The position numbers and the translations under genes are program-made. Source: Thermoflexia bacterium (lineage in GTDB: Bacteria > Chloroflexota > Anaerolineae > B4-G1 > SLSP01). Taken from it: a stretch of 64,000 nucleotides of DNA. Under the pieces are notes generated by a model, which saw only the letters and a program-made list of their open reading frames with translations, had not been told where the DNA came from and did no database searches. The stretch covers positions 3,090-67,089 of the forward strand of contig DUEJ01000001.1 in assembly GCA_011192175.1 (NCBI GenBank), given 5' to 3'. Positions 1 to 64,000 of the stretch are shown here, piece by piece (the first letter of the stretch is position 1; the number at the start of each line of letters is the position of its first letter).

Positions 1-1
1 T

Positions 2-1024
2 GAAAATCGCCCTCTGAGCGGCGATCAAGTACGCCAACTGGCAACTACCCGTTCGGCGGGCGATTACGAAGCCGAGGTGCTTCCCGGCGCGACCCGGCAG
101 GATTTGGACCCGGAACTGCTAGCGGAATTTGTCCAAAAGTGGGCGGAGCGTCAAGGGCGACCGCTAACCCGGCCCCTGGATGAGCTGTTGCACGCACAAG
201 GCTGGCTCTCGCCCGAGGGGCGGCCCACCATCGCCGGGATGTTACTCTGGGGAGAGAACCCGCAACTCTTTGTGCCCCGCAGCGGGCTTACCTTTGTGCG
301 CTTTGAGGGCACGAAGATGCGCGGCGCGGGCGGCGAACCAGGCTACGGCCGGCGCGTGGAAGTGCGGGGCCCGTTACCCCGCATTATCCAGCGCACCTGG
401 GAGATTATCCAAGAAGAGATCCAGGTAGGCGCGGTAGTACGCAGCTTGGAGCGGGAAGAGAACTGGGCCTATCCGCCAACCGCGATTCGCGAGGCTCTCG
501 TCAACGCCGTCGCGCACCGTGACTACCGCCTGCGCGGCCGAGCCATTGAAGTGCGTATCTTTGATGATCGCCTGGAAATCTCCAGTCCCGGCGGGCTGCC
601 TGGGTTCATCACCATTGATAACATCGTGGATGAACACTTCTCCCGTAACCCGCGTATCGTTAATGGTCTTTTCCAATGGGGTTACATCGAGGAGTTGGGA
701 CTGGGAGTTGATCTGATGATTGAAGAGATGGTGGGCGCCGGCCATGAACCACCCCAATTCCGCGATACGCCTTTCTCTTTTACTGTGACGTTCCAGGCGG
801 CGCGCAAACAGTGGCTGCGCCAGCGCCGGCTCTCCACCAACGAGCGCCAGGCGAAAGCGTTGGATTACATCCAGAAGCACGAGCATATCACCAACGGTGA
901 ATATCAAGAGCTCTGCCCTAACGTCAGTTCCGAGACTCTCCGCCTTGACTTGGTCGATCTGGTAAAAAAAGGAGTGCTTTTAAAAATCGGGGCCAAGCGC
1001 GGCACCTATTACATCTTGAAGTAA
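2..1024 (+). CDS. COG2865-type putative transcriptional regulator (AlbA_2 / HATPase_c_4-like, often misannotated as RecG-related). The 5' end is truncated by the window edge.
   Basis: The reading frame is open from base 2 with no upstream stop. Motifs ALVNAVAHRDY and LEISSPGGLP are typical of the family. A C-terminal HTH-like segment is present. Confidence 0.6.
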   Translation, partial: ENRPLSGDQVRQLATTRSAGDYEAEVLPGATRQDLDPELLAEFVQKWAERQGRPLTRPLDELLHAQGWLSPEGRPTIAGMLLWGENPQLFVPRSGLTFVRFEGTKMRGAGGEPGYGRRVEVRGPLPRIIQRTWEIIQEEIQVGAVVRSLEREENWAYPPTAIREALVNAVAHRDYRLRGRAIEVRIFDDRLEISSPGGLPGFITIDNIVDEHFSRNPRIVNGLFQWGYIEELGLGVDLMIEEMVGAGHEPPQFRDTPFSFTVTFQAARKQWLRQRRLSTNERQAKALDYIQKHEHITNGEYQELCPNVSSETLRLDLVDLVKKGVLLKIGAKRGTYYILK

Positions 1025-1084
1025 GCTCTTCTCTGACCTATCGCGCGCCGCCGGCGAGGTGGCGCGTTTGGCTTTACTAAAAGA

Positions 1085-1275
1085 CCCAGCATTTCTCCGC
1101 TAAGCCGCTAAGAAAAAATTTAGACCGGGTTGAAAAGTTTATCCCCCACTGGTCAAAGAGTTAATTCTCTGAAGATTAATTTTCGAATCTTTGCGCCTTT
1201 GTGATAAAAATCTATGTTTTTGCAGTAGACTCAATTATCGTATTTTCTCTCAGTGTCTCTAGATTTCTTCTCTGT
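1085..1275. repeat. dispersed composite intergenic repeat family (copy A)
   Basis: ccgctaagaaaaaattta...ctctgaagattaattttcgaatctttgcgcc...tttttgcagtagactcaatt...tctctgtgtatctctgg. Inverted homologue of 36290-36480. Confidence 0.7.
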
Positions 1276-1387
1276 GTATCTCTGGGTACCCCCTAATGCA
1301 GGCGTCACTTTTACCGTAACGCCTTGACGTTGAAGTTATGCTATTTGGGGATAAACTGATAGCGTCATTCGTGAGAAGGAGAATTGT

Positions 1388-2779
1388 ATGCCGACTTATA
1401 CTATTCATGGGCAGGAGCTTAACGTAATCGAAAAAGGGTCGCCACGCCGGCAAGTAGCGGTGTTGATCCATGGTTGGTCTAGCTCTTGGTATGCGATGTC
1501 GCCGCTCTTGGATTGGCTTAGCCAACGGTTCCACTGTTACGCCGTGGATTTGCCCGGATACGGGGAGTCGCCGCGCCTGCCGGAGCGCACCACCATCACT
1601 GCTTACGCCGAGCTGTTGGCGGAGTTTATCATGCAAGTGAGCACTGGTCCGGTAGTGTTGGTCGGGCACTCGATGGGGGGCATGACGAGCGTGACCATCG
1701 CGTTGCGGTACCGCGTCTTGGTGGAGCGGATGGTACTGCTCAGTCCCACCATCACGGGGCGACTGACCTCATATATCAACGCGGTCGTCTCACCCATCAC
1801 TTTGCTAGAACGTTTCGGGCTGGGGACCTTGCTGGTCTCTTCGATAGAGCGCGCCTTTATGGGACTCACTGACCGCATCATGCGCCCGGCTTCCTTCGCC
1901 GAGCGGAGCGGGATCACAGAGGAGGACTACAAACGCATTCGCGCTGATGCGCGGAATCCCGGTCAGGGGCGCGTGCGGACCGAATGTTTCTTCGCCATGC
2001 GCGAGAATAACTTGAGTGGCCAACTGGCCCAGCTGGATACACCTACTCTCGTCATCTGGGGCGCAGAAGATAACACTGTCCCGTTGAGCGATTCCGGGGT
2101 GATGGCTGACGAATGGCCGGCCGCCGATTTACGGATTCTGCCGCAGGCCGGTCATTGGCCGCAATTCGAGGCCCACGCCGCTACCCGGCGCATTGTCGCC
2201 GCCTATCTAGGCCTGCCGCGTTTTGGCGATAGGCTCTACACCCCCGTCGGGGATGAAGAATTATTACAAGTACACGAGATAGCCCAATTCTTAGCTCATT
2301 CGGGAATCGGCAACGAACTAAATTTTGCACAGCGGTTGCGCTTGGCGGCGCAGTGCCTACCGCATACCTACACGCCAGGAGAAAAGATCGTCGGTGTCAC
2401 TGAGAGCGGAAACGAACTTTACATTATTCACAGCGGCGTGGTGGAAGTTTGGAATGATCCCCAACGGCCTGGTGAAGAGTCGGCAGGGAAACTCCATGTG
2501 GCCGATTTACATCCGGGAGAGTTAGCCGGGGAATTAGCCCTCTTCGATGAGGAAACACGCAGTGCCGATCTGCTAGCCGGCCCGCAAGGAGCTACCTTGC
2601 TCGCCCTGAACCGCGAACGTTTGTTGGGGCTTTGCGAAGATGACGCGGTGCTGGGCACGCGCTTGTTGTGGAATATCGCTGGCGCACTCTCGCAGCGCGT
2701 CCGCTTTATCCTCTGGCAGATGCACCAACTACACCATCAACAACCAATAGTAGACGGTAGACAGGACACAGTTCCCTAA
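1388..2779 (+). CDS. alpha/beta-hydrolase fold protein fused to a C-terminal cyclic-nucleotide-binding (CAP-like) domain
   Basis: N-terminal HGWSSS...GHSMGG nucleophile elbow. The C-terminal region GELAGELALFDEETRSADL resembles a cNMP-binding cassette. RBS aggaga precedes the ATG. Confidence 0.7.
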   Translation: MPTYTIHGQELNVIEKGSPRRQVAVLIHGWSSSWYAMSPLLDWLSQRFHCYAVDLPGYGESPRLPERTTITAYAELLAEFIMQVSTGPVVLVGHSMGGMTSVTIALRYRVLVERMVLLSPTITGRLTSYINAVVSPITLLERFGLGTLLVSSIERAFMGLTDRIMRPASFAERSGITEEDYKRIRADARNPGQGRVRTECFFAMRENNLSGQLAQLDTPTLVIWGAEDNTVPLSDSGVMADEWPAADLRILPQAGHWPQFEAHAATRRIVAAYLGLPRFGDRLYTPVGDEELLQVHEIAQFLAHSGIGNELNFAQRLRLAAQCLPHTYTPGEKIVGVTESGNELYIIHSGVVEVWNDPQRPGEESAGKLHVADLHPGELAGELALFDEETRSADLLAGPQGATLLALNRERLLGLCEDDAVLGTRLLWNIAGALSQRVRFILWQMHQLHHQQPIVDGRQDTVP

Positions 2780-2885
2780 CTACGATCATCCATTAAATTA
2801 GCATTGCCGGAAACCTGTGGACGGTCTCCGACGACCAATGGCTAACTGATTAGCTGACTAACGACTACCTGACGAAGGAATTACC

Positions 2886-3875
2886 ATGCCCTACTTTGAC
2901 TCTTTCCAACGACCCATCAGCTACCTTAGAGTATCCGTCACCGACCGCTGCAACCTACGTTGCGTTTACTGTATGCCAGAGGGCGGTGTGGCCCAGATAC
3001 CGCACCAGGACATCTTGCGGTATGAGGAACTTGAGCGCATCGTGCGGGTCGCCGTGGGGATGGGCATTAACCATGTTCGCCTCACGGGCGGGGAACCGTT
3101 GGTGAGGAGCGGCATTGTAGAACTGGTGACTGCGCTGGCCGCTATCCCGGGGCTGGATGATCTTTCGATGACGACCAATGGGACCCTGCTAGCGCGTTAC
3201 GCGGACGCCTTGGCCCAGGCAGGCTTGCGGCGGGTCAACATCAGCTTAGATACGCTTGACCCGAAGCGTTTCCGGCAGACGACCAGATTGGGAACACTCG
3301 CCGAGGTGTTGGCGGGGCGGAAAGCCGCGTTGCGTGCGGGCCTGCGCCCGGTGAAGATCAACACGGTGGTGATCCGTGGCTTGAACGATGACGAAGTAGT
3401 CGAGCTGGCGCGGCAGACGTTCCAACCGGATTGGCATTTGCGCTTCATTGAGGTGATGCCGCTGGGCAGTGGCGTACATTGGGCCGGCGATGGGGTGGTG
3501 CCCTCCGCCGAGATCCGCGCGCGTATCGCCGCTGCGTGGGGAGAGCTGACGCCCGTACATGGCAAAACCGGCGTCGGCCCGGCCCGCTACTATCGCCTAC
3601 CTCACGCGGAAGGGACGTTAGGCTTCATCAGCGCCATCAGCGAGCATTTTTGCCATGCTTGTAACCGCCTCCGCCTGACCTCCGATGGTCAAATTTTGCC
3701 CTGTTTGATGTCCAACCAGAGCGTAGATCTAAAAACTCCCCTGCGGGCGGGCGTTGATGACGCAACCTTGCAGGAGATTTTTGAGCAAGCCATCCGGGCT
3801 AAACCCCGAGGGCACCATTTGACGGAAGGTATTTTACCTTTAAACGTCAGACCGATGTCGGGCATTGGAGGCTAG
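2886..3875 (+). CDS. moaA: GTP 3',8-cyclase MoaA (radical SAM)
   Basis: Motif [20 protein letters not shown] is the CxxxCxxC radical-SAM signature. C-terminal Cys motifs [13 protein letters not shown] are typical of MoaA. Confidence 0.9.
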
Positions 3876-4362
3876 ACCGATGAAACTATCACATTTAGAT
3901 GAGACGGGCGCGGCACAGATGGTTGATGTTACGGAGAAAAGTTCCACGCAGCGGATGGCGAGAGCTGCCGGCGAGGTCCAGATGCGGCCGGAGACATTAG
4001 CGCTGATTCAGGCCGGGAGTTTGGCTAAGGGAGACGTGTTAGCCGTGGCGCGCGTCGCGGGAATCATGGCCGCCAAGCGCACTCCCACGTTGATCCCGCT
4101 CTGCCATCCACTCCCGATCACCAAAGTAAAGGTGGATTTCTCCTTCGCTGAAGAGCCGTCGCGGGTCAAAATTGTGGCGGAGGTGCGTTGCACCGGCGTT
4201 ACCGGGGTGGAGATGGAAGCCTTGACGGCGGTGAGCGTCGCCGCGCTCACCATCTACGATATGGGCAAAGCCGTCGAGCGCGGCATGCAGATTCAGCAGA
4301 TTCGCCTCTTAGAAAAACATGGCGGCCAGAGCGGCGATATTGTATTGGAAAGAGTCGAGTAG
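3865..4362 (+). CDS. moaC: cyclic pyranopterin monophosphate synthase MoaC
   Basis: MoaC-like sequence (LSHLD...[12 protein letters not shown]). It overlaps the moaA 3' end by 11 bp, which indicates translational coupling. Confidence 0.85.
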
Positions 4363-4610
4363 TCAGGATGAGTATTCAAAACCAGCGACATTCCGAGGAG
4401 AGTGCCACCCGTTTAGCGGGGAGCATAAAGCCGAGGAATCTACCAGCTCTGGGCTAAGCTCGTCGAGAGATGTAATAGTTTCCTCGCTGCGCTCGGAATG
4501 ACACCGTTAGCCGCTCTGGGCCTCCTGACTGAAGCCCCAGAGCGTCGCGGATAGGTGAAAAATCTGTATAATTGGTGCAATCGGTGGATAAAATTAAAAA
4601 GGAGCAATTT

Positions 4611-5447
4611 ATGCGCGTTGATTTACACATTCACACCACGGCCTCCGATGGCCGTTGGACGCCGGAGCAGGTGATTGCGGGTGTTCAAGCGGAGGGTATC
4701 GGTCTCTTTGCCATCTCCGATCATGATTCCATTGCCAATGTGGCAGAGACAGAGCGGCTAGCACGGGCGGCCGCGCTACGTTTTCTCCGTGCTGTTGAGA
4801 TCTCCACCACGGTGGGAGGAAATATCTTCCATATTTTGGCCTACAACATTGATCTTAAGGCTCCGGCATTGCGATCTTTGCTGGCTGAGAATACCGCCAA
4901 GATGGAAGCGACTGATGACCACGATATCCGCGCGCTGATCGAATTGGGGTATCCCCTGGATTTTGAGGAGTACCAACATTACACGTATGAGCGGACACGC
5001 GGCGGCTTCAAATCCCTCAATTACCTTCTTGATAAAGGCCTCTGTGCCAGCCCCCAGGAGTTCTTCGAGCAGCTTAGCCCTAAGTTTGGCCGGATTTGGC
5101 CGGATTTTTTGCATCCCACCGAGACGGTAGCGGTGATCCGTGCGGCGGGAGGAGTGCCAATCTTGGCTCATCCGGGAGCGAGTTTTAGAAATTTGGGGGG
5201 CGTGACAGAAGCAACGCTGAACTCACTGTTGCCTTACGGGATCGCCGGCGTTGAATGTTACTCACAGTACCATGATGAAGAGACGACCCAACGTTGCGTG
5301 GCCTGGTGTGAGCGTCATGATTGGCTGATCACCGGCGGCTCGGATTACCACGGGGGCTACGTGAACCGGCAGCTGGGCGTCCCGGTGGTGGATACCAGCG
5401 CCCTAAGCCTAGGAGAATTATTCGCGGCCAGTTGTTTGGGTGACTAA
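4611..5447 (+). CDS. PHP-domain metal-dependent phosphoesterase
   Basis: Motif MRVDLHIHTTASDG...ISDHDS is a PHP signature. RBS aaaggag precedes the ATG at 4611. The ORF track opens upstream at 4572, but the internal ATG has the better RBS. Confidence 0.7.
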   Translation: MRVDLHIHTTASDGRWTPEQVIAGVQAEGIGLFAISDHDSIANVAETERLARAAALRFLRAVEISTTVGGNIFHILAYNIDLKAPALRSLLAENTAKMEATDDHDIRALIELGYPLDFEEYQHYTYERTRGGFKSLNYLLDKGLCASPQEFFEQLSPKFGRIWPDFLHPTETVAVIRAAGGVPILAHPGASFRNLGGVTEATLNSLLPYGIAGVECYSQYHDEETTQRCVAWCERHDWLITGGSDYHGGYVNRQLGVPVVDTSALSLGELFAASCLGD

Positions 5448-5750
5448 ATTTCATTGAATTTCACCATGAAGGCACAAAGAACACTGAGAAAAAATTAAAA
5501 AACTCGGTACTCTCAGTGTCCTAGTATGATAAAATAGTATGATAAAATTAGCATGGGACCCGGCAGGCAGGCCGTGTCTAGGTCAATCGCAGGCCGCCAC
5601 AGAGTTCTGTGGTGAAAACTGCCCCGGAATATTGAGAGGCTCCAGTATAGTTAAATAGGTTTAATCCAAAACTAAATTTTTTTTTCTTAGTGTCTTAGCG
5701 GTGAACTAGTTTTTTAGGGAAGTCAACATTTTGAGTAGCAAAGGAGGTAT

Positions 5751-6755
5751 ATGAGTAATTTTGTAGGCTCTAATTTTTTGTTGGTAGCATTTGTTGGCAC
5801 AGCGTTATTTTTTGATTTTCTGAATGGTTTCCATGACAGTTCCAATACCGTCGCGACCATGATCGCTTCTCGCGCCGTAACCCCGGTGCGGGCGTTAATG
5901 ATGAGCGCTGCCGCGCACTTTGTCAGCCCCTTTATTTTTGGGGTAGCCGTGGCTACCACTATCGGGCATGAGGTCGTTGCGGAATCTGCCACCACCCTGC
6001 CAGTCGTCTGGGCCGCGCTTTTAGGCGCGAGTCTCTGGAATCTGCTCACTTGGTTGTTGGGGATTCCTTCTAGCTCTTCACATGCGCTGGTCGGGGGGTT
6101 AGTGGGGGCTACATTTGTGGGTTTTGGGCCCCAAGCTGTTCTGGTGGATGGGTTGAGTAAGATATTATTGGTCTTGTTAATCTCTCCCCTGCTGGGCTTG
6201 ATTGGCAGCTATATCCTAATGAAGGTTACGCGGTTACTCGCTCGCAGGGCGACGCCACGCATTGATAATTTCTTCCGGAAGAGTCAAGTGGTGACGGCGT
6301 TGGCTTTGGCGTTGAGCCACGGCAGCAACGACGCGCAGAAGACGATGGGCGTGATCACCATGGGATTAGTAGCGAGTGGCACGCTAACCGAGTTCCACGT
6401 GCCTCTGTGGGTGGTGGGCGCGTGTGCCGGAGCGATTTCGTTGGGCACCGCGTTAGGCGGCTGGCGCATTATCCATACGCTGGGTGGCAAATTCTATCGC
6501 ATCCGTCCGATACATAGTTTTGTCTCACAGATCTCATCAGCTGGCATCATCATGGGAGCCGCGCTCATGGGGGGGCCGGTGAGCACCTCGCACGTCGTCA
6601 GTACTACTATTCTGGGCGCCGGGGCCGGAGAACGGCTTAACATGGTACGCTGGCAAGTGATGAACAGTATTCTGGTTGCTTGGGCCTTAACCATTCCGGC
6701 CGCCGCAGCAATGTCTGGGTTAATTTATTGGTTATTAGAAGGGGGCTTAAGATAA
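5751..6755 (+). CDS. inorganic phosphate transporter, PiT family
   Basis: GFHDSSNTVATMIASRAV and the later GSNDAQKTMGVI are the paired PHO4 motifs. The protein is polytopic and hydrophobic. Confidence 0.85.
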   Translation: MSNFVGSNFLLVAFVGTALFFDFLNGFHDSSNTVATMIASRAVTPVRALMMSAAAHFVSPFIFGVAVATTIGHEVVAESATTLPVVWAALLGASLWNLLTWLLGIPSSSSHALVGGLVGATFVGFGPQAVLVDGLSKILLVLLISPLLGLIGSYILMKVTRLLARRATPRIDNFFRKSQVVTALALALSHGSNDAQKTMGVITMGLVASGTLTEFHVPLWVVGACAGAISLGTALGGWRIIHTLGGKFYRIRPIHSFVSQISSAGIIMGAALMGGPVSTSHVVSTTILGAGAGERLNMVRWQVMNSILVAWALTIPAAAAMSGLIYWLLEGGLR

Positions 6756-6756
6756 G

Positions 6757-7386
6757 ATGGGATTCCTAAAAAACTTGTTCAAACCTAAACCGAATAAATT
6801 TTTAGTATTGTTGGAAAAACAGAGCAAGTTGACGTTGCAGGGCGTCGAGGCTTTGGTTGAATATCTGGATGATCCTACAGAGGAGTGGGCCAACAAAATT
6901 AATAAGTTAGAAAAAGAGGCGGATGAAGTGCGCCGTATCTTGATCGAGGATCTCAATCAGACTTTCGTCACGCCGATTGACCGGGAGGATATCCACGCGC
7001 TCTCACGCAACATCGATGATATTATTGATTACGCTTACAGTACCGTCGGCGAGATGGATATCCTAAACGTGGCTCCCAATGATTTTATGCGGCGCATTGC
7101 CTCGTTACTGGTCGAGGCCACCAATGAAATCTATCTAGGGGTGTTGCGTCTCGCTGACCATCCCGGTGTGGCCGAGGATCACGCGATGCGGGCTAAGGCG
7201 ATGGAGAATCGGGTAGAGTGGGTCTATCGTGAGGCGTTGGGCGCGCTCTTCCAAATGCCCCAGGATGTGGAACATGTGGTAGAGATGCTCAAGCTGCGCG
7301 AGATATACCGGCATTTGAGCAATGCCGCAGATCAGGGGGATGCCGCCGCTAACGTGTTGGGCGATATTGTGGTGAAGATGTCGTAA
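6757..7386 (+). CDS. DUF47 / PhoU-like Pit accessory protein
   Basis: The start is 1 bp after the pit stop. Helical, PhoU-like composition. The pit plus DUF47 pairing is conserved (B. subtilis ykaA-ykaB). Confidence 0.65.
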   Translation: MGFLKNLFKPKPNKFLVLLEKQSKLTLQGVEALVEYLDDPTEEWANKINKLEKEADEVRRILIEDLNQTFVTPIDREDIHALSRNIDDIIDYAYSTVGEMDILNVAPNDFMRRIASLLVEATNEIYLGVLRLADHPGVAEDHAMRAKAMENRVEWVYREALGALFQMPQDVEHVVEMLKLREIYRHLSNAADQGDAAANVLGDIVVKMS

Positions 7387-7419
7387 GCGTGGCGGGCTTG
7401 TTTTGCGTTGAGACCAAAA

Positions 7420-7462
7420 GACCTCCAATTTCCTTCGGAAATTGGAGGTCTGGGTTTCTGGC
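7420..7462 (+). terminator. putative intrinsic terminator after the pit-DUF47 operon
   Basis: Perfect 13-bp stem (gacctccaatttc / gaaattggaggtc) with a cttcg loop, followed by tgggtttctgg. Confidence 0.5.
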
Positions 7463-7486
7463 CCCAACGCAAGTTCGGGCTAAACA

Positions 7487-7542
7487 AGCCTGGCGACTGA
7501 AGTCGCGGCTACCTTTGCGAAGTCCACCTGCGTGGACTAGTG
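7487..7542. repeat. 55-bp double-hairpin intergenic repeat, copy 1
   Basis: Near-identical to 10853..10908. It contains the palindromes gcgactgaagtcgc and gtccacctgcgtggac. Confidence 0.8.
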
Positions 7543-7698
7543 CTGGCTTGGGACGGTTTTCTGCGTAGGCCAAAGTCCCAATGCCAGGAACTGTGCCCGT
7601 GCAACACGATTGGGTTTGGCGGGGTGGCTCGGGCGGGAGACCAGCTACAGCTGACGTTCGCTCTCGTGAGAGGGCCCAGAAAACTTTGCCCGTGGTTT

Positions 7699-8811
7699 TT
7701 AGCCACGGGCATTGCTGTATTGAGCCACAATCGTGGTCAATTGCTCGAACTGTCGCTCCATGTCTGCCAGCAGATACAGCTGTACCCGGCAGCGATCTAG
7801 GTTCTGATTTTCGCGGTGGGTTTTGAAGTAGATGTCACCTTGCAAATAATCGGTCAGGAAGCGGATGCCGTTTTCAAACGTCATCAGACGCGCGGAAAAC
7901 GGCAAATACTCGATCTCCAGCGGGGTGAGGGTCTCGCGCAGCGTGTCCAAGTAACCGTGGGCCAGGCTATCGAAAATCTCCAGGTCAATATGTACTTGGG
8001 AAAAATCTCGGGTATCCTCGGCCACGGGATTGGCGGCGAAGCGCACCGCGTCGCCAAAATCGTAGAGCGAAAGCCCCGGCATCACGGTGTCCAGGTCGAT
8101 AACGCAGATTCCTTGACCGGTCTCGTTATCCAGCATGATGTTGTTGAATTTGGTATCGTTATGCGTGACGCGCTGTGGTAATTTACCCTCGGCGATCAGA
8201 TCAACCAAAACGGAACTCTCCGCCTCGCGTGCCCGGATAAACTCAATCTCTGGGCGCACATATTGTACGCGCTCCAGTAGATCCGCGGCCACCGCCGCCT
8301 CGAACGCCTCAAAACGTTTGCGGGTATGGTGAAAGTGCGGGATGGTCTCGTAGAGCTCCTCGGCGGGGAAATCGCTGAGTAATTCCTGGAAATTACCAAA
8401 AGCGTGCGCCGCGTTATAAACGTGGGCCAGGCTCGCTACCTGCTGGTACGTCTGCGCCGCGGTGATAAAGAGGTAGACGCGCCAATAAGTGCCATCGCTG
8501 TGCTGATAGAACCACTCCCCGTCTAACGTGGGAACGAGGTTGAGCGTCTCCCGCTCCACGTCCCCGTCTCTGGCTTGAATTTTCCGGCGGAGGTGCGCGG
8601 TCACGCGCTCGATGTTCCGCATCAGCTCCACCGGTTTGGTGAAAACCTGGTGGTTGATACGCTGCAAGATGTAATCCTGGTGCTCCGCGCCGGTATGGTT
8701 GCACTTCATCAAGTAAGTGTCGTTGATATGGCCGTAGCCATAAGGGTGGATGGCTTGCACCGTGCCGTGGAGCTGAAATTGCTGGCTGACCTGCGTCAAT
8801 ATTTTTTTCAT
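7699..8811 (-). CDS. APH-fold anomeric sugar kinase, N-acetylhexosamine 1-kinase (NahK)-like
   Basis: Motifs GHINDTY, VTHNDTKFNNI, IDLDTVMPG, YDFGD and FLTDYLQGDIYF match the NahK/APH family. The ATG abuts the stop of the upstream nucleotidyltransferase. Confidence 0.7.
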   Translation of the reverse strand: MKKILTQVSQQFQLHGTVQAIHPYGYGHINDTYLMKCNHTGAEHQDYILQRINHQVFTKPVELMRNIERVTAHLRRKIQARDGDVERETLNLVPTLDGEWFYQHSDGTYWRVYLFITAAQTYQQVASLAHVYNAAHAFGNFQELLSDFPAEELYETIPHFHHTRKRFEAFEAAVAADLLERVQYVRPEIEFIRAREAESSVLVDLIAEGKLPQRVTHNDTKFNNIMLDNETGQGICVIDLDTVMPGLSLYDFGDAVRFAANPVAEDTRDFSQVHIDLEIFDSLAHGYLDTLRETLTPLEIEYLPFSARLMTFENGIRFLTDYLQGDIYFKTHRENQNLDRCRVQLYLLADMERQFEQLTTIVAQYSNARG

Positions 8812-9726
8812 TTACGTTGCCTCCCAGAGTTTCGAGGGATAGCTGCCCCGGTTGATTAGCTCCTGGAGAGCACGTCTGACCCGTGGTTTGTCCTCGCGAT
8901 AGGTCACGCCTAGCCAACGTTCGTCCGTCTGCAACACGCAGACCGTCGCTTTGTCCGCACGGACGAGCTTGCCAACCACTGCCGGCAGGAAATACTCGGC
9001 TTTTGGTTCTGCCCCATGTTGGGCCAGGAAGCGCGGGAAATCTAGCTCCATCTCGGCGAAGAGGCTGGGGGTGAAACCCCACATATTCATGGAGACGAGG
9101 GCGTCGGCGGGGAGGGGATGCCATTGGCCGTTAGCTTGGTATTGGATACCGGCGGCGCGTTGCTCAATGTGTAGGCGTTCATCAACCTTCACGAGGAGAC
9201 CGTTTTGGATTGTGCAGACGCCGCGTGATACATACCCATGCTCGGTCACGGTGTTACGGAGCTGGTAGCCGACCATGCAGTAGTTGTGCCGCCTCTGTTT
9301 TTCCCCAGCCACTTGTTGTAGGTAAGCGCTCAGGATTTGATAGGCGCCGCGGCCGTAGAAGTCATCGGCGTTGATGACGGCAAAGGGCGCCTTGACTACC
9401 TTTCGGCAACTGTAGACCGCGTGCGCGGTGCCCCACGGTTTCTTTCGGGCTGGGGGCAGGGTGAAGTTCGCCGGCACGTCCGTGAGCCGCTGGTAGACAT
9501 ACTCGGTAGCGCAGACCTGCTCAATAGCGTGTCCTACCTCGGCGCGGAAGGTCTCGGCCAGCTCCTCTTTGATGACGAAGACCACGCGGCTAAAGCCTGC
9601 TTGCAGCGCATCGTAAACGGAATAGTCGATGATTTTCTCGCCGTGGGGGCCAACTGGATCGATTTGTTTGAGGCCGCCGTAGCGGCTGCCCATGCCGGCG
9701 GCCATCACAATTAATGTGGGTAGCAT
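8812..9726 (-). CDS. sugar-1-phosphate nucleotidyltransferase (NTP_transferase family)
   Basis: N-terminal motif LIVMAAGMGSRYGG plus KPWGTAHAV. The start was reassigned to the internal ATG at 9726, which has RBS ggagtag and sits 2 bp after the galE stop. The longer ORF-track start would overlap galE by 88 bp. Confidence 0.7.
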   Translation of the reverse strand: MLPTLIVMAAGMGSRYGGLKQIDPVGPHGEKIIDYSVYDALQAGFSRVVFVIKEELAETFRAEVGHAIEQVCATEYVYQRLTDVPANFTLPPARKKPWGTAHAVYSCRKVVKAPFAVINADDFYGRGAYQILSAYLQQVAGEKQRRHNYCMVGYQLRNTVTEHGYVSRGVCTIQNGLLVKVDERLHIEQRAAGIQYQANGQWHPLPADALVSMNMWGFTPSLFAEMELDFPRFLAQHGAEPKAEYFLPAVVGKLVRADKATVCVLQTDERWLGVTYREDKPRVRRALQELINRGSYPSKLWEAT

Positions 9727-9728
9727 AA

Positions 9729-10745
9729 CTACTCCTCTGGGTATCCTGTGGGATTCTGTGTTTGCCATTTCCAGACATCGGCGCACATCTCGGGGAGATT
9801 CTTCTCCGCTTGCCAACCCAGCTCGCGGCTGGCTAGGGTGGGATCGGCGTAAGCCTCGGCGATATCACCGGCGCGGCGCGCCAAGATGCGATAGGGGATC
9901 TCGCGCCCGGCCACCTTTTCGAAGGCCCGCAGCACTTCCAGCACGCTGTACCCGCGCCCCGTGCCCAAGTTGTAGGTCACGATGCCGGGATTTTCCGCTA
10001 ACTTCGCCAACGCCTGCAGATGGCCTTGCGCCAAATCTACCACATGGATGTAATCGCGCACGCCGGTGCCATCTCTGGTAGAATAATCGTCGCCAAAGAC
10101 ACGGAGATAGTCCAGCTTCCCGACGGCGACTTGGGCGATGTAAGGCACCAAATTATTGGGGATGCCGGTGGGGTCTTCGCCTATCCGCCCGCTGGGATGC
10201 GCGCCTACCGGGTTGAAGTAACGCAGCAGCGCGATGTTCCACGCTGCATCCGCGCGGTAGAGAGCGCGCAAAATTTCTTCGATCATCAACTTGGAGTGTC
10301 CGTAGGGGTTGGTAGCCGAGAGCGGGAAATCTTCGCGGATGGGCACGCTCTGGGGATCGCCGTAAACGGTGCAGGAGGAGCTGAAGACGAGGTCTTTAAC
10401 GTTGTGTGCGCGCATCACCTCGCAGAGAATCAAAGTGCCGGTGACGTTGTTATGGAAGTAGCGTAACGGTTGTGCAACGGATTCCCCAACCGCCTTTAGC
10501 CCGGCAAAGTGGATCACGGCGTCGATGCCGGTTCCCGCGAAGACGGCGTTCAAGGCTTCCTGGTCGCGCAGATCCACCTGGTGAAATTCCACCGGCTTAC
10601 CCGTCAGCTCCTCCACTCTGCGCAGCGCTTCCGCTTTGCTGTTGACGAGGTTATCCACGACGCTGATCTCATAGCCGGCCTCTAATAATTCCACGCAGGT
10701 ATGACTTCCGATGTAGCCGGCCCCGCCGGTGACTAGAATTTTCAT
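9729..10745 (-). CDS. galE: UDP-glucose 4-epimerase
   Basis: [15 protein letters not shown] Rossmann motif. The YxxxK SDR catalytic region (NPYGHSK) is present. Length is 338 aa. Confidence 0.9.
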
Positions 10746-10852
10746 AGTTTCTCCCTCTGGTGTTTAGCAATAGTTGATTATCAAGTTACTACTCGACTAG
10801 CCCCAGGTAGAACATAGCCAGATACCCTCCAGGACGCAGATAAATGTCAGTC

Positions 10853-10908
10853 AGCCTGGCGACTGAAGTCGCGGCTACCCTCGCGAAGTCCACCTACGGG
10901 GACTAGTG
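10853..10908. repeat. 55-bp double-hairpin intergenic repeat, copy 2
   Basis: Same orientation and nearly identical to 7487..7542. Together the two copies bracket the kinase-NTase-galE operon. Confidence 0.8.
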
Positions 10909-11019
10909 AGCAGTCGGCGGATGGTAGCCCCCTGCTCATTTTACACTTGACAGAACACTAGCGGTTAAGTTTCAAATCTCAGTGCTCTTCCATGCCTCCG
11001 TGATGAAATCTTGGTATCT

Positions 11020-11964
11020 TCAGCGCCGGGGCGGTTGGATATCGATAGCTGCGCCCACATCGTAGGTATCGTACAGTAGGTTGATATCACCGGCGCCCGC
11101 GTAGTAGCCCTCGAAAGTACCGCTGCCGGTAAAGGTATAGCGCACCACGTAACCGCCTTGCAGGGCGACGTAGATGTCGCCGGCCCCGCTTACAGTTCCA
11201 CACTCAGCAGGCAGATTGTCGGCAGCGTAATGGTAATGTGCAGTTGCGATTCCGTTGATATTCTCCTCGCCGACGCGCGTGAAAGCGGGTACGTAAGGCA
11301 GGAAGTCTCCGACTTCGAAAGCTTGCTCCTCAAATTGAGCTGCGGCCACTTCCTCCGGCACCGGTAGCCACGGTTGATTCCCTATTTTTACCCAAGCCCG
11401 GTTGCCGATCCAGATAAATTGGAGCTGATTGGCAGGCAGATACTGCGCGTTCGGCCCTTCCGCACGCAACGTGATCTGGATGGCGGATTGCGGCGGATTG
11501 ACGTCTGCCTCGTAGCTGTACGTCCCGGCTGTTCCTTGCCCCGTAAATTGCACGCTGAGACGTTGGCGAAAGGTTCCCAGATTGCTCAATCCTCCCGCAG
11601 TGGGATCCAACGTGGCAATCATCAACTCTGGGATCTCTGCTGCGGCCAGCTCCAGGGGATCGCTGCCAGCGGGAATCTCGGTAGGAATCTCGACTGGCGC
11701 CTCTGGCGTCTCCGGTTCCACCGCGGCCGGCGCTACGGTAGGCAGCGATGGCGGAACTTCGGGGGGAGTAATGGTCGCTTCCACCTCTTCTGCGGGGGGC
11801 TGCTCCTCCAACGGGAGCGCGGTGGCGCTGGTCGCGGGAGTGCTTTCCGGGGTCTCTTCCGTCTCGGCCAGCGGGCCGTCGACGTCTACTTGACCACTCA
11901 CAGAACACGCCAAACTGCTAATCAAGAGTAAACTTATGATCGCGAAAACGATTTTGCTGCGCAT
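11020..11964 (-). CDS. secreted or lipoprotein-like protein with a Pro/Glu/Thr-rich linker, function unknown
   Basis: N-terminal signal peptide ending in SLAC. A long low-complexity P/E/T/A linker is followed by a globular C-terminal domain. Confidence 0.5.
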   Translation of the reverse strand: MRSKIVFAIISLLLISSLACSVSGQVDVDGPLAETEETPESTPATSATALPLEEQPPAEEVEATITPPEVPPSLPTVAPAAVEPETPEAPVEIPTEIPAGSDPLELAAAEIPELMIATLDPTAGGLSNLGTFRQRLSVQFTGQGTAGTYSYEADVNPPQSAIQITLRAEGPNAQYLPANQLQFIWIGNRAWVKIGNQPWLPVPEEVAAAQFEEQAFEVGDFLPYVPAFTRVGEENINGIATAHYHYAADNLPAECGTVSGAGDIYVALQGGYVVRYTFTGSGTFEGYYAGAGDINLLYDTYDVGAAIDIQPPRR

Positions 11965-12366
11965 TACAACACCTCACTAAATCTATAAATTGTATCTACT
12001 CGGCCACCTTACCAAACTCCAGAACGGACGCCAATTTACGCTAATGTTAGTAGCCTTTGGCGTTAATTCGCGTGAATTAGCGGTTAGAAAGTATCGTTAG
12101 CGAAAGGCCTAGTTATAATACTGACTCCACTGGAAAGTGGTTATTTTACCACAGCGCCACAGAGAAGGAGAGTTAAGTTTTCTAGATGTTGAGCCTAAGC
12201 ATCTGACATTTTCAAAAATAGGACGCGGATAAACGCGAATTTCCCTTTCGCTTTTAGCTGACAAAGCATTCTTTAGGGTATTTTCCGCACTTATCCGTGT
12301 CCTAACGTCTGGAACTGTCAGGTAGCTAAATGTGGTGAAATTTTTAGTAGACTCCCAGTCACTCGC

Positions 12367-12735
12367 TCAAGTAAAATATGAATTTACTCGCTGAATTAGG
12401 GTCAACGCTCTGACTGGTTTGGAGAGATAATCGTCACAGCCCGCCGCCAAAAATCGTTCGCGGTCCCCCACCATGGCAGACGCGGTTAAGGCGATTACCG
12501 GGATATTCTGGTAAGCCTCTGAGGCCTTGAGTCGCCCTACGATCTCAAGGCCATCTATACCAGGTAAGCTGATATCTAATAAGACCAGATCAGGAACCAC
12601 ATCTTTGATCATCTGTAAGCCCCCCAAACCATCTTCCGCTTCGTAGATTTGGTACCCCTGCGTGAGCAAGATTTTACGGACAATGCGGCGATTGTGGTAA
12701 TTATCCTCCACGTGGACAATGATGCGATTGTTCAT
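12367..12735 (-). CDS. single-domain response regulator (CheY-like receiver)
   Basis: DLVLLDISLPGIDG and a conserved Lys region. The gene lies 9 bp downstream of the TS-REC-REC gene. Confidence 0.8.
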   Translation of the reverse strand: MNNRIIVHVEDNYHNRRIVRKILLTQGYQIYEAEDGLGGLQMIKDVVPDLVLLDISLPGIDGLEIVGRLKASEAYQNIPVIALTASAMVGDRERFLAAGCDDYLSKPVRALTLIQRVNSYFT

Positions 12736-12744
12736 ATTCGTGAT

Positions 12745-14835
12745 TTACTCCAACAATAAATCTTCGACATAAGTCAGCAGCGCGGCGCGATTCAAAGTGC
12801 TCTTGGGCCAGACGGAATCCACCTGTGCGGATAAGAATTTTTTCTCTGCGATGGTCAACTCTTTGCCCGTGACCACCAATATGAGGAGATCAGCGCCAGC
12901 TGGCTGCGATTGTAGATCTTCGAGGAATTCTAATCCAGTTATATCGGGAAGAACTAAATCTAGCACCACCAACGCCGGCGGATTTTTCTTAATGGCCGCC
13001 CAGGCGTCATTGGCCGAATAGACTTCGGTGACAGCGAAACGCGGTTGAGATTCAAAAAGGCGCCCCATCAATCGCGCCTCCCAGACATTATCCTCGATTA
13101 CCAATATATGTTTATAGTCCCCTACGCCAAAAGACTTGACCAGTTTTTCGTGTTCTTTCAGCGGCGCTTGGTCAAGTAACCGGGCCAATTCATCAGGCTG
13201 GGCGCCTAAGATTCCCGTCACATGTCGGGCCAACTCCCGCGTACTGAAACTGCCTTTCTGCCAGACCGAATCAGTATAACGTTGTAGGTAGGCTTCCTCT
13301 TGCAACGTCAACGATTTTGCAGAGATGACGACAACCGGAATATCTTGGGTGCGTTCATCTGTTTTGAGCTCCGCGAGGATAGAGAACCCATCCATCTCTG
13401 GCAGAGTGAGATCCAGGAGCACCAAATCCGGCTGCCGTTGCTGTACCAGAGCTAGCCCATCCATGCCGTTATAGGCTTGGAAAACGCGATAGTTTTTATA
13501 GCTCTGCAATAGACGCCGGATTAGCCGGCTATCGTGAGGGTTATCGTCAATGACCACTAACGAGGTGATCTGCTCATCTAAGCGTTCTAAAGCCGCCGCC
13601 AAGCCCTCTTTGGGGATGGCGCCTGTCGCTGGCGACGAGGGTGTTTTTAGATGCAGTAAATAGCGGTCTTCTAGGGCGTGTTTCTCGGCGGTGAAGGTAT
13701 GCCCGGAGCAGTTGACCACCACACATTCCCCAGCCTGGATGTATCCCCGCGCGAGCAGCTTCTCCAGACCGGCAAAGGCGACGCTGGCCGCCGGCTCCAT
13801 GGAGATGCCTTCGGTGCGCGCTACCCAGCGCATGGCTCGAAAAGCCTCGCCATCACTTACCGAGACCATCGCGCCGCCATACTGATCCGCTGCGCGCTTG
13901 AGGATCTTGTAAGCCATCCCTGGCGCTCCGGTAGCCAGCACGGTGATTAAACTATCTGGCTGCACAGGCATAGCTGCGTCCAGATTCTGCTCCCACGCTT
14001 GCACCATCGGCGAACAACCGGCGGTCTGCACCACGCCGATCTTGGGAATACGATCAATGATCCCGGCCGCGTACAGCTCGGTAAACCCTTTGAGCACGCC
14101 CAAAGGCCCAATCCCGCCGGAGACGGCTTGTAAATACCAATCAGGGGCACGCCAACCTAGTTGCTCCACGATCTCGAAGGCGATGGTTTTCATGCTCTCT
14201 TTACAAGGAATGGCCTTGGCCCCGCGTTCTAGCGCCAGGTTATGCCGGGCGGCGAAGTCCGCGGCCACTTGTTTGGCTTGATCATAAGTGCCAGAGACTT
14301 TGATCACTTCAATGCCATAGAGCGCCAGCTCCCGCATTTTTTCTACGGGCACGCTGCTGGAGAGGAAAACCCAGAGTTTGATGCCCGCTCTCACCGTATA
14401 AGCCGCGTAGGCCGCCGCAGCGTTGCCGGTGGAAGCCATTACCACCTCAGCGATTCCCTGGTCATAGAGCGCGCTCACGGCAAAGGTCGCCTGCCGATCT
14501 TTGAAGGAGCCGGTCGGTTGTTGCCGCTCATCCTTGATCCAGATGCTGTCGTGCTGGAGCTCCCGTTCCAACCCGACGGCGCGCGTCAAAGGCGTCCAAC
14601 CTTCACCCAAAGTGAAGATATGGAAATCAGCTGGAAAAGGGAGTAATTCCCGATAACGCCAGAGCGTAGCCGGCCTTGTTTTGACCAGCGCCGGCCAATC
14701 AGCCGGCAGGGCCGCGAGATCATAAACTGCATCCATCCACCCCCCGCCGCATTCTGGACAGCTGGCGATGTCAGGATCGGGTGCCATCTCGTGACCACAG
14801 GCTAGACAACGGACTGCTTTCAGTAGAGTTCTCAT
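12745..14835 (-). CDS. threonine-synthase-like fold-type-II PLP enzyme with an N-terminal zinc ribbon, fused to two C-terminal receiver (REC) domains
   Basis: N-terminal CxxC...CPxCG ribbon. PLP-lysine motif GSFKDR. A glycine-rich loop (SGGIGPLG) is present. Two REC cassettes follow (LVVIDDNPHD...DLVLLDLTLPEMDG and ILVIEDNVWE...LVVLDLVLPDITG). Confidence 0.8.
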   Translation of the reverse strand: MRTLLKAVRCLACGHEMAPDPDIASCPECGGGWMDAVYDLAALPADWPALVKTRPATLWRYRELLPFPADFHIFTLGEGWTPLTRAVGLERELQHDSIWIKDERQQPTGSFKDRQATFAVSALYDQGIAEVVMASTGNAAAAYAAYTVRAGIKLWVFLSSSVPVEKMRELALYGIEVIKVSGTYDQAKQVAADFAARHNLALERGAKAIPCKESMKTIAFEIVEQLGWRAPDWYLQAVSGGIGPLGVLKGFTELYAAGIIDRIPKIGVVQTAGCSPMVQAWEQNLDAAMPVQPDSLITVLATGAPGMAYKILKRAADQYGGAMVSVSDGEAFRAMRWVARTEGISMEPAASVAFAGLEKLLARGYIQAGECVVVNCSGHTFTAEKHALEDRYLLHLKTPSSPATGAIPKEGLAAALERLDEQITSLVVIDDNPHDSRLIRRLLQSYKNYRVFQAYNGMDGLALVQQRQPDLVLLDLTLPEMDGFSILAELKTDERTQDIPVVVISAKSLTLQEEAYLQRYTDSVWQKGSFSTRELARHVTGILGAQPDELARLLDQAPLKEHEKLVKSFGVGDYKHILVIEDNVWEARLMGRLFESQPRFAVTEVYSANDAWAAIKKNPPALVVLDLVLPDITGLEFLEDLQSQPAGADLLILVVTGKELTIAEKKFLSAQVDSVWPKSTLNRAALLTYVEDLLLE

Positions 14836-14854
14836 AGTTGGCTTCCCTGAAAAA

Positions 14855-15015
14855 AATTATCTTGCCGCCAAGACGCTAAGAAAATTCTATTTCCTGAAGG
14901 TTGATTTTCAAATCTTTGCGTCTTAGCGGTGAAATTCTTGGTTTTTGCAACAGACTCAAGTTTCAAATCTTGGTGATCTCTGGGCCTCTGCGATGAAGTT
15001 CTTACCTGGCGCTTC
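14855..15015. repeat. dispersed composite intergenic repeat family (copy B)
   Basis: Shares the gacgctaagaaaa...aatctttgcgtcttagcggtgaaat...tttttgcaacagactcaagtttcaaatct motifs with the copies at 1085-1275, 36290-36545 and 62095-62230. Confidence 0.7.
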
Positions 15016-15029
15016 CTCCATCAAATTTT

Positions 15030-16091
15030 TTACTCAATGCTCAACACGCTATAAGCTGTGATCGGATGGCTGAACCCCTTGTAATGGAACGGTGCAAGAG
15101 CGGCGGTCTCTATCTGCCCTTGTAGGTAGAGATTGGTCTCTTCATCAATCAATATCTGCCCCACAGAGGCATGTTCTTGCAAGCGTTTGGCTAAATTGGG
15201 GATGTTTCCGATGACCGTGTAATCCATGAATTGGTTGGTGCCCACATTTCCAACAATGGCTTCCCCCGTGCAGAGGCCAATGCCCAGCCCTAGTTCATGA
15301 AGCTCCGGGTACTCAGTTCTCAGGGCGGCGAAACTCTTTTGCATCATCCAGGCTGAGTGTACCGCGTTTTTGACACTATCCGCACTGGCGAGCGGAGCGC
15401 CGTAAAGGGCCATGATAGCATCCCCCAGATATTTATCTAGGGTGCCCTGATACGTAAAAACCAGCGGGGTTAAATACCCAAAAATCTTATTTAATATCAG
15501 AATAACCTCTCTGGCCTTCCTGCTCTCCGAAAACGGGGTAAAACCTCGAATATCAGCGAAAAGGACACTGACAACGCCCACTTCCCCGCCCAGTTTTAGA
15601 CGTTGTTCTGGATCATCTATGATCTGCAAGGCTACTTCTTTGGAAATATAACGCATCAAGATGCGTTCCAACAGGGCATTCTTAGCTTCTACTTCATCAT
15701 GGAGTTTTTTGATACGGAGCAGGGAACGAACACGCGCTAATAATTCCACGGCATGAAAGGGTTTGGTGAGGAAATCATCGGCCCCGGCTTCTAAGCCTCT
15801 GACCTTATCTTGTAACTCATGTAACGCGGTGAGCATCAAGATGGGGCAAAAGCAGTTTCCTGGGTCGGCGCGCAGCGTGCGCGCTACTTCGAATCCCGTC
15901 ATGCTCGGCATCATCGCATCTAATAGAATCAGATCAGGAGCTGTACGGTTCACTTTTTCCAACGCCTCAGGGCCAGAAAAGGCAGCGATAACCTCGTATC
16001 CTTCTCCGCGCAAGAGCGATTGCACCATCTCATTGCTCTGTCTATTATCATCAACCACCAAGACACGGGAAACATCACCTGAAGAACTCAT
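15030..16091 (-). CDS. response regulator with a class III adenylate/guanylate cyclase (CHD) output domain
   Basis: N-terminal REC (VLVVDDN...DLILLDAMMP). C-terminal cyclase motifs VLFADIRGFT, KYLGDAIMALYGAP and GIGLCTGEAIVGNVG. The start is placed at the ATG with RBS aggaaaagg. Confidence 0.85.
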   Translation of the reverse strand: MSSSGDVSRVLVVDDNRQSNEMVQSLLRGEGYEVIAAFSGPEALEKVNRTAPDLILLDAMMPSMTGFEVARTLRADPGNCFCPILMLTALHELQDKVRGLEAGADDFLTKPFHAVELLARVRSLLRIKKLHDEVEAKNALLERILMRYISKEVALQIIDDPEQRLKLGGEVGVVSVLFADIRGFTPFSESRKAREVILILNKIFGYLTPLVFTYQGTLDKYLGDAIMALYGAPLASADSVKNAVHSAWMMQKSFAALRTEYPELHELGLGIGLCTGEAIVGNVGTNQFMDYTVIGNIPNLAKRLQEHASVGQILIDEETNLYLQGQIETAALAPFHYKGFSHPITAYSVLSIE

Positions 16092-16235
16092 ATACACCTT
16101 TTCCTGTCTCAAGTCAAAAGTCGAAGGTCGCAAATTGGAGGGCGCTACTCAAACTACCGGCCTCGGCTGGTTGCTCTCATCAGACGCCCTCAGTCAGCGA
16201 CTTGAGACGGGTCCCAGCACAGCGGCAGGGAGGCT

Positions 16236-16288
16236 CTTCCTCGCTCCTCTCGCTTTCTCGCCTTCTCGCCCTCTCGCTTTCTCGCCTA
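16236..16288. repeat. CTCGC(T/C)TTCTCGCC tandem octamer/24-mer repeat array (copy 1 of 3)
   Basis: Array cctcgctcctctcgctttctcgccttctcgccctctcgctttctcgcc sits between the sensor-kinase stop and the REC-cyclase start. It is the same family as the arrays at 50619-50667 and 52583-52688. Confidence 0.8.
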
Positions 16289-19200
16289 TGTTTCCAGCGG
16301 TAGCCACACTGTGAAAGTGCTTCCTGCTCCCAATGCACTCTCAACTTCAATCCGGCCGCTGTGCATTTGAATCAACTGTTTGGTGATCGAAAGCCCCAAA
16401 CCGGTGCCCTCCACCTGCCGCGTGCTGGAACCATCTGCCTGACGGAAGCGGTCGAAGATTTTAACTTGATCTGCTGCGCTGATACCAATTCCCGTATCTT
16501 CAACAGCAATGCAGAGCCAGCGACGGCTTTGCTGGTAAGCTCTTACTTTCACGTACCCCGTTTCGGTGAATTTCTCAGAGTTACCCACCAGGTTATTGAG
16601 GATTTGATGTAAGCGCACGCGGTCGGCCCGAATAAGCGGCAGGTCATCTTCTATCTCTATCAGAAACTCGACCGGGCTGGTAGCAAAGAGGCTAGCGTTG
16701 CTGGTTTCTAAATCTGCTAGAACCTGGGCCACGTTCACATTCTCTGCCAGATTTAAGGTCATCTGTCTGGCCTCGATCTTAGCCAGATCCAGGATATCGT
16801 TGATCATGTTCAGTAGGTGTTGCCCATTTTCGTAGATGGCTTGTACATCTTTGAGCGTCTCATCGTCCAGGGAGCCATCTATGCCCATCATCATGATTTC
16901 GGCATAACCGATGATGGAGTTGAGCGGGGTGCGCAGTTCATGGCTCATATTGGCTAAGAACTCGCTCTTGAGACGATCCACCTCCCGCAAGCGCTCGGTG
17001 GTCTGCCGGAGCTCCTCTACAAAGTCAGCGTTCTGCAGCGCGGTGGCGAGTTGTCCCGCCAGCGTGCTAAAGACGTCCAGGTCGGCCTGGGTAAAGTAGT
17101 TGACTTGATCGTGCTGCACATCAAAGACGCCCAACACCTGCTCGCCGGCCACCAATGGCACGGCCACCTCTGATTTAGTATCCGGAAGCAATGGGTTAGG
17201 CATAAAGCGGGGATTGGTCGTCACGTCGTCTACCACCACGATTTCCCTGTTCCGCGCGGCCTGCGCTACCAAACTGGCGGGGTGCGCCAACGGGATGTTA
17301 TGGCCCACTGCTAACATCTTCGCGCCAGGTTCGCCGTACCCGGCCCGTAGTTTGAGCGTTTCCTCTTCTAGGGTGTAAACATGAGCGTAGTAGAGATTAA
17401 AGCGCTCCTTGAGTAGCGGGATCACCGTATTTAACAACTTGTCTGGATCTAAAATCTCGCTCACCTGTCCGGCGATGTCGGCGGCAGTGCGCAGTTGGCG
17501 GGTAAAGCGCTCGCGCTCGGCTTCTGCTTCCTTGCGCTCAGTGATGTCGCGGACGGTGCCGATTAAACCCACCAGTTGACCAGCTTCGTTCTTGATAATC
17601 GTAGTGGTCATTAAAGTGGGGAAGGTCTGGCCATCTCTGGTAACATGTCCAACCTCACCCTGGTGTGAACCCTGCGCCATCGCTTGCTCGTTGAAAGCAA
17701 CCACCTCTTCTTCTAACTGTTCGGCAGTGTGGAAAATGCTCAGGGGTTTGCCCATCAATGTAGTTGGATTATCATAGCCGTGCATCTTGGCCCAGGCGGA
17801 GTTGACAAATAAGATATTGCCTTCCAAATCGATGAGGGCGATGCCATCGCCTACCTGCTCCACGGCACTATTTAACCGCAACAAGTCTTCCTCTCTCGCC
17901 TTGCGCTCAGTAATATCACGGACCATCACCACCATGTGCGTGGGAGTCTCGGTGGCATCGCGGATCATAAAGACGGTGGCGTTGGCCTCAAACACCGTGC
18001 CATCATCTAACCGTTTTTGGAATACATCACCCTGCCAACCCGTAGCCAGGGTTTGGGGTAATACCGTCTCCGCCAGATAGGGCAGATCTTCTTCCCGCCA
18101 GAACTCGGTGCCTAGATGGGTAGTCATTTCGATGTCCCCGTAGAGCTCGCGGGCTGCGGGATTGGCGTACAGTACTTGATTATCTCCGGGATCTACCATC
18201 ACGATCGCATCGTTAGAGGTCTCCGCCATGGTTTGGAAAATCAGGATTTGCTTTTCCGCCCGCTGTTGCGCCTCGAAGGCTTGCGCGTTCTGCAACGCGG
18301 TGGCGAGCTGCCCAGCCAGAATGAGGTAGGTATCCACATCTTTCTCGGCAAAGCGTCCCAACTGATCATCTTGCAGATCCATCACCCCCAGCACCTCGCC
18401 GCCGGCGATCAGCGGCACGGCCAGCTCGGAGCGGGTCTGCGGGAGCAGGGGATTAGGCATGAAATCAGAATCCAACGTGGTATCTGTCACCAATGCCGGC
18501 GCCTGTCCTCGCGCGGCGCGCGCCACCAGGCTCTTCTCGCGTTCCAGGGGGATTTGATGTCCACGCTCGCACAGTACCCGCCCGACCTCCCCGGAGCCGG
18601 CTTGTACTACCAACTGGCGGGTCTCTTTATTCAAGAGGTAAATATGGGCATGATAGAGTCCAAAACGGCTCCGTAGCAACTCCACTACCTGTTGTAAGAG
18701 TTCTTCGGTATCTAGGATAGTACCGATCCGGCGCGCGATCTCGGCTACAGTGCGGAGTTGCGTGGTGAAAACAGTTAAGGATTCTTGTTGCTCGGTAATG
18801 CGTTCCAATAGCTCACTGTTTTCCAGGAGGAAAGAGACTTGATCAACCATCGCTTGGAAGAGCTCTACCGTATGAGAGGTAAAACGTCCCGGCGAGCGGG
18901 CTTGCGCGTCCAGCACTCCGAGTGCCTCGTCCCCGACTCTCAGCGGCACCACCAACTCTGACCGTGTCTCGGGAAGCAAGGGGTTGGGCATAAAGTTGGG
19001 GGCGGTGCTCGTGTCGTCCACCAGCACCGGCTCCCCGGTGTGAATGGCTTTTGTTACCAGTGACGTAGCCTCTAACGGGATCTGGTGTTTTTTCTGGAGC
19101 AACTGCCGCCCGGCGTAACCGGTGGATTGGCGCAGCACCGCCGCGTCCCGTTCCTTGTCTACGAGATAGATTTGGACGTGGTAGAGGTCAAACTGGTCAC

Positions 19201-21388
19201 GCACCAGGTCTACCACCAATCCCAGCAATTCGTCGGGGGTGGTGCGCTCACTGGCAGCAAAGGTGACGCGCCGGCTGGCCTCCAGCTCCCGGGTGCGCTC
19301 GGTCAGGTTCTCGGCCGTCTCGCGCAACGCGCCGACCGTCTCGCGCAGGCGGGTGGTCATGACGCCAAAGGCATTGGTGAGCACGCCGATCTCGTTACTG
19401 CTCGTCGAGTGAGCCACGGTCACGGCCAGATCGCCGCCGGCAATCGCCACCGCGCTCTCCGTCAATCCGGCGATCGGTTTGACCAGCCGCCCGGCGATCA
19501 GCGAGCCGACCCCGGCGGCGACGACAGCCGTCACGCCCAGGAGTACCAGGCTTAGGGTGATGATAAAGGTAGCGATAGAAGCGACGTTGGACAGGGCCTC
19601 GCTCTCGTCAATCTCAGCGATGACAGCCCACACAACTCCCTTTGGATCGTCAGAATCCGGCTCGTCCAGGACGAGCGGTTCCCAGGAGCTCAATACGCGC
19701 ACGCCCCGGTAGTTCTCAATACTCCGCGTGCCGGATTCGCGAGCCAGAGCGGAGAGTGAGGCCTCTGTGCGCACGGGCGTCTCGGTGTTCAAGACGGTGC
19801 TTTCAACCCCCAGTTGATCCAAGAAACGCGAGTTGCTGCGCCACATCTTGTCCAACCCTACCAGGTAGGTCTCGCCGGTCTCGCCCAGCCCGGCGCCCGC
19901 CTGCACAACGGCGCTGATCTGATCCAGCGGCAGGCGTGCAGCCACGATCAGTTCCAACTTATCGCCATGCATCACCGGCGCAGCGACAAAGGCAGCCGGC
20001 GCGTCCTGAATGGGCGCATACCGCGCAAAGTCAGTCATACTGGGCTTTTGTGACTCGACAATCTCCGCCAGCATCTGTCCCAGGTTAGAGTCTTGGTAGG
20101 GGCCGGTCAGTAGGTTAGTATGATAGTCTGGCTCGTGTTTGACGCTGTAAAAGAGAAAGCCGTCCGAGGAAAAGAGGTACAGGTCAGGGTAACCGCGCGT
20201 CTCTGCGTAGCGCTGAAAATAGTCCTGCTCCTCACCCGGTATTTGGGGAATAAGCGCATTTTTCAGTGGCATGCGAGAGACGATGGCCCAGTTCAGGCCC
20301 ACGACACCGACATTCACCGGCGCATAGGAGGCGAGCATCTGTAAGCCCGTGCCTCCGATGAGAATCTCCGTGTCAGTTTCCCCACTCAACGCGTTCCGCA
20401 CGGACTGCGGCGCTATGTCGCTCAGGTCATACCCAATGACGAATTTGCCACCGCCCACGGTGAGCCGGTCGTTGCGAAAGGTGATGCGCCCATCGGGTTC
20501 CTGGGCAACCAGAAAAGTCTCGCCGGTCTCGGGCAGGCCAGTGTGTTGCTGGACGATGGCATTGAGTTTAGTCGCCGGGAGTTGGATGGCGACGACGCCG
20601 ACCGTGCCGGTGATGTTCTCGACCGCGTAGGCGACGAACGCGGCTACCTCGTTGCCCAGTGGCGCGTAGGGCGCAAAATCCGCGAACGCGAGCTCTTGCT
20701 CACTGGCCATCGCGCTCTGGAAAACGCGCCCTAGCCCCGAATCTTTGAGGTCGCCCCGCAGCACGTTCTCTCCCAGGACAGCGGGGCCAGATACGGTGTA
20801 GACGACGTCGCCGCTAGCGGCGATGAGCAAGATGTCGGCAAACCCAAAGTCAGTGTTCGCATTCTGAAAGACAGGGTTGAACTCTTCGTAGGCCGCCGTC
20901 CACTGCGGCCCGCCTGTTCTTCTATCCTCGGCCATAAACGCTTCCTCGAGTTCCCAGATGGCGCGGACTGTGGTGGGGTTATCTTTGAGCGCGTGTACCA
21001 CGCCGAACGTTGTCTGAAAGTAATCCTCGATCCGGCTTTGCTTGGTCTCGCGCGCGGCGGTGACGTGATCGAGCGCGTCGTGGTACAGCGCGTACGTCGA
21101 GTCGGCCAGCACGGTTATGTCATTCTCGCGCGCGGCGAAATAGTCGGCGATCTCGCTGGCCTCGCTTTCGCGAACAGAGGTCAGGTGAGCAAAGGCCTCC
21201 TCCGTCATGGCAGTCCGCACCTGGCGAGAGACAAATATGCCCAGCGTAACCGCGACGATCACCAGGGGCACGACGGCCATCAGGATCGTGATAGCGCTAT
21301 ACTGCACCCGTAGCGACGTGCTAAAACGCTGGAACAGATTACCCTGGCTGGCTTCTTTGGCGGTAGAAGGATTGTTATTCTTTTTCAT
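16286..21388 (-). CDS. giant multi-domain sensor histidine kinase (periplasmic Cache-like region, HAMP, multiple GAF and PAS domains, HisKA, HATPase_c; no receiver)
   Basis: 1700 aa. Two TM segments flank a roughly 580-aa extracytoplasmic region. H-box HELRTPLNSIIGY. C-terminal N/G1/G2 boxes (DTGIGI, GTGLGLSI). Repeated GAF/PAS-like blocks lie between. RBS ggagg precedes the start. Confidence 0.85.
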   Translation of the reverse strand: MKKNNNPSTAKEASQGNLFQRFSTSLRVQYSAITILMAVVPLVIVAVTLGIFVSRQVRTAMTEEAFAHLTSVRESEASEIADYFAARENDITVLADSTYALYHDALDHVTAARETKQSRIEDYFQTTFGVVHALKDNPTTVRAIWELEEAFMAEDRRTGGPQWTAAYEEFNPVFQNANTDFGFADILLIAASGDVVYTVSGPAVLGENVLRGDLKDSGLGRVFQSAMASEQELAFADFAPYAPLGNEVAAFVAYAVENITGTVGVVAIQLPATKLNAIVQQHTGLPETGETFLVAQEPDGRITFRNDRLTVGGGKFVIGYDLSDIAPQSVRNALSGETDTEILIGGTGLQMLASYAPVNVGVVGLNWAIVSRMPLKNALIPQIPGEEQDYFQRYAETRGYPDLYLFSSDGFLFYSVKHEPDYHTNLLTGPYQDSNLGQMLAEIVESQKPSMTDFARYAPIQDAPAAFVAAPVMHGDKLELIVAARLPLDQISAVVQAGAGLGETGETYLVGLDKMWRSNSRFLDQLGVESTVLNTETPVRTEASLSALARESGTRSIENYRGVRVLSSWEPLVLDEPDSDDPKGVVWAVIAEIDESEALSNVASIATFIITLSLVLLGVTAVVAAGVGSLIAGRLVKPIAGLTESAVAIAGGDLAVTVAHSTSSNEIGVLTNAFGVMTTRLRETVGALRETAENLTERTRELEASRRVTFAASERTTPDELLGLVVDLVRDQFDLYHVQIYLVDKERDAAVLRQSTGYAGRQLLQKKHQIPLEATSLVTKAIHTGEPVLVDDTSTAPNFMPNPLLPETRSELVVPLRVGDEALGVLDAQARSPGRFTSHTVELFQAMVDQVSFLLENSELLERITEQQESLTVFTTQLRTVAEIARRIGTILDTEELLQQVVELLRSRFGLYHAHIYLLNKETRQLVVQAGSGEVGRVLCERGHQIPLEREKSLVARAARGQAPALVTDTTLDSDFMPNPLLPQTRSELAVPLIAGGEVLGVMDLQDDQLGRFAEKDVDTYLILAGQLATALQNAQAFEAQQRAEKQILIFQTMAETSNDAIVMVDPGDNQVLYANPAARELYGDIEMTTHLGTEFWREEDLPYLAETVLPQTLATGWQGDVFQKRLDDGTVFEANATVFMIRDATETPTHMVVMVRDITERKAREEDLLRLNSAVEQVGDGIALIDLEGNILFVNSAWAKMHGYDNPTTLMGKPLSIFHTAEQLEEEVVAFNEQAMAQGSHQGEVGHVTRDGQTFPTLMTTTIIKNEAGQLVGLIGTVRDITERKEAEAERERFTRQLRTAADIAGQVSEILDPDKLLNTVIPLLKERFNLYYAHVYTLEEETLKLRAGYGEPGAKMLAVGHNIPLAHPASLVAQAARNREIVVVDDVTTNPRFMPNPLLPDTKSEVAVPLVAGEQVLGVFDVQHDQVNYFTQADLDVFSTLAGQLATALQNADFVEELRQTTERLREVDRLKSEFLANMSHELRTPLNSIIGYAEIMMMGIDGSLDDETLKDVQAIYENGQHLLNMINDILDLAKIEARQMTLNLAENVNVAQVLADLETSNASLFATSPVEFLIEIEDDLPLIRADRVRLHQILNNLVGNSEKFTETGYVKVRAYQQSRRWLCIAVEDTGIGISAADQVKIFDRFRQADGSSTRQVEGTGLGLSITKQLIQMHSGRIEVESALGAGSTFTVWLPLET

Positions 21389-21451
21389 CGTTAAGCCTCC
21401 GAATTAGTGAAACGTAAAGCGTGATGCGTACTTGGTCACTTGCAAACTTGC

Positions 21452-21820
21452 TCAAGCGCGCGCTCCCAAACTCAATTCTGCCGGCTGGAACTGAGCCGGT
21501 ATAGTTGGTAATTCCGTAAAAACCGGCAATCGGGCCACAATATCCAGATACCACCACCACTGCGCGAAAGTGACGTTTTGATTATGGCGCCAACTAGCCA
21601 AGTCAGCCATGCGGTCAATAGATTCGTAAAACCGTTTAGCCTGACGGAAAAGATCTTTATCCGCTTTCAAAAGGCGTTGGCGTTGTGCCCCGGTCAGATG
21701 CGGCTCACCGACCTCGATCTCGCTCCGTCGCATCAACATGTGCAAATGTTCCATGCCGCTCACATCGGGGAACTCTACATCAACTTCATACGCAGTCAGC
21801 AGTTCTTCATAGTTTGTCAT
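21452..21820 (-). CDS. hypothetical small protein (122 aa)
   Basis: ORF with consistent codon usage. It overlaps its upstream partner by 14 bp. No family is recognised. Confidence 0.35.
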   Translation of the reverse strand: MTNYEELLTAYEVDVEFPDVSGMEHLHMLMRRSEIEVGEPHLTGAQRQRLLKADKDLFRQAKRFYESIDRMADLASWRHNQNVTFAQWWWYLDIVARLPVFTELPTIPAQFQPAELSLGARA

Positions 21821-22178
21821 ATTCTACCTCACTTAAAGATCCGAATTTTTCAAATCCAGGTTGTTTCAAATAGTCTGGAACGTCAATTACAAACGCGGTT
21901 TCTAGTACCCCTTCCAGGTTAAACATTACCAGCCACAGGCGATTTTGCACTGTAGCTACAACTACCATGTAAGGTGTGCGGTTGTACCAATAAAGATAGA
22001 CTTGCGCCGCTCCATCGTTCAACACCGTCAGAATTATTCGCTCATAGTCTTCAAGTGTAGCGTCATGGGACAAATGTCCTTGCCGTTTGCGCTTGTAGAG
22101 ATGGCGCGCTGCACTGTAAAGTTTCCAATGCACGGCTGATTGTGCTATCCGTATAGCTTGCGATATCCAAGTCGGCAT
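21807..22178 (-). CDS. hypothetical small protein (123 aa)
   Basis: Overlaps the downstream small ORF by 14 bp, suggesting a coupled pair. No family is recognised. Confidence 0.35.
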   Translation of the reverse strand: MPTWISQAIRIAQSAVHWKLYSAARHLYKRKRQGHLSHDATLEDYERIILTVLNDGAAQVYLYWYNRTPYMVVVATVQNRLWLVMFNLEGVLETAFVIDVPDYLKQPGFEKFGSLSEVEYDKL

Positions 22179-22261
22179 GTTTCCCTTTCCTATTCCCGGC
22201 TCAAGGCTCGGTCAGGAGACCGAGCCCAACATAATGCGTACTTGCCTACTTGCTCGCTTGC

Positions 22262-23047
22262 TTACTCCACATCAGACAAACCATATTTGTTGAACAGTCT
22301 CTGCCCAGCGTCTGAGGCAACATACGCCATGAACTTGCGGGCCAGTTCGGGAGATTCAGATGTGCTGAGCAGTCCCAGGACGAGTTTTTTCTTGACGGCG
22401 TATTCTGCGCTGATGGGCAAGGCGTCAACGTAGGGTGCGTTTTCGGGCCAGGTGGAAGTCGCGTACCAGTTGACGATCAGATCGGCCTCGCCATTTTTGA
22501 GTGCGTCCGTCAACTCTGTCGCATTTGCTGCCAGACTCTGGACGTTGCCCATCGCCTGATCCAAAATACCCATGTTGGCGAGTATCTTTTGCGTCTCTCT
22601 GCCCACACTCGCTGTATCTGGGTCAGCCAGGAACAGAACATAATCTTCATTAGTGAAGCTGGTGGAATCCGCTGTAATCCCTAGTGGATTGCCCTCGGCT
22701 ACTATCATCGCGGCCTTGTTATAGCCCACGAGGACCGTTTCGATGACCAGGTCTTGCGCAAGACAAGTCACGATGTAAGAGTCGTCCCCCGGCAGATATA
22801 GATCTCCGACCCGGTCGGTCTGAATCGTTTCCAACAAATTCCCCGAACCGCCGGCTTTAATAGTTATGGTGCAGTTTTCCTCTTTCTCAATGATAGTGGC
22901 GATCTCTTCCATTGGCTGCATCATCGTTACGCCGCAGTAGATGAGGAGTTCTCTTTTCTCGGCTGTGGCGGGTTGTTGATCGCAACCCGCTAGTAACGTG
23001 GCCGCGCTCATCAATAATACCACTACTAGAATTGTATACCGTTTCAT
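22262..23047 (-). CDS. ModA-like periplasmic molybdate/tungstate-binding lipoprotein
   Basis: Lipoprotein signal LLAGC. ModA-like PBP fold motifs (IKAGGSGNLLETI, LVIETVLVGYN). No cognate permease or ATPase is adjacent. Confidence 0.65.
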   Translation of the reverse strand: MKRYTILVVVLLMSAATLLAGCDQQPATAEKRELLIYCGVTMMQPMEEIATIIEKEENCTITIKAGGSGNLLETIQTDRVGDLYLPGDDSYIVTCLAQDLVIETVLVGYNKAAMIVAEGNPLGITADSTSFTNEDYVLFLADPDTASVGRETQKILANMGILDQAMGNVQSLAANATELTDALKNGEADLIVNWYATSTWPENAPYVDALPISAEYAVKKKLVLGLLSTSESPELARKFMAYVASDAGQRLFNKYGLSDVE

Positions 23048-23088
23048 CTTCAGCTCCTTAAATCTATAAGTTATTTCGCTTGCGCCCC

Positions 23089-23460
23089 TTAATCGTGCTG
23101 TTGAGTTAGCCGCTGGCAGAATGTGACCAGCGTGGGAATGGATACCGGTTTTTCCAGGTATAAATCCACCCCGATCTCCAAACAGCTCTCGTGATAACTG
23201 GCGTCAGCGGAGACCACGATGATTTTAGCGCCCGCTTGGTGCAGTTGAGGAGTTACTTGTTGTAGTAGGGGGATTGCGCGCTCGTGTCCTAAATGGATAT
23301 CGCAGAGAAAAAGAGCGAACGCTTCTCGTGCCAAGAGTTCTTGGGCCTCGGATATCGTGCTGACAACTGTGACCCGAAAGCCGAAGTTTCGCAACGCCTT
23401 GTAGTAGAGGCGTTGAATATCGGCTTCATCTTCGGCGATTAGAATTGCAGGAGGAACCAC
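23089..23460 (-). CDS. single-domain response regulator receiver
   Basis: ILIAEDEADI...FLCDIHLGHE receiver motifs. 123 aa. Confidence 0.7.
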   Translation of the reverse strand: MVPPAILIAEDEADIQRLYYKALRNFGFRVTVVSTISEAQELLAREAFALFLCDIHLGHERAIPLLQQVTPQLHQAGAKIIVVSADASYHESCLEIGVDLYLEKPVSIPTLVTFCQRLTQQHD

Positions 23461-23888
23461 TGAATAAATCCTCTCTCATTTGCGACTTATAGCTCTTCTG
23501 GAATTCGCGGGGTCGAGTTAAAATTAACCCCGACTTATCAAAGCAACTCTACCTTATAGCTAAAAAGTGTGATTGTCAAATGCCTACCTAAAATTTATAC
23601 ACTCTCAAAATAGAAGCGTTAATAGAGTTAGGTTGGATTCTAACCCTTTGTTTGGTTAAAGTCAAGTAAGAATTATTACAGAATAGTAACGGGTAAAGAA
23701 ATATCGGATTTGCATCTAGCGACTTTGTAGTTGCCCTACAGGCTTAGAAAATCCCCGCGCTACAGGCTGCATCCAGCTTGCAGCCTGTCTAGATGGTTGA
23801 CAAATTTTGGTAGTTGTGTATACTCATCGCTGCTAACGGAATGGGCAACCCCTTTGACCCGTCTAAGCTGCGTGTTATAATAGGCGTG

Positions 23889-23960
23889 CGCCGACGTAGC
23901 TCAACGGATGAGCTTCCGCCTTGTAAGCGGAGGGGTGTGGGTTCGATTCCCACCGTCGGC
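23889..23960 (+). tRNA. tRNA-Thr (anticodon TGT)
   Basis: Cloverleaf: acceptor gccgacg/cgtcggc, T-arm gggttcgattccc, anticodon loop cttgtaa. Confidence 0.85.
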
Positions 23961-23966
23961 TTTTGG

Positions 23967-24049
23967 GGGGCAGATACCCTAGTGGACAAAGGGGGCTGAC
24001 TGTAAATCAGCTGGCAACGCCTTCGGTGGTTCGAATCCGCCTCTGCCCA
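23967..24049 (+). tRNA. tRNA-Tyr (anticodon GTA), class II with a long variable arm
   Basis: Acceptor gggcaga/tctgccc, anticodon loop ctgtaaa, long variable arm, T-arm ggttcgaatcc. Confidence 0.85.
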
Positions 24050-24060
24050 TCTTTTTTTAT

Positions 24061-24133
24061 GCCCATGTAGCTCAGTTGGTAGAGCACATTCTTGGTAAGA
24101 ATGGGGTCCTCGGTTCAAATCCGAGCATGGGCT
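24061..24133 (+). tRNA. tRNA-Thr (anticodon GGT)
   Basis: Acceptor gcccatg/catgggc, D-arm tagctcagttggtagagc, anticodon loop ttggtaa, T-arm ggttcaaatcc. Confidence 0.85.
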
Positions 24134-24182
24134 TGGGGAATTTGGCTCCTTCAGGAAATCTACAGAGTATATAGAGGTATCA

Positions 24183-24352
24183 TGGCTAAAAAGAAAAAAT
24201 CTGCTAGGCCCAGCATTACACTCGCGTGTACGGTGTGCAAGGAACAGAACTATCTGACCGAGAAGAATCGCCATAATGATCGTGGTCGTTTGGAATTAAA
24301 ACGGTATTGCTCACGCTGCCGACAGCATACTTTGCACCGCGAAACTAAATAG
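24183..24352 (+). CDS. rpmG: 50S ribosomal protein L33
   Basis: MAKKKK...CTVCKEQNY...[21 protein letters not shown] with a Cys4 zinc ribbon, 56 aa. RBS agaggt. The longer ORF-track start at 24092 overlaps the tRNA. Confidence 0.85.
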
Positions 24353-24365
24353 TTAGTTAGATCGT

Positions 24366-24439
24366 AGGCGAGTAGCTCAATTAGGGAGAGCAACGGTCTC
24401 CAAAACCGTAGGTTACGGGTTCAATTCCTGTCTCGCCTG
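24366..24439 (+). tRNA. tRNA-Trp (anticodon CCA)
   Basis: Acceptor aggcgag/ctcgcct, anticodon loop ctccaaa, T-arm gggttcaattcc. Confidence 0.85.
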
Positions 24440-24515
24440 CCTATTCACTGAGACACCGTCAATTAAAGACGGTGTCTCTATACTGTAAGGGGATTTGAGC
24501 GCACGGAGGATAGAG

Positions 24516-24815
24516 ATGGCTGACCGAAAAAATAAACAGAAATCAGGAAATGCAATCATCCGTTATTTTCGGGAGACCCGCGTTGAGTTGCGTAAGGTGC
24601 GCTGGCCTAGTCGCAAAGAAGCTTGGCGGCTTACTAAAGTGGTGGGGCTAGTGACTCTGGGAATGGCTGTGCTATTAGGTGTCATGGATCTCTTCTTCGG
24701 ATGGATGCTGAGAGGCGTTATCTCTCAGAACGTACTCTTCATGGTGTTAGGGGCAATTGTAGCTGCGGCTTTGACCATCGCGACCATCATGGTTGGACAA
24801 GTAGACGAGGCTTGA
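24516..24815 (+). CDS. secE: preprotein translocase subunit SecE
   Basis: Motif RYFRETRVELRKVRWPSRKE is the SecE signature, followed by a TM helix. RBS ggagga precedes the ATG at 24516. Confidence 0.85.
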   Translation: MADRKNKQKSGNAIIRYFRETRVELRKVRWPSRKEAWRLTKVVGLVTLGMAVLLGVMDLFFGWMLRGVISQNVLFMVLGAIVAAALTIATIMVGQVDEA

Positions 24816-24822
24816 GCGAGTC

Positions 24823-25701
24823 ATGTTAGAAGAACGTTCTCTGGAAAAAGTAGTAGAAGTAAATACTGAGATGGACGAGCTGCGCACATCAAGTTTAGAT
24901 GTGCCTCTCTCTCCAGAGGAGCTGTTGAGCCGTTTTGAGATGGATACCGAGGTTGAGGAAGAACCAAGTGTAGGGATTGCTCCTCCGGAAGCCGCGCCGG
25001 AGAGTGCCGAGCCGGTGGTTATCGCTGCCGCGCCCATATTCGAGCCGGAACCGGAAGAAATCTCGCCGCCAGAGGAAGACCTATCCCCCTTAGAACTTCA
25101 AGAGCGTTTGCTCCAGGAAATACCGGCTGGTGATCTACTGCCTGACCCTTTCGCCGACGAAGTGCAGCCAGCTATTAAGCTGAAAGATTGGTTTGTGATA
25201 CATTGTTATTCCGGTTCGGAGCAGAAAGTGCAACACAACCTACAACAACGGGTCGAATCAATGGGGATGCAGGATAGCGTTTACCAGGTAGTTGTCCCTA
25301 CCGTTGAAGAAATCGAGATTAAAAATGGTGAACGACAGACGGTAGAGCGGTGCCTCTATCCAGGTTATATTATAGTCCAGATGATTTATACCGAAGATGC
25401 CTGGTACATGGTGCGCAACACACCGGGTGTTACCGGGTTTGTAGGAACGGGCCATAAGCCAGTTCCGTTACACCGCGAGCAGGTGAAATCAATCTTACAT
25501 CGTATGGAAGAAGAGTCTCCGCGGCTGCGGACTACGTTCACGATTAACGAGAAGGTGCGGATTATAGAAGGCCCCTTCGTTGATTTCATTGGGGCAGTGC
25601 AAGACGTTGACGAAGCGCGGGCGAAATTACATGTGTTGGTCTCCTTCTTTGGCCGTGAGACCCCGGTGGAATTAGATTTCTTACAAATTGAAAAAGCGTA
25701 A
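24823..25701 (+). CDS. nusG: transcription termination/antitermination factor NusG with a roughly 115-aa acidic, Pro-rich N-terminal extension
   Basis: The NGN domain begins at KDWFVIHCYSGSEQKV. The C-terminal KOW motif is EKVRIIEGPFVDFIGAV. Confidence 0.85.
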   Translation: MLEERSLEKVVEVNTEMDELRTSSLDVPLSPEELLSRFEMDTEVEEEPSVGIAPPEAAPESAEPVVIAAAPIFEPEPEEISPPEEDLSPLELQERLLQEIPAGDLLPDPFADEVQPAIKLKDWFVIHCYSGSEQKVQHNLQQRVESMGMQDSVYQVVVPTVEEIEIKNGERQTVERCLYPGYIIVQMIYTEDAWYMVRNTPGVTGFVGTGHKPVPLHREQVKSILHRMEEESPRLRTTFTINEKVRIIEGPFVDFIGAVQDVDEARAKLHVLVSFFGRETPVELDFLQIEKA

Positions 25702-25766
25702 TATAAAATAATTATTTAGCGAGGTTTCTTGTAAACTTCGGATAAGATTTAAGGGAGTTTAGGAAG

Positions 25767-26198
25767 ATGGCAAAGAAAAAAAAGGTGAAGGCAGTAGTAA
25801 AATTGCAGATCCCGGCTGGTCAAGCCAATCCTGCCCCGCCCATTGGCCCTGCTTTGGCGCAACATGGTATTAATTTGATGGGTTTCTGCAAGCAATACAA
25901 CGCCAAAACGAGTCATATGGCAGGGAACATCATCCCCGCCGAGATCACTATCTATCGAGATTCATCTTTTGATTTCATTCTCAAGACCCCTCCGACCGCT
26001 GATTTGCTACGCAAAGCAGCAGGAATATCCAAGGGTTCCTCAAAGCCAAATCAAGATAAGGTGGGGAGTGTAACCTTCCAGCAGGTACGGGAGATCGCGG
26101 AGCGGAAGATGAAGGACCTCAATGCGCATGATATTGAGGCCGCGGAACGGATGATTGCTGGTACAGCCCGCAGTATGGGCGTGCTGATCAAAGAGTAA
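25767..26198 (+). CDS. rplK: 50S ribosomal protein L11
   Basis: [42 protein letters not shown] is the canonical L11 N-terminus. Confidence 0.9.
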
Positions 26199-26253
26199 AT
26201 TATAACTAGCGTGGGAGGGTTTAATCGCCCGCTAATACCACAAGGAGTATAAA

Positions 26254-26967
26254 ATGACAAAACATGGAAAAAAATATCTAGCCATGCTAGAGAGGGTTGA
26301 GCGTGAGCGGGAATACGGTCTGGAAGAGGCTGTTAATCTAGTAAAAGAGATAAGTTACGCCAATTTCGACGCGACGGTTGAGCTGCACGTGCGCACAGGC
26401 TTGGACCCGCGTCATGCAGCTCAACAAATCCGCGGGATGGTGCAGTTGCCACACGGGTTAGGGACTACCGTGCGGGTGGTGGTTTTCGCTACCCCGGACG
26501 TTCAAGCTAGCGCTGAAGAAGCCGGGGCTGATCATGTTATCACTGGTGATGAGGGTATCCAACGGATTATGGATGGTTGGACAGACTTTGATGTAACCAT
26601 TGCCATACCGCAAATGATGGCGAAAGTTGGTCGCTTAGGTCGTGTATTAGGGCCGCGGGGCTTGATGCCCAATCCCAAGACCGGCACCATGGTCCCCGCT
26701 GATGATTTAGCAGCGGCAATTAAGGCTTCTAAGGCTGGACAGGTTGAGTATCGGCTAGATCGTTCAGGGAACCTACATTTCCCTATCGGGAAGGTTAGTT
26801 TCTCCACCGAACAATTATTGGGGAATATGGCTGCCATTATGTCAACTTTGCGACGTGTCCGCCCCGCAGCAATTAACAAGGTAACATACATACGACGCGT
26901 AACCCTGGCTCCTACGATGGGGCCTGGCATCAAAGTTGAGCCGTTAGTCGCCCTGGCGATGGAGTAA
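26254..26967 (+). CDS. rplA: 50S ribosomal protein L1
   Basis: L1 family sequence. Length and position (after rplK) fit. Confidence 0.9.
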   Translation: MTKHGKKYLAMLERVEREREYGLEEAVNLVKEISYANFDATVELHVRTGLDPRHAAQQIRGMVQLPHGLGTTVRVVVFATPDVQASAEEAGADHVITGDEGIQRIMDGWTDFDVTIAIPQMMAKVGRLGRVLGPRGLMPNPKTGTMVPADDLAAAIKASKAGQVEYRLDRSGNLHFPIGKVSFSTEQLLGNMAAIMSTLRRVRPAAINKVTYIRRVTLAPTMGPGIKVEPLVALAME

Positions 26968-27150
26968 ACCTAACTAGTAACATTACTAAAAGTTCAAATC
27001 CCTGTTTGCCGAAGATAGCAGGAGTGTTAATACACTTAATTACCTGCCGAGGCAAGGACAGATAACCGAGTGTAAAAACTGGTCCTTGTGTCGGTAGACA
27101 TGGGGCCAGTTTTTTTGTAGCTTAAGATCGATAAAAGGAGGTGAGAGAGA
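26968..27150 (+). promoter_or_regulatory. putative L10 (rplJ) autoregulatory leader with an attenuator-like hairpin and T-run
   Basis: 183-nt untranslated spacer before rplJ. Imperfect hairpin ctggtcc...gggccag followed by ttttttt at about 27090-27118. The position is analogous to known L10 leaders. Confidence 0.4.
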
Positions 27151-27708
27151 TTGGCTATTTCACGTATACGTAAAGAGGAATTGGTTACTGAGTACACGCA
27201 GCAGTTACAAAGTTCCCAAGGAGCCATTTTTGCACATTATAAGAGTTTAAATGTGCCTCAAATAGAAGAGCTGCGTAGAGAAGCTCGTGAAAAAGAGGGA
27301 CAGGTCTTTGTAATTAAAAATACTCTTTTTCAGCGCGTCATTGAAGCAAGCTCTTACGAAACCCCGGAGGGCATGATTGACGGACCTACTTTGGTGGCTT
27401 TTTGTCATCAAGATGCTCCGCCGCTGGCTAAAGTTTTCAAAAACTTCGCTGGTGGTATGGAGAGCGGCGAGTTCAATATCAAAGGGGCTTTAGTTGAAGG
27501 ACGTTTTTACAACGCCGAGGAAACAGCGCGTTTGGCGGAATTACCTTCGCGCGACGTGATGTTCTCCAAAGTATTGGCTACTATCAATGCTCCGGCTACC
27601 CAGACAGTGGGGGTAGTGGCTAGCAGTGTCCGGCAAATACTCAATGTGATACAGGCTTATGTTGATAAGTTGGAAGAAGGCGACAAGCCCCTTGCGGACG
27701 CCGCCTAA
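27151..27708 (+). CDS. rplJ: 50S ribosomal protein L10
   Basis: L10 family N-terminus (ISRIRKEELV...). TTG start with RBS aggagg. Confidence 0.85.
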   Translation: MAISRIRKEELVTEYTQQLQSSQGAIFAHYKSLNVPQIEELRREAREKEGQVFVIKNTLFQRVIEASSYETPEGMIDGPTLVAFCHQDAPPLAKVFKNFAGGMESGEFNIKGALVEGRFYNAEETARLAELPSRDVMFSKVLATINAPATQTVGVVASSVRQILNVIQAYVDKLEEGDKPLADAA

Positions 27709-27742
27709 ATAACAAATTAAACTAAACAAAAGAGGTGTTTTT

Positions 27743-28114
27743 ATGGCAGATTTAGCAAAATTGGTAGAGGAAATTAGCGTCCTTACTCTGATGGAAGCCA
27801 GCGAGTTGGTGAAGGCGCTTGAGGATAAGTTGGGTGTCAGCGCTGCGGCGCCTGTGGCGATGGCCGCTATGCCTGCTGCAGCGGCAGAGCCGGAAGAAGA
27901 GCAGACTGAGTTCGATGTCATTCTCAAAGACTACGGTCCCAAGAAAATTAACGTCATCAAAGCAGTCCGCCAGATCACCACTCTGGGCCTGCGCGAGGCC
28001 AAGGGCTTGGTTGAGAGCGCTCCCGTAGCCGTTATGGAAGCCGTTTCTAAAGAGGCTGCTGAGGACGCGAAAACGACGCTCGAAGACGCCGGCGCCAAAG
28101 TCGAACTCAAGTAA
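27743..28114 (+). CDS. rplL: 50S ribosomal protein L7/L12
   Basis: Ala/Glu-rich hinge and C-terminal domain [25 protein letters not shown]...[10 protein letters not shown] are the L7/L12 signature. Confidence 0.9.
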
Positions 28115-28136
28115 TACGATCACTCTTTTCAAACTC

Positions 28137-28173
28137 AAAGCCCTCTCCCGAAATGGAGAGGGCTTTGTTTTTT
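28137..28173 (+). terminator. rho-independent terminator after rplL (the rpoBC genes do not follow)
   Basis: Stem gccctctcc / ggagagggc with loop cgaaat, followed by tttgtttttt. Confidence 0.75.
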
Positions 28174-28241
28174 GAGCTACGACTTTCCCCGGGGCGGCGA
28201 TTCTAGCGCTATGATCAGCGTTGACCAACTTCAAGAGGGTC

Positions 28242-28270
28242 TTGACATCGAACAAATGTTCCAATATAAT
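28242..28270 (+). promoter_or_regulatory. lexA promoter (TTGACA-17-TATAAT) with an embedded Cheo-type LexA (SOS) box CGAACAAATGTTCC
   Basis: ttgaca at 28242-47 and tataat at 28265-70. The palindrome cGAACaaatGTTCc at 28249-62 matches the Gram-positive-type SOS box CGAAC-N4-GTTCG. It lies 50 bp upstream of lexA. Confidence 0.7.
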
Positions 28271-28319
28271 TGGGATAAGAGGTTGGGATATTTGGGATTC
28301 AACGCCAGGAGAAGAAACC

Positions 28320-28961
28320 ATGAAGGCCAAATTGAAGCAGAAACCGCAGCAGATTCTAGATTTTATTAAAGCCTATCGAGACACGCATGATTATCCTCCT
28401 AGCTTGCGTGAGATTGGCGGGGCCACCGGCATCGCCTCCACCTCGCATGTCTCCTATTATCTAGACCAGTTGGAGGAGAAAGGCTACATCGCGCGCGATA
28501 ATCGTATTTCACGAGGCATTCAGCTGCTTGGAGCTGCGGAACCGTTTGCCCACGCAGCAGCAGAAGTTGTCTCCGTCCCTTATCTGGGCTATATCGTCGC
28601 CAGCGCCCCCATCAGCGTGGAGCCGTTGCCCGGCGATGAGACGGTGGAAATCAGCCGGGTGTTCTTCGGACATGATACCTCAAATCTCTTCGCGCTCACC
28701 GTGCAGGGGAGTTCCATGATTGACGCACTCATCAACGATGGCGACATGGTTATTATCCAGCAACAGGAACGGGTAGAAAACGGCCAGATGGCTGCCGTCT
28801 GGTTAGATGACCCCGGCGAAACCACGCTGAAAAAGATTTATTATGAAGGCGATCAAGTCCGGCTACAACCGGCAAATCCTACCATGGCGCCCTTCTACGA
28901 GCCGGCCGAAAATGTCCGCGTGCAGGGTAAGGTGGTCATGGTCATCCGGCAGTTAGGGTAA
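28320..28961 (+). CDS. lexA: LexA repressor
   Basis: N-terminal wHTH (PSLREIGGATGIASTSHVSYYLDQLEEKGYI). S24 peptidase region with the Ala-Gly cleavage site, Ser (GSSMID) and Lys (GKVVMVIR). RBS aggaga precedes the ATG at 28320. Confidence 0.85.
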   Translation: MKAKLKQKPQQILDFIKAYRDTHDYPPSLREIGGATGIASTSHVSYYLDQLEEKGYIARDNRISRGIQLLGAAEPFAHAAAEVVSVPYLGYIVASAPISVEPLPGDETVEISRVFFGHDTSNLFALTVQGSSMIDALINDGDMVIIQQQERVENGQMAAVWLDDPGETTLKKIYYEGDQVRLQPANPTMAPFYEPAENVRVQGKVVMVIRQLG

Positions 28962-29463
28962 ATTACAATGTCAACTCAACCATGCGCTGTAGTGGTGATG
29001 GGGAACCAATAGCTATCTCCCCGGCCGTGAGATAGATTTCACCATAGAGGCGAACTTCACGGAGAATTTGGATTGCGTGGGGCCAGCGGGCGAGTATGCT
29101 AGCCGAGGCTTCGCGCAACCGCCCTACTCGGGATAAGCCTCGGCCCCGCGTCCCTGGCGACGGATGCCAGCGACGCTCTTGCCTCGAAAACGCGTCCTCA
29201 TCCGCAGCCCCGCGCTGGAGGGCACATTGTTACTTCAAACCAACTCGACTTATACTTTTTGCAGTTTTGTGCTAAAGTGATAAGTAAGTATTGAGATGCT
29301 TCTGGAATTAGGGGAAACTCCTCCAGGGACGACCTGGTTTAGCAAGGTAAATAAAATTCCGCCTGAATACAGGCAGAAACGTATTTGGGAATAACGAAGA
29401 ATTTTTGCTCAAGTACTTAGCTCCTCGTTGAGGCTCTGTAAACTTAGTCTAAGGTAGGTCATT

Positions 29464-30957
29464 ATGGTCTTTTTACTATTGGTAACTATTATCGCGTATC
29501 CGCTGGCCTCCTATTTTCTAGAGCGCTACTTGCGACAGCATCCGCCTAACGCCTCTAGTGAATTCGTCTCCGTTGGCGAGCGCTTTTGGCAGGCCGCTGC
29601 GCGCATAACGCTTCCCTTGTGGTTGCTACTCCTAACCGGGCTGATGTGGGCCTTCAGTACCGCAATGCCGGCCAGCTGGGTTTTCTTACTCCTTGGCGGA
29701 GTACCATTACTTTTGGTCGGCGTCTGGCTATGGCGGCTAGAGTTTGGGACTTCCTTCATCATGGCTTCGATCCTAGGGCTGCTCGTGTTGCTGGTTCTGA
29801 TGGCGGGATTGGCTTCTGGGCATTTGAACAAACTAGATGCCACCGTGTTACCTCTCCTCTTTTTCATTCTAGCGCCGACAATTTTCATGCTTTACCTTCT
29901 CTTTCAGTGGGCAGTGGACTTTATCCCTGTGGGCGTGGGGGAAAAGGAGGCTCACCGTATGGAGGCCGCACAACTCGTCGCCGGCCTCTTTACTACTTTT
30001 CCCAAAGCTTCCACCATCGTTGAACATGGAAAGACTAAAACGAGTATCAAGGGAAATCCATTCTTGGGAACTGGGCCGGGACTGTTGATCACCGAGCCGG
30101 AAAATGCCGTGGCCTTGCGTGATGGCTCCAGCGTGAAGCGCTTTGTCGGGCCGGGAACCGTCTTCACTGGCCGCGCGGATGTACCCTTTGCCACTCTAGA
30201 CCTGCGCTCGCAATTCCGCGTGACCAGAATCGAGACGGCCACCAAGGACGGCATTTCAGTGCGCCTCCCCTGTTCGTCTATCTTCCAAGTGGACCCTGGG
30301 CCGGGCACGTTGCAACTGCACAAACCCTGGCCTTATAGCAGCAAAGCTGCTTATCTGACTCTCTTAGCCGGGGCGGAAGTCAACCCTGCTACCGGGGAGG
30401 ATAAATATCAAGCCACCCCGTGGAGGGAATTACCCTTACGCACCGCTACTTTCAAATTGCGCCAAGTGGTAGCCCAATACACCTTAGATGAGCTCTTTGC
30501 GACGATCAAACAAGCCCCAGATAAATTGCCCCGCCACGTCATTACTGGTGAGATGCGACCCTACGTTGATGCGGAGATGCTCAAGAAGGGTATTCGCGTA
30601 ACTGGTGGTAGCGTGGGCGCTAAGATCGCTCCCGTGGATGAGAGAGTAGTCACACAGCGTATCGAAAATTGGAAAGCGCATTGGAGCCGCGTCCTCACCA
30701 TTAACCAGGGTAGAATCGATGCCGAATATCTTATCCAACTGCGACGCGTGCGGAGCAAAGTGCTCGGTAAAATGCTAGCCGAAATGCTCAAACAATCCCA
30801 GCTCTTGGCAAACGATGATCAGATTTCACGTTCTCTAGTAGCCATATATTTATTAGATTCATTAGAGGATATTGCCCGCAACCCGGGCCTGGAACCGCTG
30901 CTGCCGGAGGCCACCTACTATATTCACAAAACACGTCAGGCACTGAAAGAGGACTAA
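29464..30957 (+). CDS. polytopic membrane protein with an SPFH/band-7-like domain (paralogue 1)
   Basis: About 160 aa of TM helices. The following motif fits the SPFH profile: ENAVALRDGSSVKRFVGPGTVF...LDLRSQ...TATKDGISV...IFQVDPG. Confidence 0.55.
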   Translation: MVFLLLVTIIAYPLASYFLERYLRQHPPNASSEFVSVGERFWQAAARITLPLWLLLLTGLMWAFSTAMPASWVFLLLGGVPLLLVGVWLWRLEFGTSFIMASILGLLVLLVLMAGLASGHLNKLDATVLPLLFFILAPTIFMLYLLFQWAVDFIPVGVGEKEAHRMEAAQLVAGLFTTFPKASTIVEHGKTKTSIKGNPFLGTGPGLLITEPENAVALRDGSSVKRFVGPGTVFTGRADVPFATLDLRSQFRVTRIETATKDGISVRLPCSSIFQVDPGPGTLQLHKPWPYSSKAAYLTLLAGAEVNPATGEDKYQATPWRELPLRTATFKLRQVVAQYTLDELFATIKQAPDKLPRHVITGEMRPYVDAEMLKKGIRVTGGSVGAKIAPVDERVVTQRIENWKAHWSRVLTINQGRIDAEYLIQLRRVRSKVLGKMLAEMLKQSQLLANDDQISRSLVAIYLLDSLEDIARNPGLEPLLPEATYYIHKTRQALKED

Positions 30958-30960
30958 ATT

Positions 30961-32265
30961 ATGGCTAGTATTAAGAATTATCTGCTGACAATCACTAAAC
31001 AGAGCACCGATAGAGGCCAGAAACTCCTCCTAGTACTGGGGGTGGGGACGGGTGCTACGGCTATCTTCGCCCTCTTCTTGGCTATCGCTTTCCCCGCCCT
31101 CCAGCGGCAGCTAGAATCTCCGCTGGACCTGATGTTCAGTATCTTGGGATACCTGCTGCTCTTTGTCTGCGTAATGGCGATGGCTTTCTTGGCTGCCAGG
31201 GGTATCTTTATCCAATTCGTGCAACGCATGTACAACTTGGATGCTGAAGAAGCTACCGGTTTAGTCAACCGGATCATTGGTGGTCTGCCGGAAAAACCTC
31301 CTTTTTCGCCTGTGATTGCCGTACGGCAAGGGCATATTATGGATAACGCGCCGAACGTATTGCGCAAGGTCGGCGGCCCCGGTTTCTTGAGCGTGGGGCA
31401 TGAAAATGCGGTGGTGCTCTCGCGCGGAGGGATTTTGGTCAAAGTGTTAGGGCCGGGCTGGTACCGCCTGGAAGCCTTTGAGAAGGTCTGGCGCGTGGTG
31501 GATTTGCGCACTCAGCGGCGGGAGATCACCGTGGAGACCAACACCCGCGATGGCATCCCAATCACGTGCCAAGCAGAAATCCGTTTCCATGTGGATAATG
31601 GCGCAAACACAGCGCACGCCTTACCTTTTACTGAGGTAAGTAAAAAGTCGGTCTTCCAGCTGGCGACAAATATAGTAGCGCTAGCCCCTGGGGGACTGGA
31701 AGAAGAACGCACGGCGATGAAGCTTATTGCCGGCGGTAAATTGGATGGGCAGATTCGTAACTGGATAGAACAGTATCGCTTGGACGAGCTCTTCTCCCCG
31801 CAACGTGAGATACCGGTCATCGTAGAATTACAGGCGGCGGTCACGGACGCGACTATCAGAGCTGGCCGGGAGTGGGGTCTCCAGGTGGAACAAGTAGAGA
31901 TTAAGAGCCTCCTGCCTTCCGGAGAGCTCATCTCTGAACAGTGGTTCGAGATGTGGCGCTCAGAATGGGACTACCTGGCAAACAAGGAGAAAGCTGTCGC
32001 CAAAGCCGAGGGGACCGAGATTGTCAAAATGGCCCGGCTGCAAGCTCAAACTCAATTGGTGGATAATCTGATCCGGCAACTAAAAAAGATAGCGCCAGAA
32101 GACCGACAGATTTCCCCGGCTTTGGTGCATCTCCGGTTCTTGGATGTGGTGCGTTCCCTGGCCGAGAGCGATCCACTGGTACGCAGCACTATGTTCAAAG
32201 AAGCCCAGGGGTTGGGCAATATTATTGAGATGCTACAATCATTGCCTGCTCTTGACTCAGAGTAA
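30961..32265 (+). CDS. polytopic membrane protein with an SPFH/band-7-like domain (paralogue 2)
   Basis: Same architecture. The core ENAVVLSRGGILVKVLGPGWY...VDLRTQ...TNTRDGIPI is alignable with the upstream gene. The start is 3 bp after the stop of paralogue 1. Confidence 0.55.
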   Translation: MASIKNYLLTITKQSTDRGQKLLLVLGVGTGATAIFALFLAIAFPALQRQLESPLDLMFSILGYLLLFVCVMAMAFLAARGIFIQFVQRMYNLDAEEATGLVNRIIGGLPEKPPFSPVIAVRQGHIMDNAPNVLRKVGGPGFLSVGHENAVVLSRGGILVKVLGPGWYRLEAFEKVWRVVDLRTQRREITVETNTRDGIPITCQAEIRFHVDNGANTAHALPFTEVSKKSVFQLATNIVALAPGGLEEERTAMKLIAGGKLDGQIRNWIEQYRLDELFSPQREIPVIVELQAAVTDATIRAGREWGLQVEQVEIKSLLPSGELISEQWFEMWRSEWDYLANKEKAVAKAEGTEIVKMARLQAQTQLVDNLIRQLKKIAPEDRQISPALVHLRFLDVVRSLAESDPLVRSTMFKEAQGLGNIIEMLQSLPALDSE

Positions 32266-32277
32266 TGGTGGTTTGAG

Positions 32278-33204
32278 ATGCAGAAACCCATTCACGGAGT
32301 ACTTATCCCAGAGGAAGTAACACCGTTCTTTTTAGTTGAAATCCCGGTCACCTCCTCACCGCTGGTCAGCAAGCTGCAAACGCTACAACGTGAATATCTT
32401 CAAAAATCACCTGTCGTTCTCTGGCGACGAATCTCCACCCTCCTCACTGCCGCCATCCAGCTACAAGCCGATCACCTGGCGGGGCTGTTACAATTTCTAC
32501 AAGCTGATTTGCTCTATCGCCAGGGAGAGCTAGCGGCGGCCTTGACGATGACCGAAACCGCTCAAGCAAAATTAGCGCTACAAGTTCCGCATCTAGCCCG
32601 CTATCACGAGGCCCTGGCTGGTTATTTTGCCGGCCTGCTCTACTATCTGAATCGCCAACCGGCTGCTTATCCACTCCTAATGGAAGCTGTACAATCCCTC
32701 AATGCAGTCCAGGCTTTTTGGAATTATCGAGGGGGAGACCCCAAAGTTAGCCGCTGCCAGCAGCTGCTCTTTTGGATCAACGATTTATTAGCATTGCATG
32801 ATGAATTTTATCAGACGCAAGATCGCCTGATCGTCCCCCTTTACGAAAAAAATCTCGCGGCTAAAGTTGAGCTAGTCGGAGCTACCAGTGTGACCCAGCG
32901 AGAGATGTTGCCCTCCACAGAGACCGATACCGCTCCGCGTTTGCCATCTGGCGTTATCCGGAAGGAGTCGCCAGTATGGTATTATTTTGCCCTGAAGGTG
33001 CATCCAGCGGCGCAATTCCAGAGCCGGAATGATTTGGGTGCGTCTTTGCTAGCCAGGAGCTCGCCGGAATACGTCTACTGGGCAGCCACTCCACAAACTG
33101 CGACTGAGTTTCTCCGAGATGCCCGCGGTAAGATCGCACCAGTTATTCCAACTAGGCCGAGCTATCACGTGACCATAGGAGGAGAAAACGCTCATGAATA
33201 CTGA
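32278..33204 (+). CDS. hypothetical protein (308 aa), helical
   Basis: Co-directional. Its 3' end overlaps the start of the PfkB kinase gene by 11 bp. Confidence 0.4.
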   Translation: MQKPIHGVLIPEEVTPFFLVEIPVTSSPLVSKLQTLQREYLQKSPVVLWRRISTLLTAAIQLQADHLAGLLQFLQADLLYRQGELAAALTMTETAQAKLALQVPHLARYHEALAGYFAGLLYYLNRQPAAYPLLMEAVQSLNAVQAFWNYRGGDPKVSRCQQLLFWINDLLALHDEFYQTQDRLIVPLYEKNLAAKVELVGATSVTQREMLPSTETDTAPRLPSGVIRKESPVWYYFALKVHPAAQFQSRNDLGASLLARSSPEYVYWAATPQTATEFLRDARGKIAPVIPTRPSYHVTIGGENAHEY

Positions 33205-34129
33205 AGAGCATAACGTACTGGTAATTGGGGCCGCCGGCTTGGACATCAAGGTCCGGCCAGATATGCAAGCCATCGAGAGTGATCAATCGAATCCGGCGCA
33301 TATACGGTGGAGCTGGGGCGGAGTAGCGCGCAATATGGCAGAGAACCTGGCGCGACTGGGAGCGAATGTACAATTCATCACGGCCGTGGGAGATGACGAA
33401 TCTGGCGAGGAGCTTCTCACGCAACTACATCAAATTGGCGTTGAGACCACAGCTACCCTCGCCGTCGCGGGGCAAAAGACCGCCTCTTATGTGGAGATAC
33501 TCCACCGTGACGAGCGCCTCTGGATAGCTTTTGATGATATGCAAATTATCCGGGCGCTCACCCCAGATTATCTGGCTGATTATCAGTGGCTCTTCCAAGA
33601 GACAGAATTAATTTGTTTAGACGCCAATCTCTCTTGGGGCACGCTCTGGTTGATCTTTAAGTTGGCTCAACAATACGAAATCCCCGTCTGTGCCGATCCC
33701 ACCACCGCGTCATTGGCTCCGCGACTACATCCTTTTCTCTCTCGGATCACCGTCTTAACTCCTAGCCGCCAAGAAGCGGAGGCGCTCTTGGATAGAGAGC
33801 TCTCTACGCCAGATGGTATCCTCCAGGGAGTGCGTGATCTAGCATACAAAGGGGTGGAACTGGCAATCATTACCCAGGGAGCCGAGGGTCTCTCTTATGC
33901 TACGGCGGAGGAGAGCGGGTGCTTGCCTCCTTTCAACGCACGGGTGGTGGATCACATCGGTGCGGGGGACGCGCTCACAGCCGCAGTGGCTTATGGTCTC
34001 TTGGAAGAATTACCCCCGGCCGAGGCGGTGCGCTTGGGTTTGGCCGCCGCGGCCCAGACCATCCATTGCTCCGAGACGGTCTGCCCCGATATTACTCTAG
34101 AGAGCCTCTACGACCAGCTGATCGTCTGA
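33194..34129 (+). CDS. PfkB-family carbohydrate/nucleoside kinase (ribokinase-like)
   Basis: N-terminal VLVIGAAGLDIKV and C-terminal DHIGAGDALTAAVAYGLL (anion hole / catalytic Asp motif). Confidence 0.75.
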   Translation: MNTEEHNVLVIGAAGLDIKVRPDMQAIESDQSNPAHIRWSWGGVARNMAENLARLGANVQFITAVGDDESGEELLTQLHQIGVETTATLAVAGQKTASYVEILHRDERLWIAFDDMQIIRALTPDYLADYQWLFQETELICLDANLSWGTLWLIFKLAQQYEIPVCADPTTASLAPRLHPFLSRITVLTPSRQEAEALLDRELSTPDGILQGVRDLAYKGVELAIITQGAEGLSYATAEESGCLPPFNARVVDHIGAGDALTAAVAYGLLEELPPAEAVRLGLAAAAQTIHCSETVCPDITLESLYDQLIV

Positions 34130-34151
34130 ACTGGCTGTTGGAAATCCAGCT

Positions 34152-34661
34152 ATGCTTAGTTTGAGCGCCGCCCAAATCAAAGAACTACTCGCCCTTCAAC
34201 CACACCCCGAGGGCGGATATTTTGCGCCGACCTATCGCTCGGCCGCCGTCATCCTGCCAGCCGCTCTCCCTGCGCGTTACCTCGCGCCACGTCCGCTCAG
34301 CACCGCCATCTATTACCTGCTGACTACGGGGAGTTGCTCGCGGTTACACCGCCTAAAATCCGATGAAATTTTCCACTTCTACGGAGGGGATCCGGTAGAG
34401 ATGTTATTTCTCTCCTCAGACGGTACCGGGAAGACTCTCTACTTGGGCAATGACCTGTTGGCCGACATGTATCCGCAACTGCTCGTACCGCACGGCGTCT
34501 GGCAAGGAGCCCGGCTCTACAAACCGGAAATTGGGTTTGCATTACTGGGTTGTACCGTCGCTCCGGGTTTTGATTACGCGGACTTTGAGTTAGGAGTACG
34601 GGCTCCGTTGCTAGCGCATTACCCGCAATTCGCCGCGCAGATCAGAGCGCTCACCGAGTGA
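34152..34661 (+). CDS. cupin-fold protein (DUF985-like)
   Basis: HPEGGYF...SAIYYLL...FHFYGGDP pattern typical of DUF985 cupins. Confidence 0.6.
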   Translation: MLSLSAAQIKELLALQPHPEGGYFAPTYRSAAVILPAALPARYLAPRPLSTAIYYLLTTGSCSRLHRLKSDEIFHFYGGDPVEMLFLSSDGTGKTLYLGNDLLADMYPQLLVPHGVWQGARLYKPEIGFALLGCTVAPGFDYADFELGVRAPLLAHYPQFAAQIRALTE

Positions 34662-34917
34662 GCCAGAGTCTTAGTAAGTTAAAAAGGGTGGCTCTTTAGG
34701 ATTTCACCTGGTCAAGCCACAAGCAACTGCAAATGGACGCCAATAAACGCGAAAAAAATCAAAAAGCAGTGCCAGCTGGATAATCTGTGGTGAAAAATTT
34801 ACGTCTCTCTGGCCCCCACCCTGCAGAGTCCCAGAGACCCTAATTTTTAATCTGCGAGCGCAGCCTGCGTTTATCTGCGTCCCTTTCTCCAGTAAACTTA
34901 TGGTATAATTTTCCCTT

Positions 34918-36285
34918 ATGTTAAAAATGAGACCCAAACATTTCCGCTTATTGGTACGCGGGGGGCTAGTGCTAAGCTACCTGCTTATTCTCCTGCTCGC
35001 TAATCTAGTCACCTTCACCCGGATACGAGAGCTGGCCGCCCGCTCGGAGATGCTCCCTATCTTTACGACCAGGGATAAGGGGCCGAGTATCAATGTGGAA
35101 TATGAGGAGGGAGAACCGTTACCCAGTTGGACCGGCACCGAACGCCTCTCCATTCTGCTCTTGGGTATTGACGAACGGGCGCAATGGGATGAGGAAGCCT
35201 GGCGCACGGATACCATGATTGTCCTCACCTTAGACCCGGTGACATTACAAGCCGGCGTGCTCTCAATACCTCGTGATATTTGGGTCGAAATTCCCGGCTA
35301 CCAATCCAATCGTATCAACACGGCTCATTACATCGGGCAAGTTGACGATTATCCCGGCGGCGGCCCGGCTCTAGCCGTGGAGACAGTGGAACAGAATCTG
35401 GGTATAGAGTTGGATCATTATGTCCGGGTCAACTTTCAAGCTTTCATCAATATCGTCAATGAGATTGGAGGCATTGATATCTACGTTGAGGAAACGATTG
35501 ACGATCCTTTTTACCCCGATACCCGACATGGCTATGATCCGCTCTACATCGAGGCCGGACAACACAATTTTGAGGGGGAGATCGCGCTCAAATATGCCCG
35601 CACGCGGCACTCCGGGCAGGGGGATTTTGACCGCGCGCGGCGTCAACAGCAAGTGATATTAGCCATCTTGGACAAAGCGATGCAGCCGGCCGTCTTGAGC
35701 AAGCTGCTCACCAGAGCTCCTGAACTCTACGCCATGGTAGAATCTTCCATCGACACCGATTTCAAGTTAGACCAGCTAATCGCTCTAGCGGGGTTAGCTA
35801 GCCAAATTGACCGCGATGAAATCCGGTTCGCAGTGGTGGACGAGAGCTGTACGGAGAACTGGACTACCCCCGATGATGCTCAAGTATTAGTTCCCATCCG
35901 CGAACGGATGCGCCAAAAACGGGATTACATCTTTGGGATCGGTCCTGAACCTGGTGCTGCCAGCGACTCGGAGGAACAAACTGCCACACTCTCGATACTC
36001 AACGGCACGTTGACGCCGGGGCTAGCGGGCGCCACCGGGGAATATCTACGCCAGCATGACGTGGAAGTTACCAACTACGCTAACGCAGACCGGCAAGATT
36101 ACGCGGAATCGATAATTATTCTCAATCGCGCTAAGCCGGCGTTGGCCCAACGTCTCGTGGAATTGTTGGGCGTGCCACCATCAGCCATCGTTAATGGAGA
36201 TAATCCCACGGCGGAATATGATATTATTGTCATTTTGGGGCAAGATTACGCGGAATGGGTCTCCTCAAAGCAGTCCGGTAACTGA
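34918..36285 (+). CDS. LytR-CpsA-Psr (LCP) family cell-envelope phosphotransferase
   Basis: N-terminal TM anchor. LCP core LLLGIDER...TDTMIVLTLDP...LSIPRDIWVEIPG...KYARTRH...DFDRARRQQQV. LytR_C-like tail. Confidence 0.8.
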   Translation: MLKMRPKHFRLLVRGGLVLSYLLILLLANLVTFTRIRELAARSEMLPIFTTRDKGPSINVEYEEGEPLPSWTGTERLSILLLGIDERAQWDEEAWRTDTMIVLTLDPVTLQAGVLSIPRDIWVEIPGYQSNRINTAHYIGQVDDYPGGGPALAVETVEQNLGIELDHYVRVNFQAFINIVNEIGGIDIYVEETIDDPFYPDTRHGYDPLYIEAGQHNFEGEIALKYARTRHSGQGDFDRARRQQQVILAILDKAMQPAVLSKLLTRAPELYAMVESSIDTDFKLDQLIALAGLASQIDRDEIRFAVVDESCTENWTTPDDAQVLVPIRERMRQKRDYIFGIGPEPGAASDSEEQTATLSILNGTLTPGLAGATGEYLRQHDVEVTNYANADRQDYAESIIILNRAKPALAQRLVELLGVPPSAIVNGDNPTAEYDIIVILGQDYAEWVSSKQSGN

Positions 36286-36289
36286 AAAA

Positions 36290-36545
36290 GAGAGCTCACC
36301 ACAGAGACACAGAGAAAAACATAAATTTTATGGTAAACATGACTTCCCCGGAGGAAGAGTGCTTTTGCCGCAAAGACGCGAAGGCGCAAAGATTTGAAAA
36401 TTAGCTTTCAGAGAATTAACTTTTTGACTGGTATTACTAAATTTTTCTTAGCGTCTTGGCGTCTTAGCGGAGAACTAACTTTTTGCAACGGAGCCAAGTT
36501 TAAAATCTCGGTGCTCTCCGTGCCTCCGTGGTGAAATTTTTGCTC
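36290..36545. repeat. dispersed composite intergenic repeat family (copy C; inverted relative to copy A)
   Basis: The reverse complement aligns over about 190 bp with 1085-1275. It also carries the ttagcgg...tttttgcaacggagccaagttt...ctccgtgcctccgtggtgaaat module. Confidence 0.75.
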
Positions 36546-36564
36546 TCTAGACGAAGGAATCCCC

Positions 36565-37947
36565 ATGTTACGTGATGCTCTAAAAGAGATACGCGAAGCG
36601 GCTCTGCGTGCGGTTGATCCCGCAGCAGCAGTACGCCGCCACCTCCAAATAATTGAGGGGGAATTGCACGTCGCCGGAGAGAGCTGGTCGCTGGCAGCGT
36701 TGGAACGAATTTGGCTCCTCAGTGCTGGCAAGGCCGCGGCGCCGATGGCCGCGGCGGCGGGGGAACTCTTGGAACCGTACCTCAAGGCGGGACTCGTGGT
36801 GACGAAGTACGCGCACGCCACCGGTGCCACGCTGCCGGCGCGAGTACAGGTGATCGAAGCCGGACATCCTGTCCCCGATGAGGCCGGACATCGCGGGGCC
36901 GCCGCGATGCTAGAGCTACTGGCAGAGAGCGCATCGCGCGATTTGGTACTGGTATTGCTTTCCGGTGGCGGCTCCGCCTTGCTCCCTTTGCCCGTCCCTG
37001 GCGTGACGTTGCCAGAACTACAGGCCACCACGGAGTTGCTCTTGCGCTCCGGAGCTACGATAGCCGAGCTCAACGCGGTGCGCAAGCATCTTTCGCGTCT
37101 CAAGGGCGGGCAGTTGGCGCGCGCGGCCGCTCCTGCGCCGCTGGTTGCCCTAATCCTCTCGGACGTGGTGGGCGATCCGCTAGACGTCATCGCTTCTGGG
37201 CCGACTGTGCCGGATCCCACCACATACGCCGACGCCTGGGCCGTGCTGGGACGATATGATTTGCGGTCAGAGGTCCCCGCCACAGTGAGCGCGCACTTGC
37301 GCGCTGGATTAGCGGGAGAGCGACCGGAGACTCCCAAACCAGGCGCAGCACTCTTTGAACAAGTGTATAATCAGCTCATCGGCTCCAACCGGCAGGCCGC
37401 GCTGGCGGCGGTGGAGACGGCGCGCCGATTAGGTTACCCCACGCTCTTGCTGACGACGTTCATGGAGGGCGAGGCGCGCGAAGTGGCGCGAGTAGCTGCT
37501 GCGCTGGCTAAGGGCCTCCGGCGGCACGGCGACCCGCTCAAGCCGCCAGCCTGCTTGGTCTGGGGCGGCGAGACGACAGTGACGGTCCGCGGTGCGGGTA
37601 AAGGTGGCCGTAACCAGGAGCTGGCGCTGGCAGCGGCGCAAGCGCTGGCTGGCTGGGAAGAGATTGCCATCATGGCTCTGGCCACGGACGGCACCGATGG
37701 CCCCACTGACGCGGCCGGCGCGGTGATAGATGGTTCCACGGTGCGGCGCGCGCGTGAATTGGGGTTGAAACCGCAAGCCGCGCTGGATCAAAATGACGCT
37801 TATCCGCTGTTGGCGGCCACCGGCGACCTGCTCCGCCTGGGACCGACGGGCACCAATGTCAATGATCTGCTGGTCATCCTGGTAGGGCCGGAAACTCCAA
37901 CCGCTAAGTCTGCTGAAAGAAACCAGAATTTCACCATCGAGGCGTAA
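36565..37947 (+). CDS. glycerate 2-kinase (MOFRL family)
   Basis: Motifs LSAGKAAAPMA, LLSGGGSALLPLP and LKGGQLA. The domain layout is typical of MOFRL glycerate kinases. Confidence 0.75.
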   Translation: MLRDALKEIREAALRAVDPAAAVRRHLQIIEGELHVAGESWSLAALERIWLLSAGKAAAPMAAAAGELLEPYLKAGLVVTKYAHATGATLPARVQVIEAGHPVPDEAGHRGAAAMLELLAESASRDLVLVLLSGGGSALLPLPVPGVTLPELQATTELLLRSGATIAELNAVRKHLSRLKGGQLARAAAPAPLVALILSDVVGDPLDVIASGPTVPDPTTYADAWAVLGRYDLRSEVPATVSAHLRAGLAGERPETPKPGAALFEQVYNQLIGSNRQAALAAVETARRLGYPTLLLTTFMEGEAREVARVAAALAKGLRRHGDPLKPPACLVWGGETTVTVRGAGKGGRNQELALAAAQALAGWEEIAIMALATDGTDGPTDAAGAVIDGSTVRRARELGLKPQAALDQNDAYPLLAATGDLLRLGPTGTNVNDLLVILVGPETPTAKSAERNQNFTIEA

Positions 37948-38121
37948 TAATTTTCAACTCAAGCCCCAGAAATTTATTTTCTCAGGGTTCTCTGTCCCTC
38001 AGGGGGGAGCTAGCTCTTTCTTCAGCCGGTAGCCCTGTCAAGAATGTCTTGTTTTTTTGACTGGCTGCGGTAGCCTAGCGGGGTTATTTGCTAACAATTT
38101 GTTGTAAGGGGAAAGAATCAA

Positions 38122-41100
38122 ATGGAAAATACTAAAGTAGCTGCGTTGGCCTCCAAACTTAGTCTTTTTTGCGATAGTGCGCTAGAAGCCGGGTGGCTGA
38201 TCGGAATTATCATTACCCCGGTCTTTTTTAACGTCTATTCGAGCCGCGTCTTTGAGCCAGATAAATTGACCTCACTCCGCTCATTGGCGGTGGTCATGGC
38301 CGTTCTCTGGTTGGTCCGTTTCTTGGAAGAGATCCTACAGAAACAGTCACCGCTCCGTTTCTCCTGGCGCACGCCACTGGTGCTCCCCGCACTCTTGACG
38401 ATGGTGCTCTACATTGGCAGTTCAATCTTCTCTTTAGTGCCCTACACGAGCTTCGTCGGTTCCTACCAGCGATTACAAGGCACGTTCACCCTCTGCGGCT
38501 ATCTGGTGATCTTCTTCGCCATCCTGACCAGTTTGCGGACCCGCGCCCAGTTAAGCCGGTTATTTACGACGCTGATCTTGAGCAGCTTGCCCGTCGCGCT
38601 TTACGGCATCGTCCAACATAATGGCTTGGACCCGTTGCCCTGGGCCGGAGATGTGCAAACTCGCGTGGCCTCCAATATGGGAAACGCTATCTTTGTGGCC
38701 GCTTATCTGATTATGATTGTGCCACTAACCGCCATGCGGATTGTGGAGAGCTTCCGCGATATTATGGCCCGCGAAAAAGCGCGCATCAGCGATATTTTGC
38801 GCGCCTCCAACTACATCTTCATCTTGGCGGTGCAATTGCTCACCATCTGGTACTCACGTAGCCGTGGCCCCTGGCTGGGCATTATCACGGCGGGTTTTAT
38901 CTTCCCTTACTTGATGTTTATCTTACTTCAACGACAAGCGGTAGCAGAAACTGCGGGACAAGGTTCTTGGTTGCAAGACGTCTCTCGCGGCGTGGGGCTA
39001 GGGGTGGGATCGCTGGCCGTATCCGGGCTGCTACTGGGGTTGGGTTGGTTGGCGCTGCCCGGAGAGCTGGGATTGTACGTAGGCGGCGGTTTGGCAGCGT
39101 TGGCTTTCGGCGGCATCTGGCTCTATTTTGTAGTGGAACGCAAGGGTTGGCGTTGGCTCTGGATTGGCTGGTTCACGTTGGGGTTGGTCGCGTCACTGGG
39201 ATTGTTAGCCATCAACGTGCCGGGGCCGCTGCATGAACGCGCGCGGAAGATAAGCTCGGTGAGCCGGATGTCGCGCCTCTTCGAGTGGAATAAGAGTACC
39301 GGCAAAGTGCGCGTATTGATCTGGGAAGGGGCGTTGGATATGATTTCGTTGCATGAGCCAATCGCTTTTCCAGATGGCGGCGAGGATTCCGCCAACTTCT
39401 TACGCCCGCTGCTAGGTTATGGCCCCGAATCAATGTACGTGGGCTACAATAGCTTCTACCCGCCGCTGCTAGGACATTACGAATCGCGCACCGCGTCCCC
39501 AGATCGTTCCCACAATGAGACGTTGGATTCGCTGGTGATTACCGGCTTGTTAGGCCTGGGTATTTATCTCCTGACCTTTGGCGCGGTATTCTACTGGGGT
39601 TTCCGGTGGCTGGGTTTACTCACCACCCGTCGCCAGTTGTGGCTTTACGTGGGGTTAATGGCAACCACCGCTAGCGCGCTCATCAGCATTTTCATAAATA
39701 TAGGGCATCTTTATTTTTTTGCGGTGGCGATCCCCTTGGGTTTCATCACCGGCATAGCTCTCTATCTAACCTGGCAAGCCGGACGGCTCACCTGGCGCGG
39801 CGCGGAGGCATTGCCCGTAGATTGGCGGCCACATCCGCATGCGCTGCTCCTGGTAGCGATCTTGGCGGCAATCTCAGGACATTTTATTGAGATCAACTTC
39901 GGTATCTCCATCGCCGCGACACGGACGATATTTTGGGCTTTGGCGGGAATGTTGGTGGTGTTGGGTTTACGCTGGCTCCCTGACGAGGAAGCCGCCCGCG
40001 CTTCGCGGGCGGCTCAGAGTCGCAAACAGCGCCGTCCCCAGCAGGCTCCCCATGCGTGGCTCTGGCCTGTTTTGATACTTAGCTTGGTGGCCGTATTCTT
40101 GTTAGGTACATTAGCCTACGACTTCATCACCAATCCCGACCGCTCGACGGATGGCGGACAGGTTTTCTGGCGCTCTCTGACGACGATTTACACGCAAGGG
40201 CGCACTTCCTACGGGGCCCTGATGATCTTCGCTTTCACGGGCGTCCTCTTTGGCGTGGTGGGATTATGCGAGCTGGATCGAGAGGGCGTATTCGCGGAAG
40301 AACGAAACAAGCGTGGGGGGCTGGCGGTGCTTATCTACAGCGGCGTCACGTTGACTGGATTATTACTCTTCGGCAGTAATATCGCTAGCTTCCACGCCCG
40401 TTTGCCTCAAATCCAGGTGCAGACGATTGAGGATGTGGTACAGGTAGCGATGACTTTAGCCAGCGTGTTGGGGCGTTACTACCTGCTGATCTTCGGGCTG
40501 CTCATAGGCATAGGCTTGCTCCGGATGCAGGAATCTGCTCTGCCTCGGCGGTGGGCTGAACCGGTCAGCTTACTGGTCTTGCCGGTGCTCCTCCTCTTCG
40601 GTATCATCCTAATCCGCAGTTATAGCTATGATCTGATCCGCGCAGATATCGTCTTTAAGCAAGGGAGTTCTTTCGCCAACCAACGAGACGCGACCCAGAA
40701 GCAAATTGGGATTGCGCATTACGACCGGGCGATTGAACTGGCCCCGCATGAGGATTATTATCGGCTCTTCCAGGGGAAAGCGCATCTTGAATTAGCCCAA
40801 TCGTTGCCCCCGGATGCGGACACAGCTCAGCGCGCGGCAGTTCTCAAGCAAACAGAGACGGTACTCCTGGAGGCGCGGGGAATTAACCCTTTAAACACGG
40901 ATCATAGCGCGAATCTGGCGCGGTTCTACCGGAGTTGGGGCGCGAGCTTGGTGGAAGCTACTCAGCGGGAGGAACTGCTAGAGAAAGCGAGAGCGAATTA
41001 CCATCAGGCGTTGACGCTCAGCCCTCACAATCCGATTCTCTGGAACGAACTGGCTATTCTGAATGCGTTTGAGCTGCATGATCAAGTAGCTTTTACTGAG

Positions 41101-41529
41101 GCAATCTCCCAATCATTGGAGATTGATGCGGAATTTGAGCAGACCTGGATGACGTTGGGCGATGTGCGCTTGAATATCGATAAAGATATGGAAGGGGCGA
41201 TGGCCGCCTACCAGCAAGCATTAGAGATCCAACCGCAGAATTGCACCGTCCGGCATACGCTAGGCTCCTTGCAAGTACAGCAAAGTTTGTGGACCGCGGT
41301 CGAGGAGACGCTAATCCCGTCTGACGAGTATTGCGCTAAGAGTTCCAAATTGTGGGATATGTATCGCTTGCTGGCCATCTCCTATTATTACCAGGAACGA
41401 CCAGGGGAGGCGTTGCAGCTGGCCCAGCAAGCCTTACCGCTGGCGCCAGAGGATCAGCAGGCCGTTGTGGAACAGTTGATTGCGGCTATCCAGCAACCCG
41501 TCCAGGCGCCGCCAGAATCGGAACCGTGA
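38122..41529 (+). CDS. giant polytopic membrane protein with an O-antigen-ligase/Wzy_C-like domain and C-terminal TPR repeats
   Basis: Many TM helices. The Wzy_C-like segment is YSRSRGPWLGIITAGFIF. The C-terminal roughly 300 aa contain TPR-like repeats (AHYDRAIELAP..., YHQALTLSPHN...). Confidence 0.7.
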   Translation: MENTKVAALASKLSLFCDSALEAGWLIGIIITPVFFNVYSSRVFEPDKLTSLRSLAVVMAVLWLVRFLEEILQKQSPLRFSWRTPLVLPALLTMVLYIGSSIFSLVPYTSFVGSYQRLQGTFTLCGYLVIFFAILTSLRTRAQLSRLFTTLILSSLPVALYGIVQHNGLDPLPWAGDVQTRVASNMGNAIFVAAYLIMIVPLTAMRIVESFRDIMAREKARISDILRASNYIFILAVQLLTIWYSRSRGPWLGIITAGFIFPYLMFILLQRQAVAETAGQGSWLQDVSRGVGLGVGSLAVSGLLLGLGWLALPGELGLYVGGGLAALAFGGIWLYFVVERKGWRWLWIGWFTLGLVASLGLLAINVPGPLHERARKISSVSRMSRLFEWNKSTGKVRVLIWEGALDMISLHEPIAFPDGGEDSANFLRPLLGYGPESMYVGYNSFYPPLLGHYESRTASPDRSHNETLDSLVITGLLGLGIYLLTFGAVFYWGFRWLGLLTTRRQLWLYVGLMATTASALISIFINIGHLYFFAVAIPLGFITGIALYLTWQAGRLTWRGAEALPVDWRPHPHALLLVAILAAISGHFIEINFGISIAATRTIFWALAGMLVVLGLRWLPDEEAARASRAAQSRKQRRPQQAPHAWLWPVLILSLVAVFLLGTLAYDFITNPDRSTDGGQVFWRSLTTIYTQGRTSYGALMIFAFTGVLFGVVGLCELDREGVFAEERNKRGGLAVLIYSGVTLTGLLLFGSNIASFHARLPQIQVQTIEDVVQVAMTLASVLGRYYLLIFGLLIGIGLLRMQESALPRRWAEPVSLLVLPVLLLFGIILIRSYSYDLIRADIVFKQGSSFANQRDATQKQIGIAHYDRAIELAPHEDYYRLFQGKAHLELAQSLPPDADTAQRAAVLKQTETVLLEARGINPLNTDHSANLARFYRSWGASLVEATQREELLEKARANYHQALTLSPHNPILWNELAILNAFELHDQVAFTEAISQSLEIDAEFEQTWMTLGDVRLNIDKDMEGAMAAYQQALEIQPQNCTVRHTLGSLQVQQSLWTAVEETLIPSDEYCAKSSKLWDMYRLLAISYYYQERPGEALQLAQQALPLAPEDQQAVVEQLIAAIQQPVQAPPESEP

Positions 41530-41536
41530 GGCAGAG

Positions 41537-42562
41537 ATGGATATTAGTGTTTACCTAATTGTCTTTGCCGGCGTCTTGTTTTTAGCCGTGGTGGGGACGC
41601 CGCTGGCGCGTAAATTGGGGTTGCGGCTGAATGTGGTGGATCAACCCGATCCGAGCCGCAAAGTGCATACCGTGCCTACCCCGCGCATGGGGGGAGTAGC
41701 GATCTTCCTTAGCATCCTGCTCGCCACCCTCTTGCTAGGCGGTCGCTACAAATCCGACCAGTTGACGAGCGTGTTAGTCGGAGCTTCTTTTATCTCCCTG
41801 CTGGGTTTCTGGGATGATCGTTACTCACTCTCCCCCTGGCTCAAGTTAGCCGGGCAATTTTTAGCAGCGGGGCTCTTGGTATTGACCGGCGTCACTATTT
41901 ACACCTTCCATCTGCCCCTCTTGGATTACGCAGCCACCATTTTCTGGGTGGTGTGGATTACCAACTCTCTCAATCTGCTAGACAATATGGATGGACTATC
42001 TGGCGGGATTGCGGCCATCGCCGCGGGACATTTCGCGTTGATGTGTACCTTCACCGGCCAATATCTGGTCGGCGCGCTGGCCGTCGCTGTGATGGCCGCT
42101 TGCCTCGGCTTCTTGGTTTACAACTGGAACCCGGCCATGATCTTTATGGGAGATTCCGGCAGCCTCTTCCTCGGGTTTACACTGGCGGCCATCGGTATCA
42201 AGATGCGCTTCCCAGAAAATGTCTCTTTTGTGACTTGGATGATTCCGTTATTGGTGCTGGGCGTGCCGATTTTTGATACCTCTCTGGTAATCATCTCCCG
42301 GCTCCGGCGCGGCTTGAACCCGCTGACGACGCCGGGCAGAGACCATTCCTCCCACCGGCTCACTTACGCCGGGCTGACGCGCCGCGAAGCGGTACTGGTG
42401 CTCTATATCACCGCTTTCTCATTGGGCTTGGTAGCCCTTTTCATCACCGAGGCCTCCATATTGCAAAGTTACGTGATGGGCAGCGGCATAGCGCTCTGCG
42501 CACTCTACGCCCTCTGGCGCATGGAACGCGCCCCCTTCGCCCCGCCGCCAGAGAAAGAGTAA
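41537..42562 (+). CDS. polyprenyl-phosphate N-acetylhexosamine-1-phosphate transferase (MraY/WecA/TagO family)
   Basis: Motifs MGGVAIFLS and NSLNLLDNMDGLSGG (NxxNxxDGxDGL). 10-11 TM helices. The start is placed at MDISVY (41537) rather than the ORF-track start that overlaps the upstream gene. Confidence 0.8.
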   Translation: MDISVYLIVFAGVLFLAVVGTPLARKLGLRLNVVDQPDPSRKVHTVPTPRMGGVAIFLSILLATLLLGGRYKSDQLTSVLVGASFISLLGFWDDRYSLSPWLKLAGQFLAAGLLVLTGVTIYTFHLPLLDYAATIFWVVWITNSLNLLDNMDGLSGGIAAIAAGHFALMCTFTGQYLVGALAVAVMAACLGFLVYNWNPAMIFMGDSGSLFLGFTLAAIGIKMRFPENVSFVTWMIPLLVLGVPIFDTSLVIISRLRRGLNPLTTPGRDHSSHRLTYAGLTRREAVLVLYITAFSLGLVALFITEASILQSYVMGSGIALCALYALWRMERAPFAPPPEKE

Positions 42563-42640
42563 TCTCCCCGGAGCACTACCCAATTTTGGCAAAGATTCCG
42601 GTGTGGTATACTACGTCTCGTTCTATTTTACATAATCCAG

Positions 42641-42741
42641 GTATCATCTCAAAAAATTAGGGCCGGTTGTATCCCGGATTGTCAATCCGGCGGGCGGAAT
42701 ACCATTCCGCGCTACAAGCCCCCGAAATATTGAGATGATAC
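42641..42741. mobile_element. 101-bp MITE-like element with perfect 12-bp terminal inverted repeats (GTATCATCTCAA / TTGAGATGATAC) and an 8-bp target-site duplication TAATCCAG
   Basis: TIRs at 42641-52 and 42730-41. Identical flanking octamers at 42633-40 and 42742-49. Internal 8-bp palindrome ccggattg-t-caatccgg at 42674-90. No coding capacity. Confidence 0.8.
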
Positions 42742-42788
42742 TAATCCAGCGTAAAATTATTATTAGTTGAAACAAAGGAGCAGCTGTA

Positions 42789-44072
42789 ATGAATAAAACC
42801 AAGTGGGTGTTAATTAGTATCCTGATAGTATTTTCTCTTTTATTGGCCGCTTGCGATGCACCCGGGACACCTGAACCCACCGCAACCACCATCCCAGAGC
42901 CTACGGCGAAGAGTGCCGCCACTGAAGATACGCAATCACCAGAAGAAACCAGCGTAGCGAGTGAACCTACCGGGCCGGTAGAAATCATGGCTCCCGCAGA
43001 GCCGGGAGTTTGCGAAAATCAGCCGATGCCCCAACTGCCGGTACGTCCCGTTGATGAGAACGATTGGCTAAAGGGGGCCTCTGGGGATGATGTAGAGCTC
43101 ACGATTATTGAATACTCCGATTTTGAGTGCCCCGGTTGCAGTGGCACCGCACCGATGTTAGCGCAATTCTTAGCCGATCATCCGACTGCGCAGCTAACCT
43201 ATCGTCACTTCACGCTCTCCTTCCATGAGAAGGCGATATTAACCGCCGAAGCCAGCGAAGCTGCCGGGGCGCAGGGTAAATTCTGGGAGATGCACGATCT
43301 AATCTTCGCGAATCGCGCTGAATGGCAACCACTTTCCGAGGAAGAAGCGCGCGCGAAGATGAGTGCTTACGCTGAAGAATTGGATTTGGATTTGAAGCAG
43401 TTTGATAGTGCTCTAGATGACGGCATCTATCTGGCCGCCATAGAGGCCGAGACGGAAGAATCGCAAGAGTTGGGATTGCCGGGGACCCCCTCACTGATCC
43501 TCAATGGATACCTCTATCCCACCGACCAGTTGGGACTCTCTCTGCAAGGTTTGGAGGCCTTCCTGGATATTCTCTCCCTGGCGGATAAACAATACGCGGC
43601 AGCGCCGGAGATCACCCTGGACGTTGAGAAGAACTACGTAGCCACGGTCAACACCACCCAGGGCGCTATTACCTTTGATCTCTTCACCGAATCCGCCCCT
43701 ACCAACATTAACAATTTTATCTTCCTGGCCAATGAAGGTTGGTATGAGGATACCGATTATTTCTTTGTGCAGGATAATTTCGTGGCGCTAACCGGCGATC
43801 CCACCAACAGCGGCATGGGTTATCCTGGTTACTACTGTACCGGCGAAACGCAAGGGATCTTTGACCGCAGCGGATTAGTGGGCATGTTACCCAACGGGCA
43901 GTTTTTCATCACCAAGGGACCTGAAGCCGCAAGTCTCAACAGTAAGTTCGCGCTGATTGGACAGGTAACAGCCGGTTTGGACGTATTGGATAAATTAGCC
44001 AGCACGCAACCGGGCGCTGCTGCTGGTGTGGAACTAGATCAGGTAAAGAGCGTTACGATCGTAGAAGAATAA
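42789..44072 (+). CDS. lipoprotein fusing a DsbA-like thioredoxin domain (CPGC) to a cyclophilin-type peptidyl-prolyl isomerase domain
   Basis: Signal LLAAC. Thioredoxin segment IIEYSDFECPGCSG...GTPSLILNG. Cyclophilin segment VNTTQGAITFDLFTESAPTNINNFIFLANEGWYEDTDYFF...GLVGML...FFIT. Confidence 0.7.
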   Translation: MNKTKWVLISILIVFSLLLAACDAPGTPEPTATTIPEPTAKSAATEDTQSPEETSVASEPTGPVEIMAPAEPGVCENQPMPQLPVRPVDENDWLKGASGDDVELTIIEYSDFECPGCSGTAPMLAQFLADHPTAQLTYRHFTLSFHEKAILTAEASEAAGAQGKFWEMHDLIFANRAEWQPLSEEEARAKMSAYAEELDLDLKQFDSALDDGIYLAAIEAETEESQELGLPGTPSLILNGYLYPTDQLGLSLQGLEAFLDILSLADKQYAAAPEITLDVEKNYVATVNTTQGAITFDLFTESAPTNINNFIFLANEGWYEDTDYFFVQDNFVALTGDPTNSGMGYPGYYCTGETQGIFDRSGLVGMLPNGQFFITKGPEAASLNSKFALIGQVTAGLDVLDKLASTQPGAAAGVELDQVKSVTIVEE

Positions 44073-44237
44073 GTAGCTGCAATCTACTGGAGGGGGTGGC
44101 GGTTGGCTCGCTAGCCCCTCTTTTGCTTATCAGAGAGAATGCCTAAAGGCATAGGGGCAAAAGTAGCAGCTTACACAGAGTTGCGCCGAGTACACAGCGA
44201 GAAACACTGAGAAAAACGTCAAAATAAGGAATGCTTT

Positions 44238-45428
44238 ATGCGAAAATCTAAGGTGACTTGGGGATTAGTAAGCGCGGTCATAGCCGGGATTGCGCTTTTG
44301 AGCGGATTAGGCGGCTTACTTATCTCGATTTTCTTGCCGCGTCTCGTAGGCCCCGAGCAAGCTGTTTTAGCTAGCCTAGTCGCTGTCAGCAGCCTGTTGG
44401 CCGGCACCCTGGCTGCTTTCTGGTTGGTGATCGGCCTGCGCGCTTGGCGAAAAGAACCAGGGTTAGCCTTTCCCGTCAATCCGCGCAGCTGGGGGATTTT
44501 GCTGGGATTGTGGCTTCTGCTGGCTACGCTAGGGTTGTTGCTGCCAGCCCGGCTACATCTCACCATGCCCTTCGCCCTGATCCATTTCGCGATGATCTTA
44601 CTCCCGGCGCTGCTGTTTTTGATCTTCGCCGGGTTGGCAGCGGGACGCGACTCGCTGCCAACCTTCACTCAACTCGTGACCGCGCTGAGTGGAGGAGTTG
44701 CGGCTACCTTACCCGCGTTTCTCCTGGAAATGATCGGGTTGTTGCTAGTGGTGGTATTCGTGGGTAGTGTGGCGACGCTCTTCCCCGGCGGGCAAGCCGA
44801 ACTGGCGAAACTTCAGTCATTCTTACAACGTTGGGTTCAGCCCCCAGCCGCTCCGCTCCTGGAAAGCGAATTGTTGGCGTTCCTCAGCTCGCCGCTCATT
44901 TTGGTCATGTTGCTGCTCATACTGACGCTTATCACTCCGCTGATTGAGGAATTTGCCAAAGTTTGGCTGGTAGTAGTGCTTAGCTGGCGCCGCCAACTGC
45001 GCATCACAGAGGCATTTCTGTTGGGAGCAGCTAGCGGCCTCGGCTTCGCGATCCTGGAAGGCGCGCTCAATAGCCTCATGGGGTTGGGAGAGCGCTGGGA
45101 GTGGGCGGCTGGCGTGGGCATGCGCCTGCCCGCCACCGCGATGCACGCGCTCTCCAGCGGCCTGATTGGCTTGGGTTGGGGCTATTTCTGGCAGCGCCGG
45201 CGCCGCTGGTTGCTCCCCCTGACCTACTTGAGCGCGTTGCTTATCCACGGTCTCTGGAACTTCAGCACCGTGGGATTGGTTGCCTCTTCCGCCTGGCTGA
45301 CTCAAGGAACTCTGGTCCTGCCCGGCAGCCTCATCTCCCTCTTCAGCGGAGGACTGTTGCTCCTGTTGATCATCCTCGCCCCGCTGGGCCTCTTTGGGAT
45401 ACCGCTCTGGTTGCGAAAGCGGAGCTAA
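44238..45428 (+). CDS. PrsW-like (M82) polytopic membrane protease family protein
   Basis: Multiple TM helices with motifs IEEFAKV, FAILEGALN and HALSSGL...HGLWNF, which match the EExxK / FxxxE / H...H signature of the PrsW family. Confidence 0.5.
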   Translation: MRKSKVTWGLVSAVIAGIALLSGLGGLLISIFLPRLVGPEQAVLASLVAVSSLLAGTLAAFWLVIGLRAWRKEPGLAFPVNPRSWGILLGLWLLLATLGLLLPARLHLTMPFALIHFAMILLPALLFLIFAGLAAGRDSLPTFTQLVTALSGGVAATLPAFLLEMIGLLLVVVFVGSVATLFPGGQAELAKLQSFLQRWVQPPAAPLLESELLAFLSSPLILVMLLLILTLITPLIEEFAKVWLVVVLSWRRQLRITEAFLLGAASGLGFAILEGALNSLMGLGERWEWAAGVGMRLPATAMHALSSGLIGLGWGYFWQRRRRWLLPLTYLSALLIHGLWNFSTVGLVASSAWLTQGTLVLPGSLISLFSGGLLLLLIILAPLGLFGIPLWLRKRS

Positions 45429-45486
45429 CAACACAGCCCCACAGGTTTTTGGGAACCTGTGGGGCTGTGAGTAGTAGACGGGCCCC

Positions 45487-47415
45487 TTACACGTCCAAGT
45501 TCTGCACCTCGTGGGCGTGACTCTGGATGAAGCGGCGTCTGGGCGGCACATCCTTGCCCATCAACATGCTAAAAGTGTTGTCCGCAATCACCGCATCCAT
45601 AATTGTAACACGCAACAATGTGCGATTATGGGGATCCATGGTAGTATCCCAGAGCTGCTCCGGGTTCATCTCCCCTAAGCCCTTGTAACGTTGCAGATCA
45701 TATTTGGCCCCGTCCAATTCTTTGATGTGGCGCTGTAACGCTTGCTCAGTGTAGACGTAGTCGGCTTTACGCCCCGCCTTGACCAGATAGAGCGGCGGTT
45801 GCGCCAAATAGAGGTGCCCGTCCGTGATCAACGGTTGCATATAGCGGAAGAAGAAGGTGAGCAAGAGAGTGGCGATATGCGCGCCGTCCACATCCGCATC
45901 GCACATGATGATAACGCGATTATAGCGCAAGTTCTCCAGCTCAAACTGCTCCCCCATCCCACAACCGATTGCCGAGATAAGGGCTTTGACCTCTTTGTTG
46001 TTGAGAATGCGGTTGATGCTGGCTCTCTCCGTATTGAGAATCTTACCGCGCAGCGGCAGAATCGCCTGGAAATGCCGGTCGCGGCCTTGTTTGGCCGAAC
46101 CGCCAGCAGAATCGCCCTCGACGATGAAGATCTCCGTCTCCTGCGGGTCACGGCTGGAACAATCGGCCAGCTTACCCGGCAATGTCATGCTCTCCAACAC
46201 GCTCTTGCGGATCACCAGGTCGCGGGCTTTGCGGGCCGCCCGGCGGGCCTGGAAAGAAATTAGACATTTCTGGCCGATACGGCGCGCCGCGCGGGAATGT
46301 TTTTCCAGAAATTCGGCCAGCTCCTCATTGAGCGCACTCTCCACCAACCCTTTGACCTCGGTATTCATCAACTTCACCTTGGTCTGGCTCTCGAATTGTG
46401 GTTCGGGGATTTTGACGCTAATAATGGCAGTGACTCCCTCTCGCACCAGGTCGCCGCTCAAGTTAGGGTCATTATCTTTGAGCAGGTTAGTGTCGTGCAT
46501 ATAACCGTTGATGGTCCGGGTGAGTGCCGACCGGAAGCCGGTCAAGTGCGTGCCGCCGTCTATCGTGTTGATGGTGTTGGCGAAAGCCATCACCGTCTCA
46601 CGGTAACTATCGGTGTATTGGAGCGCCACCTCAATATAAATGCCATCCAATTCTTTCTCCACGTAGATTAGATCGTGGATGGTCTCGTGGTGGCGGTTAA
46701 GGTAATGGACAAAAGCTCGAATACCGCCTTCAAAGTAGAAGCTCATGCGGCGCGGGAATGGTTGTTGACGTTGGTCTATTAGCTCTATTGTCACGTCCCG
46801 GGTGACAAAAGCCATCTCTCGGAACCGCTGTTCCAACGTAACAAAATTGAACTGCACATCATCAAAGATGGTGGCGTCGAACTTGAAAACCACGGTTGTG
46901 CCGGTCTCGGCGGGTGGCTCTGGGTTGATCGGCCTTACTTCTGTACAGGGGATCCCCCGCTCGTAACGTTGCCGGTAGACGCCGTCTGGACGGCGCACCG
47001 TCACTTCCATCCACTCAGAGAGCGCATTGACGGCTGAGACGCCGACGCCGTGTAACCCGCCGGAGACTTTATAGCCGCCGCCGCCAAATTTACCGCCGGC
47101 GTGGAGCGTGGTGAGCACCAACTGGAGCGCCGAGATTTTCTTTTCCGGGTGTTCACCTACGGGGATACCCCGTCCGTTATCCCAGACGGTGACGGTGCTA
47201 TCTTCGTGAATCGTCACTTTGATATAGTCACAAACTCCGGCCAATGCCTCGTCGACGGAATTGTCCACTACCTCGTAAACCAGATGATGCAAGGCGTGTA
47301 CATCGGTACCGCCAACGTACATGCCTGGGCGCCGGCGGACTGCTTCCAACCCTTCCAACACTTGGATGGTAGAAGCATCATATTTGAGTTCTTCTTGTTT
47401 CAGATTGTCAACCAT
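45487..47415 (-). CDS. gyrB: DNA gyrase subunit B
   Basis: N-terminal GHKL ATPase ([30 protein letters not shown]). TOPRIM region ([20 protein letters not shown]). Length is 642 aa. Confidence 0.85.
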
Positions 47416-47453
47416 GGCACCTCACTAAATAATGTGCGCTCCGTATAGCGTTA

Positions 47454-48467
47454 TTATGTCTCTGCCGGCGATTTAGCAGTGCTGGCAGCATAGGCTTGCT
47501 TGAGGATTTCTAAATATATCACCCGTTCCTGATAGAAGATAAAGAGGGAGATGGTAAGGGCCGTGCTGATGATGGCATGTCCCCCGATACCAATCAGGGT
47601 TGACCAGCTCTCCGGTGCGGGCAGAGTCCAGACGTAATTCAAGCCCTGGCTGATGATCAACGTCGCTAAGAGCAGTCCCAGAGCGCCGGGGAAATCTGCC
47701 CGGGTCAAGATGAGGCTTTCGCGCAGCGCTTGGAAGGGAGTTTTGCGGAATTGCACCATGCTGGGGATCGTGTATATACAATGTAGCAGAATAAAGACCC
47801 CGGCGGATAAAACTAATGTGATTAGAAAGCTAGAGAGGCCAAAACTGAAGAGGCTTAAAAGAGAAGTGACCAGCAAGACGGGTGAGCCTAACCCGACTAA
47901 GGCTAGTAGGAGCCAGAAGGTTAATTTCAACAGATTCCCCCAAATTTTAAGCGGAGCAGCTGGTTTCACCGGTGGTTTCTCAATCTCCTCACCAATGCGC
48001 GTCCCTATTTGCCAGAGGTAAACTGCCGCCAGCCCTAGCCCTAGGCTGGTGAGAAAGAGCACCCAGCTAACGGTCATGCCGGCGTTGGTGACCGGTATAG
48101 TGGGACGCTCTCCAAAGGGGCGCAAGAGGGTTAAATGTTTGCTCATTAAGGAGGGTACGCCCAATAGCGGTGCAGGTTCTAAGAGGGCAAAGAGGTTGTA
48201 TCGCTGCCCTACTTCATCAATGACTTGATTGAGCGACTGGTAAGCTGAGACCAGCTCGGTCGTCGGCGGGGTAGCCCAAAGCACACTCAGCTTAGCTAAG
48301 AACGGCTTCAAGGATAACCGAGGGCCTAGCCAGAGGTAGGTATCTAACAAGAAGGGCAATATGGAAAGTTGCGGATAACGCGCCGCAATCTCGAAGCCCA
48401 GCGTTAAACAGGCAATCACACCCAGGGGTTGTTCGGATTCTCTTTGAGGTTTATTTTCATCTATCAC
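47454..48467 (-). CDS. hypothetical polytopic membrane protein
   Basis: Hydrophobic 337-aa ORF upstream of gyrB. No family is recognised. Confidence 0.45.
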   Translation of the reverse strand: MIDENKPQRESEQPLGVIACLTLGFEIAARYPQLSILPFLLDTYLWLGPRLSLKPFLAKLSVLWATPPTTELVSAYQSLNQVIDEVGQRYNLFALLEPAPLLGVPSLMSKHLTLLRPFGERPTIPVTNAGMTVSWVLFLTSLGLGLAAVYLWQIGTRIGEEIEKPPVKPAAPLKIWGNLLKLTFWLLLALVGLGSPVLLVTSLLSLFSFGLSSFLITLVLSAGVFILLHCIYTIPSMVQFRKTPFQALRESLILTRADFPGALGLLLATLIISQGLNYVWTLPAPESWSTLIGIGGHAIISTALTISLFIFYQERVIYLEILKQAYAASTAKSPAET

Positions 48468-48518
48468 TTACATATTCTACCATAATCAGGGCAAAATACG
48501 AGTGCAGGGCGTAGCGGG

Positions 48519-48917
48519 TCATCCGCATATTTGATGCTCTTTCTCGGCGACTCGTTGCATGAAGCGTTCCCAATCAATGATGAAGCGTTCATGTTCACAG
48601 ACGCCGATTCTCTCCACCGCATCCCATGCCTCGACGTGCAACCTCAGCCGGCGGCCTTCCACGGATAGCACCTCCGCACGCAGGCGCACCTCCATCCCCA
48701 CGGGGGTGGGGGCTAAGTGTTGCATATTGATCACGGTGCCTACGGTGCTCTGGTGCTCTGGTAAATATGCTTGCACCGTCTCGCGGGCCGCGTTCTCCAT
48801 CAAGGCGACCAGATGCGGGGTGCTTAACGTGGGCACCAATCCACTGCCGTAAGTCGCAGCAGTCTCGGCTTCGGTGACGATATGGGTAATCTCTCCTACT
48901 AATCCTGGTTCAAGCAT
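48519..48917 (-). CDS. hotdog-fold thioesterase family protein
   Basis: 132 aa. Pattern ...GSGLVPTLSTPHLVALMENAA...EGRRLRLHVEAWD is typical of small hotdog thioesterases. Confidence 0.55.
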   Translation of the reverse strand: MLEPGLVGEITHIVTEAETAATYGSGLVPTLSTPHLVALMENAARETVQAYLPEHQSTVGTVINMQHLAPTPVGMEVRLRAEVLSVEGRRLRLHVEAWDAVERIGVCEHERFIIDWERFMQRVAEKEHQICG

Positions 48918-48944
48918 CTCTATTTGCTCCTTTTAAGATAAGTC

Positions 48945-49062
48945 GAAAGTCTAAGGTCAACTCTGAAAGCCCTCACCACGGGGGCACGGAGGGCACAGAG
49001 TTCTTTATTTTTTCTCCGTGTGTTCCATGTCTCCGTGGTGAAATGCTCGCTTACTCGCTCTC
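48945..49062. repeat. dispersed composite intergenic repeat family (copy E)
   Basis: Contains cacagagttctt...ctccgtgtgttccatgtctccgtggtgaaatg, the same terminal module as copies C, D and F. Confidence 0.6.
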
Positions 49063-49065
49063 TCG

Positions 49066-50529
49066 CTACCTCAATAACGGTACGATAAATCCAAATAAGC
49101 ACCACATATCCAGGACAAATAATCCCCCCAACAGAAGGGCGCCCCAGATGGCATTAAATTTAGCCGCAGTTAGGCCACTAAGAGCCGTGAACAACGCCGC
49201 ACTCCCCACTAACGCCAACGTCCAGAGCGGCAAGTCGCCGCGCAGCAATCCCAGCCCGCCGATTACCAAACCTGCTATCGCAAGCAGCGACGTGGCGGCA
49301 ATGGCTACCTGTTTATGGGTCAATTGCCGCAATCCCAGGGCCGCGATCAGAGCCAGCGCGGGCAGTGCAGGGAAGAGGTACCGTCCCTGGTGTTGCACAA
49401 AGGTTAGGTTGTACCAGAGCGGCAGCGCGAAGGTGATGAGCGTGGCTGTTCCCAATAGACAACCGGCATCTTGCTGAGTGCGAGAGATTCCCCGGTACAG
49501 CGCGAAAATCGCTTGCCACGCGGCCCCCCAAACCATCAGACCCGAGAGCAGGCCGGCTCCTAGGTAAATGCGCTGATCCAACACTACGCCCATCCAGCCG
49601 AACTGCCCCCAGAACGAGCGGAAGGTGGTGTGCAGGGCATTATGCAGGAAGAGTCCTAACCCGTCGCGCGCGATCCAGGCTGCGGTGCGCGGTTGTCCTA
49701 CCACCACGGCGTGGTGACGTTGCAGCCCTAGGATGTCGGGCCAACCATAGAGCAGTGAGTTGCGCGTCCACCAGAGCGCGCCTAAGAGCAAGCCAGGGAT
49801 GAAGAGCGCGGCGGCCTGGTGCAATGCCCAACTAAATGCAAAGCCGCCTCGCCGCCAGCGCAACACAATCACCAAGAGCGCCAGGGGGAGCGCCACGTAG
49901 CCCGTAGTTTTGGTGAGCAACAATGCTCCTAAGACCACCCCCAGGCTGAGCGGGGAGGTTTTGCCGCGCAGGTAACGCAAAGCCAGCCAGAGCCAGAGCG
50001 CCAGCAAGGCTTCCGTCAACGAGTCGTTGTTGACGCCGGCCATCATCGCGAGGTGCTGTGGCAAGCAGGCGACCAGACCGGCGGCCAGCCAACTCAAACC
50101 GGGGGACTGGGGCAAGACCTCTGCCGTTATCAAAGCGGTCATCACGACCACCACCGCGCCCAAAGTCAAGGAGAAAAGTCGCAAGGGGAGCAGGCGTCCC
50201 TCTCCCAGCCAGAAAATTGGTGTGGCTAAGAGATAGTAGAGCGGCGGTTGGTGATCCTCATAAGTCAGCGGCGCAATGGAGAGGTGTGGAGGGAACTGCT
50301 CACTGGTCAACCGTTCAATATAAATTTGGTCGTAATCTTGCGCGGTCATTTCAGGTAGCTGGTGCTGTTCGGCCAGCGTGCGGATGTAATTGTAGTGCGC
50401 CGGTTCGTCGGGCACTTGCCAGTGGGGAGTCTGCACCGCGTAGAGCGTGCCGGCGATGAAGTAAGCGAACAGGATGAGCAATAGCGGCCAATAACCACGT
50501 AATTGAGCAGTCGGGTAGTTTTCTCTCAT
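49066..50529 (-). CDS. GT39/GT83-type (PMT/ArnT-like) membrane glycosyltransferase
   Basis: About 12 TM helices. N-terminal loop with the DEPAHY motif. Overall ArnT/PMT_2-like architecture. Confidence 0.7.
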   Translation of the reverse strand: MRENYPTAQLRGYWPLLLILFAYFIAGTLYAVQTPHWQVPDEPAHYNYIRTLAEQHQLPEMTAQDYDQIYIERLTSEQFPPHLSIAPLTYEDHQPPLYYLLATPIFWLGEGRLLPLRLFSLTLGAVVVVMTALITAEVLPQSPGLSWLAAGLVACLPQHLAMMAGVNNDSLTEALLALWLWLALRYLRGKTSPLSLGVVLGALLLTKTTGYVALPLALLVIVLRWRRGGFAFSWALHQAAALFIPGLLLGALWWTRNSLLYGWPDILGLQRHHAVVVGQPRTAAWIARDGLGLFLHNALHTTFRSFWGQFGWMGVVLDQRIYLGAGLLSGLMVWGAAWQAIFALYRGISRTQQDAGCLLGTATLITFALPLWYNLTFVQHQGRYLFPALPALALIAALGLRQLTHKQVAIAATSLLAIAGLVIGGLGLLRGDLPLWTLALVGSAALFTALSGLTAAKFNAIWGALLLGGLFVLDMWCLFGFIVPLLR

Positions 50530-50618
50530 CTGGCACTCGCCTTGTTAGTCAGTTAGTCCAGTAGTCTGGTAGTCGTTAGTTCGGTAGTCTCAGTAACGCG
50601 ACTTTTGCGATGATGTGT

Positions 50619-50667
50619 TCGCTCCCTCGTTCATTCGCTTTCTCGCTCACTCGCTTTCTCGCTTCAC
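50619..50667. repeat. CTCGC-type tandem repeat array (copy 2 of 3), at the left border of the ATPase/TOPRIM islet
   Basis: gctccctcgttcattcgctttctcgctcactcgctttctcgcttcac. Confidence 0.75.
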
Positions 50668-51396
50668 TGTTCCTGCGGTATAAACTTTTCCAGCTCTCGG
50701 TACCACTGCCTAAAAAGAGGACATTTGCCAATGACCACAGGTACCAGCATCTCTTGCAGTAGTCGGGGTGTATGAACAGCCTTGGAATAATGCACGTTTG
50801 CTTCATCCAATGCCGCTTCCATAATCAGTGCGGAAAGTTTTTCCTCACAAGCGTCTTTTTTCTCATCTAAAGTGCTAAAATTTTCTGGTTCAGCAAAAGA
50901 TACGTTATGTTGGCTGGCTAAACAATGACGCATAGCCCCGTGATGCGCACGAAAGTCTAAATCTTTGGCAAAAGTATTACTCCAGTCTGCGATCAACCAG
51001 GCTTCAATCTCAGGAGCCGCGAAACCTATTACCATCCGGTCGCTCTGCATATCAGGGAACTCGCCAAGCACGGCGTTAATGGTGTCCCTAAACAGCTTCT
51101 CACGTTCTTCCGCTACGTGACAGTCCAAATCGTCCATAACCAGAATGAGATCATAATTCTCACCACGATTTAAGGCCGCCCGTAATTGTCTGACAATACG
51201 ATTGGCTAACTCTCCGCCTGTGCCCCCCCCATAACTTTAGGGGCCCATTAGCACCTGGTCTGGCCCCAGGTTTCTGGTAGTAGGGAGTTTTCCTCTCAAA
51301 TTGCGCCTGCGCGAACTGTTTTCTCAAAAATGGCAGGAACCCCTTTACTTCCGAGGGGCCGCCTCCGGCAAAGACCCAAGTCTTTACCACGGCCAA
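50664..51396 (-). pseudogene. TOPRIM-like partner protein (DUF4276-like by memory) of the adjacent ATPase, disrupted by a +1/-1 frameshift in a G8/C8 homopolymer
   Basis: Two ORFs (51160-51396 and 50664-51137) join into one 243-aa reading frame if the C8 run at 51223-51230 is read as C7. The joined protein reads ...KLWGGTGGELANRIVRQL...DLILVMDDLDCH.... It has a TOPRIM-like Glu (GGGPSE) and a DxD (DDLD). It overlaps the ATPase stop by 13 bp. Confidence 0.6.
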
Positions 51397-52565
51397 CCGC
51401 CCACGCTGGGATCACCAACGCGATAGAGGTCTCCTAATTTCCACCCTTCTTGCAACCAGCTCGCTACGCTTTCTTGAGTCAAACGGTTGATGGCGAAGTG
51501 CCCGGTATCTCGTTCAGGTGCGCTGAATACCAGTACGTTTTCCACTTCATCCGTAAAATGATCTAATAAATCGGGGCTGTGGGTACTGATGATAATTTGA
51601 GTTTTAAGAGAGGCGTTTTTGATCCAATGGGCAAGTACTTCTAGCCAAGCCACGTGTATACCCATTTCGGGTTCCTCTATCACCAGGAGAGCGGGCAACT
51701 GCGGCGAATGTAGGATCGTAGCCCAACACAACATCCGCACCAGGCCATCAGACATCTCCCTCAGATAAAAGGGTTCTGGGGTATCCGCAATATACCATTG
51801 CACAGCCAGTGATAGTTGCCCCGCAAAAACCGTTCTTATCCGGCGGGTAAGGGGCCAAATGCCTTGCATGGCCTGGTTGATACGCTCTTCAAATTCAAGA
51901 CTATCCTCCATAAGATTGTGGAGGACCAACGTCAAGTTCTCGCCAGAAGCAGTAAGGTATCTATCCCCTTGTCCCACTTTGGGTTCTGCCTCTCGGATGC
52001 GTTTTAGATTCATGCTGTTGGCGTTGTAGAAATGCCAGTGAGAAAAAGAACCCAGCAAATTATACAGCGGAATAGGTCCAGCTGCTAGAATTGCCCCTTC
52101 AATGGTCTCCTGCTCATGCTGGTTTTGTCTAAAAAGCATTTTATCATTGAATCCCTCACCTTTCCTTCTTTCGACAGCAACATCTTCTCGGTAAATGACC
52201 GGGAAACGGTTTCCCGGTACAAACAGTAACGTAAGTCGGAGACGGCTTTGAACCTCTTCGGGCGGTAAAGGACTTAAATAGAATTCTAAATTGACCTGCC
52301 CCGGTCGTTTCACGGTTTTATCTAATATGTCAGAGCCGCCTAGCTGCATAATGGCTTTGTCGAAGCTCGAGACCTCATCCACAGAAGGTAAGCTGGCATT
52401 TTCCAGAAAACGAAAGATATTCACCAAGTTACTCTTGCCTGAACTGTTGGGACCAATTAAGATATTCAAGCTGCCAAAACTGACATCTAGCGGACCTAGG
52501 TTCTTATAGTTTTCCGCTACCAGCCTGTTAATATGATACGTGGCTTTGAAACCGCTTTCTCTCAT
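51384..52565 (-). CDS. soluble ABC-like AAA ATPase (AAA_21/AAA_15 type; OLD/PARIS-AriA-like)
   Basis: Walker A GPNSSGKSN. ABC-signature-like MSDGLVRM. Walker B/D-loop LLVIEEPEMGIH. H-loop ISTHSP. No TM domains. Local GC is lower than the surrounding genome. Confidence 0.75.
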   Translation of the reverse strand: MRESGFKATYHINRLVAENYKNLGPLDVSFGSLNILIGPNSSGKSNLVNIFRFLENASLPSVDEVSSFDKAIMQLGGSDILDKTVKRPGQVNLEFYLSPLPPEEVQSRLRLTLLFVPGNRFPVIYREDVAVERRKGEGFNDKMLFRQNQHEQETIEGAILAAGPIPLYNLLGSFSHWHFYNANSMNLKRIREAEPKVGQGDRYLTASGENLTLVLHNLMEDSLEFEERINQAMQGIWPLTRRIRTVFAGQLSLAVQWYIADTPEPFYLREMSDGLVRMLCWATILHSPQLPALLVIEEPEMGIHVAWLEVLAHWIKNASLKTQIIISTHSPDLLDHFTDEVENVLVFSAPERDTGHFAINRLTQESVASWLQEGWKLGDLYRVGDPSVGGWPW

Positions 52566-52582
52566 ATCTGTTCCTCTCCCTT

Positions 52583-52688
52583 CCTCGCTTTCTCGCTCCC
52601 TCGCCTTCTCGCCTTCTCGCTCACTCGCCTTCTCGCTTTCTCGCTCACTCGCCTTCTCGCTTTCTCGCTCACTCGCTTTCTCGCTTCT
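52583..52688. repeat. CTCGC-type tandem repeat array (copy 3 of 3; about 4 units of a 24-bp period built from 8-mers), at the right border of the islet
   Basis: cctcgctttctcgctccctcgccttctcgccttctcgctcactcgccttctcgctttctcgctcactcgccttctcgctttctcgctcactcgctttctcgcttc. Confidence 0.85.
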
Positions 52689-53328
52689 GGGGAGTGTGCT
52701 TGGATATCTGAATCAAGGGTGGTTTTTCGTAGAAAATGGGTAGAAACCGTTCTTCTCGCTTAGAGAGACGTTTGATGTTAGGCCGTAGCGCCCAGAGCGT
52801 CAACAACATAGTTGGGAGGCCAAATCCCAGTGCGTAAGGCCATCCCCCATGCCAGTAACTCAACCCTGGCAGAGAGAGCGCGATAAGGATAGAAGCCACG
52901 GAAGCATGTCCTACCAATCCAACAACCGCAATCGCCGGGATTAACAATAGCGGCAAGTTCCCTCCCCACATCGCACTGGCAATCCCCAGGCTGGTGATCG
53001 TGCCCGCGCCACCGGTAAAGCCCAGATAGAGTGAGTAATTATGCCCCACTATGCCTAGCGCCCCCGTGAGGGCCACTGCCCAGGGGCTAAGTCCCAGTGC
53101 TTTGGCTATCCAGATGCCGGCGGCCCCCTTGAAGCCATCACAGATAGCTGTTAAGAGGGCCGCTAGTGAACCACTGGTGCGCCAGACGTTGGTGCCGCCG
53201 GTGCGCCCGCTCCCATGTTGGCGTACGTCAATATGTTTGAGCACCTTGGCCCAAAGAATACCCGGCGGAAGCGAGCCTAATAAGTAAGCGGCGGCCCAGG
53301 CGATAAATAATTTTACAGCTGTTCCCAT
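52669..53328 (-). CDS. plsY: glycerol-3-phosphate acyltransferase PlsY
   Basis: HGSGRTGGTNVWR motif and a polytopic profile. The extreme C-terminal tail is encoded by the tandem-repeat array, so the true stop is uncertain. Confidence 0.8.
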   Translation of the reverse strand: MGTAVKLFIAWAAAYLLGSLPPGILWAKVLKHIDVRQHGSGRTGGTNVWRTSGSLAALLTAICDGFKGAAGIWIAKALGLSPWAVALTGALGIVGHNYSLYLGFTGGAGTITSLGIASAMWGGNLPLLLIPAIAVVGLVGHASVASILIALSLPGLSYWHGGWPYALGFGLPTMLLTLWALRPNIKRLSKREERFLPIFYEKPPLIQISKHTPQKRESE

Positions 53329-53330
53329 TT

Positions 53331-54083
53331 TTACTCCTCATTTTGTCCACAGTGTGGACAGTTAGCAGTTCTGGTAACTTGTATCTTCTCAAAAGAGTGG
53401 TGCAATCCATCCCAGAGCAGTAGCTGATCCACCAATGGCGTCCCTATCCCCAGCAACACTTTGAGCGCCTCCAGCGCTTGCAACGTGCCGATTACCCCGG
53501 CTGTGGCGCCGATAATTCCAAGTTCGGCCGGTGATTGCTGGCTGCCCGGTTCCGGCAGCTCGGGGAAGATGCACCGGCGGCAAGCGTGACCGGGCAGCAC
53601 TACGCTTAATTGCCCCTCAAATCGTTGCACCCCCGCCCATACCAGGGGCACTCTGGCCCGCACACAAAGTTCGTTGATTAGAGCCTTGCTGGCTAGATTG
53701 TCGGTAGCTTCCACCACTAGATCATAATCTGCAATTAGGGCGGGGCCATTCGCACGCGAGACACGCATGATATGCGGGATGATGGTAATTTCTGGATTGA
53801 ATGCCCGGAGGCGGCGCGCCGCTTGCTCAACCTTGTTTCGGCCTATCCCCGCTGGCGTGTAGAGAATCTGGCGATTCAAGTTGGTAGAAGAGAGCAAATC
53901 GTCATCAGCAATACCCAGCGTGCCCACCCCGGCGGCGGCCAGATAGAAGAGCGCGGGGGAACCCAGCCCTCCGGCTCCAATCACCAAGACACGCGCTGTC
54001 TGCAACCGGGCCTGTCCAGCTACACCAATTTGGGGAATCGCTATCTGTCGCGCGTAACGCCGATTTACTTGAACTTCGTTCAT
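53331..54083 (-). CDS. ThiF/MoeB-family E1-like adenylyltransferase
   Basis: Rossmann motif VLVIGAGGLGSP, a catalytic Asp region and the C-terminal CxxC...CPHCG zinc motif. Confidence 0.8.
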   Translation of the reverse strand: MNEVQVNRRYARQIAIPQIGVAGQARLQTARVLVIGAGGLGSPALFYLAAAGVGTLGIADDDLLSSTNLNRQILYTPAGIGRNKVEQAARRLRAFNPEITIIPHIMRVSRANGPALIADYDLVVEATDNLASKALINELCVRARVPLVWAGVQRFEGQLSVVLPGHACRRCIFPELPEPGSQQSPAELGIIGATAGVIGTLQALEALKVLLGIGTPLVDQLLLWDGLHHSFEKIQVTRTANCPHCGQNEE

Positions 54084-54297
54084 TTGCGCTCCATTACTCT
54101 CTTACCGATTCTATTCTACCAGTTGCAAACTAGCAGACAAGCTTTCTCAGCTCTTTTGAGAATAAAATACCCTTGAAAAACTGGCTTGAATATGCTATCA
54201 TTAAGCGGCTTTGGGCAGGGCGCTAAACATTCTCAAGCATGGATGACCAATTCTGAGCAGCTATATCCACCTAGCATTTAACCGATAGGGAATAAAT

Positions 54298-54675
54298 ATG
54301 TATCCTGATAGCGAAATTCTTTTTCCCCCCCGTTGCATCAAAACCCTCCGGGATCTACGAGGTCCCCAGTGGCGTGAACTGATAGATCGGCTTCTCACCC
54401 TGCCCAATAATCACGAAGCGGTGTTGGCTTTCGGCCTATTGGTGATTGATGAAAGCAGTTGTCTAACTTGCAGTCTAGATAGCTACCGCGCCTCTTTGGG
54501 TTGCTGTACCTGCGCACAGCGCAGCATCAGCGGTTACAAAGGCACTGATGAGGAACTGTTGGCTGATTACCAGGAGAACCTGGCTAAGGTGCGCAAATAT
54601 GCTAGCAATCCCAATATGGCTCTCGCCACAGAGATCATGCTCCAAGCAACTATGGCTCCTCCCCGGCGGCGGTGA
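54298..54675 (+). CDS. hypothetical small Cys-rich protein, translationally coupled (ATGA overlap) to the downstream glycoside hydrolase
   Basis: 125 aa with a CLTC...CCTC cluster. The ORF may be spurious. Confidence 0.3.
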   Translation: MYPDSEILFPPRCIKTLRDLRGPQWRELIDRLLTLPNNHEAVLAFGLLVIDESSCLTCSLDSYRASLGCCTCAQRSISGYKGTDEELLADYQENLAKVRKYASNPNMALATEIMLQATMAPPRRR

Positions 54676-56261
54676 CTTTTTTGGCACTTCTGCGTAAATA
54701 CCGGTTTGGATTCCTACTCCTGCTGATTCTGCTCTTGGTGATAACATCCAGTAGGGTGCTTTTCCCCGCATGGCCTTATGAGCTCACCGGTGAGGAGAAT
54801 AGCGCGGCGCAGCTGCGCGGCTTGCTCCAGTGGAGTACCAACCTAGCGCGGCCCTTACCTCGAACTGCGGATGAGGGACCCATCGCTTACACGGAACTCT
54901 CTCCGTTCGGCATCAATACCTTCCTGGAGCAGGAGGTGGAGCTCGAAAAGCGCGCGCGTTCTCTCCAGCTGATCAGTGAGGCCGGGTTCCACTGGATCCG
55001 GCAGGAATTTCCCTGGGAAGATATTGAGATCCACGGGAAGGGCGATTTTGAGGATCGCCGCCACGTACCACATCGTTCCGCGTGGGAGAAATACGATCAG
55101 CTAGTCGCCAGTGCGGAACAATACCAACTGGGAATCATTGTCCGGTTGAGCAACCCGCCCACTTGGAGCCGGGCCGCCGGCGATGAGCTCGGCACTTATG
55201 CCCCGCCAGATGATTTTGCTGATTACGGTGATTTTGTGGCAGCCGTGGTCTCTCGTTACCGGGGTCGCATCCGCTTCTACCAGGTTTGGAACGAGCCGAA
55301 CATCTATCCCGAATGGGGTAAGCGGCCTGTTGATCCCGAAGCCTACACCGAGTTGCTCTGTCTGGCCTACAAGCGCATCAAAGCCGCCGACCCGCAAGCC
55401 GTAGTAATCAGTGGGGCGCTGGCGCCCACCGTCGCGTTGGGTACCTCGCGCCCAGATGGCGGTAACGCGCTCATGGATACCGTATTTTTGCAACGCATGT
55501 ATCAGGCCGGGGCAGGAGCCTGTTTTGATATCATGGCGGTCAACGATTATATGCTCTGGTCTGGGCCAACAGATCGCCGGATGCGGCCTAATCTGACCAA
55601 TTTCTCGCGGCCCCTCTGGATCCGCGATCTGATGGTCGCCCATGGAGATGCCGGCAAACCCATCTGGCTCACCGAGATGAATAGCAATGCGGCACCCGCA
55701 GGATTACCGGCTATTTATGGGCGCGTTACCGAGGAGCAACAAGCGCGCTATGCTATCCAGGCATTGGAGCGCGTGCAGCAAGAATGGCCCTGGGTCGGGC
55801 ACGTTGCTATTTGGTTCTTCAAACGGCCCTCGGAGCAGGAGCGGGGAGAGCCGTGGTACTACTTCCGGCTGATGGAACCCGATTTTACGCCCTTACCGAT
55901 TTACGCGGAGATCAAAGAATACCTCAACACGCTAGCCCCAACACTTTATCAGGGGCAGCATAGCGCGGAGAGTTGGCAGCTTAACTACCAGGGGGCCTGG
56001 ATTACTAGTCCGGAGGGAACAAAAAGCACTGTCACCGCAGGCGCTAGTCTGACGCTTAATTGGCAAGGTCGCGCTCTGGAGTTGTTACCCGGCAATTCCA
56101 ATGCTCTCATCCGCGTAATGGCGGAGGGGCAGTCAGTGCGGGAGATCATGGTTGAGAGCCAACCGGTGCTCCTCGACCGCGATTTACTAAAACGCCAACA
56201 CGCCCTCCAGCTTGTCGTGCTGGAAGGCGGGCTGACCATAAAGGGCTTTCAGGTGGAGTAA
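54672..56261 (+). CDS. membrane-anchored clan GH-A glycoside hydrolase (GH5/GH39-like)
   Basis: N-terminal TM anchor. (beta/alpha)8-type motifs including YQVWNEPN (the NEP acid/base Glu) and LTEMN (nucleophile-like). Confidence 0.6.
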   Translation: MTFLALLRKYRFGFLLLLILLLVITSSRVLFPAWPYELTGEENSAAQLRGLLQWSTNLARPLPRTADEGPIAYTELSPFGINTFLEQEVELEKRARSLQLISEAGFHWIRQEFPWEDIEIHGKGDFEDRRHVPHRSAWEKYDQLVASAEQYQLGIIVRLSNPPTWSRAAGDELGTYAPPDDFADYGDFVAAVVSRYRGRIRFYQVWNEPNIYPEWGKRPVDPEAYTELLCLAYKRIKAADPQAVVISGALAPTVALGTSRPDGGNALMDTVFLQRMYQAGAGACFDIMAVNDYMLWSGPTDRRMRPNLTNFSRPLWIRDLMVAHGDAGKPIWLTEMNSNAAPAGLPAIYGRVTEEQQARYAIQALERVQQEWPWVGHVAIWFFKRPSEQERGEPWYYFRLMEPDFTPLPIYAEIKEYLNTLAPTLYQGQHSAESWQLNYQGAWITSPEGTKSTVTAGASLTLNWQGRALELLPGNSNALIRVMAEGQSVREIMVESQPVLLDRDLLKRQHALQLVVLEGGLTIKGFQVE

Positions 56262-56306
56262 GCGCTTGCGGCGGATTACAATCCGCCGAGAATTTTAGGA
56301 GAGCGA

Positions 56307-57380
56307 TTATTCCCCCAATGCCGCTAATTTGCGCCATTGCTCGTCAGCGGTCAGCGCCTCGATAAATTCCCTGATCTCACCTTCCATGATAGAAGGCAAG
56401 TCGTAGATAGATTTGCCGATACGATGATCGGTAACGCGATTCTGCGGGTAGTTATAGGTGCGAATCTTCTCGCTACGTTCGCCCGTACCTACTTGTGCTC
56501 GCCGAGCGGATCCAATGGCCTCTTCTTGTTCGCGTCGTTCAATCTCATAGAGCCGGGCGCGTAAGACGGTCATCGCTTGGAGCTTGTTTTGGGTCAGCGA
56601 GCGCTCACTTTCGCAAGTGACCACCATCCTGGTTGGTTTGTAGATGATGCGCACCGCCGTATCGTTCTTCTGCATGTGTTGACCACCTGGCCCCGAAGCG
56701 CCGTAGGTGCCAATCTCCAAATCGTTAGGATTGATATTGATTTCAACGGCCTCTACTTCTGGCAGCACTGCCACCGTGACAGTTGAGGTATGAATGCGCC
56801 CGCTGGACTCCGTGGTTGGCACTCGTTGAACGCGATGCACGCCGCTCTCATATTTTAGCTGCGAGAAAGCCCGTTTCCCTTCTACCCGGAAGATGACCTC
56901 CTTAAAACCACCAATCCCCGTGCGATTTTCACTGATAATCTGCAACCGCCAACCGCCTTGACGTTCAACGTAACGCGCATACATACGGAAGAGCTCTGCC
57001 GCGAATAACCCCGCTTCGTCTCCCCCAGCGCCAGCTCTGATCTCAATGATAACGTTTTTCTCATCACGGGGGTCTTTGGGGACCAATAATTGTTTAAGGC
57101 GTTCTCTTAGAGTTACTTTAGTTGCCGAGAGTTGCTTAATCTCCGCGCGGGCCATCTCCAACAGCTCGGCATCTTCGACCTCATCCAATAGTTTCTCAGT
57201 CTCGGCTAATTCTTCCCCCACAGCTCTGTAACGGCGGTATGTTTCCACCGTCTCCGCCAGATCAGAACGCTCTTTGGCATACTTGACCACCTTAGTATAA
57301 TCCTGAACGATCTCCGGATCGGCCAGCAGCTCTGCTAAGTTATCAAAGCGTGCTTCTAACGCATCTAAACGTTCTAACAT
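56307..57380 (-). CDS. prfA: peptide chain release factor 1
   Basis: GGQ motif (GASGPGGQHMQKNDTAVR) and the RF1-type tripeptide region VPTTESSGRIHTST. The start is placed at MLERLDALE (57380); the longer ORF-track start would run through the tRNA genes. Confidence 0.85.
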   Translation of the reverse strand: MLERLDALEARFDNLAELLADPEIVQDYTKVVKYAKERSDLAETVETYRRYRAVGEELAETEKLLDEVEDAELLEMARAEIKQLSATKVTLRERLKQLLVPKDPRDEKNVIIEIRAGAGGDEAGLFAAELFRMYARYVERQGGWRLQIISENRTGIGGFKEVIFRVEGKRAFSQLKYESGVHRVQRVPTTESSGRIHTSTVTVAVLPEVEAVEININPNDLEIGTYGASGPGGQHMQKNDTAVRIIYKPTRMVVTCESERSLTQNKLQAMTVLRARLYEIERREQEEAIGSARRAQVGTGERSEKIRTYNYPQNRVTDHRIGKSIYDLPSIMEGEIREFIEALTADEQWRKLAALGE

Positions 57381-57451
57381 TTCTACCCCCTGCTGATTAG
57401 CTGATATAGCAAACGGCCCGTAACTCACGGGCCGTAGCTTAGTTTCTCTGA

Positions 57452-57524
57452 TGGGCCTACCGGGATTTGAACCTGGAACCGACCGGTTATGAGCCGGTTG
57501 CTCTAACCGTTGAGCTATAGGCCC
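57452..57524 (-). tRNA. tRNA-Met (anticodon CAT; could be initiator, elongator or Ile2)
   Basis: Reverse complement gggcctatagctcaacggttagagcaaccggctcataaccggtcggttccaggttcaaatcccggtaggccca. Loop ctcataa. Confidence 0.8.
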
Positions 57525-57529
57525 TGACA

Positions 57530-57600
57530 AGCGGGCGACGGGAATCGAACCCGTATCAATGGCTTGGAAGGCCAAGGCGTTACCATTACACGACGCCCGC
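57530..57600 (-). tRNA. tRNA-Gly (anticodon TCC)
   Basis: Reverse complement gcgggcgtcgtgtaatggtaacgccttggccttccaagccattgatacgggttcgattcccgtcgcccgct. Loop cttccaa. It resembles the E. coli glyT type. Confidence 0.75.
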
Positions 57601-57646
57601 AACCAGGGCATTATACCATAAGCCTGTTAGTTAGACAATCGGCCAA

Positions 57647-59215
57647 TTGGCAAAACCTCAAAATTGTGGCATACTCTCACGAGTGAATATCTTACGGATT
57701 ACGCCAAAGGAAGATCGTTATACGGTACGCGAGGCATTACGCCATACGCCCGCCAAGTTGGTTCTCATTCAGCTGCCCTGGGAAGTAGAAACGGGCTGGG
57801 ATTCGTTACTTGATTACGAAGTGCTGTTAAAAACCTGCCAAGAAAAACAACTGAGCTCGGCCTGGGTAGTGGCGGATTTTACCAAACGCGCTCTTCCCCG
57901 TGAGGCAGGATTCACCGTCTTTGTCAGCGTGGCGCAGGCCGAGACTTATCTGGCCGCACACGGTACTTTCCCCGTTCCCACACCACCAGCGCGCCCAGCG
58001 CGGCCGCAACGTCCCCCCTGGGCTGAGAAGCTAGAGCCGCGGGTGTTGCGCGGCCCGCGGCCGCGCTGGTTGCTCCCCATACAGCTTGGGATATTGCTGA
58101 TCGCGTTAGGCGCCATAGGAATGGTGGCTTTCCTGACGCTGCCCTCCGCGCAAATTAGCTTGGTGCCGCAACAAGCTACTTATGCCCTGATTGTGCCTAT
58201 CTCCGTCTCGGCAGAGATGGACCCCGGCACCGTGGATTTTCAACGCAATCTTATTCCGGGCCGGCGCGTGGGTGATGAGTTCGAGAGCTACGCCGAAGTG
58301 GGCACTACCGGACGGGGAGACACCGTCTCAGGAAGATCCACGGGGCAAGTCTTCTTCACCAATCAGTTGGGACAGAACTATCAAGTTCCCGCCGGGACGA
58401 TAGTCCGCACCTCCGCCGGCTCTTATCCGGTACGCTTCAAGACCACGGACCCCATTGACGTGCCGCCTTTTGGTCAAGCAGCGGTTTACGTCGAGGCGTT
58501 GGAGCAAGGCCCACGCGGGAATGTGGGAACCTACCAGATCAACTTTGTGGAAGGCGTGGTCGGCTTTGCCCTCAAAGTGACCAATCCCGATCCTATCACC
58601 GGCGCGGAGAGCCAGAAGACAGCGACTGTCTCGCAAGCGGATCAGGGCCGCGTCTGGGGCATCGCCGCCGAGCAGGTGCTGGCCGAGGCCAATAATGGGC
58701 TGCAAGCTGCGGCTTATCTGCAACCGGGCGAGTTTATCCCGCACCAGGACCTGATCATCCAGGCGACGCCCAAAGAAACCTACACCCACCTAGTGGGCGA
58801 GCAAACCGATGTATTAGGAGTGTCACTGCGCCTGCTAGTAACTGGATTGGCCGTCAACGCTACCGACGCCCAAAAAATCGCCTACCGCCGGCTCTCCACC
58901 CAACAACCCCCCGGCTATCGACTAACCGATACCCGCTTTGAGATCGGAGAATCCGCGGAAGAGGATGTGGGCGCTGGACGCTTCACCTTCTACGTTACCG
59001 CTCACGGCTATGCCACTGCGGAGATCAACCAGGATGTAGTTTGGGAAGCCATACAAGGGCAACGCGCCACAGACGCCCGCGCCACCTTGAGTGCATCTTT
59101 ACCGCTAGCTCAAGAACCGGAGATTGTTATTTCCCCGGAGTGGTTCCCTTTTATCCCTCGCCTCCTCATCCGCACCGCAATCACCATCAAGCCGGGTAAA
59201 TGGAGTGGCAAGTAA
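57647..59215 (+). CDS. hypothetical membrane-anchored protein with a large extracytoplasmic domain
   Basis: 522 aa with one TM segment (LLPIQLGILLIALGAIGMVAFL) after a roughly 150-aa cytoplasmic N-terminus. The Pro-rich linker is PTPPARPARPQRPP. No family is recognised. Confidence 0.45.
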   Translation: MAKPQNCGILSRVNILRITPKEDRYTVREALRHTPAKLVLIQLPWEVETGWDSLLDYEVLLKTCQEKQLSSAWVVADFTKRALPREAGFTVFVSVAQAETYLAAHGTFPVPTPPARPARPQRPPWAEKLEPRVLRGPRPRWLLPIQLGILLIALGAIGMVAFLTLPSAQISLVPQQATYALIVPISVSAEMDPGTVDFQRNLIPGRRVGDEFESYAEVGTTGRGDTVSGRSTGQVFFTNQLGQNYQVPAGTIVRTSAGSYPVRFKTTDPIDVPPFGQAAVYVEALEQGPRGNVGTYQINFVEGVVGFALKVTNPDPITGAESQKTATVSQADQGRVWGIAAEQVLAEANNGLQAAAYLQPGEFIPHQDLIIQATPKETYTHLVGEQTDVLGVSLRLLVTGLAVNATDAQKIAYRRLSTQQPPGYRLTDTRFEIGESAEEDVGAGRFTFYVTAHGYATAEINQDVVWEAIQGQRATDARATLSASLPLAQEPEIVISPEWFPFIPRLLIRTAITIKPGKWSGK

Positions 59216-59300
59216 CGATGATTTTATTAAAAAACCGTTACTTGTAACTCAGCCACCCTGCAAAATTCAAGAGTGGACGCAGATTTTAGAGCTTAATTTT

Positions 59301-59395
59301 GTATCATCTCAATATTTTGGGGGCTTGTAGCGCGCAATGGTATTCCGCCCGCCGGATTGTCAATCCGGGATACAACCGGCCCTAATCTTTTTCTT
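59301..59395. mobile_element. second, inverted and one-end-truncated copy of the 42641-42741 MITE
   Basis: The reverse complement matches the element core (gtatcatctcaatatttt...ccggattgtcaatccgg...ggccctaat) at roughly 95% identity. One TIR is missing. Confidence 0.7.
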
Positions 59396-59445
59396 AGCGG
59401 CTTAGCGACTTTACGGCAAGCCAACTTTTTTTGTGGAGAGTAAAG

Positions 59446-59868
59446 ATGCGTTATCTGGCTTTAGACTTAGGAGCTCGTCGCATTGGAATCGCTATCAGCG
59501 ATCCCACCGGGTTGCTGGCTCGCTCCCTGGAGGTAATGCAGCGGACTTCTCGCGCCGCCGACTTTGAGCATATTGGGGAGTTGATCCACCAATATCAGGT
59601 AGCCGCGCTAGTGGTGGGCTTACCTCTCAACATGAACGGCAGCGAAGGCTCACAAGCTGCCTGGGTGCGGAATTACAGTGCGGAGTTGCAAGCGACCGTT
59701 GAGTTGCCGCTTCATCTCTGGGACGAGCGTCTCACGACTGAAGAGGCCGCCGATATTTTACGCGCGCAAGGCAAACGCCCCCGCGAGCATAAGAATTGGA
59801 TCGATGCGGTGGCTGCATCAGTTATTTTACAGAGTTTCCTAGATGGAAATAAATTAGCCGTCTACTAA
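59446..59868 (+). CDS. ruvX: Holliday-junction resolvase-like YqgF/RuvX (pre-16S rRNA nuclease)
   Basis: MRYLALDLGARRIGIAISD N-terminus with the RNase H-like fold catalytic Asp. LVVGLPLNMNGSEG. 141 aa. RBS ggagag. Confidence 0.8.
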   Translation: MRYLALDLGARRIGIAISDPTGLLARSLEVMQRTSRAADFEHIGELIHQYQVAALVVGLPLNMNGSEGSQAAWVRNYSAELQATVELPLHLWDERLTTEEAADILRAQGKRPREHKNWIDAVAASVILQSFLDGNKLAVY

Positions 59869-60051
59869 AAGTTAACCCTTTAGGCTGAGGGTTCGCAGGG
59901 TCAAGCCATAATTAACCGCGAATGAACGCCCAGGCACATGAAAAAAATCAACAAGCAGCGTCATCTCTGTAATCTATACTGAAATTTACTTGTTTTGCTG
60001 CCTGCCATTCGCTGATTCGCCATTTACCATTTGTCATTTGAGGTGCATAGA

Positions 60052-61152
60052 GTGAAACGTTTAAATTTATCGTTGTTAATAGTTGCCCTTACCTTTGTGC
60101 TGTTAGCCTGCGCGGCTGAAGCTATTTACCTTAATTTTTACATCGAAAGCCAAGCTGAAGCGCTAGCCGCGCCCGCGGGGGATGATGACCGTACCATTGC
60201 CTTTACCGTGTCCGAGGGCGAGAGCGTCCACACCATCGCCAACCAGTTGCAAGGGCAGCGGTTAATTTCTGATGCAGAGCTTTTCCGCCGCTACGTCCAA
60301 TACAAAGAGCTGGACGCCGGTATCCAGGCGGGAATCTACAATCTCCGCCAGACGATGACCATCCCCGAGATTGCTAGAGCCTTGCAACACGCCGAGGCTG
60401 AAGAACAACACGTCACGTTGCCCGAGGGCAAGCGGATGGAAGAACTAGCCACCCTGATCTCTGAGCAAACCGGCATCACGCCGGATGCCTTCTTGCAACT
60501 GGCGCAAACCGGCTGGCGGCAGACGGATTTACCCGCCCAATATCCCCTTACTGGACAAATTCCGTTTACCGGAACGCTAGAAGGCTATCTCTTCCCGGAT
60601 ACTTACCGGCTTCCAATGGATGCCACGGCTTATGATTTAGTGGATCGCATGTTGGCTAACTTGACCCGTCAAGTGACGCCGGAGATTCAACAAGGGTTCA
60701 GCGACCAGGGTTTGACGGTCCACCAGGGGTTGACGCTGGCCTCTATCGTGGAGCGCGAGGCGGTTATTGCCGCAGAGCGCCCCATAATCGCCGGGGTGTA
60801 TTATAATCGGTTGCGTGATGGCTGGCCGCTCTCCGCTTGTCCCACCGTCCAATACGCGTTGGGCTACCGTCCAGAGGAGGGTGATTGGTGGAAGAGCCAA
60901 CTCTATTTCAGCGATCTGGAAATCGCCTCTCCTTATAACACCTACCGCCACCTAGGCTTGCCGCCCGCCCCCATCGCTAATCCTGGGAGCAGCGCCATCC
61001 AGGCCGCCGCCGCTCCCGCGCAGACCGATTACTACTTCTTCATGGTGGATTGCCAGGCGGGGAATGGCAGTCATGCTTTCGCCAGGACCGAGGCGGAGCA
61101 CCTGACGAACTTCGAGGCGTGCGGCGGGGTTTACAGCAGTCCGGAGCAGTAA
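60052..61152 (+). CDS. mltG: endolytic murein transglycosylase MltG (YceG-like)
   Basis: N-terminal TM anchor. The YceG domain carries the catalytic Glu region GYLFPDTY. GTG start with RBS gaggtg. Confidence 0.75.
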   Translation: MKRLNLSLLIVALTFVLLACAAEAIYLNFYIESQAEALAAPAGDDDRTIAFTVSEGESVHTIANQLQGQRLISDAELFRRYVQYKELDAGIQAGIYNLRQTMTIPEIARALQHAEAEEQHVTLPEGKRMEELATLISEQTGITPDAFLQLAQTGWRQTDLPAQYPLTGQIPFTGTLEGYLFPDTYRLPMDATAYDLVDRMLANLTRQVTPEIQQGFSDQGLTVHQGLTLASIVEREAVIAAERPIIAGVYYNRLRDGWPLSACPTVQYALGYRPEEGDWWKSQLYFSDLEIASPYNTYRHLGLPPAPIANPGSSAIQAAAAPAQTDYYFFMVDCQAGNGSHAFARTEAEHLTNFEACGGVYSSPEQ

Positions 61153-61158
61153 CCGAAA

Positions 61159-61596
61159 ATGGAGATTCCCATGAACGACCCAGACATCCGCTGGATGCAG
61201 CGATGCAAGCATTTCAACCAAGCCTTTGCGCAATTGAAAGCTGCCGTAGAGCTGGCTGAACAGCGGCCCCTCTCGAAACTCGAAGGACAAGGGTTGATTC
61301 AAGCCTTTGAATACACTCATGAGCTGGCCTGGAAAACCTTAAAAGATTTTCTTGAAAATCGCGGCGTTCAGAATATCTACGGGTCAAAAGATGCCACGCG
61401 GATTGCTTTCCGCACCGGCTTGATAAAAAACGGCGAAATATGGATGGACATGATTGTCAGCCGCAATCTAACCTCGCATACCTACAATGAAGCCACTGCC
61501 GCCCAGATCACCTCAGCCATTCTCGGTGCTTACTTTACAGAATTTGCCATGTTGCGCGCCAAGTTGGAAAGCCTGAGACAAGAGGAATCATCGTGA
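61159..61596 (+). CDS. HEPN-domain toxin, nucleotidyltransferase substrate-binding protein (HI0074 family)
   Basis: RX4-6H motif SRNLTSH. About 145 aa, helical. Overlaps the downstream MNT gene by 4 bp. Confidence 0.75.
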   Translation: MEIPMNDPDIRWMQRCKHFNQAFAQLKAAVELAEQRPLSKLEGQGLIQAFEYTHELAWKTLKDFLENRGVQNIYGSKDATRIAFRTGLIKNGEIWMDMIVSRNLTSHTYNEATAAQITSAILGAYFTEFAMLRAKLESLRQEESS

Positions 61597-61922
61597 GATA
61601 CGGCTTGAGAGAAACCGCCATCGAAAAAATTGGCGCTGTGCTAGCCTGCTACCCGCAAGTGGAAAAGGTAATCTTGTACGGCTCGCGCGCCAAAGGCAAC
61701 TACAAACACGGTTCCGATATTGACCTGACTCTTTGCGGCGGCGCAAGTTTGACGCTGGATGCTCTCTACAAAATCATGCACGAACTTGACGACTTACTCC
61801 TGCCGTACACCATTGATCTCTCCATTTTCAACGATATCGGCGACCCAGATCTAATTGAGCATATTCAGCGCGTGGGCGTTACTTTCTATACGCGCTTGAA
61901 CGGTTGCCATACGGCTTTCTAA
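61593..61922 (+). CDS. minimal nucleotidyltransferase (MNT) antitoxin partner
   Basis: GSRAKGNYKHGSDIDL (GS...DxD) polymerase-beta-type NTase motif. 109 aa. Confidence 0.75.
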   Translation: MRYGLRETAIEKIGAVLACYPQVEKVILYGSRAKGNYKHGSDIDLTLCGGASLTLDALYKIMHELDDLLLPYTIDLSIFNDIGDPDLIEHIQRVGVTFYTRLNGCHTAF

Positions 61923-62094
61923 TTGGTTAAAGGGCTTTCTATCAACCTACACTCATGCGCGTGCCAATCTGGCATCGCTTTGGGATAAAGTCGTCCTCAA
62001 CCGAGAGGTGGTAATCATCAAGCGGCGCGGAGTCTCTGATCGCAGCCGAAGAGTTGGAGGGGTTACGGGAGAGCGCTTACTTGCTAAGGTCGCC

Positions 62095-62230
62095 ACGGAA
62101 GTTGGCTCACCGCTAAGACGCCAAGTTGCTAAGAAAAATAAGTTGCTGAAGGTTAGGGCTTAAAATCTCCGTGCTCTTCGCGCCTCCGTGGTGAAATACT
62201 TAGTTTTTTCAGTAGACTCAACTTTTAACT
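62095..62230. repeat. dispersed composite intergenic repeat family (copy D)
   Basis: gctaagacgccaagttgctaagaaaaataag...aatctccgtgctcttcgcgcctccgtggtgaaat...ttttttcagtagactcaacttttaac. Confidence 0.7.
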
Positions 62231-63149
62231 TGCAACCTTTAACCCTCAACACCGTCACCTCCGGGCGGCAGTTAAACCGCACCGCCGGAGGAATCAGTCC
62301 CACGCCCCGGCTGACGTAGACTTGTGTCTGCGCGCCTTGCACCCATCCGCCAATGAACTTCTGTCCAAAGCATGAGGGAACCATTGGCGCGCCCACCAAC
62401 GGAATCCGCACTTGCCCGCCGTGGGTATGGCCGCAGAGCGCCAAATCCACGTGCGCGGGAGGCAGCATCTCCGTAAAGTCGGGGTTGTGAACCAAGAGCA
62501 CGCGCGGTTCTGAGAGCGGGATATCGGAGAGTAAATCACGGAGCGCAACGTGGGCGGATTGCCACTGGCGTTGAAAAGCGGCAAAGTCCCCGCTGCCACC
62601 CCAGCGTGACATGCTCGTGTAGCCACGATCCTCGATGCCCAATAGCCAGAGCGGCGCGCCGTTAATTTTCAAGCGTGCGCGGGCGTCGCGCAGCACCGTG
62701 ATGCCCGCACGTGCCAACTGCGCGGCGATAAAATCCGCATTAGTCCACACGTCATGGTTGCCCAGGACGGCGTAGCTGCCATAGCGCGGCTGGAGGGCCG
62801 CCAGCGCTTCCGCCGCCGCCCGGCTGTACTCCGCCTGGCCGGTGACGAAATCTCCGGTGAGCACCACCAGGTCTGGCGCGGCCGCATTGACCAGGGACAC
62901 CGCCCGTTGGAGCAGTTCTACCGCGACCGAGGCTCCTAGATGAATATCGGAGAGTTGCGCGATGGTCAAGCCGGCCAACGCCGGCGGCAGGGCGGGGAGG
63001 GTAACGGTGAGGCGCTCCAACTCGAGCCAGCCCGGCTCCAGCCGCGTTATATAGAACGGCGCTAGCACCGAGAATAGCGCGCCACCGGCTATCATCCGCA
63101 AAAAATGCCGCCGCGAGATAGTTGCTTTAGACGGTGAATCTCCAGGCAT
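62160..63149 (-). CDS. Tat-secreted calcineurin-like metallophosphoesterase
   Basis: Twin-arginine signal SRRHFLRMIAGGALF. Metallophosphatase motifs DIHLG, GDFV, GNHD and GHTHGG. Confidence 0.75.
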   Translation of the reverse strand: MPGDSPSKATISRRHFLRMIAGGALFSVLAPFYITRLEPGWLELERLTVTLPALPPALAGLTIAQLSDIHLGASVAVELLQRAVSLVNAAAPDLVVLTGDFVTGQAEYSRAAAEALAALQPRYGSYAVLGNHDVWTNADFIAAQLARAGITVLRDARARLKINGAPLWLLGIEDRGYTSMSRWGGSGDFAAFQRQWQSAHVALRDLLSDIPLSEPRVLLVHNPDFTEMLPPAHVDLALCGHTHGGQVRIPLVGAPMVPSCFGQKFIGGWVQGAQTQVYVSRGVGLIPPAVRFNCRPEVTVLRVKGCKLKVESTEKTKYFTTEARRARRF

Positions 63150-63153
63150 GGCC

Positions 63154-64000
63154 TTACTCGCCGGGGGTGGGCGTCGGAGTAGGCCCTGGTGTCGGAGTAG
63201 CGCGCCAATGGGCGGTTCCCGTCCCGGTGCAAGGATCGTAATCCCAACCTAACGTGACGCGGAAATCAACCGGACTTTCCTCCGACGGTGTGCTCACCAC
63301 ATCACTCGACTGGCGTTTGTAGAGACTGAGCAACTTCCAGAGCGGTGAGCCTTTGGTAGTGGTGGTGAAGTCGGTGATGGTGGTGCGTGCTTCCCCGGAG
63401 ACATCTTTGACTTCTGCCACCTCAAATCCCTCCAAGCGCAGCCGGTAAGCCGCGACCTCGCCCCAACTACTGTTGCCGGTGCCGTTCCACACCGCGACGC
63501 GATGCGCGCGTTGGGTAGCCCGACTGGTGACCGGCGGTTGCGCCGCTTCCAACATGAAATTGTACAACGCTTCGTAACGCGGCACCAACACTGATCCGCC
63601 ATTGGGCGCAGTCCAGGATTCCAAGAGTGTACTGCCGCGAATAAAACGGCTCTTCAGGTTACGCATATCAAAACGGGCCGCCACCGCACCCAGATAGATC
63701 ACATCTGTCAACCCCAAGTCGGTTTCGGTATTCTCTTGGTAGAGGTCCCAGAATTCAGGGATGCGCGGAAGCAGATTTTGCCCCAGGGCTTGCCGGAGAA
63801 CGGCCTGCACTACCTGCTGTTGGCGACGATGGCGGTCGAAATCAGAGGTGCTCCAGCGCGAACGGACGTACCAGAGCGCGTGTTTGCCATCCAGATGATG
63901 GAGTCCTGGATTTAGGTCGATATCGCTCTGCCCACTCGCCGCCTCTGGATCGGGATAGGTATCGTGAAAAGGACATTCGACGATGATGTCCACCCCCTCC
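63154..64000 (-). CDS. LCP-family protein (C-terminal part; the N-terminus lies beyond the window end)
   Basis: A paralogue of 34918-36285 (KHALWYVRSR...DFDRHRRQQQVVQAVL versus KYARTRH...DFDRARRQQQVILAIL). LytR_C-like tail ending in a Pro/Thr-rich stretch. Confidence 0.65.
   Translation of the reverse strand, partial: EGVDIIVECPFHDTYPDPEAASGQSDIDLNPGLHHLDGKHALWYVRSRWSTSDFDRHRRQQQVVQAVLRQALGQNLLPRIPEFWDLYQENTETDLGLTDVIYLGAVAARFDMRNLKSRFIRGSTLLESWTAPNGGSVLVPRYEALYNFMLEAAQPPVTSRATQRAHRVAVWNGTGNSSWGEVAAYRLRLEGFEVAEVKDVSGEARTTITDFTTTTKGSPLWKLLSLYKRQSSDVVSTPSEESPVDFRVTLGWDYDPCTGTGTAHWRATPTPGPTPTPTPGE

Follow-up and report, generated by a model that had tools for sequence, protein, structure and literature searches.

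A block of eight co-directional genes was found in the 64-kb stretch of Thermoflexia bacterium DNA analyzed here (the window). We consider it reasonably likely that this block represents a conserved, Chloroflexota-specific, operon-like two-component module in which one kinase serves many receivers and the outputs are cAMP and a phosphorylation-controlled PLP enzyme. This interpretation builds on four observations: the domain content of the proteins, catalytic and acceptor residues that are intact, a gene order that is conserved, and separation of the PLP enzyme clade from true threonine synthases (ThrC). The hallmark protein of the module is a ThrC-like PLP domain followed by two receivers (ThrC-REC-REC).

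Gene content of the block

Four minus-strand ORFs between positions 12367 and 21388 were located exactly where the first-pass annotation had placed them (Table 1). Domain annotation with Pfam agreed with its calls, including the REC-cyclase, ThrC-like-REC-REC, Cache-like, and GAF/PAS assignments. Four Response_reg domains were distributed over three proteins, as had been described (Pfam, E values of 1e-11 to 1e-67), and chance was ruled out for this set; the Pfam and NCBIfam domain content also upheld the description of the outputs as a cyclase and a PLP enzyme rather than DNA-binding domains. The four-gene cluster is, however, part of a longer block that reaches upstream to position 23460 and adds a fifth REC, a ModA-like protein, and two hypothetical genes, with gaps of 63, -14, 83, and 41 bp from the kinase outward and a plus-strand tRNA cluster as its boundary. 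Tight spacing, also claimed previously, holds for the 9-bp gap between the ThrC-REC-REC gene and the stand-alone 122-aa REC gene but not for the kinase-cyclase and cyclase-ThrC gaps, which are 194 bp each.

Table 1. Features of the co-directional block in the window
Feature	Position	Strand	Basis
Predicted sensor histidine kinase, 1700 aa in the window	16286-21388	minus	Pfam
Extracytoplasmic sensor module of the kinase	19574..21220	minus	AF2 + Foldseek
PAS-encoding segment of the kinase; 415-bp exact direct repeat in near-identical contigs	17899..18313	minus	blastn
Kinase-cyclase spacer, 194 bp	16092..16285	minus	
Predicted REC-class IIIb adenylate cyclase	15030-16133 as ORF (367 aa, TTG); 15030..16091 as preferred call (353 aa)	minus	Pfam
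Cyclase-ThrC spacer, 194 bp, with promoter-like site	14836..15029	minus	
Zn-ribbon/ThrC-like PLP domain-REC-REC, 696 aa	12745-14835	minus	Pfam, NCBIfam
Stand-alone REC, 122 aa, acceptor Asp54	12367-12735	minus	Pfam Response_reg, 5e-26
Two small hypothetical genes, 123 and 122 aa, 14-bp overlap, between binding protein and kinase	21452-22178	minus	
ModA-like periplasmic solute-binding lipoprotein, 261 aa	22262-23047	minus	Pfam SBP_bac_11, 2.7e-48
Fifth REC, stand-alone, 123 aa, first gene of the block	23089-23460	minus	Pfam Response_reg, 4e-14

The two hypothetical genes had no Pfam or NCBIfam match, and the 123-aa product was represented by just 6 homolog clusters, with an exact match from a "Thermoflexia bacterium" MAG. 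A signal peptide and a Cys lipobox were readable in the sequence of the ModA-like protein, which scored 52.4 bits against the NCBIfam model TIGR01256 (modA), under the cutoff of 62.5. ABC transporter genes were absent beside its gene, and in a tblastn search of related loci it adjoined the kinase solely in the source lineage. This binding protein may act as a co-sensor for the kinase.

Conservation of gene order and junctions

Among 23 loci in Chloroflexota MAGs, the kinase gene was directly upstream of the ThrC-REC-REC gene in 22, and a stand-alone REC gene was directly downstream in all 23, with a second REC gene in 18 of 22. The ThrC-REC-REC proteins were 53 to 72% identical between loci, and independent gene calls gave the same gene order in related loci. 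Clusters contained three to seven receiver domains, and the cyclase gene, present at 15 of the 23 loci, is an accessory or optional member. Homologs of the 123-aa REC were encoded upstream of the kinase at two loci (L003 and L011). At one locus (L019), the ThrC-REC-REC and REC pair was present with no kinase nearby; the stand-alone REC, previously labeled an orphan, is instead an invariant partner of ThrC-REC-REC, even there. Because this pair occurs without a kinase, the neighboring kinase may not be the one that acts on ThrC-REC-REC.

In the relatives, the cyclase-ThrC junction was often -4 to +37 bp (-4 at three loci), a kinase-ThrC junction of -3 bp was observed, and the ThrC-REC junction was -10 to +38 bp at 22 of 23 loci (full range across all 23, -10 to +77 bp), with overlapping stop and start codons at several junctions. 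In the window, neither of the 194-bp spacers, which separate the kinase from the cyclase gene and the cyclase from the ThrC gene, contained a terminator-like site. The kinase-cyclase spacer carried a purine-rich 8/24-nt tandem repeat straight after the kinase stop codon (TRF, 16236-16287). A consensus scan of the cyclase-ThrC spacer identified a promoter-like TTGAAA-16-TAGAAT at 14911-14884 (10/12 consensus matches), and a promoter-like TTGACT-17-TAGAAT was located at 23665-23637, upstream of the 123-aa REC gene. The promoter-like site ahead of the ThrC gene makes co-transcription in the window uncertain, and the genes may be transcribed from more than one promoter.

The 194-bp gaps with this promoter-like site, the kinase-less pair at L019, and the further kinases and regulators close to related loci are consistent with neighbors that share no pathway, whose receivers would be served by other kinases and whose adjacency would be a by-product of Chloroflexota genomes rich in signaling genes. 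This is highly improbable given that the same order was retained at 22 of 23 loci at the protein identities reported above, that stop and start codons overlapped at several junctions, and that the kinase core was kept while the sensor part varied, as expected if the core partnership is preserved. The earlier proposal that the genes form a single functional unit is supported by the recurrence of their order in Chloroflexota MAGs and by the often overlapping or abutting genes.

Sensor kinase

The kinase was predicted to contain TM1 (approximately aa 31-55), a tandem dCache region (57-605), TM2, and HAMP (630-683), followed by the cytoplasmic input domains GAF (718-852), GAF (~880-1025), PAS (~1040-1160), PAS (1171-1287), and GAF (1314-1452) and by a core of HisKA (1474-1540; Pfam, 6.7e-21) and HATPase_c (1589-1699; 2.7e-28). 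The phospho-acceptor His1483 (nt 16940-16942), in the motif NMSHELRTPLN, was invariant in 23/23 orthologs, which also kept the N, G1, and G2 boxes (NNLVGN..KFT, DTGIGI, and GTGLGLS). With this H-box and these ATP-binding motifs, the protein is predicted to be a class I (HisKA/HATPase_c) sensor histidine kinase. The core was 44 to 65% identical between loci, and the input region was variable.

Pfam detected no Response_reg domain in the kinase, as had been reported; in tblastn searches, a receiver at the kinase C terminus was absent from every related locus, and no HPt domain was detected in any of the eight block proteins (Pfam, E ≤ 0.01). Of the "single branched phosphorelay" originally proposed, the branched, one-kinase/many-receiver two-component arrangement was retained, and a strict multistep His-Asp-His-Asp relay was excluded by the absence of a kinase-fused receiver and of HPt domains in these proteins.

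The full-length kinase scored 47.3 bits against Pfam dCache_1 (cutoff, 45); the distal half of the sensor alone scored 29.5 bits, and the proximal half had no match. The AF2 model of the sensor module (pLDDT, 91.7; pTM, 0.82) consisted of a helical stalk and four PAS-like modules. Its best Foldseek matches were the dCache domains of PctA, CtaA, Tlp3, PscC, and DctB (TM-target, 0.7-0.74), each spanning approximately half of the query, and an internal duplication was seen in the consensus of the module. The modeled structure indicates two tandem dCache units. The periplasmic region of the kinase therefore resembles those of PctA, CtaA, Tlp3, and DctB in its predicted dCache fold but differs in having two such units on a long helical stalk (~545 aa), which makes it about twice as large as the examples with solved structures. 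The whole sensor module also heads chemoreceptors, GGDEF proteins, and kinases across many phyla.

The kinase length of 1700 aa given in the first-pass annotation is correct for the window but appears to be assembly dependent. Public contigs 99.7 to 99.8% identical to the window (L029 and L030) break within the kinase gene at the 415-bp exact repeat and contain a 100-N scaffold gap; when the sequences are joined via a 55-nt overlap, 894 bp are added in frame, corresponding to an extra GAF-PAS module. The near-identical contigs would thus imply ~1998 aa, and although the length is uncertain, the module was probably lost from the window by repeat collapse or deletion.

Receiver domains

All five receivers carried the D/E12-D13-D57-T/S87-K109 set (CheY numbering), which in the 123-aa REC takes the form of an E/D-D-S-K phospho-acceptor set. 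In 37 ThrC-REC-REC family sequences, Asp475 of REC1 was invariant and Asp626 of REC2 was conserved in at least 90%, and the D/T/K residues of the 122-aa REC were invariant in 22/22 orthologs. An aromatic residue at position 106 and a K109-P110 cis-peptide are typical of receivers, although not strictly defining. Both the aromatic switch residue and K109-P110 were present in the cyclase REC and in the two stand-alone RECs, and the fused REC1 and REC2 had Val106 and K-G/K-S in place of K109-P110. Because the aromatic switch residue and the Pro after Lys109 are missing, the fused receivers may depart from classical signaling.

REC-adenylate cyclase

Response_reg and Guanylate_cyc domains were identified in the 367-aa ORF (Pfam). 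The most likely start is the ATG at 16091, giving 353 aa, rather than the TTG, because public gene calls concur and an RBS-like GGAAAAGG lies upstream of this ATG in the kinase-cyclase spacer. The product comprises a REC similar to PleD D1 (acceptor Asp58; top PDB match, PleD, 1.6e-41), a helical linker, and a predicted class IIIb cyclase domain. Alignment with CyaB (3r5g) and CyaC (1wc0) revealed a common Lys (DKYLGD) and Thr (DYTVIG), together with the metal-binding Asp pair and the transition-state Asn and Arg (FADIRGF, GDAIM, and GNIPNLAKR); guanylate cyclase Cya2 (2w01) has Glu in place of the adenine-specifying Lys. The D/D/K/T/N/R catalytic residues were invariant in 16/16 orthologs, as were the REC residues. 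These residues point to a class III adenylate cyclase of subclass IIIb.

Coupling of one or more receivers to a class III cyclase is also found in Spirulina/Anabaena CyaC and Dictyostelium ACR, and the class IIIb Lys/Thr substrate pair is common to CyaC, Pseudomonas aeruginosa CyaB, and the window cyclase. Whereas ACR, like CyaC, holds its own kinase and two receivers within one polypeptide (PMC3009899), the window protein is a simple REC-cyclase, probably fed by a separate kinase, and is optional in the cluster.

ThrC-like-REC-REC protein

The 696-aa protein contained a PALP domain and two Response_reg stretches (Pfam), with a CxxC...CxxC zinc ribbon at its N terminus. Its parts are arranged as the zinc ribbon and ThrC-like PLP domain (aa 1-380; PLP lysine, Lys112), a linker, REC1, a second linker, and REC2. 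In the AF2 model, three folded domains were separated by disordered linkers (378-423 and 553-572), and the inter-domain geometry was not confident (pTM, 0.58). More than 120 full-length homolog clusters (90% identity) were found, and the members with a source name and genome matches were all from Chloroflexota. The family has so far been annotated automatically, as "threonine synthase," and no paper describing a ThrC-like enzyme-REC fusion as a signaling output was found.

The best NCBIfam match of the PLP domain was threonine synthase PRK08197, in keeping with the earlier label "threonine-synthase-like." Sequence matches to ThrC structures in the PDB (2zsj, 2d1f, and 1uim; E, ~1e-47) and Foldseek comparison with ThrC structures (TM-target, 0.80-0.85) identified a threonine synthase fold of fold-type II. 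The PLP-lysine motif TGSFKDR, identical to that of ThrC, was invariant in 120 family sequences, and PRK08197-type enzymes also have the N-terminal zinc ribbon.

The domain differs from ThrC in that it is fused to two receivers and falls below curated cutoffs, scoring 158.0 versus 167.1 for TIGR00260 and 259.1 versus 303 for PRK08197, and likewise below the cutoff of every other NCBIfam ThrC model; controls (Zn-ribbon proteins with canonical ThrC motifs) scored 285 to 337 on TIGR00260. Invariant substitutions in the 120 sequences affected the Asn-loop, the NPxR(I/L)EGQKT segment, and the Gly-rich PLP-phosphate loop: STGNTS was replaced by STGNAA and NSVNPxRIEGQKT by AKAIPxK-ESMKT, and further by VSGGIG (SGGIGP) for VGNAGN and NCSGH for TxTGN. 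The replaced positions presumably include those of substrate-phosphate and PLP ligands in Thermus thermophilus ThrC structures. Proteins with canonical ThrC motifs were just ~35% identical to the PLP domain. The domain belongs to a clade separate from true ThrC, together with unfused relatives, which are plain enzyme-sized proteins amid housekeeping genes, and its substrate is probably not O-phosphohomoserine.

The scores and altered motifs also bear on the possibility that the fused protein is a housekeeping threonine synthase under two-component control, coupling environmental signals to threonine supply. Its best NCBIfam and PDB matches, the automatic annotations, and one unfused relative narrowly above ThrC cutoffs amid housekeeping genes would agree with such a role, as would the lack of a second thrC within the window or any fetched locus, which cover a small share of each genome. 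With the protein below both ThrC cutoffs and the controls well above that of TIGR00260, the canonical motifs invariantly replaced in the family, and canonical-motif proteins so distant, this role is quite unlikely. For the same reasons, the direct link to amino-acid metabolism asserted in the first-pass annotation was not supported.

The enzyme domain precedes its receivers in the chain, whereas most response regulators have the opposite order; this arrangement speaks against a phosphorylation-controlled output and also fits an input role. In such a role, binding or slow turnover of an amino acid or phospho-amino acid by the ThrC-like domain would gate the uptake, holding, and loss of phosphoryl groups by the receivers. 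ThrC-REC-REC would then be a phosphate sink or node under metabolite control, adjusting how much phosphate the cyclase and stand-alone receivers obtain. The order resembles that of sensor-first proteins, such as hybrid kinases; tandem fused receivers with a third always encoded alongside would suit the buffering of phosphate; REC1 and REC2 are missing the residues that usually couple receivers to an output (they have Val106 and no Pro110); and the cluster has no other obvious output save the optional cyclase. An input role is nevertheless unlikely. All 120 sequences retain the PLP lysine and many active-site motifs without change, which is more typical of a working catalyst (although a PLP-dependent sensor would also conserve them), the unfused relatives are enzyme-sized proteins among housekeeping genes, and, to our knowledge, no fold-type II PLP domain acts as a sensor.

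Proposed mechanism and relation to known systems

The preferred interpretation is that of a one-kinase/many-receiver module with two enzymatic outputs, for which phosphorylation partners, the direction of regulation, and the PLP enzyme chemistry are inferred. The membrane kinase would integrate an extracytoplasmic ligand, sensed by the tandem dCache units and possibly aided by the ModA-like protein, with cues from inside the cell (GAF and PAS), autophosphorylate on His1483, and hand its phosphoryl group on directly to several receivers whose genes lie alongside. Class III cyclase active sites form at a dimer interface, and phosphorylation would probably activate the REC-cyclase by dimerization via the helical linker, yielding cAMP. 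Whether its two C-terminal receivers are phosphorylated would determine the activity of the ThrC-like enzyme. One or two stand-alone receivers would compete for phosphoryl groups and, in this sink or modulator role, influence timing and how phosphoryl groups divide between branches.

The two-component outputs described are nearly always DNA-binding proteins or a few known enzymes (CheB, GGDEF/EAL, phosphatases, and cyclases). The ThrC-REC-REC family combines a threonine-synthase-fold PLP enzyme with two intact receivers, and its genes are locked in order with those for a kinase and for a receiver partner. We tentatively suggest, at somewhat less than even confidence, that it represents a new class of response regulators with an enzymatic output, in which aspartyl phosphorylation switches PLP-dependent turnover of an amino-acid-derived compound and the protein works alongside a single-domain receiver dedicated to it and, in most lineages, a receiver-controlled adenylate cyclase. 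If so, a single Chloroflexota kinase would drive small-molecule (metabolite or signal) and cAMP outputs in parallel, without a transcription factor. Control of the PLP enzyme by phosphorylation would constitute a new output chemistry for bacterial signaling. It would also tie environmental sensing directly, and in a testable way, to amino-acid-type metabolism in Chloroflexota, which abound in sediments, digesters, and hot springs but are rarely tractable experimentally. The solubility and modularity of the cluster proteins make phosphotransfer profiling and enzyme assays feasible.

Among known systems, the branched DivJ/PleC-DivK/PleD pathway of Caulobacter is similar to the arrangement proposed here in that a non-hybrid kinase serves both a receiver of one domain and a regulator whose enzymatic output produces a nucleotide second messenger. 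The cyclase REC is nearest to PleD D1 among solved structures, and the tandem-receiver architecture recurs. The second messenger in Caulobacter is c-di-GMP from GGDEF, versus predicted cAMP from a class III cyclase in the window, whose type of cluster also holds three to seven receiver domains. PleD D2 is not known to keep the acceptor Asp, whereas the tandem receivers in the window both have one and are C-terminal to a PLP enzyme.

A PLP-dependent enzyme is also physically joined to a receiver fold in Rv2531c-type Orn/Lys/Arg decarboxylases, in which the receiver-fold domain influences oligomeric state (PMC12329521). Those decarboxylases carry one such domain, at the N terminus, which is not presented as a phospho-acceptor of a two-component system (PMC12329521), and their PLP fold is the type I decarboxylase fold rather than the type II ThrC-like fold; both fused receivers in the window have the full acceptor set and are encoded beside a kinase.

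Gene content and organization of the signaling cluster

The four minus-strand ORFs described by the first-pass annotation were found at exactly the coordinates claimed for them, and its description of them was correct and well beyond chance. Pfam annotation of all four proteins recovered four receiver domains distributed over three proteins and none in the 1,700-aa kinase, as had been reported. The top NCBIfam match of the pyridoxal-phosphate (PLP) domain of ThrC-REC-REC was threonine synthase (PRK08197), in agreement with the label "threonine-synthase-like." The cluster had also been read as a branched phosphorelay. Pfam detected no histidine phosphotransfer (HPt) domain in any of the block proteins, and tblastn detected no receiver at the C terminus of the kinase in related loci; the cluster therefore falls outside the strict definition of a phosphorelay, and that reading was ruled out. 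The best-supported interpretation is a branched two-component module with one kinase and many receivers, in which the kinase probably phosphorylates the receivers. Its outputs would be cAMP and a phosphorylation-controlled PLP enzyme, and the stand-alone receivers would serve as sinks or modulators.

Features of the cluster, its surroundings, and related loci
Feature	Position	Strand	Description
Kinase	16286-21388	-	1,700 aa; dCache_1 (47.3 bits, cutoff 45), HAMP, three GAF, two PAS, HisKA, HATPase_c (Pfam)
Kinase sensor region	19574-21220	-	Kinase aa 57-605
Repeat in kinase gene	17899-18313		415 bp
REC-cyclase		-	ORF of 367 aa; Response_reg, Guanylate_cyc (Pfam)
Purine-rich tandem repeat	16236-16287		8-nt unit, ~6 copies; also 24-nt unit, two copies
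ThrC-REC-REC	12745-14835	-	696 aa; N-terminal CxxC...CxxC zinc ribbon, PALP, two Response_reg stretches (Pfam)
REC122, stand-alone receiver	12367-12735	-	122 aa; Response_reg (Pfam)
Fifth receiver	23089-23460	-	Upstream member
ModA-like lipoprotein	22262-23047	-	Solute-binding; between receiver and kinase
Two hypothetical genes	21452-22178	-	14-bp overlap
Four tRNA genes	23890-24441	+	Thr-TGT, Tyr-GTA, Thr-GGT, Trp-CCA; boundary of signaling block
Rejected ORF	23789-24274	-	161 aa
Secreted Pro/Glu-rich protein	11020-11964		314 aa
Hydrolase fusion	1388-2779	+	463 aa; alpha/beta-hydrolase, cyclic-nucleotide-binding domain
Region of extra GAF-PAS module	L029, 5474-6937; L030, 1-534		Includes a 534-bp stretch encoding an extra GAF domain
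REC-REC protein	L032, 210-1019; L035, 954-1775; L036, 4734-5564		About 270 aa; directly 5' of kinase
GNAT acetyltransferase	L032, 12899-13813; L034, 13050-13937; L035, 14349-15221		About 300 aa; just 3' of receiver genes
SAM-methyltransferase/VTT-domain protein	L035, 8720-9982		Between kinase and ThrC-REC-REC, in the usual cyclase slot

The probable start of the cyclase is ATG 16091 (353 aa), in agreement with public gene calls; an RBS-like sequence (GGAAAAGG) lies upstream. The genes had been called tightly spaced, which held for the 9-bp gap between ThrC-REC-REC and REC122 and not for the kinase-cyclase (16092-16285) and cyclase-ThrC (14836-15029) gaps (194 bp each). No terminator-like sites were found between the kinase, cyclase, and ThrC genes in the window, and a promoter-like site (14884-14911) was present 5' of the ThrC gene; the genes may be cotranscribed in this organism. 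The purine-rich repeat lies directly 3' of the kinase stop, within the spacer preceding the cyclase gene.

Receiver-cyclase proteins, such as CyaC, and branched pathways, such as DivJ/PleC-DivK/PleD, are already known. Another receiver-cyclase is ACR of Dictyostelium (PMC3009899), and receiver-fold domains also occur in known PLP decarboxylases (PMC12329521). The apparently undescribed element is the fusion of a ThrC-fold enzyme to receivers, of which full-text literature searches yielded no description.

Conservation of gene order among related loci

Over 120 clusters of full-length ThrC-REC-REC homologs were identified (about 60 to 90% identity), and those with a named source came from Anaerolineae, Thermoflexales, Ardenticatenaceae, or Chloroflexota metagenome-assembled genomes (MAGs), under automatic names only (e.g., "pyridoxal-phosphate dependent enzyme" and "threonine synthase"). 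A genome scan yielded 26 loci, Chloroflexota without exception, including one in a "Candidatus Aquidulcis" MAG (class Limnocylindria). A cyanobacterial origin, considered from NCBIfam matches to HrmK, NblS, and RpaB, was rejected because the related loci and named homologs were all from Chloroflexota.

Synteny was counted by tblastn of the window proteins against related loci with enough flanking sequence. A stand-alone receiver was located immediately 3' of ThrC-REC-REC in all 23 loci, the kinase core immediately 5' of the ThrC module in 22 of 23, the receiver-cyclase between them in 15 of 23, and a second stand-alone receiver in 18 of 22. Junctions, with gene starts extrapolated from alignments, often overlapped or spanned few base pairs (cyclase-ThrC, -4 bp in three loci; kinase-ThrC, -3), and the ThrC-receiver junction was -10 to +38 bp in all loci except one. 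Independent gene calls on long contigs gave the same order: kinase, then a cyclase, a methyltransferase, or nothing, followed by ThrC-REC-REC, a receiver, an optional second receiver, and often a GNAT acetyltransferase. This synteny disfavors mere adjacency of the genes.

The most divergent locus (L019) carried the ThrC-REC-REC and receiver pair alone among unrelated genes, and the invariant unit is therefore this gene pair, with the kinase almost always present beside it and the cyclase as a frequent accessory. With the REC-REC protein that precedes the kinase in some loci, some clusters reach seven receiver domains per single kinase. Kinase sizes ranged from 1,109 to >3,500 aa; the core (last GAF, HisKA, and HATPase) was 44 to 65% identical between loci, the sensor part was variable, and many relatives had no membrane and dCache part. 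The GNAT acetyltransferase is absent from the window, where the secreted Pro/Glu-rich protein follows after a 402-bp gap.

Divergence of the PLP domain from threonine synthases

The closest solved relatives of the PLP domain, by sequence and by fold, were true threonine synthases, and the PLP-lysine motif TGSFKDR was invariant in 120 family members. A housekeeping threonine synthase is nevertheless disfavored, as both ThrC scores and motifs count against membership. The domain scored under every curated ThrC cutoff (TIGR00260, 158.0 versus 167.1; PRK08197, 259 versus 303), with control zinc-ribbon proteins carrying canonical motifs scoring 285 to 337 on TIGR00260. Four motifs of true ThrC were replaced by others invariant in the ThrC-REC-REC family: STGNTS by STGNAA, NSVNPxRIEGQKT by AKAIPxK-ESMKT, VGNAGN by VSGGIG, and TxTGN by NCSGH. 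The replaced residues presumably include substrate-phosphate ligands of Thermus thermophilus ThrC-analogue structures. No second thrC was found in the window or in the fetched loci, which cover a small part of each genome.

An exhaustive search placed one-receiver forms of about 560 aa in the clade of fused proteins. The same ThrC-like clade, whose members share an SGGxGP motif, contained unfused proteins of 377 to 435 aa that were 44 to 49% identical to the fused ones, compared with only about 35% for proteins with canonical ThrC motifs. ThrC lineages can pair synthase and deaminase activities (PMC12172450). The genomic context of one unfused relative (P0125) was considered as a clue to the chemistry and set aside as uninformative, its neighbors being housekeeping genes. 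The chemistry of the PLP enzyme is a prediction, and the domain may instead be a metabolite-sensing input. An AlphaFold2 (AF2) model of full ThrC-REC-REC showed three confident domains joined by disordered linkers (pTM, 0.58), so no interdomain geometry or mechanism can be read from it.

Conserved residues in the receivers, kinase core, and cyclase

Each of the five window receivers had an acidic pocket together with the acceptor Asp, the Thr/Ser, and the Lys. Among orthologs, the His and ATP-binding boxes of the kinase (23/23), the D/T/K of the cyclase receiver and the catalytic residues of the cyclase (16/16 each), and the D/T/K of REC122 (22/22) were invariant. Both receivers of ThrC-REC-REC were atypical: Val occupied the aromatic switch position, and the Lys was not followed by Pro. 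The cyclase receiver was closest to PleD D1. The cyclase aligned with CyaB (3r5g) and CyaC (1wc0), two adenylate cyclases of class IIIb, and shared with them the adenine-specifying Lys, where the guanylate cyclase Cya2 instead has Glu, and the subclass Thr replacing Asp. The hydrolase fusion, whose gene lies about 10 kb from that of the cyclase, may be an effector that responds to cAMP.

Sensor architecture and length of the kinase

When the halves of the 545-aa extracytoplasmic region were scored separately, the distal half alone matched dCache_1. The region contained an internal duplication, and its AF2 model (pLDDT, 91.7) showed a long helical stalk and four PAS-like modules. Foldseek matched the model to the dCache ligand-binding domains of PctA, CtaA, Tlp3, PscC, and DctB, each spanning about half, with amino-acid chemoreceptors as the top fold matches. 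The sensor, rightly called Cache-like, is therefore more precisely a tandem of two dCache units. In many phyla, including Proteobacteria, Desulfobacterota, and Planctomycetes, chemoreceptors, GGDEF proteins, and kinases begin with the same whole region, matched at 35 to 42% identity over its full length; the sensor is thus a portable cassette, roughly double the solved dCache domains in size.

The kinase gene was the break point in two near-identical public contigs, with a 100-N scaffold gap in L029 and the start of the contig just after it in L030. Both contained an extra 534-bp stretch that encodes one more GAF domain and is bordered by another exact copy of the 415-bp repeat. Merging a 55-nt overlap gave an in-frame 894-bp insertion, an extra GAF-PAS module, and the native kinase may therefore be about 1,998 aa; the form in the window may be repeat collapsed or deleted. 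The 415-bp repeat is a place where short-read assemblies break.

Upstream extension and boundaries

The codirectional block extends upstream of the kinase through two hypothetical genes, a ModA-like lipoprotein, and the fifth receiver (gaps of 63, -14, 83, and 41 bp). The lipoprotein scored under the modA cutoff, no ABC permease or ATPase genes were found near it, and by tblastn of related loci it lies next to the kinase in this lineage only; it may be a periplasmic cosensor. The two hypothetical proteins had no Pfam or NCBIfam family matches. The 123-aa protein had only six homolog clusters among 5.8 billion proteins, and its exact match carries the label "Thermoflexia bacterium"; as hidden HPt or other signaling proteins, they were rejected on the missing family matches and the six homologs. 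The 161-aa ORF was excluded from the block as spurious because it reads across the plus-strand tRNA genes. Promoter-like sites were present in the AT-rich region preceding the fifth receiver.

Follow-up and report, generated by a model that had tools for sequence, protein, structure and literature searches.

The locus analysed here raises the question of why an enzyme resembling threonine synthase (ThrC) should carry two CheY-like receiver domains, and what such a protein might do. In the window (the whole 64,000-nucleotide stretch of DNA that was analysed) the protein is encoded by one ATG-initiated ORF, the translation of which contains no internal stop or frameshift (Table 1). Pfam identifies a PALP domain in the 696-aa product and finds Response_reg twice (E 4e-34 for the whole protein). 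More than 196 independent sequences, full-length and drawn from many assemblies, show the same single-ORF layout, and thus a missed stop codon or an assembly chimera is excluded. Two separate ORFs, or a frameshift between them, are likewise ruled out by the single ORF and its widespread full-length homologs. These homologs, all distinct, share 49-91% identity, and the fusion is encoded by at least 596 species-level genomes, nearly all of them from the Chloroflexota and mainly from the Anaerolineae.

Table 1. Features of the fusion gene and its neighbours, with positions in the window.
Feature	Position	Strand	Basis or remark
Downstream single-domain receiver gene, 122 aa	12367..12735	(-)	Begins 9 nt past the stop codon of the fusion gene
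Whole fusion gene, Zn-ribbon / PALP / REC / REC protein, 696 aa	12745..14835	(-)	Single ORF and Pfam domains; stop codon 12745-12747
Receiver domain 2 (REC2), aa 574-696, predicted phospho-acceptor D626 (codon 12958-12960)	12748..13116	(-)	Pfam; translation VLDLV
Receiver domain 1 (REC1), aa 424-545, predicted phospho-acceptor D475 (codon 13411-13413)	13201..13566	(-)	Pfam; translation LLDLT
Linker helix, aa 409-421, EGLAAALERLDEQ, directly N-terminal of REC1	13573..13611	(-)	Predicted helix H409-421
Fold-type-II PLP domain (PALP, aa 75-376), ThrC-like paralog	13708..14613	(-)	Pfam E 8e-67
Family-specific loop G205-AKAIPCK-E213, replacing the ThrC motif N-S-x-N-P-x-R	14197..14223	(-)	Alignments to four solved ThrCs and A2
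Codon of K112, predicted PLP Schiff-base lysine (SFKDR)	14500..14502	(-)	Translation SFKD; pairs with K61 of T. thermophilus ThrC in alignments
N-terminal Cys4 zinc ribbon, aa 8-31 (C10, C13, C26, C29)	14743..14814	(-)	Translation; weak Prok-RING_1 match, E 0.001
Sigma-70-like promoter match, TTGAAA-16-TAGAAT	14884..14911	(-)	Consensus scan, 10/12 positions; some 50 nt 5' of the ATG
Upstream REC-class III nucleotide cyclase gene, 367 aa as called	15030..16133	(-)	Pfam Response_reg and Guanylate_cyc; the real start may be an internal ATG
Upstream sensor histidine kinase gene, 1700 aa	16286..21388	(-)	Pfam dCache, HAMP, 3 GAF, 2 PAS, HisKA, HATPase_c

The original prediction described an N-terminal Cys4 ribbon, an SFKDR lysine motif and a glycine-rich loop, and all three are present in the translation and retained across 196 homologs. 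The ribbon cysteines are kept in 183-194 of these sequences. K112, D113, R114, S135-N138, S239-G241 and G243 occur in all 196 and S377 in 195, so that STGN, SGGxGP (the glycine-rich loop, S239-G-G-I-G-P244 in this protein) and S377-G-H are practically invariant. Mean pairwise identity in the family alignment is 0.71 for the PALP core, 0.64 for REC1 and 0.50 for REC2, and in 37% of PALP columns conservation reaches 95% or more. Because the PLP domain is the best-conserved section of the protein, it probably represents an active enzyme.

Both predicted receivers proved complete, each having the acidic pair, phospho-acceptor Asp, Ser/Thr and Lys. In REC1 the set (D430, D431, D475, S505 and K527) is 99.5-100% conserved, D431 and D475 being present in 196 of 196 sequences and S505 and K527 in 195 (one gap). 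The REC2 set (E581, D582, D626, T656 and K678) is 90-99% conserved from D/E581 to K678, with D626 in 187/192 sequences (97%), T or S at position 656 in 188/192 (98%) and K678 in 191/192 (99%). The two receivers are 33% identical to each other without gaps, and AlphaFold models both as receiver-like alternations of beta-strands and helices. The Pro that normally follows the receiver Lys is absent in both (K-G and K-S instead of K-P).

The linker helix that precedes REC1 is also conserved (G411, E421 and Q422 at 97% or more in the family alignment; L416 and L419 invariant in an alignment of 29 sequences). The family occurs in a one-REC form of about 555 aa and a two-REC form of about 700 aa; the one-REC relatives keep the linker helix and a REC1-like receiver, and also have a single-REC gene downstream. 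REC1, the better conserved receiver of the pair, is probably also the ancestral one. The full-length AlphaFold model (pTM 0.53, with no inter-domain error estimate) has both linkers and two active-site loops at pLDDT <50, and the position that it gives the receivers with respect to the active site is of low confidence.

The surrounding genes belong to signal transduction. The histidine kinase encoded upstream in the window is non-hybrid (it lacks REC and HPt domains). A kinase matching its C-terminus lies at most 2.5 kb upstream in 44 of the 56 loci with enough flanking sequence, and annotated examples of a histidine kinase upstream of the fusion occur in L001 and L003; an adjacent kinase is absent in about a fifth of loci. 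Single-REC genes lie downstream of the fusion in 56 of 67 related loci, usually one to three of them. The REC-cyclase neighbour is shared with L001 and L003, and a GNAT gene is another recurrent neighbour. As obligatory partners both were excluded from the core, being present in only 13/72 and 23/61 loci, respectively. An 'orphan' subgroup (L034, L037, L053 and L068) has unrelated neighbours, including HEAT-repeat, NUDIX, acyl-CoA dehydrogenase and TPR proteins and a LuxR-type regulator. No indication of function came from the genes next to the stand-alone relatives P0125, P0129 and P0136, which are on short contigs or in a housekeeping context. A scan with the sigma-70 consensus found 10 promoter-like sites in the region compared with 6.5 +/- 2.9 in shuffled sequences, and the promoter upstream of the fusion gene is thus a weakly backed candidate.

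With moderate confidence, we interpret the fusion as a response regulator whose output is enzymatic: a neofunctionalised ThrC paralog, which is a PLP enzyme of fold type II that carries a zinc ribbon at its N-terminus, would be switched by phosphorylation. The neighbouring kinase would phosphorylate REC1, and probably REC2. Phosphorylation could alter the conformation or dimerisation of the receivers, and the conserved linker helix may relay the change to the PLP domain, probably a dimer, the activity of which would be switched. The reaction could be of ThrC type, with beta/gamma elimination or replacement on an amino acid whose side chain carries an anionic group, although threonine is presumably not formed from O-phosphohomoserine. 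Proteins with a single REC may act as competing phosphate acceptors or sinks, and in the close relatives, including the window, the REC-cyclase could be a parallel output of the same kinase. A phosphorylation-controlled PLP enzyme of elimination or replacement type had been predicted from the outset; given the receiver residues, the upstream kinase and the conservation of the PLP domain, it is retained here as the best reading of the sequence, with the exception of O-phosphohomoserine, which is an unlikely substrate (see below).

Several known systems resemble parts of this design. Like PleD (REC-REC-GGDEF), which is the top PDB match for its receivers, the fusion combines two tandem CheY-like receivers and an enzyme domain in one chain, with a cognate kinase nearby. 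The second receiver of PleD is an adaptor. Unlike PleD, the fusion has its enzyme at the N-terminus, and both of its receivers keep the phospho-acceptor set. In the biosynthetic threonine deaminase IlvA (ilvA_1Cterm and ilvA_2Cterm), one or two regulatory domains likewise lie C-terminal of a catalytic fold-type-II PLP domain, although the regulatory domains bind Ile/Val, whereas the fusion has receivers of the phosphorylatable type. The fusion may thus functionally resemble IlvA, with phosphorylation in place of effector binding; the relationship between the two catalytic domains is remote (E ~1e-9), and the analogy is one of design, not of family membership. A precedent for new chemistry is provided by cysteate synthase / CapA2 (TIGR03844, PDB 9K3C), in which zinc-ribbon ThrC-like enzymes were recruited to a new beta-replacement on phospho-amino acids. 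The similarity to the fusion is detectable (122 bits; Foldseek E 2e-18). However, cysteate synthase has no receivers, and the fusion is not a member of that family (122.1 bits against a cut-off of 324.9). The similarity is no evidence for phosphoserine as the substrate of the fusion.

The direction of signal flow could also be the reverse. The PLP domain may be an input: by binding an amino-acid metabolite, or by turning it over slowly, it would influence how its own receivers are phosphorylated or dephosphorylated. The protein would then be a metabolic checkpoint or phosphate sink in a branched network from one kinase to several receivers. In a response regulator it is unusual for receivers to lie C-terminal of an enzyme, and this order recalls hybrid sensors instead. 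The locus is also crowded with receivers (the REC-cyclase, two fused RECs and one to three single RECs), as is typical of branched or sink circuits, and no conserved pathway partner for an enzymatic product was found in the gene neighbourhoods of the fusion loci. On the other hand, the neighbouring kinase already owns a large sensor array (dCache, three GAF and two PAS domains), and the invariance of the catalytic and PLP-contacting residues in the best-conserved part of the protein is seemingly beyond the needs of ligand binding. A receiver controlled by a fold-type-II PLP sensor is without precedent to our knowledge, and we regard the input reading as unlikely.

A broader and more doubtful proposal treats the ThrC-like domain as a signalling device. 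In one version it would sense amino acids or phospho-amino acids by means of PLP and gate the flow of phosphate through both receivers, giving a branched kinase network a metabolic checkpoint. In the other it would be an enzyme under phosphorylation control that forms or breaks down a small signal derived from an amino acid, alongside the cyclic nucleotide of the REC-cyclase. If true, either version would establish an input or output class that is new among two-component systems and peculiar to Anaerolineae-type Chloroflexota.

Among known enzymes, the zinc-ribbon ThrCs (PRK08197 / TIGR00260; solved bacterial structures 1UIM/1V7C, 2ZSJ, 2D1F and 6CGQ) come closest to the PLP domain. They give the best sequence matches (E 1e-47) and the best fold matches (TM 0.74-0.77), and they share with the fusion the fold-type-II PLP fold, the SFKDR lysine, the STGN loop and a Ser/Thr to PLP N1; PRK08197-type enzymes also have the N-terminal Cys4 ribbon. 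The original description as threonine synthase-like therefore stands for the ThrC-related PLP fold. It does not extend to ThrC proper. The identity is only 31-36%, the fusion has 300 extra C-terminal residues (the two receivers) and its context is signalling instead of amino-acid biosynthesis. The fusion protein scores below both curated ThrC cut-offs, with 158.0 bits against 167.1 for TIGR00260 and 259.1 against 303 for PRK08197. As controls, the canonical ThrC of L060 scores 258.2 on TIGR00260, and P0145 and P0148 pass both models.

The conserved ThrC motifs differ as well. N-S-x-N-P-x-R-x-E-G-Q-K-T and G-N-x-G-N are found in all four solved bacterial ThrCs aligned and in Aggregatilinea ThrC. 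In the fusion family the NSxNPxR stretch is replaced by G-A-K-A-I-P-x-K-E-S-M-K-T and GNAGN by S-G-G-I-G-P, although the equivalent positions are also partly variable in zinc-ribbon ThrCs that score above the cut-offs. T88, N154, S155, R160 and N188 of T. thermophilus ThrC are residues that we take to bind the substrate phosphate. The replacement loop is itself conserved among the 196 homologs (G205 100%, K207 85%, K212 89% with Arg in a further 10%, E213 98%).

At least five related genomes or contigs (L030, L032, L052, L060 and L068) encode a canonical ThrC in addition to the fusion. In L060 it lies within about 10 kb of the fusion, and L030 and L052 have additional ThrC-like matches. In L032 and L068 the canonical ThrC is on the same contig as the fusion, in L068 adjoining prephenate dehydratase. 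A second ThrC was not found within the 64-kb window. As the ThrC cut-offs are missed, the NSxNPxR and GNAGN motifs are replaced and a canonical ThrC co-exists, O-phosphohomoserine is unlikely to be the physiological substrate, and judged by its sequence the protein is a paralog and not the housekeeping ThrC.

These observations also bear on the idea that the fusion is the genuine threonine synthase of the lineage, to which receivers were added for two-component control of threonine synthesis. ThrC provides its best matches, the ThrC pattern is followed in the PLP lysine, in STGN and in the Ser that contacts PLP N1, and JGI annotation names homologs 'threonine synthase'. Set against the scores, the replaced motifs and the separate canonical enzyme, together with the two fusion copies present in some MAGs and a neighbourhood of signalling genes and not hom/thrB in the loci examined, this is very unlikely. 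Least probable of all is a catalytically dead PLP domain that serves as a scaffold or dimerisation module in a mere tandem-receiver adaptor: such adaptors exist, one PleD receiver serves dimerisation and model confidence is low in the substrate loops 205-211 and 293-303, but the high column conservation of the PALP domain and the near-invariance of its catalytic motifs, from K112 to S377-G-H, are the opposite of the decay expected for a pseudoenzyme.

Response regulators with enzymatic outputs are already known, as are ThrC paralogs with new chemistry. What appears to be new, as far as we found, is a PLP-dependent amino-acid enzyme that would be switched directly by aspartyl phosphorylation. 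Neither the fusion nor any PLP amino-acid enzyme as the output of a response regulator was found described in the full-text literature searched, a search outside which most subscription journals fall. In this sense the original remark that the architecture was not recognised as a described one holds. It is not rare, however, and is spread through many genomes under generic names.

The large size of the family, its strong conservation and the recurring kinase / enzyme-REC-REC / REC module make it likely that the fusion marks a widespread connection of environmental sensing with the metabolism of amino acids or small molecules in the Anaerolineae, within an abundant and poorly studied phylum. 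Automatic annotation names the homologs "PLP-dependent enzyme" or "threonine synthase", and the latter name, given in some pipelines, can mislead the metabolic reconstruction of Chloroflexota MAGs, in which the canonical ThrC is a separate gene. Gene calling can also distort the family: an apparent kinase-enzyme fusion in L025 (a 1695-aa ORF) has no Pfam domain upstream of PALP, indicating that the ORF call was over-extended.

The predicted protein of the fusion gene, a threonine synthase (ThrC)-like PLP enzyme with two CheY-like receivers (REC1 and REC2), has an N-terminal ribbon with four cysteines (CxxC...CxxC), the PLP-lysine motif S110-F-K112-D-R, the glycine-rich loop S239-G-G-I-G-P244 and phospho-acceptors D475 (REC1) and D626 (REC2), each in the usual hydrophobic-hydrophobic-D setting. 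The original prediction, which named all of these features, is thus confirmed by translation and by Pfam, which recovered the fold-type-II PLP domain (PALP) and two receivers in one ORF. The PLP lysine is present, as K112 takes the position of K61 in the alignment to Thermus thermophilus ThrC, and a missed stop or frameshift between two ORFs is contradicted by the same single-ORF architecture in hundreds of independent assemblies. A sigma-70-like site 50 nt upstream of the start codon is a weakly supported promoter candidate. In an AlphaFold2 model (29-sequence alignment; mean pLDDT 74.6, pTM 0.53) PALP, REC1 and REC2 are each well formed individually, and pLDDT falls below 50 in both linkers (378-422, 546-572) and in two loops, 205-211, at the site of the ThrC NSxNPxR motif, and 293-303.

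Features of the signalling cluster and of the rest of the window
Feature	Position	Strand	Remarks
Single receiver gene, 122 aa	begins 9 nt past fusion stop	-	
Fusion gene, 696 aa	12745-14835	-	uninterrupted single ORF, ATG start
Zinc-ribbon-type match	residues 8-31		Pfam, weak
PALP domain	residues 75-376		Pfam, E 8e-67
Two Response_reg stretches	in fusion protein		Pfam
D-S-x-W-x-K, REC1	residues 525-528 (~13252-13263)	-	
D-S-x-W-x-K, REC2	residues 676-679 (~12799-12810)	-	
REC-class III nucleotide cyclase	15030-16133	-	directly upstream of fusion gene
Sensor histidine kinase, 1700 aa	16286-21388	-	dCache, HAMP, 3 GAF, 2 PAS, HisKA, HATPase_c
314-aa protein	11020-11964	-	downstream of the cluster, past the 400-nt gap
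tRNA cluster	23890-24441	+	Thr-TGT, Tyr-GTA, Thr-GGT, Trp-CCA
434-aa ORF	56307-57611	-	
tRNA-Met and tRNA-Gly	57452-57600	-	within the 434-aa ORF

A search of 5.8 billion proteins returned at least 120 full-length homologs (~700 aa, 58-91% identity), all with PALP and Response_reg, from Chloroflexota MAGs (Anaerolineae, Anaerolineales, Thermoflexales, Ardenticatenaceae). Their annotation at NCBI goes no further than "pyridoxal-phosphate dependent enzyme", and JGI calls them "threonine synthase". When each species was represented by a single genome, at least 596 fusion loci were confirmed. Among the 80 whose labels were read, 78 are labelled Chloroflexota and the other two bear the generic label 'bacterium' alone; the orders are Anaerolineales, Aggregatilineales, Caldilineales (including a Caldilinea aerophila MAG), Thermoflexales and Ardenticatenales, and one further MAG is labelled Limnocylindria. 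Two MAGs have two fusion copies each. Sequence databases thus contain this architecture in abundance. The original prediction did not recognise it as described, and indeed a full-text literature search found no paper describing it and no earlier description of a PLP-enzyme output for a response regulator; it is nevertheless widespread, though uncharacterised.

REC1 and REC2 align over 118 residues without gaps at 33% identity, which points to a tandem duplication. Shorter relatives (~555 aa) have one REC1-like receiver and keep the conserved helix EGLxAALEQLDE directly ahead of it; REC1 is thus probably the ancestral regulatory unit.

Neighbours were counted over about 80 genome loci, with loci having enough flank as denominators. 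A kinase matching the C-terminus of the window kinase lies within 2.5 kb upstream of the fusion in 44 of 56 loci, and one to three single-REC genes follow immediately downstream in 56 of 67, so the core module is kinase, PLP-REC-REC, REC. The cyclase is upstream in 13/72 loci, only among close relatives, and a GNAT gene follows the single-REC genes in 23/61. Annotated relatives (61-63% identity) have the gene order of the window plus a second single receiver and the GNAT gene, which encodes an acetyltransferase of ~300 aa (12899-13813 in locus L001, 12879-13769 in L003) and is not present in the window. In a minority 'orphan' subgroup the neighbours are unrelated and point to no pathway. The window kinase is a very large membrane protein in which a domain search found neither receiver nor HPt, and its orthologs at L001 and L003 are larger still (2537 and >3354 aa). 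The cyclase ORF as listed begins at TTG; an internal ATG (M15, MSSSGD...) just ahead of the receiver looks more plausible. Downstream of the single receiver gene are ~400 nt of non-coding DNA; the 314-aa protein beyond has a hydrophobic segment at its N-terminus and a low-complexity region rich in Pro, Glu, Thr and Ala, and had no Pfam match.

We consider it fairly probable that the fusion is a response regulator with a ThrC-like PLP-enzyme output, its catalysis switched by phosphorylation. As judged from sequence, the PLP domain is of ThrC lineage and appears intact, with loops altered at two ThrC motif positions, both receivers are predicted to be phosphorylatable, and the kinase and single-receiver neighbours are conserved. 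The neighbouring kinase would phosphorylate REC1, and probably REC2; a conformational or dimerisation change in the phosphorylated receiver would then be relayed to the PLP domain by the conserved helix 409-421 and switch catalysis, and the single receivers could compete for phosphate. IlvA likewise has a fold-type-II PLP domain with one or two C-terminal regulatory domains, but is regulated by effector binding, whereas phosphorylation would regulate the fusion. Information could also flow the other way, with the PLP domain sensing a metabolite and providing input to the receivers, which we think unlikely.

The fusion could instead be the lineage's own housekeeping ThrC with regulatory domains added, and the closest family, sequence and fold matches of its catalytic domain are indeed ThrC (Foldseek target TM 0.74-0.77, followed by cysteate synthase/CapA2, serine dehydratases and TrpB). 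However, it scores below the cut-offs of the curated ThrC models TIGR00260 (158 versus 167.1) and PRK08197 (259 versus 303). The motifs N-S-V-N-P-x-R-x-E-G-Q-K-T and G-N-A-G-N are common to the four solved bacterial ThrCs that were aligned; within them, N154, S155, R160 and N188 of the T. thermophilus enzyme presumably hold the substrate phosphate. The fusion family has G-A-K-A-I-P-x-K-E-S-M-K-T and S-G-G-I-G-P there, both highly conserved and also found in the nearest stand-alone relatives (39-49% identity). Because more distant zinc-ribbon ThrCs that pass the cut-offs show variation at some positions of these motifs too, this difference alone is suggestive, not decisive. The decisive control for paralogy is the co-occurrence of a canonical ThrC with the fusion. 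At L060 (Aggregatilinea sp.) a 427-aa gene with both ThrC motifs lies 10 kb from the fusion, scores 258 on TIGR00260 and shares just 31% identity with the catalytic domain of the fusion. A gene of this kind is also near the fusion at L030 and L052 and on the same contig at L032; another, beside prephenate dehydratase and cytidylate kinase, is on a 3,680,599-bp contig equal in size to that of L068. Canonical ThrC, named "threonine synthase" by NCBI, is widespread in Anaerolineae and Aggregatilineales. Together with the replaced motifs and sub-cut-off scores, this co-occurrence makes a regulated housekeeping ThrC very improbable. The earlier interpretation was broadly right except for threonine synthase identity, the enzyme being apparently a ThrC paralog. 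As a phosphorylation-switched paralog it would catalyse a reaction other than threonine synthesis, perhaps an elimination or replacement of ThrC type whose amino-acid substrate bears an anionic side-chain group; the loop replacing NSxNPxR retains conserved lysines at 207 and 212. Contig JAFGNU010000063.1 (L090), which carries both canonical thrC and the fusion, also has an IS605 OrfB/TnpB (Cas12f-like) gene near thrC (7865-9046, reverse strand).

Among 196 aligned unique full-length members (49-91% identity to the query), K112, D113, R114, S135-T-G-N138, S239-G-G241 and G243 are invariant (196/196), S377, matching the ThrC Thr that touches PLP N1, is kept in 195, and the four ribbon cysteines in 183-194. 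In REC1, D431 and D475 are invariant and S505 and K527 occur in 195/196 (one gap); in REC2, D626, T/S656 and K678 occur in 187, 188 and 191 of 192. Mean pairwise identity, with the share of columns at least 95% conserved, is 0.71 (37%) for the PLP core, 0.64 (25%) for REC1, 0.50 (7%) for REC2, 0.47 (18%) for the first linker (396-423) and 0.15 (0%) for the second (546-573). This pattern fits a working enzyme with working receivers; a pseudoenzyme scaffold is hardly credible, given that the PLP core is the most conserved domain and its catalytic motifs are invariant.

In each fused receiver D-S-x-W-x-K leads into Gly or Ser where Lys-Pro is usual, which appears to be a subfamily signature; the Trp two residues ahead of the receiver Lys is kept in 189/196 (W525) and 169/192 (W676). 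Some homologs (P0039, P0065, P0066, P0069) carry inserted low-complexity repeats of 40-100 residues (e.g. SRERGRE) within the PLP domain, at columns ~250-345 of the homolog alignment A1, in a permissive surface loop that lies between helix 210-225 and the strand at 233-237.

Elsewhere in the window, the ~24-28 kb region after the tRNA cluster has lower G+C (0.48-0.49) and strong positive GC skew, and the 434-aa ORF is probably over-extended at its 5' end, since it contains two tRNA genes.

Follow-up and report, generated by a model that had tools for sequence, protein, structure and literature searches.

The window, by which we mean the whole 64-kb stretch of DNA that was analysed, belongs to a Thermoflexia/Chloroflexota MAG. 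Between a glycosyltransferase-4 (GT4) gene and a gene with Thioredoxin_4/DSBA and Pro_isomerase domains (herein DsbA-PPIase) it carries a short element, copy A, for which the initial annotation proposed a 101-bp unit with perfect 12-bp terminal inverted repeats (TIRs) and an 8-bp target site duplication (TSD); direct reading of positions 42633-42749 bears this out. Copy A, an intact MITE, spans 42641-42741 (101 bp, plus strand) and has 77 internal bases between its outer 12-bp repeats. The left TIR (42641-42664, plus strand; PWM score 29.0) opens with a perfect outer 12 bp, GTATCATCTCAA (42641-42652), followed by a subterminal stretch, AAAATTAGGGCC, that is imperfect yet compatible with the family end pattern GTATCATCTCAAWAWWTNNGGG. 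The right TIR (42718-42741, minus strand; PWM score 29.9) reads GTATCATCTCAATATTTCGGGGGC on the minus strand, its outer 12 bp being TTGAGATGATAC on the plus strand (42730-42741), and it too is compatible with the pattern. Counted from the sequence, the two TIRs match at all of positions 1-12 and at 6 of the next 12. The flanking 8-bp repeats, TAATCCAG, lie at 42633-42640 and 42742-42749 (no strand assigned to either); both were read directly, and the relatives L134, L136 and L137 have a single such site, unoccupied.

The perfect internal palindrome reported previously, CCGGATTG-T-CAATCCGG, is present at 42674-42690 (no strand assigned) and forms one of two internal hairpins, the other being GCGGAATACCATTCCGC at 42693-42709. 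The element was also described as lacking coding capacity; no credible coding capacity was found in copy A, and the sole overlapping ORF is an antisense one of 114 aa that runs out of the DsbA-PPIase gene. The right end of copy A is separated by 47 bp from the DsbA-PPIase ATG at 42789. Allowing at most one mismatch, five instances of the TIR 12-mer were counted in the window, where shuffled sequence would give 0.23, and none of 100 shuffles reaches five. A tblastn search for transposase similarity across the window returned chance matches only (E ≥ 0.29), and 8.6 kb of additional scaffold yielded neither a transposase nor a further MITE copy. The 72.6 kb examined, the element included, encode no transposase, so that copy A could be mobilised only in trans.

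The identical locus is present in four other assemblies, with the element in all of them; two of the four, L004 and L005, are independent assemblies of the same organism and break inside the element, a hint that more copies exist. Precise empty sites in relatives, the check proposed alongside the original description, were found in L134, L136 and L137, where the target TTTACA-TAATCCAG-CGTAAAAT is uninterrupted. In the ortholog locus of L134 (80% amino acid identity) the gene order TPR, GT4, DsbA-PPIase, PrsW is kept, and the spacer between GT4 and DsbA-PPIase measures 95 bp, versus 226 bp in the window. L134 reads TTTACATAATCCAGCGTAAAATTATT, with a single TAATCCAG in the context ...TTTACA TAATCCAG CGTAAAATTATT... 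Copy A inserted at TTTACA|TAATCCAG|CGTAAAAT, duplicating 8 bp in the process.

Other insertions were seen around this gene pair. In L136 (77% identity) the spacer between GT4 and DsbA-PPIase, the one that has the MITE in the window, contains a pair of restriction-modification genes (436-2427), one for MethyltransfD12 and one for a SacI-like endonuclease, so this spacer accepts insertions repeatedly. In L134 a different member of the MITE family (3791-3936), absent from the window, lies between DsbA-PPIase and PrsW.

A second, inverted copy lacking one TIR had also been reported, and copy B (59301-59391, minus strand; PWM score 29.6) is real: it belongs to the same MITE subfamily and is about 95% identical to copy A. 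Its end is placed here at about 59391, in preference to the originally reported 59395. A repeat search pairs the arms 42651-42744 and 59298-59391, which are 95% complementary over 94 nt at loci 16.5 kb apart; two copies of the subfamily at 95% identity were thus seen in 64 kb. Alignment with copy A shows that one TIR is kept (59301-59312) and the other is missing. Both internal hairpins are conserved between the copies, which differ at three positions, one of them an uncompensated break in a hairpin pair. Between the end of copy B and the ruvX ATG at 59446 there are 55 bp; as first stated, both copies lie 5' of plus-strand genes.

The place of the missing TIR of copy B is taken by a repeat of another kind (59388-59430, plus strand), from a second intergenic family that is unrelated to the MITE, TTTTTCTTAGCGGCTTAGCG...AAGCCAAC. 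The subterminal CTAATTTTTT of the MITE and the CTAAATTTTT of the adjoining repeat are similar strings, and the second TIR of copy B would have been lost after insertion, possibly through a deletion involving CTAAT(T)TTTT, the short stretch in which the two resemble each other. Lacking this TIR, copy B should now be immobile. In relatives at 75-78% identity only 1-2 nt separate the stop of the upstream Baseplate_J-like gene from the ruvX start, whereas the window has a 230-nt spacer between the two genes; the whole spacer, including copy B, is therefore lineage-specific. These relatives are too distant for an exact empty site or TSD of copy B to have been recovered from them, and no partner of TTAATTTT was found.

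Two minor similarities involve the same spacer. The sequence GTGGCAAGTAACGATG at the stop of the upstream gene (59205-59220) matches GTGGAGAGTAAAGATG, which holds the ribosome-binding site and start of ruvX (59433-59448), at 13 of 16 positions, a marginal score that 20 of 500 shuffles reach; this junction-like direct repeat may be a duplicated gene junction around the whole spacer (here taken as 220 nt), implying a larger insertion event. Separately, the junction of MITE interior and second repeat, CAACCGGCCCTAATCTTTTTCTTAGCGGCTTAGCG (59373-59407), is matched at 86% by CAACCCGGTCTAAATTTTTTCTTAGCGGCTTAGCG (1098-1132). The TIR-less arrangement of copy B could itself be repeated there; outside the repeat core, 1098-1132 and 59373-59407 match at only 10 of 15 nt.

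The window contains further sites with some likeness to the element. Positions 5470-5645 (plus strand; PWM score 18.9) probably hold a decayed relative of another subfamily, with a TIR-like right end, CCCCGGAATATTGAGAGGCTCC, and an internal hairpin that resembles the one in the MITE family member of L134. The TIR-like sequence GTATCTTCTCAAAAGAGTGGTG in the 3' end of a minus-strand ORF (53381-53402, plus strand) has a PWM score of 24.4, compared with a maximum of 23.7 in 20 shuffles, and may be either a remnant or a product of chance. A TIR-like 12-mer at 32225-32236 was considered as a family end and attributed to chance, its PWM score of 12.9 lying inside the shuffle range.

Scanning metagenomes with GTATCATCTCAAWAWWTNNGGG, the pattern that matches both ends of copy A, yielded at least 120 loci from many kinds of sample; the apparent conservation of the TIR among them arises partly from locus selection, since the pattern demanded the exact 12-bp TIR. 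We regard a fortuitous inverted repeat next to a fortuitous direct repeat, for which the shortness of the repeats is the one point that speaks, as practically negligible. It is refuted by these loci with the same 22-bp end, by the empty sites in relatives and by the second, 94-nt copy, and the excess of the 12-mer in the window runs against it as well.

The same ends delimit at least 65 unique small elements in the metagenomes, 50-380 bp long and mostly about 80-135 bp. Internally these elements are unrelated to one another and usually consist of GC-rich palindromes. A perfect 8-bp TSD flanks 25 of the 65, a further 11 match at 7 of 8 positions, and no perfect case reaches 9 bp; a TSD of 8 bp characterises the family as a whole and not copy A alone. 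In 118 family flanks, taken among the matches listed, TSD positions 2-7 are 69-79% A+T, positions 1, 8 and 9 are richer in GC, and flank positions 11-16 are again AT-rich. The target in the window, ATTTTACA-TAATCCAG-CGTAAAAT, has the same symmetric AT-rich arms. Among the fetched sequences, IS interiors included, the internal 58 bp of copy A had no match beyond the two copies in the window. A scan of a genome collection with the palindrome core CCGGATTGWCAATCCGGCGGG returned six matches in six phyla that share the palindrome only, and these were set aside as unrelated.

The search for an autonomous IS with the same TIRs, also proposed at the outset, succeeded. Among the matches listed, an ORF of about 550 aa adjoins the TIR in at least 21 loci. 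It matches Pfam PF03050 (DDE_Tnp_IS66) with E-values of 1e-11 to 1e-14 and 44-52 bits, against a gathering score of 23.1; with the IS66 equivalog model NF033517 of NCBIfam it scores 109 bits, below the cut-off of 180, which places the transposase in a divergent branch of IS66. A search against solved structures gave no match for the transposase. Complete elements are present at no fewer than 10 metagenome loci, with 12 of 12 positions matching at both TIRs save for a single mismatch in one TIR. Eight of these ten are 1.77-1.81 kb long and filled by one ORF of about 550 aa, and the other two, at 2.84-2.96 kb, have a second ORF. To them is added L142, a 1815-bp element in the Chloroflexota MAG GCA_016215025.1, with TIRs identical to those of the window and a perfect 8-bp TSD, AATTTCTC.

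More distant relatives lie on Nostoc plasmids (L132 and L133); their transposases are 49% identical in amino acid sequence, their TIRs read GTATCGGCTCAATAAGTAGGGG and similar, and they have perfect 8-bp TSDs, GTTTATTT and CATCATCG, respectively. A perfect 8-bp TSD therefore flanks all three well-assembled full-length copies (L132, L133 and L142). On metagenome contigs the full-length IS copies showed none (0-4 of 8 bases match), and most transposase-bearing metagenome contigs are about as long as the IS itself; we assume that the absence probably reflects chimeric flanks of collapsed repeats. The closest autonomous end among the loci compared is that of the L118 IS, identical to the outer 23 nt of the right end of copy A at 23 of 23 positions, and the transposase of L118 shares 86% identity with a protein from a Chloroflexota MAG. 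The transposase family, left unnamed in the initial annotation, would be IS66, of the single-ORF, ISBst12-like type that makes 8-bp duplications.

The two longer variants (L060, 501-3457; L108, 289-3129; 2.84-2.96 kb) have the same TIRs and an extra ORF of 306-336 aa. This ORF is neither tnpA nor tnpB; it has a DruA/DUF4338 domain (PF14236, E = 1e-36 to 1e-37), overlaps the transposase start by 7 nt and is 84% identical between the two. Judged by these sequences, L060 and L108 point to a subgroup of this IS family that has two genes, one of them for a Druantia-like accessory protein.

The TIRs and TSD of copy A are exactly what insertion of a full-length IS would leave, and copy A could in principle be the remnant of such an IS, deleted in situ and never mobilised as a short element. 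This we consider very improbable. Copies A and B share their interior (95% over 94 nt) at unlinked loci, which two independent deletions would not yield, so the short element itself must have spread; the internal 58 bp are dissimilar to the interior of every fetched IS; and the 65 or more small elements bounded by the same ends, with TSDs among them, show that short forms do spread.

The predicted RNA fold of copy A is strong on both strands (-42 to -44 kcal/mol, z about -4.9). Together with the 5' intergenic position of both copies and the two conserved hairpins, this would also be in keeping with an immobile structured non-coding RNA, or a host leader element, that merely resembles a transposon. 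Copy B, with one TIR missing, folds no better than shuffled sequence (z = 0.3 and -0.03), so TIR pairing accounts for most of the fold energy, and the one difference that breaks a hairpin pair is uncompensated. Rfam returned no match at the gathering threshold and chance-level matches only at E ≤ 10, and ARAGORN found no tRNA; over the window the two programs place tRNAs and an L10 leader elsewhere and nothing at either copy. A tRNA-like or other structured RNA, considered for the likeness of the hairpin to an anticodon arm, was rejected on these grounds. The orthologous site is empty in three relatives, the duplication is exactly 8 bp and the element ends are identical to IS ends; given all this, an RNA or leader element is a highly implausible explanation.

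Taken with a probability of roughly 0.9, our reading is that copy A is a MITE of a large family whose termini of about 22 bp are those of a single-ORF IS of about 1.8 kb in the IS66 family, like members of the ISBst12 group. An IS66-type DDE transposase, encoded elsewhere in the genome or formerly present there, would bind the TIRs, cut AT-rich targets with a stagger of 8 bp and insert the element; we infer from the shared ends that copy A was mobilised in trans by an enzyme of this type.

IS66 inverted repeats typically start 5'-GTAA. Those of the autonomous partners start GTAT (GTATC) in place of GTAA or GTGA. In most other respects the partners are like the ISBst12 group: they have a single DDE_Tnp_IS66 ORF with a coiled-coil N terminus, no tnpA or tnpB, a length of about 1.8 kb and an 8-bp TSD. 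In ISDge4 of Deinococcus geothermalis, a described member of that group, there is one ORF, the TIR reads GTRACTRCTCAGCA and the direct repeat measures 8 bp (PMC12898284). The form GTAnCnnCTCA is common to the TIRs of ISDge4 (GTAACTGCTCAGCA; GTAACTGCTCA) and of the family described here (GTATCATCTCAATA). The partner transposases are longer, at about 550 aa versus 449 aa in ISDge4, and some partner relatives, unlike the ISBst12 group, have the extra DruA/DUF4338-domain gene; the element in the window differs from the group in having no ORF at all.

Classical MITEs include the Correia elements of Neisseria and RUP of Streptococcus pneumoniae, both of which have TA or short TSDs. With such elements copy A shares its strong hairpin potential and its potential effect on neighbouring genes. 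Another example is MITEPsy1 of Pseudomonas syringae, which is 100 nt long, has 18-nt TIRs and was mobilised experimentally (PMC3189936). Like MITEPsy1 and the classical MITEs, copy A is about 100 bp, non-coding and intergenic; its TIRs are those of an IS, and its TSD has the length that this IS generates. MITEPsy1 has been assigned to an IS5-type IS that makes a 4-nt TSD, whereas copy A points to an IS66-type IS with an 8-bp TSD, and the mobility of MITEPsy1 is experimental whereas that of copy A is deduced from comparative data. REP/BIME elements, served by RAYT (IS200/IS605-like) transposases, are likewise short, palindromic, intergenic and present in multiple copies. REPs have neither TIRs nor a TSD and are associated with HUH Y1 transposases; membership of copy A among them was rejected, since TIRs and a TSD are both present in it and its ends are those of a DDE IS.

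Searching the literature for the TIR strings gave unrelated primer matches only, and a search of published papers found no description of this TIR or of IS66- or ISBst12-derived MITEs. The word novel in the initial annotation is to be read in that sense: the family does not seem to have been described, as far as the papers searched go. Copy A is an ordinary kind of bacterial mobile DNA; its recognition is useful for annotation, is not surprising and opens no new biology. It explains two unannotated intergenic repeats, as well as the assembly breaks of this organism at these points, and connects many small repeats of metagenomes with a single branch of IS66, a poorly characterised family. The ends of about 22 bp, the 8-bp TSD and the target preference make a defined set for studying single-ORF IS66 transposases, and the insertion in the predicted leader of the DsbA-cyclophilin fusion gene may alter its expression.

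Each TIR contains an outward-facing TTGAGA, 6 nt from the tip. Scored against a sigma-70-like consensus that we assume to hold for Chloroflexota, promoter-like sites made up of this hexamer and a TAAAAT in the flank are found at three of three TIR ends in the window, with spacers of 16-18 nt and 10 of 12 consensus matches. One, with a 16-nt spacer (42730-42757, plus strand; 10 of 12), faces DsbA-PPIase; its mirror image at the other end of copy A also has a 16-nt spacer (42625-42652, minus strand); and the one at the intact TIR of copy B has an 18-nt spacer (59283-59312, minus strand) and points toward the 3' end of the upstream gene, away from ruvX. It is a matter of speculation that TTGAGA and the flanking TAAAAT could act together as a new promoter. 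Equally speculative is the idea that the conserved TGGTATACT upstream of copy A is an extended -10 promoter element, in which case the 5' leader of the DsbA-PPIase mRNA would include copy A, transcribed into a stable hairpin.

From these sites comes a proposal that would add to the MITE reading: copy A may have been co-opted, its outward -35 (TTGAGA) and the flanking -10 (TAAAAT) driving DsbA-PPIase, while the GC-rich hairpins and a T-run may attenuate read-through from upstream. The position of copy A between the conserved TGGTATACT and the ribosome-binding site is in keeping with this, as is its RNA fold (-42 kcal/mol, z = -4.9). At spacers of 15-18 nt there is an excess of -10-like hexamers (14 in the 118 flanks, against about 0.94 per other offset), an enrichment that a symmetric AT-rich target preference explains just as well as selection does. 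The promoter-like site of copy B runs antisense into the upstream gene, a terminator scan found nothing inside either copy, and the proposed promoter sites are consensus matches; we judge regulatory co-option possible and on balance unlikely.

A broader proposal takes the family to be a very large, undescribed superfamily of MITEs, mobilised by IS66 (ISBst12-like) transposases across phyla that include Chloroflexota, cyanobacteria and many unassigned metagenome lineages. Given an outward -35 and symmetric AT-rich targets that place a -10 at the right distance, its members would routinely form hybrid promoters and, through their GC-rich hairpins and T-runs, terminators too, and so would serve as portable expression cassettes, here rewiring DsbA-PPIase, a gene for periplasmic folding. 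We hold this to be a doubtful extension of the MITE reading.

Several other intergenic repeats were encountered in the window. The second repeat family, adjoining copy B, has a core, TTTTTCTTAG-NNN-CTT(A/G)GCG, present in six copies against 0.13 expected: 1098-1117 (minus strand), 5681-5700 (plus), 14866-14885 (minus), 36442-36461 (plus), 59388-59407 (plus) and 62119-62138 (minus). Longer versions, which add TTGAGTCTACTGCAAAAAC...GGCGCAAAGATTTGAAAAT, occupy about 1090-1240, 14860-15000, 36377-36540 and 62099-62221. After the repeat there often come (A)AGCCAAC and a T-run, directly ahead of a gene start; examples are 5751, about 14830 (minus strand) and ruvX. On this sequence pattern it may represent a promoter or leader common to several genes, or a further mobile repeat.

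Tandem arrays of (CTCGCYTT)n with an 8-nt period are found at 16233-16296, 50602-50673 and 52552-52695 (family D1, 19 overlapping copies), and the octamer theme TCTTAGCG, TCTTGGCG, CTCCGTGC recurs in other intergenic repeats; the arrays are reminiscent of cyanobacterial short tandem repeats. A 38-nt family, D2, consists of the repeat TTAAAATCTCGGTGCTCTCCGTGCCTCCGTGGTGAAAT, which the window contains seven times, at 5496, 10972, 14962, 36500, 37974, 49007 and 62160. This repeat resembles the internal hairpin of the L134 MITE family member (3791-3936); either that MITE captured a host repeat, or the TTAAAATCTCGGTGCTCTCCGTGCCTCCGTGGTGAAAT repeats would be TIR-less remnants of MITEs.

Outside the window and unrelated to the MITE, a stretch of about 180 nt is conserved around CCGGATTGACAATCCGG in MAGs of Verrucomicrobiia, Methylomirabilota and Gemmatimonadota (L006, 1508-1528; L008, 2248-2268; L009, 930-950). 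It starts GGTGAACCGTTACCT...GGATGGCATTCTGCGGCACC and may be a conserved RNA or the end of a mobile element.

Follow-up and report, generated by a model that had tools for sequence, protein, structure and literature searches.

The two-gene unit found on the minus strand of a 64-kb stretch of a Thermoflexia genome (the whole stretch analysed, hereafter the window), in which an ATPase gene is followed by a gene for a DUF4276 partner (Table 1), is a PADLOC 'HEC-01'-type unit (i.e., an ABC ATPase with a DUF4276/TOPRIM-type protein) that was horizontally acquired. The HEC-01 family is already catalogued, as a candidate anti-phage family that has barely been tested, and the pair described here is a fresh example of it and not a new kind of system. 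Taken as a whole, the locus is best explained, with moderate confidence, as a HEC-01-type accessory operon with an ATPase-gated nuclease mechanism and a partner gene that is split in this assembly. The unit would form a stand-alone two-gene operon, in which an SMC-head-like ABC ATPase is probably coupled translationally to a DUF4276 protein of the TOPRIM superfamily, carried by a putative accessory insertion of ~2.0 kb that separates plsY from a membrane glycosyltransferase gene in this Thermoflexia/Anaerolineae genome.

Table 1. Features of the HEC-01-type locus (positions within the window)
Feature	Coordinates	Strand	Basis
Downstream (GCGAGNNN)n array, ~6 units	50618-50668	-	TRF, alignment, regex scan
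Presence/absence segment, ~2.0 kb	50630-52636		blastn of the window against L007, junction alignment
DUF4276 partner, C-terminal part, second frame	50664-51222	-	Translation, Pfam (3.8e-10), PADLOC HEC-01B (1.9e-7)
DUF4276 partner, N-terminal fragment with WVFAGGGPSE and conserved Glu14	51160-51390	-	ORF list, alignment with L001 and 24 homologues
G8 homopolymer (C8 on the plus strand), +1 frameshift site	51223-51230	-	L001 alignment, homopolymer census
ABC/SMC-head-type ATPase, HEC-01A-like, intact, 393 aa	51384-52565	-	ORF list, Pfam, PADLOC, AF2 model
Upstream (GCGAGNNN)n array, ~14 units, 24-nt super-period	52575-52686	-	TRF (score 186)

The accessory status of the pair relies on its absence from a relative, its third-position GC content (GC3), the distance of its homologues, the variety of their contexts and the existence of a plasmid-borne pair. 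Indeed, in L007 (a related Anaerolineae MAG contig with ~89% identity), the presence/absence segment is replaced by 43 bp, plsY directly adjoins the glycosyltransferase gene and the pair is missing; judged from this one relative, the pair is therefore not universally conserved at the orthologous plsY locus. The 43-bp filler does not qualify as a remnant of the islet (best local score of 11 compared to a shuffle mean of 10.4), and it matches a small hairpin element found at 7622-7652 of the window. The initial annotation had rightly pointed to a lower GC content than in the neighbouring genes: the islet has 48.4% GC compared to a window mean of 54.2% (sd 2.9), a value equally low in 3% of 2-kb windows, and GC3 is 0.46-0.50 for the pair compared to 0.59-0.71 for the neighbours. 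After the nearly identical contig L001, the next-closest homologues are merely 53-57% identical, and a scan of JGI metagenomes for close relatives returned matches of 31-35% identity and no closer. The clade is small (302 cluster representatives among 1.84 billion), and the pair is distributed patchily across phyla. In all homologous loci examined, the ATPase and partner genes are adjacent, mostly with a 7-nt overlap, and elsewhere the pairs lie in housekeeping surroundings that are unrelated to each other, with small toxin-antitoxin genes as frequent neighbours. A distant pair on an Aeromonas plasmid is flanked by an SNF2 helicase and a methyltransferase, which is the Hma-embedded archetype.

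In the window, the neighbouring genes encode PlsY, ThiF, a glycosyltransferase and a thioesterase, and none of the neighbours is a defence gene, an integrase or a transposase that would mark the site as a defence island. Likewise, no tRNA, integrase or transposase was found at the islet borders, the nearest tRNAs being located at 57.4 kb. Consensus scans for a promoter or terminator belonging to the islet itself remained at chance level, and an Rfam search of the islet gave no matches. Note that a CAGAT..ATGAGAGAAA likeness between the start regions of the ATPase and glycosyltransferase genes scored 11 against a maximum of 10 over 36 other gene starts, and was judged unconvincing.

Both sides of the islet carry tandem arrays of 8-nt units (with CTCGC on the plus strand and GCGAG on the minus strand), a pattern with 18 matches in the window against 0.03 expected. 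The upstream array covers the last codons and the stop codon of plsY and ends ~10 nt short of the RBS/ATG of the ATPase gene, the downstream array begins 1 nt past the partner stop codon, and the first 30 nt are identical between the two. These flanking repeats had been read in the initial annotation as a sign of horizontal insertion. Arrays of one family do flank both sides, but they are not specific to the islet and do not by themselves indicate such an event: the family is dispersed, with further copies at 16236-16287 and 49043-49066, and arrays are located at the stop codons of four genes in the window. Moreover, both L007 breakpoints fall within arrays, and since the arrays also border this empty site, they are the landing place and not the termini of an island. 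The insertion point would lie within an older array that comes after the plsY stop codon. The arrays were also considered as a piece of the mobile unit and rejected as such, given that no GCGAG array stands beside the pair in any of 13 loci from outside the lineage (L002-L006 and L008-L015). Arrays vary in presence between relatives. A bolder proposal, to which we grant very little probability, is that stop-codon arrays act as recombination landing pads that would capture or exchange promoterless cassettes, here the HEC-01-type pair, without a dedicated integrase; the contents of the slot between the array parts (one genome has the 2-kb pair there, a relative a hairpin element of 43 bp), the shared first 30 nt and the variable arrays are compatible with it.

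Concerning the ATPase, the Walker A and B, signature and H-loop motifs described in the initial annotation proved sound. Walker A (G38..G43-K44-S45), the signature (S272-D273-G274), Walker B (V295-I296-E297-E298) and the H-loop (H329) all fall at invariant or near-invariant columns of 27 homologues. The protein matches Pfam AAA_21 (1.9e-28) and PADLOC HEC-01A (PDLC04175, 1.4e-51, residues 11-382 of 393), with five more HEC-01A models matching at <1e-30, and it is ~27% identical to the plasmid-borne HEC-01 archetype. Its AF2 model (pLDDT 86) finds its best folds among PtuA-type retron/Septu ATPases and SMC heads (E ~1e-14), and AriA, PtuA and GajA are the solved chains that come closest to it by sequence.

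The guess that the partner belongs to DUF4276 turned out to be right. With 40.8 bits, the C-terminal fragment exceeds the Pfam gathering threshold of DUF4276 (PF14103; 30.2 bits), and so does the frame-corrected protein, which reaches 47.0 bits over profile positions 4-192 of 192; the family is matched by 57/57 clade members. HEC-01B models are the sole PADLOC models matching the partner, and the match is weak (PDLC04188, 1.9e-7 with the C-terminal fragment as query and 6.4e-7 after frame correction). Within the family, DDLDC is invariant in 57/57 sequences and comes straight after the predicted strand 82-88, as expected for the DxD that follows strand 3 in TOPRIM domains, PExE(A/S)W is invariant among the 57 homologues, and Glu14 is present in 56/56 sequences, at the start of helix 1 and 6 residues past the strand-end position. 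A TOPRIM domain is expected to have its conserved Glu at the end of strand 1 or in the loop leading to helix 1. The strand-1 end carries a Glu in reference DUF4276 proteins (P0241-P0245), whereas 49 of the 57 clade sequences have Ala there and 7 have Ser, and the position is acidic in none of 37 more distant relatives. The AF2 model of the partner family (pLDDT 91.9) has a beta-alpha-beta core; no solved structure was linked to the partner by sequence, even at E <= 10. When the clade profile was compared with two canonical DUF4276 proteins by hhalign, the alignment was confined to the C-terminal two-thirds and offered no resolution of the N-terminal motif. In published work, HEC-01B is likened to TOPRIM and its metal site to that of OLD (bioRxiv 10.1101/2024.01.29.577857), and DUF4276 is placed in the Toprim superfamily (PMC12065111).

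The two genes are co-oriented and overlapping, with gene B frameshifted in the window and intact in L001. The 13-bp overlap reported initially belongs to a 78-aa ORF (51160-51396); the start set by homology, a GTG at 51390, overlaps the ATPase stop by 7 nt, as in L001, L010, L011 and L013. From this start, the frame is lost past a run of G and ends at a TGA (51160), and a second reading frame (50664-51233) carries DDLD and the rest of the partner, i.e., the invariant DDLDC and PEIEAW motifs and a helical C-terminal half down to a TGA at 50664-50666. The deposited annotation has a 177-aa protein for this C-terminal part, and P0121 is identical to the fragment. In L001, a contig with 99.6% identity, the same tract is G7 and the partner gene, of 241 aa, is intact; pairwise alignment shows the extra G to be the sole indel in the pair. 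The Glu and DxD that had been noted as TOPRIM-like are both present, but the extra G places the conserved Glu and the DDLD motif in different frames, and the 78-aa ORF carries the N-terminal strand and Glu only. As a consequence, the effector is predicted to be non-functional here, barring an assembly error or reversible slippage. Note that a 133-aa DUF4276 protein in L014, next to the same ATPase as in L013, could have signalled recurrent decay of the partner, yet the DNA of L014 and L013 is identical across the pair and the short protein is therefore a gene-calling difference.

How the split partner should be read depends on the nature of the extra G. It could have arisen as an error of assembly or consensus calling in a long homopolymer, in which case the organism would carry an intact, functional pair organised as in L001. 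Homopolymers are classic error sites, the independent assembly of the 99.6%-identical genome shows the uninterrupted ORF, and the remainder of the partner differs from L001 by one residue; however, G8 stands in the deposited assembly, is reflected in the annotation of the 177-aa P0121, and an 8-mer is seldom miscalled in short-read assemblies, so that we consider this error rather unlikely. Slightly more credit, still short of preference, can be given to a decaying remnant in which the effector was truly inactivated (e.g., because the nuclease is costly) and the ATPase is drifting. Besides the separation of Glu14 from DDLD, the substitutions relative to L001 (4/5 non-synonymous in the islet against 5/17 in six neighbouring genes) hint at relaxed constraint on the islet, with counts that are small and below significance. 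Against decay, the ATPase ORF is complete with every motif present, and the tiny divergence from L001 would make any decay event very recent. Finally, strand slippage at the G7/G8 tract might switch a potentially toxic effector on and off (phase variation), given that two near-identical genomes (n = 2) differ precisely at this tract, the longest of all G/C homopolymers in the 64-kb window. This switch appears improbable, as two alleles were seen in total and the tract is lineage-specific, the homologues encoding YGKTGKS without a G run.

The initial annotation proposed a defence module resembling OLD, PARIS or AbiL. In the profile searches that it suggested, AAA_21 and DUF4276 matched, as did HEC-01A/B in PADLOC, and DUF4435 did not. 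The logic of an ABC ATPase with a TOPRIM protein thus stands, by way of PADLOC HEC-01A/HEC-01B, but the pair is not PARIS, AbiL or OLD by membership. HEC-01 (Payne et al., bioRxiv 10.1101/2024.01.29.577857) agrees with the window pair in its two-protein architecture, gene order and ABC ATPase fold, and its models are the best HMM matches of both window proteins. In contrast to its archetype, which is embedded in an Hma (helicase-methylase-ATPase) system, the window pair stands alone between housekeeping genes, its frameshifted partner matches HEC-01B weakly (1e-7) and its clade lacks the acidic strand-1 end. PARIS (AriA with the DUF4435 TOPRIM tRNA nuclease AriB; PMC11464382) also splits an ABC ATPase from a TOPRIM-superfamily partner, and AriA is, by sequence, the closest solved chain to the window ATPase (3.9e-6 over the C-terminal 70 residues; PADLOC AriA model, 4.7e-28). 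However, the window ATPase is ~70 residues shorter than the AriA chain (393 compared to 464), and neither the partner nor the 57 clade members match AriB/DUF4435. In the OLD family (classes 1 and 2) and Gabija GajA (PMC6755086), the ATPase is fused to TOPRIM, whereas the window and all homologous loci have two overlapping genes for separate polypeptides; the window partner has no equivalent of the strand-end Glu (E400), and no UvrD/GajB helicase gene lies near the pair. AbiLi is matched at 5e-15, far below HEC-01A, and no AbiLii model matched the partner.

Septu and type I-A retrons provide the best structural match of the ATPase model (PtuA, E 5e-15 to 1e-12, TM ~0.5) and a like logic, predicted for the window pair, in which a small nuclease is kept under the control of an ABC ATPase oligomer. 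Their partner is, however, an HNH nuclease, and the window locus has no HNH, reverse transcriptase or msr/msd. An AAA_21-type ATPase with a DUF4276 protein is also shared with MADS (Mad3 ATPase and Mad4 DUF4276, an 8-gene methylation-associated system) and with Menshen NsnB/NsnC-DUF4276 (PMC12065111). PADLOC matches of the ATPase were 1.3e-18 for mad3 and 7e-15 for NsnB, the NCBIfam MAD3 model (NF047739) reaches 77.9 bits where its cut-off is 420, short of membership in MADS, and no methyltransferase, NsnA or other MADS/Menshen gene lies next to the pair.

On these analogies, the likely function of the pair is that of an ATPase-gated TOPRIM nuclease acting in defence. Modelled on PARIS, Septu/retron PtuAB and OLD nucleases, an ATPase oligomer would hold or gate the partner, and a trigger derived from a phage or a mobile element would act with the ATP cycle to license its putative metal-dependent nuclease centre (Glu14, DDLD and PExE), which would then cleave nucleic acid and halt the infection. 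In E. coli B, one HEC-01 representative conferred protection from at least one of T4, T5 and T7 (bioRxiv 10.1101/2024.09.26.614923), whereas the first HEC-01 system tested gave no protection (bioRxiv 10.1101/2024.01.29.577857). The latter result counts against the defence reading, as do the weak HEC-01B matches, the low ATPase identity to the archetype, the missing acidic strand-1 end, the lack of defence-island neighbours, the disrupted effector and the mostly non-synonymous islet changes. The pair might instead serve in chromosome or DNA maintenance, as a RecF/SMC-like ATPase working with a TOPRIM partner, or be a selfish addiction module, in line with weak SMC_N/RecF profile matches at the ATPase N-terminus, with pairs located among housekeeping genes and beside toxin-antitoxin genes in other genomes, and with the scarce documentation of HEC-01 defence. 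We regard such a role as quite unlikely, because the pair is absent from a close relative, patchy across phyla and compositionally foreign, and because its nearest characterised relatives are all defence ATPases.

Altogether, the putative defence-type accessory unit described here offers a clean presence/absence case of a stand-alone HEC-01-type ATPase and DUF4276 pair acting as mobile accessory cargo in Chloroflexota. This supports, without proving it, the view that the family, whose experimental record is thin, takes part in conflict systems. Given the frameshift, automated surveys should be wary of scoring the locus as functional defence, and the stop-codon-linked arrays, for which there is as yet no explanation, may merit a survey across the genome. 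In addition, the missing strand-end acidic residue bears on how these TOPRIM-like effectors would bind metal.

The accessory pair studied here, a gene for an ABC-type ATPase and a gene for a DUF4276 partner, sits in a co-directional minus-strand gene string that was delineated by ORF scan and sequence reading (see table). The 393-aa protein is an intact ABC-type ATPase with the full set of catalytic motifs. Indeed, it matched AAA_21 (1.9e-28), AAA_15 (2.4e-14) and, at the N-terminus, SMC_N, and in an alignment with 26 homologues invariant or near-invariant columns hold the Walker A residues G38, G43 and K44, the signature S272-D273-G274, the Walker B residues V295, I296 and E298 plus P299 and E300, and the H-loop H329, S330 and P331. 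Its AlphaFold2 model (pLDDT 86.3) resembled PtuA-type ATPases (retron I-A/Ec78/Eco7, Septu) and SMC heads (Foldseek E 5e-15 to 1e-11), while the nearest solved chains by sequence were AriA, PtuA and GajA, with a match limited to the C-terminal 50–70 residues. Note that the N-terminus (52533–52565) carries about nine extra residues (MRESGFKAT.. vs MSIKQL.. of the closest homologues) and that its first codons (ATGAGAGAAAGCGG) resemble degenerate array units, so that the array is a possible source of the start codon.

Features of the islet region and tandem-repeat arrays in the window
Feature	Position	Strand	Basis or placement
ThiF	53331-54083	-	ORF scan, Pfam
plsY	52669-53328	-	ORF scan, Pfam
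ABC-type ATPase, 393 aa	51384-52565	-	ORF scan, Pfam
Short ORF, 78 aa, partner N-terminal part	51160-51396	-	ORF scan
Short ORF, 157 aa, DUF4276	50664-51137	-	ORF scan, Pfam
PMT_2/DUF2142-type membrane glycosyltransferase	49066-50529	-	ORF scan, Pfam
Thioesterase, then gyrB	after glycosyltransferase in gene string	-	ORF scan, Pfam
(GCGAGNNN)n array	16236-16287	sense strand of preceding minus-strand gene	after stop of 1700-aa ORF
(GCGAGNNN)n array	49043-49066	sense strand of preceding minus-strand gene	after glycosyltransferase stop
(GCGAGNNN)n array	50618-50668	sense strand of preceding minus-strand gene	one of two around islet
(GCGAGNNN)n array	52575-52686	sense strand of preceding minus-strand gene	one of two around islet

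By the PADLOC models, both proteins are assigned to HEC-01, already catalogued as a candidate anti-phage family: the ATPase matched HEC-01A at 1.4e-51, far above AriA (4.7e-28), mad3 (1.3e-18), AbiLi (5e-15), NsnB (7e-15) and GajA (1e-12), and the partner matched HEC-01B models alone, weakly (1.9e-7). By its definition, HEC-01 pairs an ABC ATPase with a TOPRIM-like protein and occurs embedded in Hma systems; it gave no protection when first tested (bioRxiv 10.1101/2024.01.29.577857). In a later study, one representative is reported to have protected E. coli B from one or more of T4, T5 and T7 (bioRxiv 10.1101/2024.09.26.614923). The embedded archetype is found on an Aeromonas plasmid, where a distant homologue with 27% identity is flanked by an SNF2 helicase and a methyltransferase and adjoins a DUF4276 gene. 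The OLD/PARIS/AbiL-like character proposed in the initial annotation does not amount to membership in any of these systems. Neither the partner nor 57 members of its clade (its own homologues) gave a DUF4435 or AriB signal, so that the pair is not PARIS; AbiLi scored far below HEC-01A; and OLD or GajA is excluded by the ATPase and partner activities residing on separate, unfused proteins. MADS was likewise rejected, since NCBIfam MAD3 reached 77.9 bits where 420 are required and no methyltransferase lies nearby.

The guess that the partner belongs to DUF4276 proved right, as the 157-aa ORF matched at 3.8e-10 (40.8 bits against a Pfam cut-off of 30.2), but what had been described as one small gene is split across two frames in the window. 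The N-terminal strand, together with the motif WVFAGGGPSE, is encoded by the 78-aa ORF that overlaps the ATPase stop, and DDLDC, PEIEAW and the remainder lie in a frame open between 51233 and 50664. With the G8 run at 51223–51230 shortened by one G, both frames fuse into a protein that matches DUF4276 across profile positions 4–192 of 192 (4.8e-12). In L001, a contig of another assembly (GCA_029935835.1) that is 99.6% identical across 14 kb with the same gene order, one uninterrupted 241-aa ORF encodes the partner; the extra G is the sole indel within the pair, and a single residue distinguishes the partner proteins. The reported 13-nt overlap with the ATPase gene is true of the longest ORF; by homology, the start is GTG 51390 and the overlap 7 nt (GTGGTAA), as also found in L001 and in three loci outside this lineage (L010, L011, L013).

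For the G8 run, the longest G/C homopolymer of the window, an error, a slippage state and a genuine inactivation are all conceivable; as assembled, the effector would not be produced as a single polypeptide. Against L001, non-synonymous changes account for three of four substitutions in the ATPase gene (L001 8001–9182) and for the only one in the partner, compared with 5 of 17 in six neighbouring genes, which possibly hints at relaxed constraint on the islet, though the counts are too small. The 177-aa 'DUF4276 family protein [Thermoflexia bacterium]' (P0121) of the window's deposited annotation, on a 67,337-bp contig, is exactly the second-frame fragment; this protein (50664–51194) apparently starts at an ATT codon, and no frameshift is flagged in the public annotation. 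Automated defence-system counts would take the locus as intact or partial and miss the break.

DUF4276 has been placed in the Toprim superfamily; Mad4 and some Menshen NsnC proteins carry this domain (PMC12065111). The AlphaFold2 model (pLDDT 91.9) of P0123, the closest full-length homologue (57% identity to the intact L001 partner), comprises strand 2–8, helix 12–25, strand 29–33, helix 59–75, strand 82–88, helix 94–108 and strand 113–119, followed by a helical C-terminal half. Foldseek against the PDB returned nothing significant (best a topoisomerase I, E 0.012); the fold comparisons fit TOPRIM but fall short of proof. The motif evidence is clearer: on this beta-alpha-beta core the family displays an invariant acidic constellation, with DDLDC after strand 3 in 57/57 homologues, P-E-x-E-(A/S)-W after strand 4 (first Glu 57/57, second 56/57) and Glu at position 14 in 56/56. 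At the end of strand 1, 49 of these sequences have Ala and 7 have Ser, and the position was acidic in 0 of 37 more distant relatives from an exhaustive profile search. Both glutamates are present in five more typical members of DUF4276, which read FEGGGxSAE. In BpOLD, metal A is bound by the strand-end E400 and D455, metal B is served by E404 and E508, and single alanine substitutions are tolerated in vitro (PMC6755086). By analogy, the E404-like position would be taken by Glu14, the DxD by DDLD and the E508-like position by PExE, and the clade would then possess a modified, probably still metal-binding centre.

The pair is accessory at this locus. Universal conservation here among relatives had been raised as the sign of a housekeeping role; the PlsY genome scan yielded a single relative, contig L007 of an Anaerolineae MAG (PlsY 93% identical), in which the glycosyltransferase gene directly follows plsY. 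Both flanks align at 88–89% identity and window 50630–52636 has no counterpart, 43 bp (L007 2265–2307) standing there instead, so that the pair is not conserved at this locus. The lower GC content noticed initially also holds (48.4% against 54.2 ± 2.9% in the window, with 3% of 2-kb windows as low); GC3 is 0.46–0.50 compared with 0.59–0.71 in neighbouring genes, and the tetranucleotide distance lies in the top 7% of windows. This composition agrees with a foreign origin. The nearest homologues (53–57% identical) are from Chloroflexota, followed by many cyanobacteria, a Desulfococcaceae and a Beggiatoa-like organism, and a profile search (E <= 0.001) retrieved 302 cluster representatives in 1.84 billion. 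Homologous pairs occupy unrelated contexts, often adjoining HepT/MNT, ParE, HicB, PIN or UPF0175/DUF3368 genes. No integrase, transposase or tRNA was found at the islet borders. A promoter/terminator scan of the islet gave no signal above chance, and putative read-through from plsY is a plausible route of expression.

Elsewhere in the window, another low-GC stretch (21800–25700, ~48%) includes a tRNA cluster (Thr, Tyr, Thr, Trp; 23890–24441). A 522-aa ORF (57647–59215), whose L001 counterpart matches Pfam Baseplate_J, stands alone beside prfA-like and tRNA-Met/tRNA-Gly genes (57452–57600) and may be a phage- or contractile-system remnant.

The arrays reported around the islet are real, with 18 pattern matches in the window against 0.03 expected, but they are not island termini, as they belong to a dispersed family also present at the empty L007 site. 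At all four sites the array begins 0–2 nt past, or spans, the stop codon of the gene upstream, which lies on the minus strand in every case (no plus-strand gene is followed by an array). Both islet-flanking arrays open with an identical 30 nt; in L007, six units precede the 43-bp filler and two follow it, and there is no array behind the glycosyltransferase gene. No such arrays were found beside homologous pairs outside this lineage. These sequences are most simply read as insertion or exchange of the pair inside a pre-existing array; alternatively, it may have been deleted in the L007 lineage. The filler is unrelated to the islet by sequence and was rejected as its remnant. It contains a bulged hairpin, GGCCGGTC-TCCT-GACCGAGCC, and resembles a hairpin element at window 7622–7652, where it matches an intergenic 30-mer in reverse orientation at 26 of 30 positions (score 22, shuffle maximum 18), which points to a second small dispersed element. 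Another tandem repeat (ACTAAC-type, period 8/23) occupies 50544–50590 in the leader of the glycosyltransferase gene and is kept in L007 with one extra copy.

The two genes are strictly adjacent and translationally coupled. As modelled on PARIS, Septu/retron PtuAB and OLD, an ATPase oligomer would gate the nuclease activity of the partner upon encounter with an invader, and the substrate could be DNA or tRNA. Altogether, the pair, rightly spotted from its sequence, is a further member of a catalogued candidate family; the only unusual points are the arrays at stop codons and the loss, throughout the clade, of the acidic residue at the strand end.
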